Source: Octopus vulgaris
Lineage: Eukaryota
Assembly: GCA_951406725.2 (NCBI GenBank)
Contig: OX597814.1
Location: 115,568,001 to 115,632,000, forward strand
DNA: 64,000 bases
Direction of reading: 5' to 3'
The translations under genes and the position numbers were made by a program. This document shows, piece by piece, positions 1 to 64,000 of the stretch. The notes under the pieces are model-generated. The model made no database searches, was not told where the DNA came from, and was given only the letters and a program-made list of their open reading frames with translations. The stretch's first letter is position 1. The number at the start of each line of letters is the position of its first letter.

Positions 1-1112
1 TATATGACAGGCTTCTTTCAGTTTCCATCTACCAAATCCACTCAGAAGGCTTTGGTTAGACTGAGGCTATAGTAGAAGACACTTGCCCAAGATGCCACAC
101 AGTGGGACTGAACCTGGAACCATGTGGTTGGTAAGCAAGCTACTTACCACACAGCCACTCCTGCACCTGCATACATTTAACCCTTTAGTGTCAGATTATT
201 CTGTTAAATGTGATACTTTTTCACTCAAATTGTTTTGAATTAATCATGCATTATCTTATAGCTTTTGAGGTTTCAATGATGTGATTGTTTATTTTTAGAA
301 TGTCAGTGTAGGTTCGGTGTGAGAGGCTAGATATGGCCAGTTTGAATATAAAACATGTAGAATATTTGGGCCGGATATGGCCAGTTTAAACACTAACTTA
401 GTTTTCAGTGGGATTCAGCGTGATACCGAATGTGATGAGGTTGGCCCTTTGAAATACAGGAACAATTCAATATTGCCAGCTGAGTGGACTGGGACCACAG
501 GAAACACAGTCTCCTGCTCACATGAACGTAACTGACTACCACAAAACATTTTGTCTGACTTTCTTCCGATCCTGCCATCCATCCTCTATTTGGTGTGTTC
601 CCTATTTAACTCCACACGAGCTTATGTAATGTCACTTGTAGTTGAGCTAACCTTCAGTAACATAGAAGAGCAAATCAAAAGATAAATGGTGATGGTGGTG
701 GTGGCAGCGGCGGCAGAGACGACTTCTGCACCACCAGCAATGAAAATGATGTTTCCTTTGGTAGTAACAATAGTAGTAACCACTACTCAACATATCTCTT
801 CTTCGTTCCTCCTTTCTCTCCTTCCGTCTCAACAGATAAAGTAGAAACCTAAATTGATATTAATTTATATTTTCTCACAGCTCTATATGTCATGACCTAT
901 TGCTCTATTTATTTTCAGTGCTTGGGGAAAGACTCTAGTATTTCAATGTGTCCATTAATACACAAAATTTAACTGTTCCCATATCCTCCCCCGCCACACC
1001 CTCTGCCTTTGATTAATTGTCAAGGTCAGTATTTGATGTTTTCTTGTTTTTACACAGCAAAGTTTATCTCACATATCTTGACTAAATGTCATCCTTTCGT
1101 CTTCTCTTTCAG

Positions 1113-1242
1113 TTTTTTCCTCATCAATGTTGGCTTTATATACATGTACTACAGCACTTTCCAGCGTGTTGAAGATGAAGAATATGGTGGATCAGCAGAG
1201 ATTTTAAAAGAAGGATTGATGACTTCGTTTTCCTCATTTCTA
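1113..1242 (+). CDS. RAB5IF: RAB5IF/C20orf24-like (Rab5ip/EMC6-family small ER membrane protein), penultimate coding exon
   Basis: Acceptor cttctctttcAG (1111-1112), donor GTTAGT (1243). Encodes FFLINVGFIYMYYSTFQRVEDEEYGGSAEILKEGLMTSFSSFL, matching the recalled human C20orf24 segment FCLINAGVLYLYFSNYLQIDEEEYGGTWELTKEGFMTSFALFM. Upstream exons were not found and probably lie outside the window. Confidence 0.88.
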
Positions 1243-3111
1243 GTTAGTACCCTTTTTTTTTTAAATAAAATTTATCCATTGTTTATATGAACATAACTAT
1301 ATATATACTTATATACTGTGATCTACGATTTATGGTGATGGGTCCACATAAAAAGCACTGGTGCTAGTGCCACCTAAAAAGCACTAGTGCTTGTGCCACA
1401 TAAAAATGGGTGCTTTTACATGCCACTTGCATGACACTAGTATCTTCCACAAATAGAATTTCACTTGGGTCGATGGGCCTGTCTTCTGCTCAAGCACAGT
1501 GTTTTGCCACTGGTCTTGGTCATTTGTCATCACCTCCGTGAGGCCCAGCACTCGAAAGGTGCTTGTTACATGTCACCAGTACAATCGTAATCATCATCAT
1601 CATTTAACGTCCGCTTTCCATGCTAGCATGGGTTGAACGGTTTGACTGAGGTCTAGCGAATCTGATGGCTGCACCAGGTTCCAATCTGATCTGGCAGAGT
1701 TTCTGCAGCTCGATGCCTTTCCTAATGCCAACTGGTCCAAGAGTGTAGAGGGTGCTTTTACTTGACACCGGCACAAGGACCAGTCAGGTGGTACTGGCAG
1801 CGGCCACGCTCAAATGGTGCTTTTTATGTGCCACCTGCACAGGAACCAGTCAGGCGGCACTGGCAATACAATGTGAATAAATATCCATTAAATTTGACAG
1901 AGTAATCTGAGTGTTAAAGGGTTGATGCAGTAAGCTGGCAGAATTGTTAGAGCATCAGGAAAACTGCCTGGCAATATTTGTTCTGACCCATTACATTTTG
2001 AGTTCAAATCCCACCGAAGTCACTTCTGCTTGTCATCCTTTTGGGGTTAATAAAATGATATTCAGTATGTTAGGCAGTTCCTATGATATTTGGTATGGTA
2101 GGCAGTTCCTATCTTGAATCAAATAGATCGTTAGCAACATTTTCCTTTCATGGTAAAATACGCACCTAATTCAATAAAATCATGAAGTTTAATCTGATTA
2201 CTATGCATAAAATACAAAATATTAAATTTTTTTATAGATTAGGTAAGCATCCTTCGCCCCTGATTTTCAATCTCAGTATTAAAGCTACACATTGTACTGC
2301 TGTAGTACACATGCTGCATACACTCCTACAACAATGCTTTCTTTACCTGCTATAACGACAGAAGTAAATCTGTCTTCAACTCAGTTGCACGCCTCTGTTT
2401 CGCTTATTTTTTGTGTATTTCACTACATAAAGGTCGCCAACTGCCTACCCTGAGTAATTACTGACGGCATATGCCTGGAGCAATGGTATCAACTTACCCT
2501 TCTCCTTAAAATTACAGGCCTTGCGTCAAAATTTAAAATTGTTATTATCATTATAGGCACAGCCATGGCTGTGTGGTTAAGAACTTTGCTTCCCAACCAC
2601 ATGATTTCAAGTTCAGTCCCACTCTGTGGCACCTTGAGCAAGTGTCTTCTACTATAGCCTTGGGCTGACCAAAGCCATGTGAGGAGACTTAGTAGACAGA
2701 AACTAAAAGAAGCCCATCGTCTATACATGTGTGCGTATGCGTGTCTTTGTGTCTGTGTTTGTCCCCCCACCACCACTTGACAGCTGGTGTTGGTGTGTTT
2801 ACGTTCCTGTAACTTAGCAGTTCGGCAAAAGAGACTGATATGAGTATCAGGCTTTACAAAAAAAAATGAATACTGGGGTCAATTCATTTGACAAAAAATT
2901 CTTCAAGGCTTTCAATTTTTAGTTGAATAAATCAACCCCAGTACTTTTTGATTTTTTGTTTTTCAAGTTTGGTACTAATTCTATTAGACACTTTTGCCAA
3001 ACTGCTATGTTAGAGGGATGTAAACACACCAACACTGGTTGTCAAACAATGGAATGGGACAAAAACAGACACACACACACCATCATCATCATCGTTTAAC
3101 ATCTGCTTTCC

Positions 3112-3152
<41 letters not shown>

Positions 3153-3364
3153 TCACCATGATAGATCGGTAGCCACTACATACATTTTTTTTCTCTCCTT
3201 GTTTTTTCTGTGTCCCTTTCTGTAGAAGAGCGTAGGCTCGAAATGTAAAAGACTTTTTTCAATTCCTGAGTTTTATACTAATACATCTGTTTGTTTTCTA
3301 CACCACCTGTCTTCATCTTTTGTTTTTTTCATGAACTCTCCCTATAGATATATTTATATATATA

Positions 3365-3419
<55 letters not shown>

Positions 3420-3652
3420 ATTTCTTTATTATCCACAAGGAGCTAAACATAGAGGGGACAAACAAGGACAGACATAGGTATTAAGTCGATTACATCGACC
3501 CCAGTGCATAACAGGTACTTAATTTATCGACCCCAAAAGGATGAGAGGTAAAGTCGACCTCAGCGGAATTTGAACTCACAACGTAACGGCAGACGAAATA
3601 CCGCTCAGCATTTCGCCCGACGTGCTAACATTTCTGCCAGCTCTCCGCCTTA
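3420..3652 (-). mobile_element. tRNA-derived SINE with a Meta-like central domain, representative copy
   Basis: Minus strand GGCGGAGAGCTGGCAGAA...GAGTTCAAATTCC...GTCGACTTTACCTCTCATCCTTTTGGGGTCGATAAATTAAGTACC. Copies at ~7690-7910, 9460-9683, 21940-22320, 34285-35130, 42840-43056, 53590-53810. Confidence 0.8.
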
Positions 3653-4111
3653 TATATATACCTGAGTAAGCACATAGATGTGAAATAAGATGGGAAAAAA
3701 TAGTACTCGAATACCGGAGTTAGAGTAATGTGCTTTATTATTAAATCTGCAAAAGCATCACAAAAATATCCCAAAACACTGCTACTCAGAGTTTCCTGTT
3801 CCCGGTTAATGGGACAAGAATTAAGGTTATGTTTTCTTCGATTCTATACAAAATGATATTTAATTTTATATCACCATTTCTTTAAAAAAACAATTAGTTG
3901 AAACAACCAATGAAACGAAACCAAATTCAAATGTGTGTGTGTCAATGTAAATTGTACAATATATTTACACATATAACATTAATTCTTGTCCCATTCTTAA
4001 TCACAACTGTCTGACAAATGGGAACGTGAAAATCTGAGTAGCAGGTTTTTGTGGTATTTTTACAGCTTTAATAATAAAGTATATATATATGTGTATCTAT
4101 CTATATGTATA

Positions 4112-4141
<30 letters not shown>

Positions 4142-4142
<1 letters not shown>

Positions 4143-4550
4143 GCACAGGAGTGGCTGTGTGGTAAGTAGTTTGCTTACCAACCACATGGTTCCGGGTTCA
4201 GTCCCACTGCATGGCACCTTGGGCAAGTGTCTTCTACTATAGCCTCAAGCCGACCAAAGCCTTGTGAGTTGATTTTTTAGACAGAAACTGAAAGAAGCCC
4301 GTCATATATATGTGCATAAATATATATATATATATATGTACATGTGTGTATATGTTTGTGTGTCTGTCTTTGCCCCCCCCCACATCACTTGACAACTGAT
4401 GCTGGTGTATTTACATCACCATAACTTAGCGGTTCAACTAAAGAGACCGATAGAATAAGTACTTGGCTTACAAAGAATAAGTCCTGGGATCGATTTGCTC
4501 GACTAAAGGCGGTGCTCCAGCAAATGACTGAAACAAGTAAAAGAGTAAAT
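4142..4550 (+). mobile_element. tRNA-derived CORE-like SINE, representative copy
   Basis: Pol III A/B boxes (TGGCTGTGTGG, GTTCAGTCCC), CCTTGGGCAAGT core, internal (TA)n, tail GACTGAAACAAGTAAAAGA. Other copies at ~1-170(-), 2556-2905(+), 7300-7678(-), 24465-25450(+), 46640-47015(+), 53247-53590(-), 55870-56303(-). Confidence 0.85.
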
Positions 4551-5069
4551 GAGTAAAGAGTATATATAAACTTATATATATATAAATTTATTAACAGAAG
4601 TCGCGATGCATGGCGTTCAGTTATTCCATAAATGATAAATGCATTAAATACTACAAAACGTACATGTAGGGCAGACACAGAAGGACCCTAATTCGTCATC
4701 TGTTATCAACCAAAAATACTAATACTCATTAAAGGCACAAAACTGAGTATTAGTATTTTTGGTCGATAACTGATGAAAAATTAGGATCCTTCTGTATCTG
4801 CCCCTACATGTACATTTTTCATTTATTATACACACATACATATATATATAAACACAATAGGCTTCTTTCAGTTTCTCTCTATCAAATCCACTCACAAGGC
4901 TCTGGTCAGTCTGAGGCTATAGCAGAAGACACTTGCCCAAAGTGCCCAGCTGTGGGACTGAACTCAGAACCATTTTGGTTGGGAAGCAAGTTTCTTACCA
5001 CACAGCCATACCTGTTCAATATTTTTACCAAACATTTTACAATCTTTTTTTTTTTTCTTTTAATTTCAG

Positions 5070-5114
5070 GTTGTTTGGATTGTTTTGTACTCATCTTTAT
5101 ACTCAGATTTATAG
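5070..5114 (+). CDS. RAB5IF: RAB5IF/C20orf24-like terminal coding exon
   Basis: Long polypyrimidine tract then CAG (AG 5068-5069); phase 0 matches the upstream donor. Encodes VVWIVLYSSLYSDL-TAG (human VIWIIFYTAIHYD*). Confidence 0.85.
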   Translation, partial: VVWIVLYSSLYSDL

Positions 5115-5229
5115 CAGGCACATATGTATATATATATGTATACACATTATATATGTATGTGTGTGTGTGTCTGTGTGTGTGTCAACACTGTACGGTTCTT
5201 TCCTTGTTTGAAAAACTGCCTTCTAACAG

Positions 5230-5235
5230 AATAAA
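5230..5235 (+). terminator. candidate polyadenylation signal of the RAB5IF-like gene
   Basis: AATAAA about 115 nt after the stop codon, followed by T-rich sequence; other AATAAA motifs occur further downstream. Confidence 0.4.
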
Positions 5236-5707
5236 ACTTTTTTCGATATATGGTTGGCACTAGAATATTCGAAGCTGATTCTCATCTTACCCAACAAGGT
5301 ATAATTCCAACATAACTACTTCACCATGGTTGTTAAACTAAACTCATACACACGTCTTATCAACATTTGTTCTGTTTCGTTGCCATTTAATCCAACACAG
5401 CTCTTTTGGTTGTTTTCTCAGACTTTGAGTAACACAACTTCAAAGTAGTTTATTATTGCGTCACAATGTTGGCAGACTTCTGAAGTGAGAAGGAGTGGGG
5501 GTGCCGAGGGGAGAGAGAGAGAGAGAGAAAAAAATAAACTGGAAAACAGAAGAAATAATAGTTTGCTGCCATAATAATCAAAAGATGGTTTCATCATCCT
5601 CAATAAAATATTAACAAACTGGAAATTGTATTGATTTTGTTGTTATTGTTGTTGTCATTTAGCCCCAGTACTACAGTACCATTCCTGTTATAGTGCCAGG
5701 AATAATA

Positions 5708-6269
5708 TTGGGTTGTCCAGAAAGTTCATGCCAATTTTTAAAGGAAAGAAAAAGGTCAATAAATACCTGCCATTACATTTTTAATCAACCAAATATGAAC
5801 CATTTTGTTGCACAATGCGTCTCCATCTTTCCTTTAACTTGAAAATACCCTCTTCCCAGAATTGAGGTGGTTTCACGGCAAAGAATTCATCAAAGGTATC
5901 TTTTTATGTCATTCAAGGAATTGAAATTTTTACCATTAAGACTATTCTGCAGAGACCTGAATAAGTGGAAATCTGAAGGAATGACATCTGGTGAATATGG
6001 AGGGTGGGGTAACACATCACAGCCCGAGCTGCAGCAATTTTTGTCTGGTTCCCAAAGCATCAAGTGCCGAAAATGAACTTACTTATTTTAAAGGGTTACA
6101 GAATTAACACAGGTTATAGGAACATAAACCTTCTTCCACGAAAATATAGCTTAAATTGTGCTCTGAATGACAGTGTAGTCAAATCCTATTTTATGGACTC
6201 AACCATGTTCTAAAGTTAAGTCGAAAAGTAAGCTACTATAAATCGGCATGAACTTTCCGGACAACCTAA
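5708..6269 (-). mobile_element. internally deleted mariner (Tc1/mariner) element
   Basis: TIRs TTGGGTTGTCCAGAAAGTTCATGCC / GGCATGAACTTTCCGGACAACCTAA with TA flanks; the minus strand encodes the remnant LPHPPYSPDVIPSDFHLFRSLQN...ERWRRIVQQNGSY. Confidence 0.9.
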
Positions 6270-6620
6270 TACATGCACACATGCCAAAACATCCTAAAAA
6301 TTTGATTTTGATAGAGAAATATTCTTTCTGCACACAGAACAGCATAAAAATACCAAAATCAGTTCAAAGCACCGTCTCGCAGATTGACGGATGCATTTCA
6401 AATTAGTTATGAGCATCAAATGCCAAAGAAAGGCAGCTCCAAACTAAGAGATTAAGTTTATCTTGCAGAAATCAATCAAAATATTTTGACTGGTTACACT
6501 TTTTAGACTGCCCAGTCATGTGAATTCCAGATTAGAAGTGCCAAGGAGGGACTGAAAGAAATGTAAACTTGTTACCAGTTCAAAATATGTTTAAGATATG
6601 TTTGACTATCCTTCTTATGG

Positions 6621-7105
6621 CGTAGTGGTTAAGAGCATGGGCTATTAACCCCAAGATTCCGAGTTCGATTCCAGGCAGTGACCTCATCATCATCATTGTT
6701 TAACGTCCATTTTCCATGCTAGCATGGGTTGGACGATTTTGACTGAGGGCTGGCAAACCAGATGGCTGCACCAGGCTCCAATCTTGATCTGGCAGTGTTT
6801 CTACAGCTTAATGCCCTTCCTTACGCCAACCGCTCCGAGAGTGTAGTGGGTGCTTTTTACGTGCCACCGGCATGGGGGCCAGTCAGGCGGTACTGGCAAT
6901 GACATCGCTCGAATCTTTTTACACATGCCACCGGCACAGGTGCCAGTAAGGTGACCTGAATAATAATAATATCGAAAAATACCTTAGAAATGAGAACCCA
7001 GGTTCGAAATTTTCCCAAGACACCTGATGAAGGCTGGAGGGGTATATCAGCCGAAACGTGTTAACAACAAACAAGATGAGGACAAATATCCGTCAAATGT
7101 AAATA
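6621..7105 (+). mobile_element. tRNA-headed SINE-like element with a hammerhead-ribozyme-like 3' part, interrupted by a nested RTE tail at 6685-6950
   Basis: A box TGGCGTAGTGG and B box GTTCGATTCC; core CTGATGA-A-GGCTG..CAGCC-GAAAC at 7024-7057; 13-bp TSD ATCCTTCTTATGG at 6608-6620 and 7106-7118. Confidence 0.75.
6685..6950 (-). mobile_element. 5'-truncated RTE LINE 3' tail with (GAT)n end, nested
   Basis: Same sequence as other tails in the window; 7-bp TSD GTGACCT at 6678-6684 and 6951-6957. Confidence 0.85.
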
Positions 7106-7514
7106 ATCCTTCTTATGGGTTCAAACCTATTTAAACTGTTATTAACTTTATATTTCTTTCAATCCCTCTTTAGTACTTTTAATCCAGTTTTATATTAATA
7201 TCTAAAGAGACAAAAAAAAAAGAAAATAAGATCCCAAGTAACAATCCCTTACTGAGATATTGTTTCTTGGGATCCTATTTTCTACAAACGGAATAATATC
7301 TCTTTTACTTGTTTCAGTCATTTAACTATGGCCATGCTGGAGCACCGCTTTTAGTCGAGCAAATCGACCCCAGGACTTATTCTTTGTAAGCCTAGTACTT
7401 ATTCCATCGGTTTCTTTTGCCAAACCGCTAAGTTATGGGGACGTAAACACACCAGCATCGGTTGTCAAGTGATGTTGGGGGGACAAACACAGATACACAA
7501 ACATATACACACAC

Positions 7515-7554
<40 letters not shown>

Positions 7555-7949
7555 GCATATATACGACGGGCTTCTTTCAGTTTTTGTCTACCAAATCCAC
7601 TCACAAGGCCTTGGTTGGCCCGAGACTATAGTAGAAGACATTTGCCCAAGATGCCACGCAGTGGGACTGAACCTGGAACAGATATATATATTGCTTTATT
7701 GCCCACAAGGGGCTAAACATAGAGGGGACAAACAAAGGGATTAAGTCGATTACATCAACTCCAGTGCGAAACTAGTACTTGATTTATCTGCCCCGAAAGG
7801 ATGAAAGCAAAGTCAACCTTGGTGGAATTTGAACTCAGAACGTGACGACAGACGAAATACTGCTAAGCATTTCACCCGGAGCGCAAACATGTCTGCCAGC
7901 TTGCTGCCTTAGACACACAGACATATATATATATATACGTTGAAACCGC

Positions 7950-8275
7950 ATGGCTCAGTGGTTAGAGTGTCAGGCTCACAATCATGAGGTAGGTAATTCA
8001 ATTCTTGGACTGGGCTGTGTTGTTCTTGAGCAAGACTCTTTATTTCACATTGATCAAGTTCATTCAGCTGTAGAAATGAGTTGCGACATTTCTGGTGCCA
8101 AGTTATATCAGCCTTCGCTTTTTTCTAGAACAACATCAGTGCCATGGAGAGGGAAGGCCGGTATGCATGGATGACTGCTGGTCTACCATAAACAAATTTG
8201 CCTAGACTTGTATCTCAAAGGGGAACTTTCTAGGTGCAATCCCATGGTCATTCATGACCGAAGGGGGTCTTTTAT
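7950..8275 (+). mobile_element. third tRNA-derived SINE family
   Basis: TGGCTCAGTGGTTAGAG head; a homologous copy lies on the minus strand at ~20530-20830. Confidence 0.7.
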
Positions 8276-8484
8276 AATACAACAGGCTATTTTCACTTTC
8301 CATCTACCAAATCCACTCACAAATCTTTGGTCAGCCCAGGGATATAGTAGAAGGCACTTGCCCAAGATGACACTTCCTGGAACCATGTGGTTGGGAAGCA
8401 AACTTCTTAGCACATAGCCATGCCTGCATCTACGAGGGGAAGTCAAAATTTATCCACACTTTAACCATAACATCTTTATTATTG

Positions 8485-9116
8485 AACAGTTGTATACTGT
8501 CAACTTAACGTGACAGTCCCATAAAGGGAATCACACCACCGCTGTTTAGCCCTAGGAAGCATCAACTCTTCCTGTTGGCCGTGACGCATTTCCTGTGTCC
8601 TTACGTTTACAAGGTGGAGACAAGCACCCCCATCCAGCTAAGCCTGCATCCAGAGACTAGTTTCTGAGTCTTGCTCGTCATCAGTCTGGAGTAGCATGGC
8701 TTGCTAGCTGCAGATGCCTGTCTAGACCTTGTAAACATATAATAATTCCAGTGAGATAAATCTACTGATCACAAAAAATAGAAATATTATATTTCTAAAT
8801 ATTTCAGGGAGATATAAGCAGTGGTGGTACGATAGGCATCTGCAGCTAGCAAGCAGTGCTACTCCAGACTGACAAGCAAAATTTAGAAACTAGTCTCTGG
8901 GTGCAGGCTTAGCTGGATGGAAGTGCTTGTCTCCCCTTTGTAAACATAAGAACACAGGAAATGTCAAGGCCGACAAGAAGCGTTGATGCTTCCTAAGGCT
9001 AAATAACGGTGGTGTGATTCCCTTTATGGGACTGTCACGTTAAGTTGACAGTATACAACTGCTCTATCGTACCACCACTGCTTATATCTCTCTGAGATAT
9101 TTAGAAATATATTTCT
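8485..9116. mobile_element. hammerhead-containing ~350-bp monomer plus inverted partial copy (Penelope pLTR/retrozyme-like), inserted in the mariner
   Basis: 13-bp TSD ATCTTTATTATTG at 8472-8484 and 9117-9129; arms 8485-8719 and 8834-9062 are inverted; hammerhead core on the minus strand at 8649-8690. Confidence 0.8.
8649..8690 (-). ncRNA. type I minimal hammerhead ribozyme motif
   Basis: TCCAGA-CTGATGA-C-GAG-CAAGA-CTC-A-GAAA-CTAG-TC-TCTGGA: 6-bp stem I, 3-bp stem II, palindromic stem III (ACTAGT), GUC cleavage triplet. The C.A opposition at the base of stem II is atypical. Confidence 0.7.
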
Positions 9117-10095
9117 ATCTTTATTATTGTCACACTGCCTTCTGTGCACGTGCACTTATAGTTGGTACTATTGTGGTCATATAATCAAAGTTTGAGCCTG
9201 AATACGCCATTTTTCTTTATGGCTTTACAGTGTAAGCATGGCTGCACCACTGGTAATGTGCATCAAAGAACTAAGGAGCAGTGATCTGATTGCTCTGGAA
9301 AAGAGGTGTACAATCAACAGTGCAAGATACAGTGCTTTGCTAGCTAATAAACTGAAGACAGCAATTCGCACCAAATGCCGAAACCTATTGTCGAAGTTTT
9401 GTTGTTGCATGACAATGCATGCTATCACATGGCTGCCCAGACCTTTGAAAGCATTAACCTATTTCTTTACTACCCACAAGGGGCTAAACACAGAGTGGAC
9501 AAACAAACGGATTAAGTTGATTACATTGATCCCAGTGCGTAACTGGTACTTATTTAATCAACCCCAAAAGGATGAAAGGCACAGTCAACCTCGGCGAAAT
9601 TTGAACTCAGAACGTAACGGCAGACGAAATACTGCTACGCATTTCACTCCGCGTGATAATGACTCTGCCAGCTCACCACCTTACACATTGAAAGCATTAA
9701 ACAATTGGGTTTTGAGGTACTGGAACACCCTGCCTACAGACCAGAGCTTGCCCCTTTCTGACTATCATCATCTTTGGATCACTCAAAGATGGTTTACAAG
9801 GTCGATGATTTCCTATGGATGATGTGAAGTAAGCAGTGAATATGCAAGCTTGTGGACCACTGGACCAAGGGCATCAAAAAAGGAGACTATATATCTGTTT
9901 ATCTCCTGCTTTTGTGTAAATATATTGAAAAAACAAGAGCGCGTATAATTTTTGACTCTCCCTCGTATATAGTTGATTAATTTAACCCATAGTATTGCTG
10001 GGAGAGGTAAAATGGGAAAGGGAAAGCAGTTTTTAGTGGGGTCCCCCCACTTTTTTTTGTAATGAAATCAAAAATTTTAAAAAAAAAAGGAACAA

Positions 10096-13000
10096 TTTAT
10101 TGGAAAAAATTTTTTCTTTTATTAAAAACATTTCATGTTTAGAACTTTTAGACCAAAATGGAGTTTGATATTGTGTAAGATGGAACTTATTTCAGTTGTC
10201 ACCAACACAAGAGATGAATGAAGGAAATGTCTTTACACAAATTATGTAGAAAGAGCCAACTATATCCTGTTATTTCTACAATCATACTTTGAGACAAGTT
10301 TCTTTTGGTAACAAAGAGGCATAAAAAACGTGAAGCTGAAAATAATTCACTGAAACCATGCTTTACCTAGAAGCATTTCAAAATATATAATCATTTTAAC
10401 AGGAGAAGCTAATCTCATTCTACTGGAAGCTTGTTATATAAATAAAAGCTGACACAAACCTAAAAAGGTACCAAGGAAGTTAAATATTTCGCTGCAGATT
10501 TCAAAGTAGACATTAAATTTTTTTTTTTTTGTTTGTTTTAATAATTACATAAAGATCTGTGTGGGGGAAGAGAGAGACAGAAACATCTAGAAATCTGTCT
10601 TACAAATAGTTAATCACTAATCTGTTGTTCAACAGAAAGCAATGAAAGAAAAAAAAAGGTGATACTTTACAATGGAAAGCATGTTTTTAAAACTACGTTC
10701 TACATACTTATTTAATCTTTTATTAACAATGATACATATAGCAATGTTTTTTTCTTTAAGCTTAACCCTTTATCATTTAAGCCAGTCATATCCAGCCCAA
10801 ATATCCTACTTGTTTTATGTTCAAACCATCTAAATTTGGCCTCTCACACCTACCCAACGTCCATTTTCCATGCTGGCATGGGTTGGACGGTTTAACTGAG
10901 CTCTGGAAAGCCAGCAGCTGCACCAGGCTCCAACCTGATCTGGCAAAGTTTCTACAGCTGGATGCTCTTCCTAATGCCAACCAATCCAAGACTGTAGTGG
11001 GTGCTTTTAACATGTCACCAGCGCAGGAGCTAGTCAGGCAGGCCTGGCCTTGATCACATTTGGATGGTGCCTTTTACATGCCACCAGCACAAGAGCCAGT
11101 CAGAGGGTAAAGGCATCACCCACAATCAGTTGGTGCTTTTTACATGCCACTGGCATAGGAGCCAGTCAGGTGGACCTGGTATCAACCACATTCAGATGGT
11201 GCTTTTCATGGGATCCAATCAGCAGGCACTGGCCCCAACTATGGTATTGGTTTTACTTTACTCAACAGGTCTTCTCAAGCACATCCGGTCATTTTAAAAA
11301 TAAACACTCACATCATTGAACTCTCAAAGCTATGAGATAATCCATGATTAATTCAAAACAATGGGATTAAATAAGCTTTACATTTGACAGAGTAATCTGA
11401 ATGCTAAGGAGTTAATCAGAGAAGGACAGCACCTATAACCTCTGACAGGGCTGCCAAATCTGATGGAAGGATAAAGGAGAAATAGTGTTCTGTGAGTAAA
11501 GAATCACATCATATAGTGAGGACTGTTTGGGGTTAGAGTGTACAGTTTGTGTTCAACCTGGCCAGATCTGGCTTTTCACACCTATCATACAATGTCATTC
11601 TAAAAATAAACAACAATCATAATCTTGAAGCTACAAGTTAATGCATGATAAATCTAAAACAATGTGAATAAATAAGGATTACATTTGATAGAGTAAACTG
11701 AATGCTAAAGGGTTAATCATGTATCTATGATTAAAGTGAAGAAATTTCAGAGATAAATTAATTGAAAAACAAAACAAAATATAAAAATGAGGAGATTATC
11801 TGCAAAAACAAAGAATATTTTAATACATCTATAAATATTTTTTTTTTTTAAATAATTAAGAAGCAGAAAAAGAAAGAGGGAGCAGACAAAGCTTTATATT
11901 GAAGTATTGAATTTTATTTATTTATATATATATAAACATAAAGCTAAATGACAGCAGTTCTGGTAATGGTAGTATCTTGGCGATCTGTAATTAAATAGAA
12001 TGCAACAGACAGAACAATATACAGGAAAACATATTTATGAAGAGAATATTTGGAGACGGAAAAAAAAAAAAAAAAGGTAAAAACCTACATTTTAGATTTT
12101 ATTTGATTATAATATAACTATAACTGAATGGTGAGAGGAGAGATAAATTGAGACTTGAAAGCCACAATTCTCATGTAATTGGACTAATTTTAATGAATAA
12201 TATCAATGAATGTTTAATGTTCAGTACAAAGTCAAATTGGTAATAATTACATATGAATACATTATTTAGTCACCACTTAGTGACTTGAGTAAAATGTTCA
12301 ATAAAATCTTTCCCTGGGGTAGCAACAGGGCAGGTGGATTTTACAGCTAACCGGATCTCCCAGCAGTTGTCATACATCATATATATATATTATATATATA
12401 TATATATTAATGTATGTATATAAAATGTTCTTCTAGATACATTTAATTTGTTTTTTTTTATATCAAGCAGCATAATGGGGAATTCGTATTATGTTTTTTT
12501 TTATTATATTTTATTAACTAAGCTGTAACAACACACAAACATTGAAGAGAGGAGAATTGTTCTTCTGTCAGACAGAAATGCAGGATTAAGAACCAAAAAA
12601 ATATATGAAAAATAAAATCATGAACTGGATGAAGTAATGGTGAAAACTAATTTTTACAAATTTGGTAAGGGCCACTTTTAGGAATGGCAGCTTGTTTTAA
12701 AACATACACAAGCAAACAAAACAAGAAACAATAAAATGCAGTTTTCATACCACGTGTGTGTGTGTGTATATATATGTATATGTAGGGGTACTTTTCAAGT
12801 TACAGCTGATGAAACTACTGTGGAATGTTTAAAAAAAAAAACCAAAAGGTGGGGCAGAGTTCCCGCCACTGTTTAAATAAACAGACATATAAGGTAAGCA
12901 GATGTACATAGACACAATGAAAAACTTTTCCTCTCAACAAAAATGCTTCTTTTAAATTTGATGTATGTATATGTGAGTGCACATATATGTGTGTGTGTGT

Positions 13001-15967
13001 AGGTAGGTATGTATATATATACAAACTAGTGAAATTAATGTTTGTTTTATCCATCTTACAAATATTTACTGCTTTTAGAAGCAGCTACATTTCTGACTCG
13101 ATTAGAATATTTCTATATATATATTTTTTTTGTTTTGATATATATAAACTCTATGAATCTCAATTAGATTTTCCATCTGAGGAAGGTGATACAGGAGACA
13201 TTTTCATGAAATTGAGCACAAAAGTTTCAATAACAAGCATTGATGATGACAAAAAAAATGTTTGGATGTAAAAACTTTGAAAAAAAAATTTAATAAATAA
13301 ATATCAGGAAAAGTTGATTAAAAAAATAAATAACACATACATTTGGACCCATTGACTAAGAATTGAGTGAAAAAAAAAATTTTTTTTTATGAAGTTTATC
13401 TGAAATAATATCACTAAAGAAAAATTGTCACATGCAAAATTTTGTAGGTGACAAATGTTTTGTATGTAATTTTGTCATTCACAGACACACTCAGATATAT
13501 TCTCTCTCACTAACACTGAAAATTATTACCAAGAATATACAGACAAATTGAGTTATATACTTCTAAAACAGTTTTAAATGTTTGGTAATTTTTTTCTTAT
13601 ATTTATTCAAGTTTCTAAAATCTTTAACCAACTTGAAAGGTATCAACTGAAATATGGCATAAAATTTGAATTTTTTTTTTTTTTTTTCTTTTTTTCATGT
13701 ATGTAATATTCTACCAATGGTGTGTGTGAATGTCAAATAGGTTTTGTTGAAATGAATATTAAATGAAAATGTTGATAAGAATTAACTAAAATTCTGACAT
13801 TAAATTCTGAGTCGAAATCATAAACAAAAACGGGATCTCTTAAGAATTATCAAAATTGATAATTAATGAAATTCATCTAATTAGATAAGATCCATTAACA
13901 ATATCAATTCTTTGGGATATTCTCCTGAATAAGAATTAAATACTAATCACTTATTCTAATTAAATTTTCCCAAATCAAAACAGTCTCTTTGCTAGGAGAG
14001 CTAACAGTCACATCTCCCTCAAATTACACTCTGCTTTAAACAAGGCTGTTGTAGTACTAGGTATACTATGCCTGCAAATAAACCTAGGTACAGCAAGAAT
14101 ACATTTGATCATAGGTCAGCTCAATCAGGGCAAACCTAGGGCTAAACAATAACATCGTTACTCTTGAGGATTTAAGGAAGATGCTTGGTTTTTTTTTTTT
14201 CAAACTTTATCTAAAAATTACTATTTTCTTATTAAAAATGGATTTCTTTTTCACAATATCTCAATAGAAATATAAAATATATTTTGGTAAGGACTCATAA
14301 CTGAATACTTAGAAAGTAGGGAGAAGGGGCAGGGGTAAAAAAAATCAGAAACAGCCTCGAATCTGGATATTTGCCTTTGGCACTTTGAGGAATGTTGAAA
14401 GAATAATTAAGGAGAAATTATGATAACCAGTCTAATGAAGAATTAACAGACTCAATAAACATTTAATTCAAGGTAAATCAGTTGTAATTGAGTTAAAGAA
14501 CTTCCATGAAGAATTTCGTTCATTCAAGTTTCATCTCTGCAATTGGCAGTGAAGAGATCCTCAAAATGGTTGTAATTAGGTGATGGTGATGTGGTGGGGT
14601 GGATGCAGTGCTGCTCAGATTATAATAACCACCTGTTTACAGCTGAAGCATTGTTCTAGTTGATGAACAAATGGAAAAGAGGAATATTATATATAAAAAA
14701 AAAAAATTTAAAAAAAACGAAAATGTGTATGTGTGTATGTGATTGTTCTATGAAAAGGCAGCTATAAAAATGGCAAATATAGTTACAATAGAAATTAGCA
14801 GCAGAATAGGAGAAATGAATGAGAAGAAAAAAATTACATTCCTATCTAGACTGCCGTCTATGTACCACAAATGCTAAGCTGTAGTAATTTTCACAGGTAT
14901 TACATTTTGCAGATATGTGTGTATATGTATATATATTTATATACATATAGACATACACACACACATATATATATAGATGTGTGTGTATATACATATATGT
15001 GTGCATGTTTATGTGTATGTATATATATATATATATATATACACACACATGCCCACACAGACATGCATGCACACACAAGATGTACACGGAGAAACCTTTT
15101 AAAAGTCCCATTTACAATGGATGCACTTTGAACACATTCTAATATAACTGACTATATTGATAAGGAACATCAGTAAAAAGTTGATCTTCAACGGGTGTCC
15201 TGATTCCATAGGCAACAATCGTTAACTGGGATAGTATTTCCAATCAGTTGACAAACTGGTCAATAAAACTGTTTTTTAGAAATTTGCTTAGACACCAAAC
15301 TCTTCCTCCTCCAGTTCAAGATGTAGTCAACCTCACATATACACCCTTTGAATTTCCACCACAAATCTACAGTTATCTGTTGATAAACATCAAGGATATC
15401 ATAACGTGTAGGTTCACATTCCTGGTCCTATGGGAAATAGGCTGCCTACAGTCGTAACAGGTTTTTCACATAATTATATTTCAACAAAGCAAACAGAGGT
15501 TTGAATATTGGTTCCATAGTTGCTCAATCAAGGACAAGAAAAAACAATAATAATAATTATGCTTATGTCAAAGGTTGAATTGGATGTGAAAGATTAACTT
15601 TTCATGATGTTTCTTCAAACAAAAAAAGACATTCTATTAAAATACAATTTTCATCAAGTCTCAAGAGATTCAAAGTTGCAAATAGTTTGTGTGTACACCA
15701 AATATACAAAACCCCTCAGACCCTGTGGTTATTTGATATTTTTTTTATTTAATTTTTTTTTTTGTCTTTTAAATGGAATCCAGTATAAATACCAAATAAA
15801 ATGGGAAACAAAAATACAGTAAACAAATCCCCACAAAGTAAGAGAGGTTCAGCAATGACAATATAACAAATGTAAATCGCAGTCTCTTTATTATTATTAT
15901 TAATAATATTATTTGATGAAAGACACATGGTAGTGAGCTCCTGCTTACTACCCCAGTGGTAGGGAGA
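10096..15967 (-). other. putative long SBNO 3' UTR
   Basis: Very AT-rich and almost free of the common SINEs between about 11.75 and 15.95 kb; minus-strand AATAAA at 10096-10101 and other positions. The true end is unknown. Confidence 0.35.
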
Positions 15968-16101
15968 TCATAAAAGCACTGGCATACTGAGGTGCACGTT
16001 TTCATTGACACTGTTGTCTGGAGTTTCTGTGTATGTGTGAGCAGAGTCTTGAGATAATACATTACACAAGGCTTTCAAACAATTCCCAGGAATTAAACTT
16101 C
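15968..16101 (-). CDS. SBNO1: SBNO terminal coding exon SLIPGNCLKALCNVLSQDS...MPVLL-TGA
   Basis: TAG acceptor at 16102-03, phase 1; IPxNC conserved; TGA at 15970-15968. Confidence 0.92.
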
Positions 16102-16369
16102 CTACAAACAAGAAAAGAAAGGAAAAGTGTAATAATTAAATCAAACTATAAAATGATAATACTTCAATGATCAACAAGCTGTTAACATCTCTCCTGTTAA
16201 TCCCATCATTAAACATCCATTCTTCCATGCTTGCATGGGACAGATGGAATCTGTTAAGGCAGATCTTCAGCAGGATGCCCTTCCTGTTACCAATCCTCGT
16301 CTGGTTCCATACAAGGTAATAGTTTTCCATAGCCAGACAAGTTTCACAGAAGACAGAAAATGAACAATA

Positions 16370-16954
16370 TATAGATGTTTTCGATCTAGTTTGGATTCTT
16401 TGCCATTAAATTTGAATTTTTCAATTGGTGCTCAAGCCTTGAAAAAAAAAAAAAAAGAGTTAAACTACATCAGCCTTAAGGGGATACATGTCTATCTTTT
16501 CTAACTCGTCCAGTAGAGCCCACCAATTGATATCTGAAAAGTTTGATGAAATAACTCATGAACACTGCGATAGCTTCTACTAAAAGGCAGCTCCGTTACG
16601 TCGACCGGTCTGAACAAGGGGAGATAATAAACGAGTGATTCTTTTTTTTCTATTATCCTCCCTTCTTCAGACCAGTCGACGTAACGGAGCTTCTTTTCAT
16701 AGAAGCTATCGCAGTGTTCATGAGTTATTTCATCGAACTTTTCAGATATCAATTAGTGGGCTCTACTGGACAAGTTAGATAAGATAGACATGTATTCCCT
16801 TACGGCTGATGTAGTTTAACTCCTTTTTTTTTCAAGGATTGAGCACCAATTGAAAAATTGAAAAATTCAAATTTGATTGCAAAGAATTCAAATTTGATTG
16901 CAAAGAATTCAAATTTAATGGCAAAGAATCCAAACTAGATCGAAAACATCTATA
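16370..16954. mobile_element. fold-back/MITE-like element with ~260-bp inverted arms, in the last SBNO intron
   Basis: Termini TATAGATGTTTTCGATCTAGTTTGG / CCAAACTAGATCGAAAACATCTATA; short spacer near 16630-16650; 21-bp tandem expansion in the right arm. Confidence 0.85.
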
Positions 16955-17561
16955 ATTTGCATGATGTTGAGACAAGGGTACACACACACACACACACACA
17001 CACACAAAGGGCTTTTTCCAACTTCCATCAATAAAATCCATTTATAAGGATTTGGTCAGCCCAGGATTAAAGTAGAAAACACTTGCCTATGGTGCCATGG
17101 AGTCGGACGGAACCTGGAACCATGTAGTTTGGGGAGCAAACTTCTCGTGTAGTCATTTAACTGTGGCCATGCTGGGGTACTACCTTGAAGAATCACCCTT
17201 GATGCAAATTATTTTGTTTAAGCCTGGTACTTATTCTATCAATCGTTTTTGCCAAAAAGCTAAGTTACAAGGACATAAACACACCAACACCAGTTATCAA
17301 GCAATGGGGGTGGTGGACACACACAAACAAACACACATTTATACAGCAGGGCTACATTCAGTTTCCATCTACCAAATCCACTCCCAAGTCTTTGGTCAGC
17401 CCGAGGCTATAGTAGAAAACACTTGCCCATGGTGCCGCACAGTGAGACTGAACCTGGAACCATTTGGTGTGGGGACAAACTTCTTACCATATGCATATTA
17501 GTTCTCACAAAAAAAAAAAAAAAGATACAAAAGAAGAATAAATAAAGCAAACAATACGTAC

Positions 17562-17758
17562 CAACAATTCTGCGATTGTCATCAGTTCGAAGTCGGATTA
17601 TCTGCATTTTGGAGCTGGCACCTCCGGGTAATGATGCAAGCACACTCTCTACTTTACTCCAGACACTAAGGACTGAACCACTTAGTACGTGGTAAGTCCT
17701 TGTACGTAAACCTATTTCACAATGTAGTCCCATGCTTGTCTTTTTACAATTTCCTTTC
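17562..17758 (-). CDS. SBNO1: SBNO exon [33 protein letters not shown]...RIVG
   Basis: AG/GT boundaries, conserved sequence. Confidence 0.96.
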
Positions 17759-18658
17759 CTATAATCAAGAAAAACACATATCTTAAGTAATAATATACAT
17801 CATCATCAACAGATTGTGATAAAGTCCACTTTCTCATGCTTGCATGGGTGCGGTGAAATTTTTTGAGAAAGAGTTTCTACAGTCAGATGCTCTTCCAGTC
17901 ACCAACTCCAGCTTGTTTCCAAGTAAGGTAATATTTTCCCCCATGCAAAACATAATTGTCACCACTACTGCATGAACCTGAAGATTACATAGTTTAATGC
18001 ATGAAAGTACTAGTTTAAACAGAATGGACATCATTTCTTTATATATTATATTATATTATTATAAGATTGTGAACATTCGAGTGAGATCGTTGCCAGTGCC
18101 AGTACCGCCTGACTGGCCTTCTTGCCGGTGGCACATAAAAGCACCCACTACACTCTCGGAGTGGTTGGTGTTAGGAAGGGCATCCAGCTGTAGAAACTCT
18201 GCCAGATCAGATTGGAGCCTGGCACAGCCATCTGGTTCGCCAGTCCTCAGTCAAATTGTTCAACCCATGCTAGCATGGAAAGCAGACGTTAAACAATGAT
18301 GATGATGATATTGTCATTTAATGTCCACTCTCCATGCTAGCATGGTTTGACATGGAGCTGTCCAAACTTCACCTGTCTGTTATGGTGTGGTTTCTATGGC
18401 TGGATGTCCTTCCTAACACCATAGTCTTAAATCATTCTTCTTTTGTTAGACTTATACTTATCAGTGTTGTGACATTGACCAAATAACTGATCTCAACCTT
18501 ATTCATACAAAAAAAAAAAAGACACTATTGTCCATTTAGTTAACTTTCATGTGGAAAGCCTGACAAGAAACTAAACAAAACAAAATTAATGTTAAAAAAA
18601 AAAAAGGAAGAAAAAACAAAGAGCTCTTTGAAGCATCCTGTTTACATAAACTACATAC

Positions 18659-18735
18659 CAGTAAGCATGGATACATGTTTTTGCTGAAGAGTGATATTGA
18701 TCATTCCACCAACTGTGTGCTTCATCTGGCATCAC
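18659..18735 (-). CDS. SBNO1: SBNO exon VMPDEAHSWWNDQYHSSAKTCIHAYW
   Basis: AAG acceptor, GTATGT donor; C-x-HAYW conserved. Confidence 0.92.
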
Positions 18736-19084
18736 CTTTATTTATAAGAAATACAGAGAGAAAAAAATAACTGAGTCAGGCATAAACAGACACCAGTGAT
18801 GATTATACAATATTTTATGAAAACTTCAAAACAAAATTTGTAAAAGTGTTGTCATATTTTTAAATCTTTAGTATTTAATCTAGCCAGATTTGGCTCAAAT
18901 ATTCTACCTGTTTTATGGTCAAACCAGCCAGTTTTAGCTTCTCACACATGCCCCTACATTGTCAGTCTAAATATATACAACTGCATCATAAGAATCTCAA
19001 AATGCATGATTAATTGAAAACAATGTAAACAAGAGCACTCAGAGAGCACAAACCTCTGCCAACGCAACACCAACGTCCTCTCAA

Positions 19085-19370
19085 CGACACGGGGCCAGAC
19101 AGAGCTGGCAAACGGCCACGAACGGATGGTGCTTTTACGTGCCACCGACACGGGGCCAGACAGAGCTGGCCAACGGCCACGAACGGACGGTGCTTTTACG
19201 TGTCACCGGCACGGGGCCAGGCAAGGCTGGCAACGAACACGAACGGATGGTGCTTTTACATGCCACAGACACGGGGCCAGGCAGAGCTGGCAAACGGCCA
19301 TGAGCGAATGGTGCTTTTACGTATCACCGGCACGGGTGCCAGACGAGGCTGACAGCGGACACGAACAGAT
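19085..19370 (-). repeat. ~60-bp tandem repeats (about 5 units) in the RTE 3' UTR
   Basis: Unit ...GGTGCTTTTACGTGCCACCGRCACGGGGCCAG... repeated. Confidence 0.85.
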
Positions 19371-19419
19371 GGGTCACTTAACCCCTGCTTTCTGATATAT
19401 GATTTGATTTTGATTGTTC

Positions 19420-20301
19420 TCACTGGTCTTGCCGGGTCTTCTCACGCACAGCATACTTCCATAGGTCTCGGTCTCTGGTCATTTCCTTGGTGAGACCTAG
19501 AGTTCGAAGGTCGTGCTTCACCACCTCAACCCAGGTTTTCCTGGGTCTACCTCTTCCACAGGTCCCCTCAACTGCCAGGGTGTGGCACTTTTTCACACAC
19601 CTATCTTCATCCATTCTCACCACATGTCCATACCAGCGCAATCGTCTCTCTTGCACACAACATCTGATTCCTCTTAGGTCCAACTTTTCTCTCAATGTAC
19701 TTACACTCTGTCGACTATGAACACTGACATTACACATCCAACGGAGCATACTAGCTTCATTTCTCGCGAGCTTACGCATGTCCTCAGCAGTCACGGCCCA
19801 TGTTTCACTGCCATGTAGCATGGCTGTTCGTACACATGCATCATACAGTCTGCCTTTTACTCTGAGCGAGAGGCCTTTAGTCACCAACAGAGGTAAGAGC
19901 TCCCTAAACTTTGCCCAGGCTATTCTTACTCTAGCCGTTACACTTTCAGCACACCCACCCCCACTACTGACTTGGTCACCAAGATAACGGAAGCTATCAA
20001 CCACTTCTAGTTTTTCCCCCTGGAAAGTGACGGAAGTAGTTTTCTGCAGATTTTCAGAGGTTAATGCTCCCGAGCATCTGCCACATACAAAAACCATCTT
20101 CCTAGTTAGCCTTCCTATGACATTGCTGCACCTCTTATGTGTCCATAGCTTACACTTGGTGCATCTTATAGAGTTTCTACCTACACCTTTTCTACAGATC
20201 GAGCAGGGCCATCTACCTGAAGGCGTTTGTGATTTGTCTACCTTCCTACTTATTACGACTTTGGTTTTAGCTAGGTTGACTCTAAGGCCCTTCGATTCTA
20301 A
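19420..20301 (-). pseudogene. RTE ORF2 C-terminal fragment (RT end, PHD-like finger, C-terminal region), uninterrupted frame
   Basis: About 294 codons with no internal stop; includes ORF 19420-20097. Confidence 0.88.
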
Positions 20302-21736
20302 AGCACCAACCGAACGTGGAAGTTGCCAGCCTCCCCTGGCCCCTGTGCCAGTGGCACGTAAAAAACACCCACTACACTCACGGAGTGGTTGGCATCCAGC
20401 TGTAGAAACACTGCCAGATCAGACTGGAACTTAGTACAGCCTCCAGGCTTCCCAGACCCCGGTCAAACTGTCCAACTCATGCTAGCATGGAAAACGGACG
20501 TTAAACGATGATGATATATATATATATATATAGGGTATTGCATCTAGAAAGTTCCCCTCCGAGGCACAAGTCCAGGCAAGGTTGTTTATAGAAGACCAGC
20601 AATCGCCCATGCATACCAGCCTCCGCTCTCCTTGCCACTGATGTTACCCAAGAGAAAGGCAAAAGCCAACACAGCTTGATACATATCGTGACTCATTTCT
20701 ACAGCTGAGTGAACTGGAACAACATGAAATAATGTGTCTTGCTCAAGAACATAACACACACCCAGGTCTGGGAATCGAACTCACTACCTCATGATTGTGA
20801 GCGTAATGCTCTAACCACTGAACCACAAACCTTCACATACATCTATTTCTACCATATAAAGTTTACTCTATGCTTTGAATCACTGTTCACTCATCTTAGA
20901 ATGCTTTTAATATACATTTTGTTTCATGTACTTTCATCTGTCTTACAGTTCTATAGTAGCAACTCTTTCCATGAAACTTTTGGGGAAACATGGTCACCCA
21001 ACACTTTGCTTCTGCTCTCAGCTTCCATCTTGAGAGAGGGTAAAAAGATTCAAGTGAGGTTATTGCCAGTATCACTTGACTGGCCCCCGTGCCGGTGGCA
21101 CGTAAAAAGCACCCACTACACTCTCGGAGTGGTAGGCGTTAGGAAGGGCATCCAGCAGTAGAAACTCTGCCAAATCAAGATTGGAGCCTGGTGCAGCCAT
21201 CTGGTTTGCCAGCCCTCAGTCAAAATCGTCCAACCCATGCTAGCATGGAAAGCGGACGTTAAACGAATATGACAATACCTCCTCTTTTGTTATGGTAAAA
21301 GTCAATGTTATCCCTGAATGTTGCTGAAATAAAAACCATTATTCTAAAATACAACAAATCCCACCTAAAGTCAACTGCATTATGTGGAAACTATAAATAC
21401 AAAATAGTTAAGGAGGAAGGGAGCACTAACAATTTGAATGTTTCTACCATTACTAAATATCACCAATGAAAAGCCAACAAATGTGCTGAGCCAATGACGG
21501 GTCTCTACATAGTTGCTTCATTTACTAGAAAGAGCAACCAAATTAAAATAATATACACAAAACATCTAGATAAAGAATACCCATTGGCCCCAGCTTAATG
21601 ACTCTGGATCAAAGGTTTGCAGGATCAAGATTGACTTAGGGGCTACCCAACAACCGCAACACCCCAAGTGTGCTGACAAATTACACACTAAAGCGAGATT
21701 GTTTCTAAATCTACACAAACAAGACAATGTTATTAC

Positions 21737-21883
21737 CTTCTTGAATTTCTTCTTCAACTCAGCTGGTGTTTCTGAACGAGGCTGTAAACCAGTATTTGGA
21801 CGGTAGACGTGGTACATCCTCTCTTTCTTCTTCACTGATGTTGGCATAACAGCAAGCACAGCAGTCTTTTTACCATTTCTCAT
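21737..21883 (-). CDS. SBNO1: SBNO exon MRNGKKTAVLAV...YRPNTGLQ...LKKKFKK
   Basis: Uncommon AAG acceptor, GT donor; YRPNTG conserved. Confidence 0.93.
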
Positions 21884-21900
21884 CTTTGAAAGAAACAGAG

Positions 21901-21937
<37 letters not shown>

Positions 21938-22621
21938 GTAATCCTTTGTACTATAGGCACAGGACTAGAAATTGGGTGGGGTAGTCAATTACATTGACTC
22001 CAGTGTGTAACTGGTACTTATTTCACTGACCCTGAAAGGATGAAAGGCAAAGTCTATCTCAGCGGAATCTGAACTTATAACACAAGCAATATGTCTGGCA
22101 TGCTAACAATTTTGTCAGCTCGCCATCTTAATAATAATCCTTTCTGCTGTAGGCACAAGGCCTGAAATTCTGGGGGAGGAGGCTAGCCGATTACATTGAC
22201 GCCAGTCCTCAACTGGTACTTAATTTATCGACCTTGAAAGGATGAAAGGCAAAGTCGACCTCAGTGAAATCTGAACTCAGAATGTAGTGACGGGTGAAAT
22301 ACCAATAAGCATTTTTTAATAATAAGAATAATAAATCATAAGAAAAAATAACATTTTAAAATATTTCATTTTTCTTTCATTTAACGAATCTAGCTGATTG
22401 ACTGATCAAACAATTAATCAACCAATTGATTAATTGGATAAATGTTAACATATTTACTACTGTGATACATCATGTAAATTTCCTAACTCTTTCATTCTTT
22501 AAGACCACCAAAAAGTCGTCATACACTAGTTCAAGCCATCCCCAAAATATAATTCTTGGTAAAGCATTTTTACTAAACTTAAAAAAGAAATAAAAAAGGT
22601 AAAAATATGTAGACCACAGAC

Positions 22622-22714
22622 CTGTGCCGATAGATAAAATCCATCATCTTGACCTTTGCATTCTTTCCAAATATCTATTGCTTGATTCCAGGACAATCCA
22701 CGCTCCACACTTAC
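22622..22714 (-). CDS. SBNO1: SBNO exon [31 protein letters not shown]
   Basis: 93 nt, phase 0-0; starts with GTAAGT immediately after the acceptor AG and ends at a weak GTCTGT donor. Confidence 0.94.
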
Positions 22715-22910
22715 CTAGAAATTTAATTAAAATGCATGAAAAGTGAGAAAGAGAAGAAAAAGAACAGACAAATAGAGTGGTGATGGTGGAAGAGGACAAG
22801 CAGCAGCAGCAAGCATGTGTGCTTCCTTTGCAAAGACTACATTTTTAGTGTCCTCTCTTCCTTACATAGCAAGGTTAATTATCAGAAACACATCATATAT
22901 ATATATATAT

Positions 22911-23389
22911 ATTAGAAATATTGAATCTCTAAATGTCTCAAAGAGACATGAGTGGTGGTGGAGCGATAGAGTGGTTACATACTGTCAACATAACATGACA
23001 GTCCCGTAAAGGAAATTACACCACCGCTATATAGCCCTAGGAAGCATCGACGCTTCCTGTCGGCTATGACACATTTCCTGTGTCTTTATATTTGCGAAGG
23101 GGAGGCAAGCACCCCCACCAGCTAGGACTAGCAACCTGAAGACATGCATGTTTCTGGGTCTTGCCTGTCATCAGTCCAGGATAGCAAGTCCTGCTAGTCG
23201 AGATACCTGCCAAGCCTTCGCAAATATATATATTTACAGTGAAATCTATTCACTGGTCACTGTAATTAGAAATATTGAATTTCTAAATGTCTCAAAGAGA
23301 CATGAGCGGTGCACTATTTAGCCCTAGGAAGCATCGACGCTTCCTGTCGGCTTTGACACATTTCCTGTGTCCTTATATTTGCAAAGGGG
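22911..23389 (-). mobile_element. tandem (354-bp period) copy of the same hammerhead monomer family, in an SBNO intron
   Basis: ATTAGAAATATTGAA..CTAAATGTCTCAAAGAGACATGAG recurs at 22911 and 23265; homologous to 8485-8835 but circularly permuted. Confidence 0.8.
23135..23180 (-). ncRNA. type I hammerhead ribozyme motif, sense to SBNO pre-mRNA
   Basis: CCTGGA-CTGATGA-CAGGCAAGACCCA-GAAA-CATGCATG-TC-TTCAGG; stem I extends further (GGACTTGC/GCTAGTCC); palindromic stem III; weakened stem II. Confidence 0.65.
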
Positions 23390-24268
23390 TGGGGGTGCGA
23401 CGAAAATTTTAGGAAAATAAATATAAGAAATAAATGGAAATTTTACCGGTGAGTGTGTTACATTATAAGGCACAAAAAGAAAATGACTCTCCCCAGACAC
23501 AACAGAAATTCAATAAAGTTACCTACCCATTTAAGTTTCTAAAAATTATGAACCTTTTTGATACCAAGTCATCAGACATCAACCTTAGTTCTATGATACA
23601 AGCTTTCTATTTAAATCCTTTAGCATTTAGACTGGCCATATCCAACCCAAATATGCTACCTGTTTCATGATCTAGTCTGCCAGAGTCAGCCTATCACACC
23701 TACCCTTCAATGCCATTATAAAATATACCATCACATTGTGAAAATTCTGAAGCTACAAAATAATGCAGGATTAATTAAAAACAATTTGAATAAAAAAAAA
23801 TTACATTTGACAGAATAATTTGAATGTCAAAGGGTTAAAGTGAACTAAATTTAAGCGTTCTATCAAAAGTTTTATGTTAATTATTTCTTTATTGCCCACA
23901 AGGGGCTAAACATAGAAGGGACAAACAAGGACAGACAAAGGGATTAAGTCGATTACATCGACCCCAGTGCTCAGCTGGTACTTAATTTATAGACCCTGAA
24001 AGGATGAAAGGCAAAGTCAACCTTGGCGGAATTTGAACGCACCAGACAAAATACGGCTAAGCATTTCGCAAGGCAAGTTCCAAAACACCAGCTTAATAAT
24101 GGCAGATATTTCTTGTATTTTTCATTGTTTTCCAAATAAATCGAAACAATGGCAGTGTATTGCAACATAAATATGGTAACAAAAGAGAAAAAAAATTCAA
24201 AATAAAGAATCTAGCAAGAATTAGTTCAATCCTACTAATTCAAGATGAACCAAAAAGATAAAACTCAC

Positions 24269-24363
24269 TGTATGCAACTCAGTTCTGGCTTTGTTCAAAT
24301 CAGTGTTACCAACAAATATTTTAGATTCCAGTTTTTTAACACTTTCTCCTCCAGAACCCAAAT
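24269..24363 (-). CDS. SBNO1: SBNO exon DLGSGGESVKKLESKIFVGNTDLNKARTELHT
   Basis: AG and GTGAGT boundaries, phase 1-0. Confidence 0.93.
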
Positions 24364-24796
24364 CTAAAGAAAAGAATAAGATTAAAAGACAATGGTTAGA
24401 AATGAATTCATTTCTTTCAAATCAAAACAAGGGACAGAAGGAAAAAGCAATCTAACCACAGGTGCAGGCATGGCTGTGTGGTCGAGAAGCTTACTTCACA
24501 ACCTTGTGCTTTTTGGTTCAATCTCAGTGTGCAACACCTTGAGCAGGTGTCATCTAGAGTAGTCTCAAGTTGACCAGTGCTTTGTGAAGGAGTTTATAGG
24601 CAGAAACCATTAAGAAGCCTTTCATGTGTGTGTGTGTGTGTGTGTGTGTGTCACCACAACTTGTCAGCTGATATTGGTTTGTTTATGTCCTTATAACCAC
24701 AGTCATGGAGTTGGAAACAATTAAGGGGTAACTGGAATCAGAGTAAGTAAAACTATATGGATTCTGACTCCGACTCACAATATATTTATTCTTTAA

Positions 24797-25161
24797 CTAG
24801 CACTATGACCCGGTAACACCGGGTCATAGTGCTAGTGCATGCATATACAGCAGCGTGCATGCGCTCATACACGCGAGTACTGTCCAAATCTCCGACCAAT
24901 CGCATACAGCTAGCTGGCATTCAATTGGTGTATCACGTTTCCGGCATTTTGATTGGGCTTTGAATAGAAAATTCACAAAAAAAGTCACTTCTATTGATTT
25001 TTTAATGGCTTTGCGAAGTGACTGGGGAAATGTAAAGATGTGCATGATCACCCTTGGATGGTTTTGAATGACCATAGAAAGTGCAAACCCTCTAACTGAA
25101 AAATTGTGGATTTGTATAAAGGATACACACACAGACATTTTGCCATTTATATATATAGAGA
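24797..25161 (-). mobile_element. non-autonomous Helitron
   Basis: Minus strand starts TCTCTATATATATAAATGGC and ends CTAG with a perfect terminal hairpin ACTAGCACTATGACCCGGT-AAC-ACCGGGTCATAGTGCTAGT; inserted between A and T. Confidence 0.75.
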
Positions 25162-25703
25162 TATAAACCAGTTATAACATATAGGCCTACTCAAAGTACA
25201 AGCGTATGCATAAGCTTTATGAGATATGGAGACCACAATCACTCAATTACATATAGAAGAGTCAGAGGTGCCAGAGTTTTTTGTTTCGACTCTCACAGCC
25301 CTGCCTGTAACTTAGCAGTTCAACAAGAGAGATCAACAGAATAAGTATCAGACTTAAGATAACTGCTGGGATTGATCTTATCAACTGGAATCTTTTCAAG
25401 GCAGTGCCCCAGCAGGGCCACACTCCAATGACTGCAAATAAAAGATATAAGTTCAAACTGATTGAACTTTTAATTCCCAGTTTCATACATTTAAGGTTTC
25501 TTAGATGTTGTCAGCCAGGAGAATGAACTGATGTAAATTGTATAGGAATGCGACAAGACAGCCATTTCAGGATTTGAAAAGCTGACTTTTGGTAACAAGC
25601 CAGTGGTGTTGTTAAGTCTTTTTACTACTAGGCAGAGGAGCAATAACGGGAAAAACAAAATCAACATTGTTTCTAGTGTGTTAAAGTTCTGTACAGTACT
25701 CAC

Positions 25704-25850
25704 CCACGATACCCATGTCCCAGCGTCCATTTCTCTTTGCATCCAAGATAATAGCTGTTAATGTCTCTGAGAAGTATTTAAATAGAGAATTCTGTTGTTC
25801 CACAGGCATTCCAAGGATTCTGTTTAAGAACTTACTGATGTTATTATATT
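25704..25850 (-). CDS. SBNO1: SBNO exon [27 protein letters not shown]...[12 protein letters not shown]
   Basis: AG/GT boundaries, conserved sequence. Confidence 0.96.
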
Positions 25851-25960
25851 CTGAAGAGAAAAGAAAAATCAGGGTTATTAATTAAAGGAAGTGAAATCTA
25901 ACAAAAAGGAGGCATTAAAAGAAGTCTCTGGAAACTTTTTAAAAGATAAAACAAGAGTAC

Positions 25961-26035
25961 CTTTTTCTAAGAGGGGAGTTCCAAGACGTTCATCTACAGC
26001 TATCATACCAACACCAATCAATGAATTCTTGATAT
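25961..26035 (-). CDS. SBNO1: SBNO exon DIKNSLIGVGMIAVDERLGTPLLEK
   Basis: AG/GT boundaries, phase 1-1; LIGVG conserved. Confidence 0.92.
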
Positions 26036-27203
26036 CTAAAATAATTGAAATAATAAGAAATTCAATTAAAGTATGGAAAAAATACACTTAAAAAAGTCAT
26101 TCAATGATTTCATTATTATTGTTGAAGGCAGCAAGCTGGAAAAATCGTTAGCATGTTGGACAAAATAATTAGTGGCATTTCATTTGTCTTTACATCCTGA
26201 GCTGAAATTCTGTTGAGGTCAACTTTGCCTTGCATTCTTTTGGGGTCAATAAATTTAGTAGCAGTCAAGCAGTGGGGTCAATGTAATCAACTAGTCCCCT
26301 CCCTCAAAATTTCAGGCATTGTGCCTATGGCAGAGAAGATTATTATTGTAGTTGTTAATATAAATTATGTAGCTAGCACCTTGAGGTAGACATTTTGCAA
26401 TAAAAATCCAAAGCTATTTAATATTATATGACATGGCTCGAGAAAAGCATGATCTCAATAATTTTTCACGGCCACACTACTTTAGTTCTTACATTTCATA
26501 ATGAAAAATAAACTAGTTACTAATTTAAATATCATATCCATCAGATGAGAATATTTAAGATGGTATTTCAACAGACGTATCATTAAGTCATCATCATCAT
26601 TGTCGTTTAATGTCCACTTTCCATGCTGGCATGGGTTGGATGATTTGACTGAGGGCTAGCAAGCCAGAAGGCTGTACCAGGCTCTAATCTGGTCTGGCAG
26701 ATTCTTATAAAAACAATTTGATTAGAAAATTCCAGACGTTTTAAAAAATAAAATGCACTCATCAAAGGGTCATTTTGGGCCTAACTAATTCAGAAGAGTT
26801 CCTTTCAAAATTACTTTTTTCATCTTTTAGTCAGGAATGAAGACAGTATCCCATGACCCTTTACAATGGCCAAAGATTGTAGGAGAGAGGATTAAAGGTA
26901 TTATCAAATCAGATGCCTGACCCAAATGCTTGCAACAGAGTGAACTCAACTTAAGAGTCCAAAGGATCAGGTGGTTGTGTTAAACCAGGCAACATATTCA
27001 GTAATCCATTCAATCACAGTAAGGTTTCAATTTCTCTTTTGTCACCAGATTTCAGAATACCAAAAGCACATATTCTGCTGAGCCAGATATGTTGCAAGAT
27101 CCACAGACAAAAGTGGACCTATGCAGCTGCTAAGTGGAATCCAAGAGATTGGAAAAGCCCACTTGGAAGTGATGATCCTTCACAATGATGGGGAGACAAT
27201 TTA

Positions 27204-28116
27204 CTGGGTCATCCCATTAATAATGCGGTTTTTTCAATTGCATGAACTAAAAGTCAGAGGGGGACAAGATAAACTACCTGCATCAACTTTCTATAAAAGC
27301 AGGTAATAATTTTACCTTGTCTTTATTCTTAGTGCAAGTTTTGAAGAGTGCAGTTTGATTTTAACATTTATTTCTTTAAAGCTATAATGGAAGTGACAAA
27401 GGAGCATATTCGGCATATTTTGTTTTATGAGTTCAATAAAGGCAACAATGCAATGGAAAGTGCGAGGAATATTAATGCAGTATATGGGGATCGGACAATA
27501 AGTGTAAGCCAGTGTCAAAAGTGGTTCCAGAAATTCTGAGCCAGAAACTACAGCCTAGAAGGCAAGCCTCGTCCTGGAAGATCTGTAAAACTTGATGAGG
27601 ACATCCTGTAACAAAATCCTATCATGACTGTTGAGGAACTACAAGAGAAGCTTGGATTTGGTCATTCAACCATTCATCGACACCTGTATGCCATTGGAAA
27701 ACAACCATCTTTGGTTTCAAGATGAAAGGTGTTTTTCCATCAGGATAATACTCGGCCACATACAATGAGGATGACATTCTAAAGGCTGGAGCAATTTGAA
27801 TGGAAAATGATGCCCCACACCATATTCGCCAGACATTGCCTCATCTGATTATCATTTATTCTACAGTCTTCAAAATCATTTGGATGGGAAAAATGTGAAT
27901 TCTGTAGACGAGGTTAGAACAGTACTGGAGGAATATTTTTTGTCACAGACAAGTGAATTTTGGAAGAGGGGCTTTGCAAGTCTTCCAGACAGATGGCAGA
28001 GCATTGTAGAAAATGAAGGAGAGTATATTTTAGATTAAAAAAAAAAAAACTTTGTTTATCTTAATTTTGAAAAATAAAAGTATGAAACAAATCGCATTAT
28101 TTATGGGATGACCCAA
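27204..28116 (+). mobile_element. internally deleted mariner element
   Basis: TIRs CTGGGTCATCCCATTAATAATGCG / CGCATTATTTATGGGATGACCCAA with TA flanks; transposase N-terminus MEVTKEHIRHILFYEFNKG... with stops, and a PHTPYSPDIASSDYHLF remnant. Confidence 0.9.
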
Positions 28117-28786
28117 TAGTTAAACAATATTAGTTAAGATGGAAAAGAAGAACACAATCAAGAAAGAAATGGAAATGCATTGTGACCTCCAATAGCCAGG
28201 TGAATACAGATGATTTCAATTGAAATATAGGCTTTATTTTAATTTATTTTTGAAACAATGAAAAATTTAATAAGATAACTTTTGATTTTATTAAGTTGAT
28301 GTTTGAAACAAATTAATATTTCAATTTTATTTGAAGGTTTTATTGTAAAACTTCACTGCAAAACAGTCATGCTCTTGGGAGGCTTGGTATCAAAAGGATT
28401 AAATCAGTAAAACACTCAAACAAGCAGTGTCCTTGATGCCGCAAGTGTTGTACTGTACTATTTCATGGTGCCTATTTATAATGATATGGCCTGAGCCAGC
28501 AAACTCTATGCAGCTTGGTTACAGATACAGAACAAAAACAATGATAGGATTGTTCTCTCTCTTATCACTGCTTGGATCCTTCAGTCACCAGTTTGATATG
28601 TGGTGAATTCAACCAGCTTCATCTCCATGGGGGATAATTTGGGAGGTTTTTTTAAGATAGAAAAGCCATTATCCAGACAAAATGAATAAGAATTATTCGA
28701 GAAATTCATAGTTGTTGATTTTTTTTTCTCATAGCTCAAAATTAAAAGGAATTGGCAAAAAAAAAAAAATGCATTATATAATTTAC

Positions 28787-28886
28787 CTTCAAAGAAATCT
28801 CCAGAATATTCTGATGGTGTTGCAACAAGTGGAGCTTCGTATCTCAGTACGGATTTCATCACTGCTTCCAAAGCAGTTCTGCCATA
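28787..28886 (-). CDS. SBNO1: SBNO exon [33 protein letters not shown]
   Basis: AG/GT boundaries, conserved sequence. Confidence 0.95.
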
Positions 28887-29601
28887 CTAAAAAGGAAATG
28901 TAAAAACAACTTCGGTCAACAAGAAAATCAACAAGCTCTCTTACTACATACGAGGGAATGTACATGGCTTAGTCGTTAGTAGTATTCAGTTCAAAATTGT
29001 AAATTCCCGAGTTCAATTCCCTACAGCGCATTATGTCCTTGAGCAAGACATTACTTCATGTTGCTCCAGTCCACTCTGCGGGCTAAAATGAGTTGTACCT
29101 GTATTTTTTTTTTGTTGTTGTCTTGCAAGTACTTGGTGACCCTGTCAGTGCAGCTGCCACTTAAAAGCACCCAGTCCACCGTGAAAACAATTTCATAAAA
29201 ATTGCAAGTTTAATACTGTATACTTGTACATGAAGTTGTAAATGTAAAAACTGGGTCATCTTCAACAGAATTTCTTAGTTTGTCATACATATATATTTTA
29301 GCTAACATTTTAATTGCCAGCATCAGTACTCGGTACACATTTAAGATATGGTACAGTAGGGTAGGGAATTAAGATATTTTAAATGCGGAAGGAGAAGTAG
29401 CTAAAGGGGGTCGATGGTAGAAAAAGTTTGGTGACCCCTGGTTTAGACTATGCTAGTAAGGAAAACTGAACATAGAACAGAAAGAAATGATATACATATG
29501 CGCACGCACACACACACACAGCCATGCATATAAGACACACACTTGTGCACACACATACACACATGAGAGAGAGAAAAGAATGTGAAAAATAGAAAACTTA
29601 C

Positions 29602-29673
29602 TTTGTTATCAAAGTTGAAACGACTTAAATCTCTCGTTTCTGTTGCTCGCCGGTCACCATGTGTCAAGGCGCC
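29602..29673 (-). CDS. SBNO1: SBNO exon [24 protein letters not shown]
   Basis: AG/GT boundaries, conserved sequence. Confidence 0.96.
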
Positions 29674-30440
29674 CTAGAAAAATAAATTGTTTATTTTTTC
29701 TTAAGTAAAAAAAAAAAACCATTTAAAAAAGCCTTTAACCCTTTCGTTGCTGTATTCATTTTGAGATGCTCTGTATTCCTTTCAATTACTTTAAATATAT
29801 CAAAGAATTTAGTAAAATAATTTGGTTATCATTAAGCTAGTGTTAGGAACCATAAATTGTGAGTAAGGTTTGGAAGATTTTAATTGATAATTTATGAAAA
29901 CAAAGACATTTGTACTCAGAGCTAGGGGCAGTTTCAGCTGGGTTGGTAACGAAAGGGTTAAGACAGTCAAGATCATTTCCATATGTCAGTGAAAAATTGT
30001 GAGTATATGTGCATGTTTGCTTAAAACAAAACACAGCTATTTTAAGATTATGATCATGGGACCAAAAGAAAATCACATTATCTCTATGGTCATCAGTTAT
30101 ACTTTGATAATACATATTCTTATTTTCAGAATTAAATATCCCAAACTCAAAGATGAAATATGTTGAACAAGCTTATATACAATGGTGCTCCTTTCAAACC
30201 ACTAATGTGTAGACCAATCAGATTGCTAACACAGGATCTTTAGACATGTCTTTGTATCCCTAGACATCACACACACACAAACAACAACAATGGTTTCAAA
30301 TTTTAGCACAAGGCCAGCAATTTTGGGAGTGGTGGGTAAGTCAAATCCATCAACTCCAAAAAGGATGAAAGGCAAAGTCAACCTTGGCCAAATTTGAAGT
30401 CAGAATGTAAGACAACAAAAATAAATGGAATATTACTTAC

Positions 30441-30553
30441 TAGACTTTCAAGTCTTTTGGCAACTGTAGAAGCAAATCTCCGTTCTCCTGCTAGCTCTGA
30501 TATGAGGAATATGTATTCGGGAGCGCTAACTTGATTTGATCGATGTGTCCGAC
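30441..30553 (-). CDS. SBNO1: SBNO exon [37 protein letters not shown]
   Basis: AG/GT boundaries, conserved sequence. Confidence 0.97.
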
Positions 30554-31536
30554 CTGTAAGGACAAAAGTCAGAGGACAAATGAAAAGGACGTCACATATA
30601 AATACACATGCATACATCCCAGTCATAAGCAATAGAAGCAGTATTAAATTAAAATAGCCATTTATATATCATACTTAATTTAAATACTTCACTGGAAGGC
30701 AAATTTACAACAGCTGTTGTCAATGGCCTGAGCTCATGCAGTGAGTACATGCCACCGACAAGGTCCAAGAAAGCCGAAATGCATCTGGAGCTTTTGCTGG
30801 CTGTTGGTGGAATGATTTTCATCTCCCTCTGATATATAATGTATTTTTTAAACAAAGTACATCCATAAGAGATGTATTCTCTGAACGAATACAGCAGTAA
30901 ATTTGCCTTTCACTCATGTATCTACATTAAATATGATACACAGATGGCAGTGTGTGTGTGTGTGTGTGTATCCAGGGATGGACTCACACACAAACACACC
31001 ATCATCGTCATCATTAAACATTCGTTTTCCAAGCTGGCATAAATCGGCTGATTTGACCAGGGCCAGCAAGCTGGAGAGCTGAGCAAGGTTCCAGTCTGCT
31101 TCAGCTTCATTTCTACTGCTGGGTGCCCTTCCTAATGCCAACAATTTTAGAGTATGCTGAGTGCTTTTTATGTTGCACCAGCACTTTTAACATAACCCAG
31201 CATGGGTGCTTTTTACATGGCGTCAGCAAAGGCACATTTTACGCAGCACTACATACAATTTATAATTTCCTAAAGAGGAATCATTAAATTTTTAAATAAT
31301 TGACTAAGTTACTATTAATTTCTTACATGAGCACAAAACCATAAATCTGTAGAAAGGAGAGCACAAAGGCTGAATCCATCCCCAGTGTAAGACAGATACT
31401 TATTTCAGGAACTTTGTAGAAATGAAAGGCAAAATCAATTCTGGAAGAATTTCAACTCAGAATAGAGAAAGATGAAACTAAATACTCAAAGAACTGAGAT
31501 TTTCTATCATTTCTGGCATTTGTCTTAATTGTTTAA

Positions 31537-31764
31537 TTAACCCTTTAGCATTCAGATTCTTCTGTCAAATGTAAAGCTTATATATTCACACTATGTAAAA
31601 TTAATCTTGCATCATTTCATGACTTTGAGATTTCAATGATATGATTGTTTATTTTTAAAATGACACAATAAGGTAGCTATGAATGACAATATCTGACTAG
31701 TTTGAACATAAAATAGGTAGAATATTTTGGCCGGATATGGCCGGTTTAAACACTAAAGGGTTAA
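31537..31764. mobile_element. piggyBac-like MITE family (TTAA-CCCTTTAG...CTAAAGGG-TTAA), representative copy
   Basis: TTAA flanks and short TIRs; related copies at ~177-395, 10763-11414, 23610-23838, 32908-33125, 44240-44435 and 63064-63290. Confidence 0.75.
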
Positions 31765-33260
31765 TACTAATATTACCTAACAGGGTGTGAATCTGAAATT
31801 TACTAGTTAACCACATGGTTTTGAGCTTCATGTCATTGTGAGGCAGCTCCAGCAAGGGCCTTCCAATCTAACCTCAAGCTGACCAATGTTTTCTGAATGA
31901 AACTCTCTTCACATGACAAAGTTTGAATGATGGTGATGACAGGTTCACATCTTTTATAAGCAAAACATCTTAGCATTTGGCTGCTTCAATATGTGAAGAC
32001 CCAGTAAGTAAAATAAAAAAATACCTTGCATGAAAAGCAGGTGTGGGCTAGTGACAGAAAGGGTATCTGGCCATCATAGAACATTGATTTAAAATAAGCC
32101 TTTCTGACCCATGTCAATATGGAAAAGACTGGCAGAGAGAGATAGATAGGCAGACAGAAAGAGATATTTGTAGACTTGAAATCAGTGTAAAGGCAGATCA
32201 ATCAATTTTTACTTTCAAAAGTTGTTATAACTATTTTACATTGTAGTCTGGTAGAAATTGGGCTTTTAAGAAACACAACCAACTGAAATTTTCAACGTCT
32301 CAGAGTACAGCATCACATACAACTAGATTCTTGTTCAATTTTTACCTACTGACCTCCATCCTCTCACTCTCCTATTTGATCAACATGCATAACAAAGGAT
32401 GGCTTTTGATTTGTTTGTATTCAATTTCTTCCCAATCATACGTTATCATTCTACTTCTCTTCCTTCATCACCCTGATGTCAGTTTATACATCCTCCTATT
32501 AAGAGACCAGTGTAACGAGGAACGGTAGAAAATTTACTGTTACCCTTCTCTACCCCAAAGTGACACTTCATTGATGTCTGCCACTAGCTCTTATCATCAC
32601 CCATCATCATTGGTGTCATTTAAGGCCCACTTTTCCATGCTTGAATGGGTCAGACAGCATTCAATGAAGTAGATTTTCCATGACCAGATGCCCTTCCTGT
32701 CAACAACCCTCACCTGTTTCCAACCAAAGTAATATTTTCCCATGGCTAGACATGTTCTATGAGGAAGACTGAAAACAAAAACCAACCCCACTTGAATGAC
32801 AGTGATGCTCATTTACAACCATCACATGATGTCTATACAAGTTTTACACACACACACACTCATCACTACCATCATCAAACATCCATTGTCCATGCTAGTG
32901 GATAGTTTAACCCTTTAGTGTTCAGATTACTCTTCAGATGCAAAGCTTATTTATTCACATTGTTTTCAATTAATCAAATATTATCTAATAGCTTTGAGAT
33001 TTCAATGATGAGATTATTTTTAGAATGAGACAGAAGGGTAGGTGGGAGAGGCTGGATCTGGCCAGTTTGAACACAAAACAGTTAAAATATTTGGTTCAGA
33101 TATGGCCAGTTTAAATACTAAAGGAATAAGCAGAGCTGGCAAGCTGCACCAGACGCCAGTCTGATTTGGCATGGTTTCTACAGCTTGATGCCCTTCCTAA
33201 TGCCAACTACTCAGAGCTTGAGTGATTTAACATGGCACCACATGGGTACATATATATATA

Positions 33261-33518
33261 TATATATGAAAGAAGGTTTGAAAATGCAATTTTAAAAGAT
33301 GTTTATTCACTTGACCGGTTTACAAGTAAACTGTTTTTAACATTTTCTCATTATTATCAAAGAATGTATATATGTATTGTAATATTTTGTGACAATCAGT
33401 ACTTAACACAACAAAGCTTTTACATGTTACTTTTGACAATCTTTTTCTAAAAAAGTGAAACCGGTCAAGTGAATAAACATCTTTTAAAATTGCATTTTCA
33501 AACCTTCTTTCATATATA
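33261..33518. repeat. perfect ~61-bp inverted repeat (Penelope pLTR-like)
   Basis: 33261-33321 is the reverse complement of 33458-33518; flanked by (TA)n. Confidence 0.8.
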
Positions 33519-33553
33519 ATTCCACTCGTGCGATACCAAACAACTTCACATTG

Positions 33554-33604
<51 letters not shown>

Positions 33605-33678
33605 CACACACACACACCAGGCTTCTTTCAGTTCCCATCTACCAAAGCCATACAGTTGCACTTAACCACAAAACTTAC

Positions 33679-33814
33679 CAAACTGCTGTATAGCTCTATC
33701 TGCACTCCAAGGTAATTCCAATGTTATATGAACTCTTCTCTTTTGATTCCGAGCTCTTCGATCGGCTTGAAGGGAAATTCCTGAACTGGCAGCTTCAGAT
33801 ATGATAGCAATGTT
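33679..33814 (-). CDS. SBNO1: SBNO exon [20 protein letters not shown]...[15 protein letters not shown]
   Basis: AG/GT boundaries, helicase C-terminal motifs. Confidence 0.97.
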
Positions 33815-35282
33815 CTGAATAAATAAAAGAAACAATATCACTATCATACAAGCACTGCTTTTGAGAAATGGATAATTAGGAATCCTTATTCTACTACAGA
33901 ATAATAATTTTATCAAGATATCAAATTTCATCCAGTACAGTTACTTGGTTGAAAGTTCTAAAACTGTCCCCAGTCAATAGAAGAATGAGAAAATAAACAT
34001 ATCACTTATATAGACATTGAGGCGATGTGATATATTGGACTGAGGATCACAAGACTGTGGTTTCGGTTCCTAGACTGGGTGACACATTATGTTCTTGAGC
34101 AAAACACTTCATCTCAAGTTATTCCAGTTTACTCAACTGGCAAAATCAATAATCCTGCAATGGACCGGCATCACTCCAAGAAGATATGCACCACAAAAAC
34201 CAGCTCTATGAAACCATGCAATCATGAGCATAACACTCTAACCGCTAGGCCAAGTGTCCTCACGTAATACACTAATAATATCAAGGGTTCAAAATTTGGC
34301 ACAAGAAGGGTAATTTTGGGAGAGAGGGTAAGTTGATTACATCAACCTCAATGCTCAACTGGTACTTATTTTATCAACCCCCAAAACGATGACAAGCAAA
34401 GCCAACCTTGGTGGAATTTGAACTCAGATCAAAAAGATGGACAAAATGCTGCCTGGAATGCTAATGATTCTGCCAGGTCACCACCTCAATAATTCTACTA
34501 TAGGCACAAGGCCTGAAATTGTGTGTGTGTTGGGGTGGGGGGGCTAGTTGATTACATTGACCCAGTATATAGCTGGTACTTATTTTATCGACCCTGAAAG
34601 GATGAAAGGCATAGTCGACCTCGGCGGAACTATGACTGTAAGGACAGACGAAATGCTGTTAAGCATTTTGCCAGGCGTGCTAACAATTCTGCCAGCTCGT
34701 CGCATGAAAAATGAATTATTTCATTTTGCCACAAGGGCAGCTTGTGGGGAGATGGAGATGACTCAATTACATCTTTCCCAGTGCCCAACTGGTTCTTATT
34801 TTATTGACCCTGAAAGTATGAAAGGCAAAGTCAATCTCGGTGGAATTTGAACTCAGAATGTAGTAACAGTGAAATATCACTAAGCATTTTGCCTGGCATG
34901 CTAACGATTCTGCCAGCTTGCCACCTTAATAATAATCATTTCTATTCTAGGAACAAGGCCTGAAATTTTGGGGGAGGAGTGTCAGTTGATTAGTTTGACC
35001 CCAGTATGCAATTGGTACTTAAGGCAAAGTTGACCTTGGTGGAATTTGAACTCAGAACGTAGCGAAAGACGAAATACCACTAAGCATTTCGCCTGGCAGG
35101 CTAACAATTCTGCTAGCTCACCGCCATAATAATAATAAAATTAGTAAGACATTAAAAAGGATACATAGAAAATGGCAATGGTGCTTGATTTTGGGAACAG
35201 AGCAAAAGGAGTTTGGTTATTTTTTTTCTTGCTTATGAAAGTAAAATAGTATCAGAGGTATGTTAAGTAATGTCAATCATAC

Positions 35283-35414
35283 CTTTTCACCATCCATGAA
35301 GCGTTGTTTTTCTGTGAGATTTAAAATTTCAAGTGGAACATCCAGTTCACTTCTTGATTCATAACACACAGCACCATCTTCATTAGTCACGACTCTCCCT
35401 TTCCGACCTGTCAT
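35283..35414 (-). CDS. SBNO1: SBNO exon [14 protein letters not shown]...[10 protein letters not shown]
   Basis: AG/GT boundaries, conserved sequence. Confidence 0.97.
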
Positions 35415-36661
35415 CTGAAAATATAATTGAGCAACTTTACTAAGGATCAGTTCATATGAAGAGAAGAATATTGCAAAATTTAAAAAAAAAACAAACAAAT
35501 ATCTCATAACTGATCAATTATTTCCAACAGTGCAACCCACTATATAAAAAATAAAAATAAAATACAGCAAACGAAGTGCCCCAGTATGGCCATAGTCCTC
35601 AGACTGAAACTTGAAGTGCAAAAAAAAAAAAAAATTATTAGAAAGAACATAAGGAGAACAGAGTATCCCTTGGCCTCCCCGTCAGTGAAGAGTGCAACTA
35701 TCCACATGAGCAGAAGCAAATTGCAGAATTCAGTGAATTCCAGCTCCTGGATCCCATCATTCTAAGGTTCTATCTGGCCAAGTGGCTGCAATATAACGGT
35801 GTTGCTCATTGCCATCACCTTTTATCTTCCTTAGTCAAATATTAGCGAAGATGATTTGACAAACTGCACCAAATTATAGCCATATTCCAGGTAAAAATAA
35901 AGCTCCTACTGTACAGCATTCCTCTCTATTTAGGATCATCACAATCCACAAAGTAGACTGTACGTGGTTACTTTGCTAGAAATGGCAGTCAAATCTCCTT
36001 CAAATTGCAATCTAGTGTCTTGAAAAAGAGAAAATACACTGAACAATGCAGACTTAGATATACTGTCTGAAAAAAAAAAAAAAATGATCGATCAGTCTGA
36101 TCAATTTCTTATTCAAAAGACACCTACAATTTAACAACAGCTGCCTCTCAAAACTTAACCCATTGCCTGCCATGAGCCCCATTTGGGGATCTGCTAAAAA
36201 CAGTCTCACTGCCAGTTGTTCATTGTATTTAAAGTGAATTGCTTATGAACATTGCATTTGCAGAGGTGTGTTTAACAATATTTAGTAGTTAAAGTTTCTC
36301 AATATTAGCTCTGGCTAGCTCTAGAGGATATTTTATGCCATAAATTGCAATTTTTGAACTACAAAAATATTGACCGTTTTGAAAACTTTTTTTTTTTTCA
36401 TTTCCCATCTATATCATTGATTGATACGTCATACACATTTGCATTTGATATTATAGTTTCAAAAAACTAAAATGTTTATTATTGCAATTGAACAGAAAAG
36501 GATAAATATGCTGTCATAATTTCCAAAAGAATTCACATGTGAAGAAAATTTAAATACAATTTATTATTTTAACCCCTAAGACTTGGCAAAGCCAAAAAAC
36601 ATGAATAAAAAAAATTGGCAGTTAAAGGGTTTATGAAGTAGAAAACATTTTATTAACTTAC

Positions 36662-36801
36662 TTCGGCTACATTTTCAGGACCCCCAAGTTCATCAATTAA
36701 ATGATCCAAAGTATTTGGGGGAAGAATATCTGATAGTTTCTCAATACTTTCCAGCAATTCTCTTTTCATAGCAATAGCTTTGTCAATGCTATCCATACCA
36801 A
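36662..36801 (-). CDS. SBNO1: SBNO exon [17 protein letters not shown]...[21 protein letters not shown]
   Basis: AG/GT boundaries, conserved sequence. Confidence 0.95.
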
Positions 36802-36858
36802 CTGCAATGAAAATAACATCTCATTTATCATCTTCAATTCACAGAATAACAATAAAAT

Positions 36859-37240
36859 AACAAGAGAATTTGGAGAGTGCAAACCTCTACCAAGGCAACA
36901 CCAACATCCTCTCAACGATTAGCCAGAGATGATTTTTAAAATGAGAATATCTGAAATAAACTCGACTGCTCTTACAAATGAAAATACTAAAAATGAACCT
37001 GACCACCCTCAAAAATTAAGTAAAAAAACTAAAAAAAAAAAACAGGAAAAATAATCCAGAATCCTTGTCCAGAACTGGATCGATCCCAAAATCTAATTAG
37101 TTTGTGCCAGTCATGAGGCTGAACATCCTTGAAAGTTTCATCCAAATCCATCCAGTGGTTCTTGAGATATCTTGACCATGGACAGACAAACAAACGTGAC
37201 TGAAAACAATACCTCTGCCCTCACTAAGGAGGAGATAATA
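36859..37240 (+). mobile_element. DINE-1/HINE-like non-autonomous Helentron-type element
   Basis: 5' AACAAGAG..AAACCTCTACC and 3' ACCTCTGCC..GGAGGAGAT hairpin; internal GACAGACAAACAAAC microsatellite. A truncated 5' piece of the same family is at 19028-19087. Confidence 0.5.
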
Positions 37241-37925
37241 ACAATTTTTAATATAGGCACAAGTTCACAAATTTTAACCCCACATCGGTTGATGTAAATT
37301 TATGTGCAGTGTTCTCGTATTGAACCAGATGATAATAGAGGCCACCATGCAAATTACAAGGAATCTGAAAGGTTTGTTAGACCCTTCATGTAAATATTTC
37401 CAACTCAGTTTGTGACTTCATCACCATAATAGTATAAAGCAGCAGTTTTGGCAGTTACACCACCATTTCCACTATTATGACTTCCTATCAAATTCACACA
37501 CGTTCAGCAAATCCTTCTGGTCCTTCACAGAATTTCCAGTTGCATCCAGCCATGCCAGTTTCATTGAATTTACAGTCCTCGCAGTGATGACAGTTTACAT
37601 AAATAAGTAGTGCATGCTTTAAAGTGCTTGATACAAATATACGCCAAACCATTGTCATGCGCTAATTGCTGATCTTGCCAAGATGATTACCATCAGTGCA
37701 ACCTAATTGCCTGATAAAAAACCAATGCCAGGGGAGACCCTTCTGTATCACCAGCAGGTATATCAGGGTCTCGAGCATTTCCCCACTCAGCCTGTATGCT
37801 TCACCAGAGTGGGGGCACTGAGGACTGTATAGTCTTCACCTGTAGAAGAGTTCCACTTGCAGTCTCTTATCTTAATTACTATAACAACAGAATTGAAAAA
37901 AAATGTTAACAGTTTGAAGACTTAC

Positions 37926-38141
37926 TGGTATTGTTGAATAAGGAAGAATGGTTACTGTCAGTAGACAATGAGTTACTTTTCTTCAATAATCCCACAGCAG
38001 CTAAAGCTTTATCAAACTGAGCATCTTCATCCTCGTCGTCATCGTCTTCTACTTTGTTATTCTTATGCTTCTTGCTTTTCTTGGACTTTTTCTTCTTTAC
38101 TTTGTTTTTAGATTTAGCCTTTGACTTCTTTAACCAAGGAT
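37926..38141 (-). CDS. SBNO1: SBNO Lys-rich (NLS-like) exon DPWLKKSKAKSKNKVKKKK...ALAAVGLL...NNT
   Basis: AG and GTAAGT boundaries, phase 1-1; DPWL conserved. Confidence 0.9.
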
Positions 38142-39145
38142 CTAGGAAAAATAAAAACAAAATAATTTATATTACAAGAAACTCTGTTTTCTGGTAGCCA
38201 GGCTAGGACACTCCCAACATGTCAGATTCTATAAAATATGGGAAAGCATCAAACAAACAAATTTCTTAGCAAGCAATAATTTGTAGGTATGGCTGTGTGG
38301 TTAAGTTTGCTTTACACCCATGTGGTTCTGGGTTCAATCCCACTGCACACCAAAGAATTGTAAGTGGATTTTGGCAGACAGAAACTGTAACAAGCCTCTC
38401 TTATGCATACATGCAACATCATCATTTGCCTATTTTCCATGCTGGCATGGGTTAGATGGTTGACAGGAGTTGGCAAGCAAGAGAGCTGCACAAGGCTCAA
38501 GTTATCTGTTTTGGCATAGTTTCTACAGCTGGATGCCCTTCTTAATGGCAACCACTTTACAGAGGCACACCAATGCTATTTATGTGACACCAACGCCCAC
38601 AAATTTGCAGCTGAGCGGGATATACATATCGCTGCTATGATGTTAAACTGTCGTATATGCAAATTTGGCCAAATACATTTTTTCCAATATTAACTTTTGC
38701 TTGCTATAGCCAGTTCCTTTGGTCAAACTATCATATTTCCAGCTGCCTCAGATGCCAAGATATGAAAAATTGTCAAAGTGTAGCACAACAGTTTTGCTAT
38801 GGAATAGTGGAACTATTGTTCTGCTTTCTGAAAAAACAACATTTTGGACTTAAACACTTTTGCATAATAGCAACTATATATATATATGTGGAGGCGCAAT
38901 GGCCTAGTGGTTAGGGCAGCGGACTTGCGGTCGGAGGATCGCGGTTTCGATTCCCAGACCGGGCGTTGTGTGTGTTTATTGAGCGAAAACACCTAAAAGC
39001 TCCACGAGGCTCCGGCAGGGGATGGTGGTGATCCCTGCTGTACTCTTTCACCACTCTAAAGGCGGTGCTCCAGCATGGCCGCAGTCAAATGACTGAAACA
39101 AGTACAAAAAAAAAAATATATATATATATATATATAAAAACACAC

Positions 39146-39438
39146 ACAGAGTTTCTCTCATATATACTTATTTTGTTGTGGGTGCATCATCATCATCATC
39201 ATTTGTCCGCTTTCCATGCTAGCATGGATTGGACGATTTAACTGAGGGCTGGCAAATCAGATGGCTGCACCAGGCTCCAATCTTGTAGAAACTCTGCCAG
39301 ATCAAGATTGGAGCCTGGTGCAGCCATCTGGTTCGCTAGCCCTCTCAGTCAAATCGTTCAACCCATGCTAGCATGGAAGGCGGACGTTAAACAATGATGC
39401 ACACACAACAAAATAAGTATATATGAGAAAAACTCTGT
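39146..39438. repeat. inverted duplication of an RTE tail plus adjacent sequence
   Basis: Arms of about 140 bp centred near 39284-39300. Confidence 0.85.
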
Positions 39439-39445
39439 TTATTTA

Positions 39446-39518
<73 letters not shown>

Positions 39519-39809
39519 GTCTTGATATTAGCATATTTGTGGTTAACAAAATCACTTTTCATACAAAGGTGGTGTCTAAAAACAAGTCCAGCCATTGAGC
39601 TGCTTGTGTTTGAAGGACTAGGAGAAATAATACCTAGCTTGGAAACAGAGGAGGGTTAATGACAGCAAGAGCATCCAGCCTTAGTAAATCTCCCTCATCA
39701 AGTTTCATCTGAACCACGCATGGAAAAATGGACATTAAATCAATTTTAACCTCTTTTTTTTAATAATGGCAAAATTTTAGCTTCCTATAGAAGTTGACAC
39801 ATTTCTTAC

Positions 39810-39968
39810 CTTCATCACTGTCTGAGCCACTACCAAATGGATTAAAATCATCACTAGATTCGGACTCAGAAGTCTCACTTAGACTTAAACTTATATCACT
39901 GCTGTCTGAACTGGAATCATCAGAAAAGTCTGTCTTTTGACGTTTTGCATTCCCATCTTGATTGTTCC
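39810..39968 (-). CDS. SBNO1: SBNO acidic/Ser-rich linker exon GNNQDGNAKRQK...DDFNPFGSGSDSDE
   Basis: AG/GT boundaries, phase 1-1; the DDFNPF motif is conserved in SBNO1. Confidence 0.92.
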
Positions 39969-40267
39969 CTGAAATAAAACAAGAAATAAAGCAATGAGAA
40001 AAGCTAACCAATAACAAGTGGCCAGGGGTCAGCCTGTAAAATTGAAACAAGTCTACATCAACCACATATTGACACACCAAATAGTATTATTATATTCTAT
40101 TTCTTGCCAACATTTCTACTGAAAGTAAGACTAAATTAAAAACGATAACCTCATGATTATATCTTTTACTTGTTTCAGTTACTAGACTGCAGCCATTCTG
40201 AAGAATTCTTAGTCAAATTGATCGATCCCAGTACTCCCCTATTCCTTATTTTATCAAAAGCCTCGTT

Positions 40268-40705
40268 ATCACCATCGTTTAACGTCCGCTTTCCATGCTA
40301 GCATGGGTTGGACGATTTTGACTGGCGAACCAGATGGCTGCACCAGGCTCCAATCTTGATCTGGCAGAGTTTCTACAGCTGGATGCCCTTCCTAATGCCA
40401 ACCACTCCGAGAGTGTAGCGGGTGCTTTTACGTGCCACTGGCACGAGGGCCAGTCAGGCAGTACTGGCAACGACCACACACAAATGGTGTTTTTTACGTG
40501 CCACTTGCACAGGAGCCAGTCCAGCGACGCTGGCAACAACCTCGCTTGAATGTTTTTTAAACGTGCCAGTAAGGCGACGCTGATAACGATCACACTCAAA
40601 TGGTGCTTTTTACATGCCACCGGCACAGAAGCCAGTCAGCTGCTCTGGCAACGATCACGCTCAGATGGTGCTCTTAGCACTCCACTAGCACGGATGCCAG
40701 TCTAG
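40268..40705 (-). mobile_element. 5'-truncated RTE 3' tail, representative of a high-copy family
   Basis: Ends ...CCATGCTAGCATGGAAAGCGGACGTTAAACGATG. Similar copies at ~1590-1870, 10857-11290, 18077-18310, 21048-21270, 47160-47537, 48030-48322, 49757-50070, 57250-57575, 58053-58217, 61845-61950, 63783-64000. Confidence 0.85.
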
Positions 40706-43106
40706 AATTTGATTTCAATTACTTACTTTATCAGTCTCTATTGTCACTAAGTTATAGGAACATAAACACACCAACACCAGTTGTCAAGTATACAGCACCA
40801 TATGTTTCTCAGTCCTATATTGCTTGAAACTCCACAAATTAAATCACCCTTTTACATTAGTTTTTAAGAGAGTTGTTATGATTCCCCTAATTCAAGGGAG
40901 AAAACTTCCTCCCATTTACACAAGTTTATATTTACAAAAAGAATCAAAATCACTTTTCTTCAGTTTTCTATCTCTTCAGAAACACCCAACAAATCTGAAA
41001 GGATACTGGAATCAACAGGATTTTGCTGATGTTGGATTAAAACAGAGAAATGCTTTTACTGATGTGTCTAGACTTTAGGGTCATAAAGTGTATGAGAGAA
41101 AAAAAGACAATTCTCTATCTAGCAGGGAATTTATTTTCTGAAGTTGAAGTCTTCAATAATAAATGTACTTTAAAACCACATTTTGAAAAAAATACATTAA
41201 AATTAGAATTAAGAACTTTCTATAGTGTTGACAGTAATTGCTTTATTTTAGTTACATACTCCAAAACTAATTAATAGGCAGCTTTCTTTATTACTGTATA
41301 AATTCTGTAACAATTGTTAACATAAACCTCATGTTGCTGGATTTTTGTCATTGGGGGGGGGTCATTTTCTATCAAAACTTTCATTGAAAAATAACAATTC
41401 ATTCAAGTGACAGCTTATTTGACGATATAATCAATGAGAACCAGAGTAATATATCTATAACTTCCAGCAGATACGATGTCCAAATTCAATCTGATTTTTT
41501 TTTAAGTGACTTGGCTAAAATAATACCAGAAACCCTGAACCATTAACCAATGTTCTTTGTCCAGAAATGCTTTAAGGACTTAATTTTTACATCATTTTCA
41601 ACCCCTCACCTTTTTTAATTGATTTACTGAACTACTAATATTTGTATCACAGTAAACTTATGCTGCATGACCAGGACATTGTACTAAACAAATCAAACAC
41701 AGATAGATTTATTACCACATAAGTTATGTCGGTATCAAGAATACAATATGGCAATGCTTTTACTAGTGTGTAGCCTAACCAATTTGGAAAATCTGCTACT
41801 TGGGCTTCAACACCTGTCTGCTTACAGACTAGTGAGGTTTAAACTGCCTAGAAAAATCTATCAAAAAGACCATAATAGAAATAAAAACATGCAACAGATG
41901 AAGAATTTAGGCTTTGGACTTGTCCCAATTCATAAAGACTTGTAATTTAGAAACAGCATGAATGCTTTAATTGAACAGGTTTCTAACACAGGTAGTTTTA
42001 AAATATGGTAAATGCATGAAAATCATAAAATAATTTCAGAATTATTTAATAATAAACCTTCTTATTATAGACATAAGACCTGAAAATTTGTGAGAAGCGG
42101 GTTGCCAGTTACATCAACCCCAAATCACAATTGGTACTTATTTCATCGACTCCAAGAGGAAGAAAAGCAAAGTCGATCTCGGCAGAATTTGAACTCAGAA
42201 TGTAAAGTCAGAAGACACAGTGCTAAGCATTTTGTCTGGCGTGCTAACAATTCTGCCAGCTCACTGAAGCAGTAATAATAATCCATGCAATAGCACTCAT
42301 GGCTTCTAATCTTAACTGATCGAATGTGTTAAAATGTACATAGTTTGTCTTGGTATAAAAGATGGGCTAAGGCTAATATTCTGCTCAATATCACAGATTT
42401 GCTTGTCAGTTGCTTGACCTTAAACCAGTCGAGCATGTCCCTTAGTGGTTGACAATATGTGCATCTCTGACCATGAGCAAGAGTAGTGGGGGATCATCAT
42501 AACCATGTATTGACAGGGATTCTTTGGGGTTTGAATTATTCACTCCTGGCAACGTGGGTGTTTCATTTATCATCCTTAATCCTTATTCAGGTAGATTGGG
42601 CTACTTGACTTGAAGAAAATTCTAACTGGGCCCCACATGTAAGGTCATGCGCTGTTTTATCTTGATACGAAATCACCATGTTGCACACACATGGTTGTAA
42701 TGCATATGCCTGGGGTACCCTTATCAGACAAGTAGTTATGATGGGTTTATTGGGCTTCATATATTTGTACCCCAAAGCCACTTTGGTGGCAGGCTGCACT
42801 CTCACTCAAAAATAATTATAATGATGGTAATAATAATAATCTTTTCTATTCTAGGCACAAGGCCCGAAACTTTTGGGGAGTGGGAGCCAGTCGATTAGAT
42901 CGACCCCAGTATGCAACTGGTACTTAATTTATTGACACCGATAAGATGAAAGGCAAAGTCAATCTCAGCTGAATTTGAACTCAGAACATAAAGACAGACG
43001 AAATACCGCTAAGCATTTCGACCAGTGTGCTAATGTTTCTGCCAGCTCACCACCTTGGCAGTGGCAGCAGTAGTTGTAGTAGTAGTAATAATTATAATAA
43101 TAATAC

Positions 43107-43252
43107 CTTTCTTTCTTTTCATATTACTGTTCAAACTGGAACCATTATCTGAAAAACCATCGCTCTTACATCCTCCCAGATTGAGGAAATCCATTGTTTT
43201 TCGCCTGTCAGGTGCAGGAAAGTGTTTTTCGACTAATGTTTGGAAAACACCT
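43107..43252 (-). CDS. SBNO1: SBNO exon GVFQTLVEKHFPAPDRRKTMDFLNL...MKRKK
   Basis: AG/GT boundaries, conserved EKHFPAPDR. Confidence 0.93.
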
Positions 43253-43672
43253 CTGAAATATTGAAGTAAAACAATTTAGTTAGTATTACAACTATTTATT
43301 TCACTGTTGTTTATATCGTAGAAAAGTAACAGACACCCAATTCAAAAGTCAAACTGACTTTTGACATTTGTTCTGTCTATAGCTAAATCAGGTCATCAAG
43401 TTAATAACCATCACTTGTAAAAATCACCACAATTCAAACACATTCTGAACCATTCCATTCATTCTATCATTGCATAGTTTAGTGTCAATTAATTTACTTC
43501 TCTCATCTCCTTGGTGACACTCAGCATCACTTATTCATAAGACAGACCCAAACCACCTTTCATAGACGTGAACATTGTGCATATTTCACTCTCGCCCCTG
43601 TAAACCCCTTAAGTGCAATATCCATGCAACATTATTACTACCCTTGCCAGCTCAAGTAACAACTCCTTAATC

Positions 43673-44235
43673 CAGGGGTTCTCAACCATTTTTTTACTTA
43701 TGGACACCTTTGGTTCTTATTTAACTTGGGTGGACCCTCATAGCCATTCAATGTTCAAAAAATCCTATTTTATTTTTATACTTAAATATTATTAGGATTT
43801 GTATAAAATTATTAAAAAAGGGGTTTCAGGGAATAGCATCCCTGCCTTCCTCAGCTAGTTTTCCCACATTTCTTAAAAAAATTGTGGTAGAGGCCTTGGT
43901 CTTGGGACCACTCATGTCTAGAAACTGAGGTTGGGGGGTAAGCAAGGGCGTGCTGCCCATAGAAAATCCAGCTCCAAAAAAGCCTCACCATAGCTAAAGA
44001 GAATGGGCACCAGCCAGCTGAAAGGTTGGGGTGGGCTGCACCTGCCTGCCTCGGTTGCTATGGCATTGAGGTAGATCCGGCCACCCACTTTAACGAGGAC
44101 AAAACCCAGATTTAAAACATTGGATGATGATAAAAGTAATCGTTAAAATATTTTGTGTACTGTAGACAAATCACTAATGGACAAATCACTATGGACCCCA
44201 CAAAATCTTACATGGGCCCTGGCTGAGAACCCTTG
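43673..44235. mobile_element. hAT-like MITE with a nested repeat
   Basis: TIRs CAGGGGTTCTCAACC / GGCTGAGAACCCTTG; 8-bp TSD CCTTAATC / TCTTAATC. Confidence 0.7.
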
Positions 44236-45686
44236 TCTTAATCCTTTAGCATTCAGATTACTTATTTATTCACATTGTTTTGAATTAATCCTGCATTATT
44301 TCATAGCTTTGAGATTTCAATGAGATTGTACTTTTTCTTAGAATGACATCATAGGGTGTGTGTGAAAGACCAGATCTGGCCAGTCTTAACATAAAACGGG
44401 AAGAATACTTGAGCTGGATATGGCAGGTTTAAACTTCTACCTCTCCCTTATTCACCGACCCTTCTACTCTCACAGCAACCATCTCCAGGACTGATTAGAT
44501 CTCCTAGGTAATAGAAAGTATCACCTAGGTTTAGTGAGCTGTTTGCTGGTTCTCTGTCAGTCTAACAAAAATCCCTCTCTACCATCAGTATACCTTATAA
44601 AGCAGTGCCTCTTTCCAGAGTGACTGGAGTTTTAGGCTCACTTTTGCTGACAAGCATTTTGATCTACATCGTGTTGGCCTTTAAGATTTCACCTGTAGAT
44701 CATAATTCCAAGTTTGGAACATTTTCAGCAAAACTCAGGCAAATCTGAAACATTAACACATGAGCAAAGAAAAAAAAAAGTTCCCAAAATACAACCAGTC
44801 CTGAACAGAAACAGATCTGTATGAGGCTTTTCAAATATGTATTTGGTTTACTTAAAGAGAACATCTATATTTCCCCATAGCTGATGCTTGCTTTCAAATA
44901 TATAATTACAGATTTGCATATATAAAACATGTTTTGGGTATTCTGGACTATACTAGCATGATGATGATGAAATTGAGTTTATATATATAATATTAGGGAG
45001 TATAACTCCAAACTTATAGGGAAAAATTCAGTTTAGTATTAAATCAAATTTCACAATATAAATATATAAAATATAAATTAGAGATAAAACCACTATTATG
45101 CAATTTAAACAATGATAGACATAAACCAAAACATAAATAACAAATAACATATATTTTATTTGTTATGTTTTGGTTTAATGTCTATCATTGTTTGAATTGC
45201 ATAATAGTGGTTTTATCTCTAATTTATATTTTATATATATATTGGATTAGATTGCCTGTGTCCAGTCTACTGCTGGACAATGGCCTCAGCACGTTCTCTC
45301 CACCAATCACAGTCTGTTGTGGAGGCTGTGAATTTGAGCTCGAGAACATACAGGTTTTGAGGATACTACTCTTCCACACTGGTTTGGCATGGCTTAGCAG
45401 AGGGATGGAGTTTTTATACCTTTACCTGGGTGTACTTAAATTCAGCTACATTAACTCGGGGCTCAACTGGTGCTTATTTTATAGACCCACCCCCCCACAA
45501 AAGGATGAAAGACAAAGGAGGCCCCAGCAGAATCTGAATCCAGAACATAAGGACAGATGAAATATTGCTAAGCATTTCGCCCAGTATACTAACAATTCTG
45601 CCAGGTCACCTTGAACACACACACATATATATAACAGACACTTAGAAATTGTGTTATAATCTAATAATTGCAGTAAAAGATCTTAC

Positions 45687-45784
45687 TTAGCAGTTGAGAC
45701 AAAATCATTGAGCTCCCCACCATGTTCCTCGAGCTGTTCCAAAGTACGGGCTTCACCAGTAGATTGCAGGCCAATTACAACACA
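45687..45784 (-). CDS. SBNO1: SBNO exon [33 protein letters not shown]
   Basis: AG/GT boundaries, conserved sequence. Confidence 0.96.
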
Positions 45785-45909
45785 CTGCACAACAAAATGA
45801 ATTGGGATTAAATTATTTTATGCATTCAGGAATATAAAACAAAAAACAAAATCTTTTTCTAATAGGGGGAAGAAAAAAAAGACAAAGGAAAAAAGGCGAG
45901 CAAAATTAC

Positions 45910-46092
45910 CTTTCCATTTTTGACTGCTTCTCGAGTGAGTTTCACACAGTGTCCCACTTTTGCCGATATACAGAGATACTTGAAAAAGCGTTGATGTGCA
46001 GACCAAAACTGTCCCCACATTGACTTTCTCATTCGCTGCTCAGCTCCAATTAATTCGGCTGCTTTTTGGAACAATTCTCGTGCTCGTACCCA
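45910..46092 (-). CDS. SBNO1: SBNO exon [42 protein letters not shown]...KNGK
   Basis: AG/GT boundaries, conserved sequence. Confidence 0.97.
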
Positions 46093-48756
46093 CTAAAATC
46101 AAATAATAAACTCTATTTTATATAGGTATATACACAATATATGCATACACATACACACACACACACGTATATAATACACAAAGTAAAGTGGTTGACATTA
46201 AGAAGGGTGTTCAACCATAGAAATTATGCCAAAGCTGACTTTGGGGCCAGGCACAGCTCCCTGGCTTGTTGGACCCTGTCAAACCATCAAATCGATGCCA
46301 GCATGGAAGACAGATGTAAAAAGGATACATGGCTAAATTGTTAAGAAGTTAATTTCACAACCACATGGTCATGTGTTCAATCCCATTGCATGGCATTTGA
46401 AACAAATGTCATTTTCTATAGCCTCAAGGTAACTCAAACATTTTCAGCAAAACTGGGTAGATGGAAATTATATGGACGCCTGACAGATAGGATGTATTTG
46501 TTCTCCAAAAGTGCAGCTTCGTCACAGTTTCATAGTGATTCTGCTAAAGAATTATGTTAAGAGTACATTATGACTGCGAAATAGTCAGCCACTTACATGT
46601 TAATTCAATGAACAGGAAATTCCTTTTATCAAACACAGACATGGTCGTGTAGTAAGAAGCTTGCTTCCCAACCACATGGTTCCAGGTTCAGTCCCACTAT
46701 ATGACACCGTGGGCAAGTGTCTTCTACTATAGCCTCGGGCCAATCAGAGCCTTGTGAGTGGATTTGGTAGATGGAAACTGAAAGAAGCCTTTCGTGTATA
46801 TGTGTCCCCCCACCACTGGCTGACAGTTGATGTTGGTGTGTTTATATCTCTGTAACTTAGCAGCTCAGCTAAAGAGACTGATAGAACAAGTACATAAGTA
46901 CCAGGCTTTAAAAATAAAAAAAGTACTGGTGTCGATTCATTCGACTAAAAGTGTTCAAGGCTGTACCCCAGCATGGCCACAGTCTAACGACTGAAAGAAA
47001 TAGACGATAAAAGATAAGCAACTGGATCCTAATCACCAAAACCAACAGAGGAGTATCCACCCATGTATTCACAAATTACAGAACTACTCTATTGCTAAGA
47101 TGATGGTAAATTTCAAGTGAAATCTTACCAGCAGAAACATTTATTTTAACAACACAAAGCGTCGCCTTACTGGCACTTGTGCCCATGCTAGTAGGGTGCC
47201 AAGAGCACCATCTGAGCGTGATCGTTGCCAGAACAGCCAACTGGCTCCATGCCGGTGGCACATAAAAGGCACCATTTGAGTGTGATCGTTACCAATGTCG
47301 CCTTACTGGCACCTGTGCCGCTGGCATGTGTAAAAAGATTCGAGCGAGCTCATTGCCAGTATCACCTGACTGGCGCGTAAAAAGCACCCACTACACTCTC
47401 GGAGTGGTTGGCGTTAGGAAGGGCATCCAGCTGTAGAAACTTTGCCAGATCAAGATTGGAGCCTGGTGCAGCCGTCTGTCAAAATCGTCCAACCCACGCT
47501 AGCATGAAAAGCAGACGTTAAATGATGATGATGATGACAAAATGGAAAACAAAGAAGGGTAAAGATTTTAGAGTTTTCATTATAAACACACATTTTGCAG
47601 GTATGTTCACACGTTGATTCTTCCCAGCTCAGTTTTTTTCCCAACTTCACTTCTGTTGCAACAAATTTTAATCAGTGTTATTCAAATATTTTTAAGACAG
47701 TAACATAACATTTAATTTTACTTTGAATGACTTTATGCAAAATAACTGTTCTCAATTTTCATACTCTTCTGATGTCACTAAGACAATATTGCCAAAAAAG
47801 CATTTAGTCCTTTAACACACACAAATGAAAAATTATATTTATGTAAACATTCCCATCTAATTGGTGCCTTCTGAGCTAACTTAATTACAAGTAATTATAT
47901 CAGAGTCTTAGTTCGAGAGTTACATCTTGCAGATGCCCAGGCTGGGTACTAACTACAATCTCACCGGTCTGAGCAGGCCTGGAAAGATCAGAGTACTGCC
48001 CCATCTCGAAATAACATATATAAATATTCCCTTGTCGGTGGCACATAAAAAGCACCATCCGAACGTGGCCGATGCCAGTGCCGTCTTCCGTGCCAGTGGC
48101 ACATAACAAGCACCAACCGATTGTGTTCATTGCTAGCCTCTGTGCCAGTGGCACGTAAAAAGCATCCACTACACTCTCGGAGTAGTTGGCATTAGGAAGG
48201 ACATCCAGCTGTAGAAACACTGCCAGATCAGACTGGAGCCTGGTGCAGCCTCCTGGATTCCCAGACCCCAGTGGAACCGTCCAACCCATGCCAGCATGGA
48301 AAACACATTAAATGATGATGATGTTGGAATTTGCTTGAAGCACTACAAAAGCACGAAAAAAAATACCTTTAAGCAATACAAGCAAGAATTTAGGCAAAAT
48401 AATTAGGTGATGACAATGGATAAAAACTAAAAGAAATTGTATTATCTTATTTAGATTGTTTGATGCTTCTATCATATTTTGGAAAAGATTCCTCTTATCA
48501 AATATATAAGTATTACAAGCAAAAAGAAAATCCTAGCACAATAAGCCAATTTCTATAAACTCTAATGAAATTACTTATAGATCAGAATATGCTTCCAAGC
48601 GATTTCACAAGACCATTTCACACCTCCGCAACATGTAGAAACCCATAAAGTAGTCGAACAACCTGCTACAAAGCATTCAATTCTTACTGGTTTGAGAAGA
48701 TTGGTAACACAATAAACAGGACACTGAGTTTAAAGCGATTAAATAAGACAACTCAC

Positions 48757-48910
48757 CAATTCCACTGATTTGTTGTAAACTAACACAAAATCTTTTGAAA
48801 GAGTTATTTCCTCTATTCGAAAAGAAGTTCCGACAAAACTCAACTGACGAGCTATATACATGCCTCGTAGTTTCATATCCATAGCTACAAGTTCCATAGC
48901 ACCAACACCA
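48757..48910 (-). CDS. SBNO1: SBNO exon [25 protein letters not shown]...KSVEL
   Basis: AG/GT boundaries; overlaps ORF 48739-48921. Confidence 0.96.
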
Positions 48911-48945
48911 CTAGAAAACAAAATATAGATAATTTAGATCACTTT

Positions 48946-48987
<42 letters not shown>

Positions 48988-49183
48988 ATCTTGAAAGCAT
49001 CTCATATACATTGTGTATGCAATGTAAAATAACAATATTTGGAACACAAAGCAGTAAATATATCTAACTCGCACCAATTTTTAAAATGATTGGCCTTCAA
49101 ATGTTGGGTATTACATGCATAATACCCTACATAGGGAACCAAGTATAACCTTCATTTAGTGTATAACATTCATTTAAACCTAC

Positions 49184-49289
49184 CGTCTCTCCACAGCCTG
49201 TATAAAATCATTGAATTCTTTAAATGGTGTACCATGACCCCATAATCCAAGTCGTGTCATGTACGCCATATTTTTTGGTTCGGATGCAC
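49184..49289 (-). CDS. SBNO1: SBNO exon [35 protein letters not shown]
   Basis: AG/GT boundaries, phase 1-2. Confidence 0.96.
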
Positions 49290-50971
49290 CTAGGGTTCAA
49301 AAACAAAATAGAAAACTTTTAAAAAACACATTAAAAACAAAACCTATACTTAGAGATACTTCCGAAAAATATTCAGAAAATACATGAAATAGATATTCAG
49401 AAAATATCGGACATTCTCCATATTCACAAACATGAGTTGGCACACACATCACACATAGATACTAAGCCATATCAAAAATAAGACTGTCAATCTCCTAAAC
49501 AGGAATTCACCGACAAACACTTATAACTTTCCTATTTCCACTTCAATGGTACAATGGTTTTTGTTCTGATTAATTTATTAACCATACAACATCTTAGACT
49601 TAGTTCTCCTTATTTCATTCCCTTCACTGTCTTATACATGTCCCTGCCCAACACCAAACTGATATAAACTGACTTAATACCAAATAGTTATATTTAATCA
49701 CAAGTATGAGAGCCTGAACAGGCCACAATTACTGTCATAGTTGTATTTCCTGGAGATCATCATCATCGTTTAACATCTGCTTTCCATGCTAGCATAGGTT
49801 GGACGAATGACTGAGGGCTGGCGAACCAGATGGCTACACCAGACTCCAATCTTGATCTGGCAGAGTTTCTACAGCTTGATGCCCTTCCTAACGTCAACCA
49901 CTCCAAGAGTGTAGTGGGTGCTTTTACGTGCCACCGGCACGGCGCCAGTCAGGTGTTACTGGCAACGACCACGCTCGAATCTCTTACACATGCCACCGGC
50001 ACAAGTGCCAGTAAGGCGATGCTGGTAACGATCATGCTTAAACGATGTCTTTTATGTGCCACCGGCACAAATAACTAATAAAAATATAAACAGCCTGTGC
50101 TGATGCCACATAAAAACACAAGTGTGCTGGTGCTACATGAAAAGCACCGAGTATGCTCTGTAAAGTGGTTAGTGTTAGGATGGGCATCCAGTCATAGAAA
50201 CCATGCCAAAACAGATGACTAGAGCCTGATGTAGCTCTCCAGTTTGTCAGCTCTTGTCAAACCATCCAACCTTTGGCAGCATGGAATACAGATGTTAAAT
50301 TATGATGATGATGAATAATTTCAAAGTTTGAAATCTTAAGACTATGCTCTTGCACCTCACCACCACCATATTTATCTCCATTCCAATAATTCTCACTCAC
50401 CTTTGTATAAAGCAGGATAGCCATGTGCCTCCTCCATAGCAAGACACCTATGCTTGTCCCACTCTTATCCTTTTGCCTTCAACATACAGCATACAACTCT
50501 ATCCCTCCCTCAAATTCACTCCCACATAATCAAAGGGCTTTTTCCTTTTCCCTTCTTTACCTTGCAAGTTACTTGGCCACCTCCACTAATTCTGATGTCA
50601 CAAAAATTACACCCAGTACACACTGCATTGTAAAGTGCTGTTTTAGGGAAGGCATCCAACCATAGAACCCATACCAAAGCTGACATCAGGTCCTGACACA
50701 ACTCTGCGACTCATCATATCTTACGAAACCATGCAACCCAAGCCAGCATGGAAAGTGGATGTTAATTAAATACAATAATGATGAAAAGTAAAAAGAAAAT
50801 TAAGAAAACTTTATATAAACAGGAATAAACTTTAAAAAGAAACCAATAAATTTCAACAGTATATCTGTCAAGTATAAGACAACAACTATAAGTTACAGTT
50901 AAAGCTGATCTTCACACAATAATAATGAAAGAAAGAAAACTAATCATTAATTTCACACTTTTTCTTTATTA

Positions 50972-52243
50972 TCAGGTCATTCCATAAGTTCTGTCCGATT
51001 TTACCTTTTTAAAATTGAAGGAAATTTAATAGTATTTTAGAATGTCTAATGGAATTAAAAATTATTTTTATGCATTTGTTTACATTTAAACTAATTAAAT
51101 ATTATTTTACAGAATAATAGAATTAAAATTTCTTTGATTAAAACCCTTTCTAACATGGAAGTATCCAAAGAACATTTGAAGCACAATGCTTTATGAGTAC
51201 AAAAGAGGAAACTCTGCAGCCGAAACGACTCAAAACACACTCAGTTTATGGGAAAGAATGCTTGAATGAAAGAACTTGCAGAAGATGGTTTGCAAAATTC
51301 AGAAGTGGAGAGTTCAGCCTTGAAGGTGAAGATCGAACAGGACGTCCAGTTGAGTTTGATGATAAGCTCCTTGAGGCATTACTTGAAGAAAATCCTGCAT
51401 TATCAGTTGAAGAATTGGCAATAAAGTTTAGTTCAAACCATACAACTGTTTGTCGTCATCTTCAACAACTTGGAAAGGTTCCTAAACTTGGAAAATGGGT
51501 GCCTCATGAATTGTCCAAAAGCAACCGCAAATCCCAAGTTGACATCCGCTCTCCTCTTCATCCTCGCGAACTCATTTCACTCTTTTTTGGATAGACTTGT
51601 GACTTGTGATAAGAAATGGATCTTCTATCAAAATGTTAAACATTGTAAATAGTGGCTTGGTAAAAGGAAAAAAGCTCAACCACAACAGAGAAGGGAACTT
51701 CATGGGAAAACGTTTTTTCTATCTGGTGGGATTAATTCACTTTGAATTGTTACCACCTAATGCAACAATCAATTCTCAAATCTACTGTCAGCAATCAGAG
51801 CGTTTGAACCGAACTTTGAAGAAAAAAAGACCTGCTTTAGTGAATTGAAAAGGAGCGATGTTTCATCAGGACAATGCACGACCCCACACTGAAAAGATCA
51901 CATCACAGAAGATCAAAGAGCTTGGTTGGGAAAAAAATTCCTCATCCACCTTATTCTCCCAACCTTGCTTCTTCAGATTACCATTTGTTTCGTAGTTTAT
52001 AGAATCATTTGGGGGGGCATAACTCTCGCAAGCCAGGAAGAGGTCGAAACTGATATTTCAGAGTTCTTCGCAGCGAAACTAAAAGAGTTTTAAACTGAGG
52101 GGATTAAAAATCTTGTAAATAGATGGAAGGAAGTCATAGATAATCAGGGAAAGTACATTGATGATCAAATTTCAGTTGAATATAACATTTGATCACTTGT
52201 TTTCTTTATTCAAAATCTGGACAGAACTTATGGGATGACCTGA
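50972..52243 (+). mobile_element. near full-length (~1.27 kb) mariner with a frameshifted transposase
   Basis: TIRs TCAGGTCATTCCATAAGTTCTGTCC / GGACAGAACTTATGGGATGACCTGA with TA flanks; WVPHEL, LVTCDKKW, HQDNARPH and PHPPYSP motifs are split over several frames. Confidence 0.93.
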
Positions 52244-52658
52244 TAGTAAACTGAAAACAAGGTAAAAACCCGTTCATCTAACACTGTCCATTTTATCTGT
52301 AAATGTTCTAAATTTATTGCATTGTTTTCAAGCTCACTCTCTCTCTCTCCAAACTATCTACTAAAAACAATTTTTTCATGTAGTTTACATTATCTATTCC
52401 GTCATATCTATCTCTTACTGACATTAATTAGTCAAAATATAACAACCACAATACCTAAAATTGACAAAGGAGGTGGCACTGAGCCAATTAATAAAATGCT
52501 AGCATCTGATTGGTACTTATTTTAATTTTATCGGTCTCAAAGGACAAAGCTAACCCTGAGTTAATGTCACTAAACACTTTGCTATCAATTTTGCTGTTCG
52601 TAACAGTTTTTAGTCAAAAGTGAAACACAAATATCAGATAAAAAAAAAACAAACTTAC

Positions 52659-52794
52659 CAGTTGCACTAGCATATATAACTCTAGATTTGGGTAGTTTGT
52701 TCTGTAGTTCAAGTACTGTCTGTCCCGTTTTGGTTGGTTTACTAGAACCAACAGGACACAAATTTTTGGCCCTGTGGCATTCATCAAAAACAAT
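52659..52794 (-). CDS. SBNO1: SBNO exon [24 protein letters not shown]...YASATG (DExH motif)
   Basis: AG/GT boundaries, conserved motifs II and III. Confidence 0.97.
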
Positions 52795-53906
52795 CTAAGA
52801 AAACAAAGTTAAGGAAATTAATACTTTCATAGCTTTTACCTGAAGAAGAAACAAACAGCAAAATAAGTGATGAGGTTTAATTTTTTTTTTCTTTCTTTCA
52901 CAAAAAAAAATTAACCCATAAAGTGCTGGGATTTGCACTTACATAGCAGGGACTGCTGAACACATTTTAAGAAAATGAAACTACCATGCACACACACACA
53001 AAAAAAAAAGGAAAAATGTCAAACTTAGTATATAATGGTGGCAAGTTTTACATCATCTGAAAAGTCATTAGTTGAACTATTAGTCCTCTTGCATTCTGGG
53101 GGTTATCGGAACATTTGAGTAACATTAGACCCCAACAAACGCCCATAAGTTAAATGCATCTATCTGGGCCATGATCGTGGCCCATCGAGCTTAATGTGTG
53201 AAGTAAATTTGTTAGAGAAAACATGTACCATCTAAGATATTATTTTGTCTTTTACTTGTTTCAGTTATTAGGCTGAGACCATGCTGGGGCACCACCTTGA
53301 AGAATTTTTAGTTGAATGAAATGACCACCCTACTTTTATTTTTGTTTAGCTTGGTACTTATTCTATCAGTTTCCTTCGCAGAACCCCTAAATTATGGGGA
53401 CATAAACACACCAACACCAGATGTCAAGCACCGGTGGGAGACAAACACATGCACGCATATATACGATGGGCCTTTCAGTTTCCATCAACCAAACCCACTC
53501 ACAAGGTTTTCGTCAGCCCAAGGTGTCATGCAGGGAACTGAACCTGGAACCATGTGGTTGGGAAGCAAGCTTCTTACCACAGCCACACCTATTTCTTTAC
53601 TACCCACAAGGGGCTAAACACAGAGAGGACAAACAAGGACAAACAAAATGGATTAAGTCGATTATATTGACCCCAGTGCGTACCTGGTACTTATTTAATC
53701 GAGGATGAAAGGCAAAGTTGACCTCGGCGGAATTTGAACTCAGAACGTAGCGGCAGACGAAATACCGCTAAGCATTTCGCTCTGCATGCTAATGTTTCTG
53801 CCAGCTACACCTGCACATTTATAATTAAAAGTTCCATTTAATTCTTTGGTTCAAAATAAATTTATGACAAATTTAGAAATATCTGTGTTTTTTAAGAAAA
53901 GGATAC
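52795..53906 (-). other. U12-type (minor spliceosome) GT-AG intron
   Basis: 5'ss GTATCCTTT (53906-53898) and branch site TTCCTTAAC (52816-52808) about 13 nt upstream of the 3' AG; both match the U12 consensus. Confidence 0.92.
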
Positions 53907-54068
53907 AACACCATCAAAATCTTCACCACACCATCTTAGAATTTGTTTCAACCGGGTTTTATATTTTCCATCAGACTGGCTTTCACCAATCAATGAGGAA
54001 TATGTAGCAAATATTACACCTTTCTTCACACTACCATTTTCTTTTGATGAAATCTTTGCATACTTGAA
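53907..54068 (-). CDS. SBNO1: SBNO exon [31 protein letters not shown]...WCGEDFDGV
   Basis: 162 nt; its donor is the U12-type GTATCCTTT. Confidence 0.96.
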
Positions 54069-55451
54069 CTAAAAAACAAAGAACACAGAAAGTTTATTAA
54101 GTTAGAAGATTTTGCAAGCAGCATGAAAATACATTATAATGTTTAAAAGATTAAAACCTAAAAACATAAAACTTGGAGAGAAAACAAACAGTTCAAAAAC
54201 AAAATACTTAAATATTTGAAATACTAAGTAAAATACTGCATTTATAAGTTGCAATATTTTATACTCGATTCTAACAGAGAAAAGTGGAGTGTGACTTATA
54301 CATGGAGCAGCAAAACTAACATGAAACTTGTGTAGTAAGGCTTAATCATCATCATTTAGCGTCTGTTTTCCATGTTGGTATGGGTTAGATCAGAGGGTTG
54401 CCAAATTCTTTCAACCATCGACCCCCTTTGGCTACTTTTCCTTCTGCAACAACCAAACTTCTCATTTAAAATACCATAATACCCTACCCTACCATATCTT
54501 GATATGACAATGGTGATATTGATGATGGCATATTTAAACAGAAAAACACACACCAATTTTGATGTATTGGTTTTGTGTATACAGTTCACTTTGCAACCAA
54601 ATGGTCTAGAGTTCCATCTCACTTGGTGTGACCATAGGCAGGTGTAGTCTTGGCTGACTAGTGCCATGTGAGTAGAACTGATAGACAGGACAAACTGTAT
54701 GGAAGCCCATAGTCACTGTTATTATCATCATTATTTCAATGTCCACTTTTCTATGGTTGCATGGATCAGATTAAACTTGTCAAGGAGGATTTTCTACAAC
54801 TGGATGATCTTTGCTGTTTCCAAAAAAGAAATATTTCTCCAAGTTCTTCAAACACAAAAGCTCAATAATGGCGGACATGTATGTCTTCGGGGAAGATTAC
54901 AGTTATATGTATGAACTTTGATCAGTGTGCAAATGTCAAGAAAAGGTGCCGCACATATACATATACACACACGCACGTGCTGTTTTTGAGTGTATGGCTG
55001 TGATTTTTTTCAGCTTCTGTCTACGAAGTTCACAAATAAGGCATTGGCCAACCTCAGAATATAATACAGGAAACTTTCTCAAAATGCCTCATAGTGGAAC
55101 TGGAACAGAAACCACAGGCATTGTGGAGGGACAGGGACACATGCAGTTACACATGTGCATGCCCCATGTATGTTAATGTGAATGTTTACATTCTGCGTCT
55201 TTGCATGAGCTAAACAAAATCTGTTTGCATTCCATGTCAGTACAACATCCTCTCACTCTGCACTCTAAGATAAGCGGAATAAAAAAAAATCCCTTAAAGA
55301 ACTGTTAAGGGTTAGTGATTTAAAGGACATTCAGTTGCAAAACCATACCTCAATAATATATATTCGTTCAACCAATGCTAGCATAGATAAACAGACAAGG
55401 TTATCAAACAAACGGACAAGTTAAAAATCATTACAAATTACAGGAATTTAC

Positions 55452-55542
55452 CTTATTTAATGGATGGACTTCTATCTTTGAGGCTCCAATATCTTTTAGA
55501 TCTCTCTCAGCATCAACTTTTAAGTCATTAGAGACACTGAAC
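55452..55542 (-). CDS. SBNO1: SBNO exon [30 protein letters not shown]
   Basis: AG/GT boundaries, phase 2-0, conserved sequence. Confidence 0.96.
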
Positions 55543-55681
55543 CTGTTAATAACAAAAGGCATCCATTTATTTCAGAAACCAATTTAACAATAAACCAAGA
55601 TCATTCAAAAAAAATATATTAAATGCAAAATGAGATAATGTGCATATGCAAAAAGAAAATAACTGCAGAAATTTCACATAC

Positions 55682-55766
55682 CAAAGTGCACGTTTTCTGC
55701 CTTGCAAATAATTTTCAAAAATAATTCCAGCAACTGTTCGGCCTTTTCCAACACCAGCCCCATCGC
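55682..55766 (-). CDS. SBNO1: SBNO exon [29 protein letters not shown] (Walker A-like motif I)
   Basis: AG/GT boundaries, conserved P-loop. Confidence 0.96.
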
Positions 55767-56959
55767 CTGAAAATTAAGTTAAAGATAAATAATATACTTC
55801 ACAAAAACCCCAGCCAAATAACTGGGCTTCTCAGACTTTATTATAATGGAGCTTATATAAGTAGTCTTTTATCCTTTTACTTGTTTCAGTCACTTGACTG
55901 TGGCCATGCTGGAGCACCGGCTTTAGTAGAACAAATTGACCCCCCAGGACTTATTCTGTAAGCCAAGTACCTATTCTGTCGGTCTCATTTGCTGAACCAC
56001 TAAGTTACGGGGATGTAAACATACCAGCATCGGTTGTCAAGTGATGGAGGGGTGACAAATACAAACACACATAAATATATATATATATGTATGTATGTGT
56101 ATGTATATATATATATATATATATACATACATACACACACATGCAATGGGCTTCTTTCAGTTTCCGTCTACCAAATCCACTCACAAGGTTTTGGTCGGCC
56201 CGAGGCTATAGTAGAAGATACTTGCCCAAGCTGCCACACAGTGGGGCTGAACCCAGAACCATGTGGTTGAGAAGCAAACTTCTTACCACACAGCCACTCC
56301 TGTGCTTGTCTATGTATGTAACTGAAATAATACTAACTTTTTGTCACTGCATATCATACACCCTTGTCATGTGAACCATACTTCATACCACCTTTTAAAC
56401 CATCCATCTCTCTGAAGAAATGAAATGGGGAGAGAGATGAGGGAGGGATATTGTGTACTGGTACAAGGGAGTACCATCTTTTCTATCTGCTGCATCTCTG
56501 TATAATGATATTTTAACCCACACCAGGTGGCACCAAAATATGTCAGCTGGCCTTGGTATTCAACAAAAGAGCTACTACATGATTGCTCATTCCACTGGAA
56601 ATAGCAATTAAATCTCCCTCAAATCACACCCTACCATTTTAGATTAAAGTATATACTGGACAAAGTGATTCCTGAAACAAAAAACAATGGTCAGAATTGG
56701 AATGCCTTTTATCACAGGCCTACTCATTCAGAAATTATCAATAGTTAAACACCAGTCACCTTTACTGCAAGCCAAGGTATGGTTACTATACATCTGCTAG
56801 ACAAGGCAGGCAAATTTCCCTCAAGTGCACTCATCATTTACACTGGGTTACAATGTATTAAGTTCCTGTGTATTCCTATACTGCACCTCAAGCATATCGT
56901 AGGATTTCTCATATGGCAGTTTTGAATCCTTTCCTGCTAATTGAAACTGTCTTTGTTAA

Positions 56960-57240
56960 GTATATTTGAAGAGTTTCGATTCTAGAATCTGCTTCCATAT
57001 TTTGGAACTTTTACTTGAATTCTTTAACTGAGTGGGCTATGAGAAGCACATCATCAGCATACAGGAGTTCTCATGGAGAGCCAGTCTTAAATTCTTGTTA
57101 TGGCCTTGAGAACTATATAAAACAGGAAGAGTCAAAACAAGGCCCTGATGGACACAGCTGCATACTAAATTCCTTACTGTACTCATTGCTGACTGACAGT
57201 AAATTGCTCTATACTCAGCAGACCAGTTATCTATAATTAG
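56960..57240 (-). pseudogene. decayed RTE reverse transcriptase fragment
   Basis: The minus strand reads EFKTGSP*ELLYADDVLLIAHS..., a YADD motif with stops. Confidence 0.65.
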
Positions 57241-58444
57241 TTTTTTCAGTGACTGATGCCAGTACCTCCTGATTGGCTCTTATGCCAGTGGCACGTAAAA
57301 AGCACTATCCAAACATGGTCAATGCCAGTACCCACTGACAGGCGCCCGTGCCAGTGGCACGTAAAAAGCACTATCCGAATGTGATCGATGCCTGCCTGAC
57401 TGACTGGTTCCTGTACCGGTGGCATGTAAAAAGCACCCACTACACTCAGGTGGTTGGCATTAGGAAGGGCATCCAAGCAGTAGAAACATTGCCAGATCAG
57501 ATTGGAGCCTGGTGCAGCTTCTATTAAACTGTCCAACCCATGCCAACATGGGAAATGGACGTTAAACGATGATGAAGATCAGACCACATTGTGATTGCTT
57601 CTCCTGGTCAACAAATACTAATTATTAAATTACAAATTAAAAGCAGCTCTAGCAATGTAAACATTATCAGTTACACACACATAGTTTACATGTTTTGTTT
57701 ACACAACCCATTTGCAACAGGATAGTATCCAGGGAAAGCTCCCTACATGACGTCTTAAAGAACACCAAGTGCCACTGACCAGGTGAGACAACTTGCCCCA
57801 AAGTGATCAAGAATGGTAAATACCAATACTTCACCATTATTATAGCTTATCAATACCATGTTCTCAGATTACCCCAAAACAAAATGAATTGCTGGCCTCG
57901 TATTTATATGCAAATATTATTAGGTATACTGATTTGCTGTAGGCTAAGAATTTCTGAAACAACTGTCTGATTACAAAGTTTTTTTTTAAAAAATATAACT
58001 GGTTGGAAGAACACAAACAAGAATGAAGTAACAAATTAGTAAAACCTATCTAAACTACACTCTCGGAGTGGTTGGCACTAGGAAGGGCATCCAGCTGTAG
58101 AAACTCTGCCAGATCAAGATTAGAGCCTGATGCAGCCATCTGGTTCGCCAGCCCTCAGTCAAAATCATCCAACCCATGCTAGCATGGAAAGCGGACATTA
58201 AACGATGATGATGATGAATCTAAAGTCAGTAATTTCAGCTGATCTTACAAAGTCATATGTTCAAGTGAAAACACTGAGTTTCTTTAATTTTTATTACACT
58301 GATATATAAAACAAAAAGCTTTATAATTTTAGTAAAACACCAAAGATTTTAGAAGTTTTGACAAGAGATTGATGCAAAGAATAAATAGTAAATTACTTAG
58401 TAGTAATAGATGAGGAATGTTTGTAAAGACTATTTTATACATAC

Positions 58445-58654
58445 CAATAAGGAATCCAGCCCGATCTCCACTTGGCATGATGGTATCATGGCGTTGACAG
58501 GCGTATGTAATTGATTCTAACTGAAGGGCTGATAACTGGCCAGTGTCTATAGTTGAGTCAGGAAGATGAACTTTGTACCGCACATTTGGAGGTTCCACAC
58601 TGGATAAAGAACTTGATTCGACCACAGCATCGGGGTGTTTTTCACCAATACGTA
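58445..58654 (-). CDS. SBNO1: SBNO exon [20 protein letters not shown]...RAGFLIG
   Basis: AG/GT boundaries, phase 1-1, conserved HPDAVVE and LSALQLE motifs. Confidence 0.96.
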
Positions 58655-58811
58655 CTACAAGAATAAATAATCGAATGAAAATGGCTGGTGGAATTAAATG
58701 TTGATATTCTTGGAAATATAATTATACAAATCAAGACGAAATAAGAAATTATTACAAACACAAGAGACAATTACTTTGAAATGAATAAATAACAAAATAA
58801 AGATAACATAC

Positions 58812-58977
58812 ATTTGGTTGGCATATATTCAGAATATGTTTCAGCTTGACCAAGTTCCTCAATCTCTTCTTCAACTTCTTCTTCTTCTGGTATGTTGTTA
58901 TGATGATGATGGTGGTGATGGTGATGGTGGTGATGATGATAATGAGGTGTGCGAAGTGGCATATTGATCCCAGGAGC
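58812..58977 (-). CDS. SBNO1: SBNO exon (first found in window): APGINMPLRTPHY-H13-NNIPEEEEVEEEIEELGQAETYSEYMPTK
   Basis: Acidic stretch plus AETYSEYMP matches SBNO1 GHAETYAEYMP; TAG acceptor at 58978-79, GT donor at 58810-11. The 5' boundary is less certain. Confidence 0.85.
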
Positions 58978-59067
58978 CTATCGAATACATTTAAAAATGA
59001 AAAAGATAAGCATCATTATACTGCAATCATGAGACAAAAAAAGGTCGAGAATATGATTTATCTAAGG

Positions 59068-59787
59068 CAGGGGTTCTCAACCATTTTTTATCTACGGACC
59101 CCTTTGATTACTATTTTATTCTGGTGGACCCCCATAGCCACTTGATGTTTAAAAACTAGTTTCATAGAAACTTCTTTCAAAATTCCCATTTTGCTTTTCA
59201 TACATTAACTTGCCTTACTGGCACTTGTGCCTGTGCTAGAAGGGTGCCAAGAGCACCATCTGAGTGTGATCGTTGCCAGAGCGGCTAACTGGCTTCCGTG
59301 TCGGTGACACATAGAAGGGCACCATTCGAGTGTGATCATTACCAGCGTCGCCTTACTGGCACCTGTAAAAAGATTCGAGCGAGGTCACTACTAGTACCGC
59401 CTGACCGGTCCACATGCCGGTGGCACGTAAAAGACATCCACTACACTCTCGGAGTGGTTGGCATTAGGAAGGGCATCCAGCTGTAGAAACTTTGCCAGAT
59501 CAAGATTGGAACCTGGTGCAGCCATCTGGTTCGCCAGCCCTTAGTCAAAATTGTCCAACCCATGCTAGCATGGAAAATGGACATTAAACGATGATGGTGA
59601 TGAACTTGTATAGATTGAACCATGTAAATTGTTAGAGAAAGAAACCTAGCTGTTTCTTGCAGTACATACAAACATCTAAAGCAACAATTTTTCAAGGGCC
59701 CTTTAAATACTATTGTAGATCCCCAACTTACTATTTTATTGCACGGACCCCCAAAAATCTTATATGGACCCTGGTTGAGAATCACTG
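59068..59787. mobile_element. hAT-like MITE (same family) with a nested RTE tail at ~59210-59602
   Basis: TIRs CAGGGGTTCTCAACC / GGTTGAGAATCACTG; degenerate 8-bp TSD ATCTAAGG / AACTAAGC. Confidence 0.7.
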
Positions 59788-62700
59788 AACTAAGCAGATG
59801 TTAAGAATATGATCTGAAAAACACATCATGACTGCAAAGGGAGAATTACAATTTGTTTAATAAGTATCTAGAATTTGTTTGTCTCTTCAAAAGCCCTTTG
59901 ATAGACCCTGTCAATGGTTATGTATGGTTGGAAATGTACAAGTAATATTTATTTTTGAAGTGTTCCACAATAGCATTGTCCATAAACAATGGTTTTCAAC
60001 ATCATTTGTATCTCTCATCTTTAAAAATTCTAAATAACATAGACCACGAGATCAGTTTTTTACTTTTGTTATTTTAGATGGATTTCCAATCATGCCAAAC
60101 ACTGATCTTACCTTCATTTTAAAAAGACACCCCAAAAAAGTTTTCCTTTTTTGTGCTCAGATGACCAACAAATTCCAGTAAATTTCAGCTGTTATCAATT
60201 TGAAAGAAAAGTTATCTAAATTTAGGGCTTCCACTGATGCAGTGTTTTTTTTTGGGGGGGGGGGGGGGTAAAGTTTGTTTTGGAGAGAGGGCTTGACTCA
60301 TGATGTTTGAAGGGTCTTTGCAACCTGTGAGATTGATGTGATTCATGTTTGTGAACTGCAATTTAACAAATACTGGAGACATGGACAGGATGGGAACTCA
60401 AAGACTGGGATCTTCTAGATGATCACACAACCTTTTAAAATAGCAGCCAAATCTCCTCTCAAGTCACATTCTACTTTCTTAAAATAGAAAGGACATGTTG
60501 GATAATGTAATTCTATATAATGCTATGTCTGGAAAAAAACTGGATATTAAGGTTAAGTGCTTTAACACCTTTGATAACAAATAGATCTGTTAAATTAGAG
60601 AAGATTTGGTGTTAAACAAGAGCTAAGACATAGCAGTATAAAAAAAAAATGGGTTAAGATAAAAAAAACACCAGAAATTACTGACAGAATATATAAAGGG
60701 ATCTATTCAAAACGTTAAAATATTTCCTCTCATTTCAATAGCCTACCATATCTCAATTATTGCTTCTGCTGATTCCTGCCCACACTAACTTCCACAATTC
60801 TTAGATTATAGTGTTATGTTACATTATTTATTTCAACCAATTGATAACGAATCAGATAAAGTGGTATCACTTTAACATTAAATGACATCTCCAACTATAC
60901 ACAGTGATACACACAGCTTGTCATGACACTTCTGAAGCACTCAGAACAACCGTATCCCAGTAATATACAAATCTAAATAAAACTGGATTTCCATCAGTTT
61001 GGACAATTAGTATTCTGGTTGTTCAAATAGCACAACCACTCACTCTTTGAATTAGCTGGTAACTGGCCCTCAGTTGAGCAGTTATCTTGTAAAGGACTTG
61101 ACCTCACTAGTGCTGGTGCCACATTAAAAAAAAAAAAAAAAAAAAAAAAAGCACACATCACACTCTGTAAAATGGTTGTTAGAAAGGGGATTGGTGTCAA
61201 TCAGTAGAAACCATGTCAAAGCAGACATTGGAGCTTGACACAATCCTCTAGATTGTCAAACCATCCAACTTACGCCAGAATGGAAAACAGACATTAAATG
61301 GTGATGGTGATCATTCCATAAACACTGATACCCTCGTGATTCTCAGGTAGAATCAGCATGACTATGGCAAGGTTCTACTGTTAACCCTTTGGCATTCTCA
61401 TTCCATGTGAAATACACAGCTCATGCTTCAACCGACTAACTTTGTTCATTAACTGATATATTAATTTGATGTCTGACACATAGAAATGAGGAATGGTCTG
61501 ACAGAAAATTGTGATAGATGGTTTTACTTTCAATATTTAACACTTAAAATTGATAGTTTTATAAAAGAAACAGAAGGAATTTCAGGTAGGTCAGTATCAA
61601 AAGAGTTAAATTACAGGTACAATCTGACAAACTTTCAGTTTCTCTCTATCCAATTTCATTTATAAGACTTGGGCTGATCCAAGGATATGGAAATCTATTA
61701 GATCTAATTAATAAATCTAACATTCAGTTAAATAGACGAGATAGGCTCATGAAACCTGTATCATCATGAAATAACACACAGTGAATTTTAAATATTGTCA
61801 TTTTGTTAATTTCATATAAATTTATAAATTTTCACATGGACGGGCAGTGCCAGATCAGACTGGGCCTGGTGCAGCCTCCTGGCTTCCCAGACCCCGGTCG
61901 AACTGTCCAACCCATGCTAGCATGGAAAGCGGACATTAAATGATGATGATTAACAGGAGCTGCATCAGACTCCATTGTCTGCTTTGGCAAGGTTTCTACA
62001 GCTGGATGCCCTTCCTAACACCAACTAATTTATTACATGGTATATTGGGTGCGTTTTACGTAATACCAGCACCGGTACTTTTTATGTGGCACCAAAACTA
62101 GTAAAATCACCAAGTAATTGACTGAGAGGGAGCATAGTACTGAGGGAGGTGGCTTTGTGCCAGTTGAGAAGTTGAAGTGTAATATGGGAATAGAGATAGG
62201 TGTCTTGCTATTGAGGATACTTGGCTACTTCAGTTGGAAATTAACAGTTTTAGAGCCATAAGCAAGTACTGTGTGGTAAATAATCAGATTATAAGTAACC
62301 ATTCTCATATTAACCCATCATCATCCATCATTTTGCATCCAGGTTTTGTCCCCGTAAACAGGGGTGGCCGGATCTACCTCAATGCCATTGCAACAGCCCT
62401 CACACCATCTTGCTCAGTTCTGGGCATTCTCCCTACTCAAGCCAACCCTCCCAATCTCCCCCTCCACATTTTCCTCGGTCTACCTTGCTTTCACTGTCCT
62501 TTTACCTGAAACTCTAGCAGCCTCTTCAGAACATGCACCTCATCCCTCCTCAACACATGCCCATACTACTGCACTCCATTTGCCCTTGTCAGCCATTCCA
62601 CTGATTCCTCCAACCCCAGTATCCCCATCGAGTCCTCAGTCCTCCTCTTATCAAACAGCCTCACGCCACACATTTCTCTCACCATTGTTCTCTCAGTCCT

Positions 62701-63549
62701 TCTCAAAATTGCCATCTCTCTCTCTCTCTCAAACACCATGTCTCACTCTCATACAACTCCTATAGACCTTTCCTATCATCTTCAATAAATAACCATTTTG
62801 AACAGAGGCACAAGGCCAGAAACTTAGAGGGAATGGAAAATGTACATTATATCAACCTCAGTATCTGGCTGTACATTATTTTGTTGATCCCAAAAGGATA
62901 AAAGGCAGAGCTGACTGTGGGAAGAATTGAAGTCAAACTGTAAAAGGGCCAGAGAAAATGCCACATGCCATTTTGCTAGACACACTAACTAACTTGTCAT
63001 TCCATAACCAGTCAATAAACAAGGTTGATAAAATATAAATAAATTAAATGAATCAGGTTTCTATTAACTCTTTAGTGTTTAAATTACTCTGCCAAATGTA
63101 AAGCTTATTCATTCATATTGTTTTGAATTAATCATGTATTATCTCATAGCTTTGAGATTTTGATGATGTTATTGTCTATTTTTAGAATGGCATTGTAGGG
63201 TAGGTGTGAGAGGTTAGATCAGGTCAGTCTGAACTTAAGACAGGAGGTATATCCGGGCTGGATATAACCGGTCTAAATGCTAAAGAGTTATGGAAAAATG
63301 GAGAAAATTTACATAATTGCAGTTACATTAATTCCATTTATCATTATCACTTTGTAGCTAAATATATGAAGCTATATGGTTGCTTGATTTACAAGAAATG
63401 GCAGCTAAACCTCCTCAAATTACAACGGTCTCAAAAGTGGAAGACATCTGCATTTAGGATTTTGTAGCCCAGGGTACATTAGACCTTAAATAACAATAGG
63501 GACAGACTTGGTTTTATTACATACCAGATGCCTACATAATAGTTTTGTA

Positions 63550-63584
<35 letters not shown>

Positions 63585-64000
63585 TGTGCGTGCATGTATA
63601 TATAGTTTTTTTTCTATTAAAACTGAAGCTGAAAGCTTGTCTGACAACTCAAGTTTCAAGCTATTGTGATCTTTAGGCAAAGATCAAGTCACAAGACAAG
63701 CTCTCAGCTTCAGTTTGCATAAAAAACAAACAATATCCTATACAAGTGTTGAGCACTCTTTCCCATTTGTCCAACCTTTATACATCATCATCATCATTTA
63801 ACGTCCGTTTTCCATGCTAGCATGGGTTGGACAGTTCGACCAGGGTCTGGGAAGCCAGGTGGCTGCACCAGGCTCCAGTCTGATCTGGCAGTGTTTCTAC
63901 AGCTGGATGCCCTTCCTTATGCCAACCACTCTGTGAGTGTAGTGGGTGCTTTTTACGTGCCACCAGCACAGGTGCCAGGGGAGGCTGGCAACGGCCACGA

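Follow-up and report, generated by a model that had tools for sequence, protein, structure and literature searches.

We consider it highly probable that the locus at 8472-9129 is an ORF-less 351-nt hammerhead unit that was inserted here, likely mobilized in trans by an endonuclease-positive (EN+) Penelope-like element (PLE). Most likely this element belongs to the non-autonomous PLE derivatives that resemble retrozymes. Positions refer to the window, i.e., the whole 64,000-nucleotide stretch of Octopus vulgaris DNA that was analyzed, and unit positions (U1 to U351) run along the hammerhead-bearing strand, which is the RNA sense; in arm A, which is on the minus strand, U1 is at 8835 and U351 is at 8485. 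The features of this locus and of a second locus at 22.9 kb (locus C) are as follows.

8472..8484, plus strand: left target-site duplication (TSD), 13 bp, AT-rich, identical to 9117-9129
8485..8835, minus strand: arm A, a single full 351-nt unit, the inverted arm without a tail
8602..8739, minus strand: long stem with the hammerhead at its tip, predicted in both arm A and locus C
8649..8690, minus strand: type I hammerhead motif of arm A, with C3 at 8684 and the predicted cut at 8655/8654
8831..8835, plus strand: microhomology at the head-to-head junction, GATAG versus the GACAG that precedes the start of arm B in the unit
8836..9063, plus strand: body of arm B, a 5'-truncated copy (U119-351), 207/228 identical to arm A
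8863..8901, plus strand: decayed hammerhead of arm B, with 3 core bases missing in the alignments
9064..9116, plus strand: one-sided tail of arm B (U1-56), with an AT-rich hairpin at its end, 51/53 identical to the start of arm A
9117..9129, plus strand: right TSD, 13 bp, identical to 8472-8484
22913..23311, minus strand: main part of locus C, U13-351 followed by the tail U1-57 (tail at 22913-22969), adjoining a (TA)n tract
23135..23180, minus strand: hammerhead motif of locus C, with the predicted cut at 23141/23140 and a 10-nt palindrome as stem III
23312..23389, minus strand: upstream fragment of locus C, about U219-294, joined to U13 across a predicted stem

The two TSD copies consist of the 13-mer ATCTTTATTATTG, which has no further occurrence in the window on either strand, and each copy has one base in common with the next unit base at the proposed priming points (U56/57 and U351/U1). 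The start and end of arm A meet in unit coordinates, give or take the junction microhomology (0 to 5 nt), which is 2 nt long if perfect and 5 nt long with one mismatch (4/5). The whole of arm B (8836-9116, plus strand, 281 nt) runs from U119 to U351 and then directly into U1-56, i.e., across the unit junction. The GC content of the unit is 0.43 in arm A (351 nt) and 0.45 in locus C (354 nt), and neither BLAST nor nhmmer found further copies in the window beyond arms A and B and locus C. A coding role of the unit was rejected, since the sense ATG ORFs are at most 43 aa (the longest in arm A, with the unit read as a circle) and the antisense frame is not conserved, the 71-aa frame of locus C corresponding to 3 aa in arm A; no ORF on either strand is conserved between the unit copies. 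The original prediction of one ~350-bp monomer plus an inverted copy within a 13-bp TSD is therefore borne out, with "exactly one" holding to within the junction microhomology, and so are the reading of the inverted copy across the unit junction, the noncoding nature of the unit and the AT-rich duplication, whose two identical copies are the only ones in the window.

Locus C (minus strand, 22913 to ~23389) spans about 1.5 units, which are arranged in the order U~219-294, U13-351, and U1-57. Its unit period is 354 nt, and 273 of 348 positions (78%) are identical to arm A; by segment, the likeness is 0.66 to 0.72 at U51-150 and 0.80 to 0.86 at U151-350. U13-57 is present twice in this locus, and the two copies are identical at 43 of 45 positions. 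No TSD was found around locus C. The join of U294 to U13 (23311/23312) drops 69 nt that are enclosed by a predicted stem (U~7-19/U~293-305), and it may be either a hairpin skip by the reverse transcriptase (RT) or a later deletion in the DNA. At the 5' end of the locus (23388-23398) there is an inverted unit piece of 9 to 11 nt, which is possibly a short template switch onto its own cDNA. Pfam AAA_34 and SBNO matches on the minus strand (58332-58721 and 21569-21964) represent exons of a probable strawberry notch gene; locus C is between these exons and is thus likely intronic, with the hammerhead on the pre-mRNA strand. The last coding exon of this gene, judging from likeness, is presumably near 15970, with the 8472-9129 locus ~7 kb beyond it.

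The RNA 3' ends of arm B and locus C are at the same unit base, U56/57, and the 3' end of arm A is 56 nt earlier. Arm B and locus C are different variants of the unit, yet they end at one base. Contig coverage supports this direct coincidence of ends but does not prove it. Contigs from four public runs were aligned to 8440-8845 at 80% likeness; two of these runs (X1 and X6, from two organisms) are guessed to be DNA and contributed 2857 and 2985 contigs, and the other two are guessed to be RNA and contributed 381 (X11) and 67 (X17). The numbers in the two DNA-guessed runs indicate that the family is large and common to at least two species labels. The summed depth, which is not a copy number and cannot rank the parts of a stretch, is 642,349 (X1) and 527,193 (X6) at 8496-8509 and 3,802/1,670 (X1) and 35,742/26,442 (X6) at 8804-8831. 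These two segments adjoin at the unit junction and show similar conservation in arm A versus locus C (0.80 and 0.78), and the depth just inside U351 is about 15 to 380 times that on U5-32 across the junction in X1 and X6, a contrast to be read with the AT-rich tail hairpin in mind, which may attract unrelated contigs. Between 8762-8775 and 8776-8789 the depth rises 3 to 4 times (from 6,427 to 25,581 in X1 and from 8,881 to 26,641 in X6), and this step (8773-8779) coincides with U57, the end common to arm B and locus C, in a region (U51-150) where the lower conservation between arm A and locus C inflates the 5' fall-off in depth. Loose ends at 8489 (48 and 51 contigs, with an agreement of about 0.55) continue for ~10 nt into the tail and are AT-rich from there on, which suggests a main end zone near U10.

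Among 15 of the 18 joints in the contigs, 11 are opposite-strand, 3 are end-to-start, and 1 is a skip. Each of the 11 opposite-strand joints is found in a single contig at a depth of 45 to 65 and at a different pair of places; they are reported without orientation, so whether they are head-to-head cannot be read from them. Three end-to-start contigs are present in X11 (guessed to be RNA, with contigs that may hold DNA), and end-to-start joints fit a tail and a tandem alike. Two contigs from other samples (X6 record 32 and X17 record 24) run through U57/58, as expected of a closed unit. X17 record 24 served purely as a sequence in this respect, and the X11 and X17 contigs were counted on neither side of the question of expression or circles. 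A pattern scan for unit copies gave 0 in metagenome contigs and 0 in viral contigs.

These ends alter part of the original prediction. The locus at 22911 was said to begin the unit at a different point; its start does differ from that of arm A, but it is the same base as the end of arm B (U56/57), and locus C therefore does not show free permutation. The freely permuted start points that had been proposed are contradicted by the one 3' end common to arm B and locus C and by the depth steps at U57. The claim of a template longer than one unit stands, whereas the step from reading across the unit junction to a circular template does not follow, because the PLE "tail" described in passages of PMC11167929 and PMC3846280 does likewise, and reading across the junction implies no circle by itself. 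As for fixed termini flanking an RT ORF, which had been named as the pattern that would speak against a retrozyme, the termini do look fixed, but no RT ORF is flanked by them.

In arm A, the hammerhead opens with stem I (6 bp) and CUGAUGA, after which come an additional C and stem II (3 bp), with C and A opposed at its base; an additional A, GAAA, the palindromic stem III, and GUC complete the motif. The extra base after CUGAUGA is C, with U in about 30% of the X1 depth. An A or U is found between stem II and GAAA in arm A, arm B, locus C, and the loose-end consensus, and the G10.1-C11.1 pair does not adjoin GAAA. No variants were seen in the core boxes (8678-8684 or 8660-8664) among 40 of the 85 variant rows. 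Stem III of arm A is ACUAGU, a 6-nt palindrome, and the stem is palindromic in three variants (arm A, a contig variant, and locus C). The UA and AU variants of loop III, which together keep the palindrome, occur in 29 and 29 contigs of X1 and in 28 and 29 contigs of X6, and from these matching counts we infer that the two adjacent changes are linked. The stem III hairpin of arm A is unfavorable (+6.0 kcal/mol) and the self-duplex favorable (-4.8 kcal/mol), which fits the dimer model in passages of PMC4209133; the palindrome is predicted to make cleavage depend on the pairing of two ribozymes.

The other two hammerheads are probably dead or weak, as the core of arm B lacks three bases and stem II of locus C has an A-C mismatch. 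Stem I of locus C has three compensatory pairs relative to arm A: of its 6 pairs, 3 are changed on both sides, 1 differs as G-C/G-U, and none is broken. A relaxed type I descriptor gave one match in the window, which is arm A, and 1 match in 20 simulated windows; the locus C hammerhead was matched by neither this descriptor nor Rfam. At the gathering score, Rfam gave no match in the window or in three sub-regions, the best being RAGATH-1-hammerhead (13.4 bits, E of 3.6). Rfam miRNA matches were dismissed, as they reflect merely the long inverted repeat.

Selection on the hammerhead structure is visible from the covarying stems, in a comparison of the only two full units, arm A and locus C. Their independent folds have 54 pairs in common, 8 of which are changed on both sides and 3 on one side, and all 8 double changes are in the long stem that carries the hammerhead at its tip. 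On the other hand, 13 of the 35 changed pairs of the arm A fold are broken in locus C. When RNAalifold was applied to the three-copy alignment, the outer stem was recovered and 10 of 79 pairs showed double changes, but the hammerhead fold did not emerge. The covarying stems, together with the motif in arm A, agree with the single type I hammerhead with a palindromic stem III that had been predicted. When folded as circles, the units have z-scores of -6.4 (arm A) and -10.9 (locus C) in 60 shuffles, and 2 of 30 random window segments reach -6.4 or lower; the reverse complements fold similarly, with z-scores of -6.6 (arm A) and -8.1 (locus C).

In the proposed mechanism, the PLE protein would nick both strands of the AT-rich target 13 nt apart, which would produce two 3'-OH ends. 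Reverse transcription of the unit RNA would be primed from each end and start in one of two favored zones (near U351-U10 or at U56/57); a start at U56/57 would give rise to arm B and a start at U351/U1 to arm A. The two cDNAs would then be joined at their far ends through the GATAG/GACAG microhomology. Because U119-351 is present in both arms, either two RNA molecules or two units of one multimer would have been copied. The template would have exceeded one unit in length, and since copying passed through the cleavage site, it would have been uncut or religated; it may have been a tandem read-through transcript, which is somewhat favored, or a circle. The inverted arm, the one-sided tail, and the TSD around the whole insert match the layout of a PLE insertion. 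In arm A, in locus C, and in two contigs, the tail is followed by more of the unit and not by an ORF, which indicates that the family propagates as a closed ORF-less unit. According to passages of PMC3846280, self-priming on an antisense template is a proposed route to head-to-head repeats at junctions with palindromes; unlike those junctions, the junction of arms A and B has a microhomology and not a palindrome. Several observations are at odds with the PLE reading: the end of arm A is ~10 nt short of the loose-end consensus end (agreement of only 0.55), the tail of 46 to 56 nt is above the reported 30 to 40 bp, locus C has no TSD, and stem II lacks the usual G10.1-C11.1 pair at its base. No RT or GIY-YIG domain was found in the 15 of 38 long window ORFs that were scanned.

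Other repeats and motifs are present in the window. At 7019-7060 (plus strand) there is a minimal PLE-type hammerhead-like motif of another family, with CUGAUGA, an extra A, a 5-bp stem II, and GAAA but without the cleavage triplet. Degenerate CUGANGA...GAAA motifs at 62529 (minus strand), 43862 (minus strand), and 13169 (plus strand) fail the full descriptor and are possibly decayed PLE hammerheads or chance occurrences. A long inverted repeat at 16447-16832, with 140-nt arms that are 94% complementary, 106 nt apart, and flanked by A and T runs, may be a MITE or another palindromic stump. At 19420-20418 (minus strand) a stop-free 3' fragment of 332 aa is from an RT-bearing LINE-like element with a PHD-like finger, and its most identical named matches are from O. 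vulgaris (83%) and O. bimaculoides (80%). A mariner transposase fragment (Pfam HTH_48) is at 51154-51594 (plus strand), and a region at about 5780-6080 (minus strand) is, by likeness, what we take to be another.

As regards the shape of the template, we regard it as a tentative possibility that the same PLE machinery used a monomeric circular RNA, formed via dimeric hammerhead cleavage and ligation, with arm A as one lap that stopped at its own start and with start sites that are fixed and not random; this is a sub-case of the preferred explanation and concerns the template shape only. Arm A begins within 0 to 5 nt of its own end, as such a lap would, and the size and GC content (43 to 45%) match those of retrozymes for which passages of the literature describe demonstrated circles in mussel, coral, and axolotl. 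The copies also continue past the cleavage site, and the depth does not fall on its 5' side. Among the matches listed in X6, 1 of 11 inverted joints likewise has an arm that ends at 8835, although this joint sits where the reference arm ends and may be an edge effect. Both arm A and locus C give a compact fold as a closed unit, but the reverse complement folds about as well, so that folding is no evidence for a circle. In locus C, U13-57 and U224-294 are each present twice, and one lap is therefore no hard stop; moreover, the stem bypassed by the U294-to-U13 join would have been unwound by the time of a second lap, so the join would fit a tandem template or a later deletion. In passages of PMC11167929, uncut linear RNA is the main substrate of the anole PLE, and hammerhead mutants were inserted normally. 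The fuller proposition, that this is a very abundant retrozyme of cephalopods and that the PLE RT copies its circular RNA directly, with fixed starts, priming from both nicked strands, and a unit-length arm for each lap, appears doubtful. If it is true, these copies would be insertion-level proof that PLEs mobilize the circles of animal retrozymes, and the unit would be a minimal 351-nt cis-acting substrate for studying PLE transposition. Arm lengths across many copies offer a simple way to tell a circle from an uncut multimer as the template.

It is unlikely that the copies are just 5'-truncated stumps (a pLTR plus tail) of an autonomous PLE and not an independent mini-element. In the passages cited here, autonomous PLE insertions also show inverted arms, a tail, and 5' truncation, and Penelope-like elements make up 6.83% of O. 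vulgaris, in 190 families, according to part of PMC13282606. The tail of an autonomous PLE is described as continuing into its ORF, however, whereas the tail here continues into the unit body in arm A, locus C, and two contigs; unit sequence and not an ORF is upstream of the first tail copy in locus C, and the copies conserve no ORF on either strand. An autonomous EN+ PLE was rejected on the grounds of the closed 351/354-nt unit without an ORF. A SINE-like RNA moved by a LINE (e.g., RTE) with twin priming, or an inverted duplication or MITE that arose at the DNA level, is very unlikely. L1 twin priming typically produces a long TSD and a 5' inversion, both of which are seen here, and an RTE-like LINE fragment is in the window; nevertheless, the 3' end of the unit is neither poly(A) nor a simple repeat, the unit shares no sequence with that fragment, and the two outer ends of the insert correspond to RNA 3' ends that lie at two internal sites. 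The arms are unequal in length, head-to-head, and without terminal inverted repeats at the TSDs, which led us to reject a MITE. Least credible, at the level of an extremely small chance, is a free circular permutation in which the copies start at random points of the circle. The starts of arm A and locus C do differ in unit position on the plus strand, but the common end base of arm B and locus C would be a coincidence of an estimated ~1 in 100 on a 351-nt unit with a few nucleotides allowed, and the coverage is asymmetric across the junction, with a step at U57. Random permutation was rejected because of this common end and the polar coverage. The mobilization of an ORF-less unit by a PLE thus remains the preferred explanation.

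The kinship to retrozymes and non-autonomous PLE pLTRs that had been suggested is supported by comparison with known systems, as far as these are described in passages of the sources cited. Animal retrozymes are viewed as non-autonomous PLE derivatives (Li 2026, bioRxiv 10.64898/2026.07.22.740005; Cervera 2020, PMC7229834), and their dependence on PLEs has been argued in the same two sources from co-occurrence and pLTR phylogeny. Like the metazoan non-LTR retrozymes described there, the unit is noncoding and ~350 nt long, with a GC content under 50%, a type I hammerhead, and a compact predicted fold; its 351/354 nt fall within the retrozyme range of 150 to 450 bp, in which the mussel units are 350 to 390 bp. 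A TSD longer than 4 bp (13 bp at the 8472-9129 locus) and the proposed PLE dependence are also shared, and a mismatch at the base of helix II has been described for HHR_Amex2 of axolotl. On the other hand, neither locus in the window is a head-to-tail array with two intact hammerheads, and Li 2026 defines an "active" retrozyme as a tandem repeat in which two or more complete hammerheads follow one another. The copies here, unlike retrozymes, are dispersed, 5' truncated, and inverted, with a tail; circles and cleavage have been demonstrated for retrozyme families, whereas the hammerhead of this family is a predicted motif.

In passages of Craig 2021 and PMC3846280, EN+ PLE insertions are recognized by an inverted copy adjoining the 5' end, by a tail that is present at one end only, and by a TSD around the insert. 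In vitro, a PLE protein acts on AT-rich DNA by cleaving each strand and extending it (Frangieh 2024, PMC11167929), and reverse transcription starts at two internal sites that bound the tail (PMC11167929). The family resembles these insertions in its head-to-head arm, the tail at one end, the TSD around the whole insert, the two 3' end zones, the AT-rich or microsatellite target, and the hammerhead upstream of the tail. It differs from them in that it has no RT/GIY-YIG ORF and its tail closes back onto the unit. Adineta Pen2a has a 9-bp TSD and a 31-bp tail (Arkhipova 2013, PMC3846280); the TSD here is 13 bp, compared with 8 to 10 bp in the examples from Adineta, and the tail is 46 to 56 nt, compared with 30 to 40 reported for PLEs. 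A palindromic stem III and an additional nucleotide separating positions 9 and 10.1 are traits of PLE hammerheads (PMC4209133), and both are found here, the additional nucleotide being C or U. In contrast to those hammerheads, helix I is 6 bp with a long extension and helix II is 3 bp, which is closer to a canonical type I, and there is an extra base before GAAA, which separates the conserved G10.1-C11.1 pair from G12.

Literature searches turned up no account of a hammerhead element in octopus, and ribozymes are not mentioned for the 190 Penelope-like families of O. vulgaris in text passages and a supplement of PMC13282606. The family may well sit unlabeled among those 190 consensus sequences or in Repbase or Dfam. 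In its predicted features the unit likely behaves like a PLE-dependent retrozyme. PLE integration marks on retrozyme copies are not described in the passages of PMC7229834 and bioRxiv 10.64898/2026.07.22.740005, and the family presented here has such marks, i.e., an inverted arm, a one-sided tail, a common 3' end, and a long TSD, on a closed ORF-less unit.
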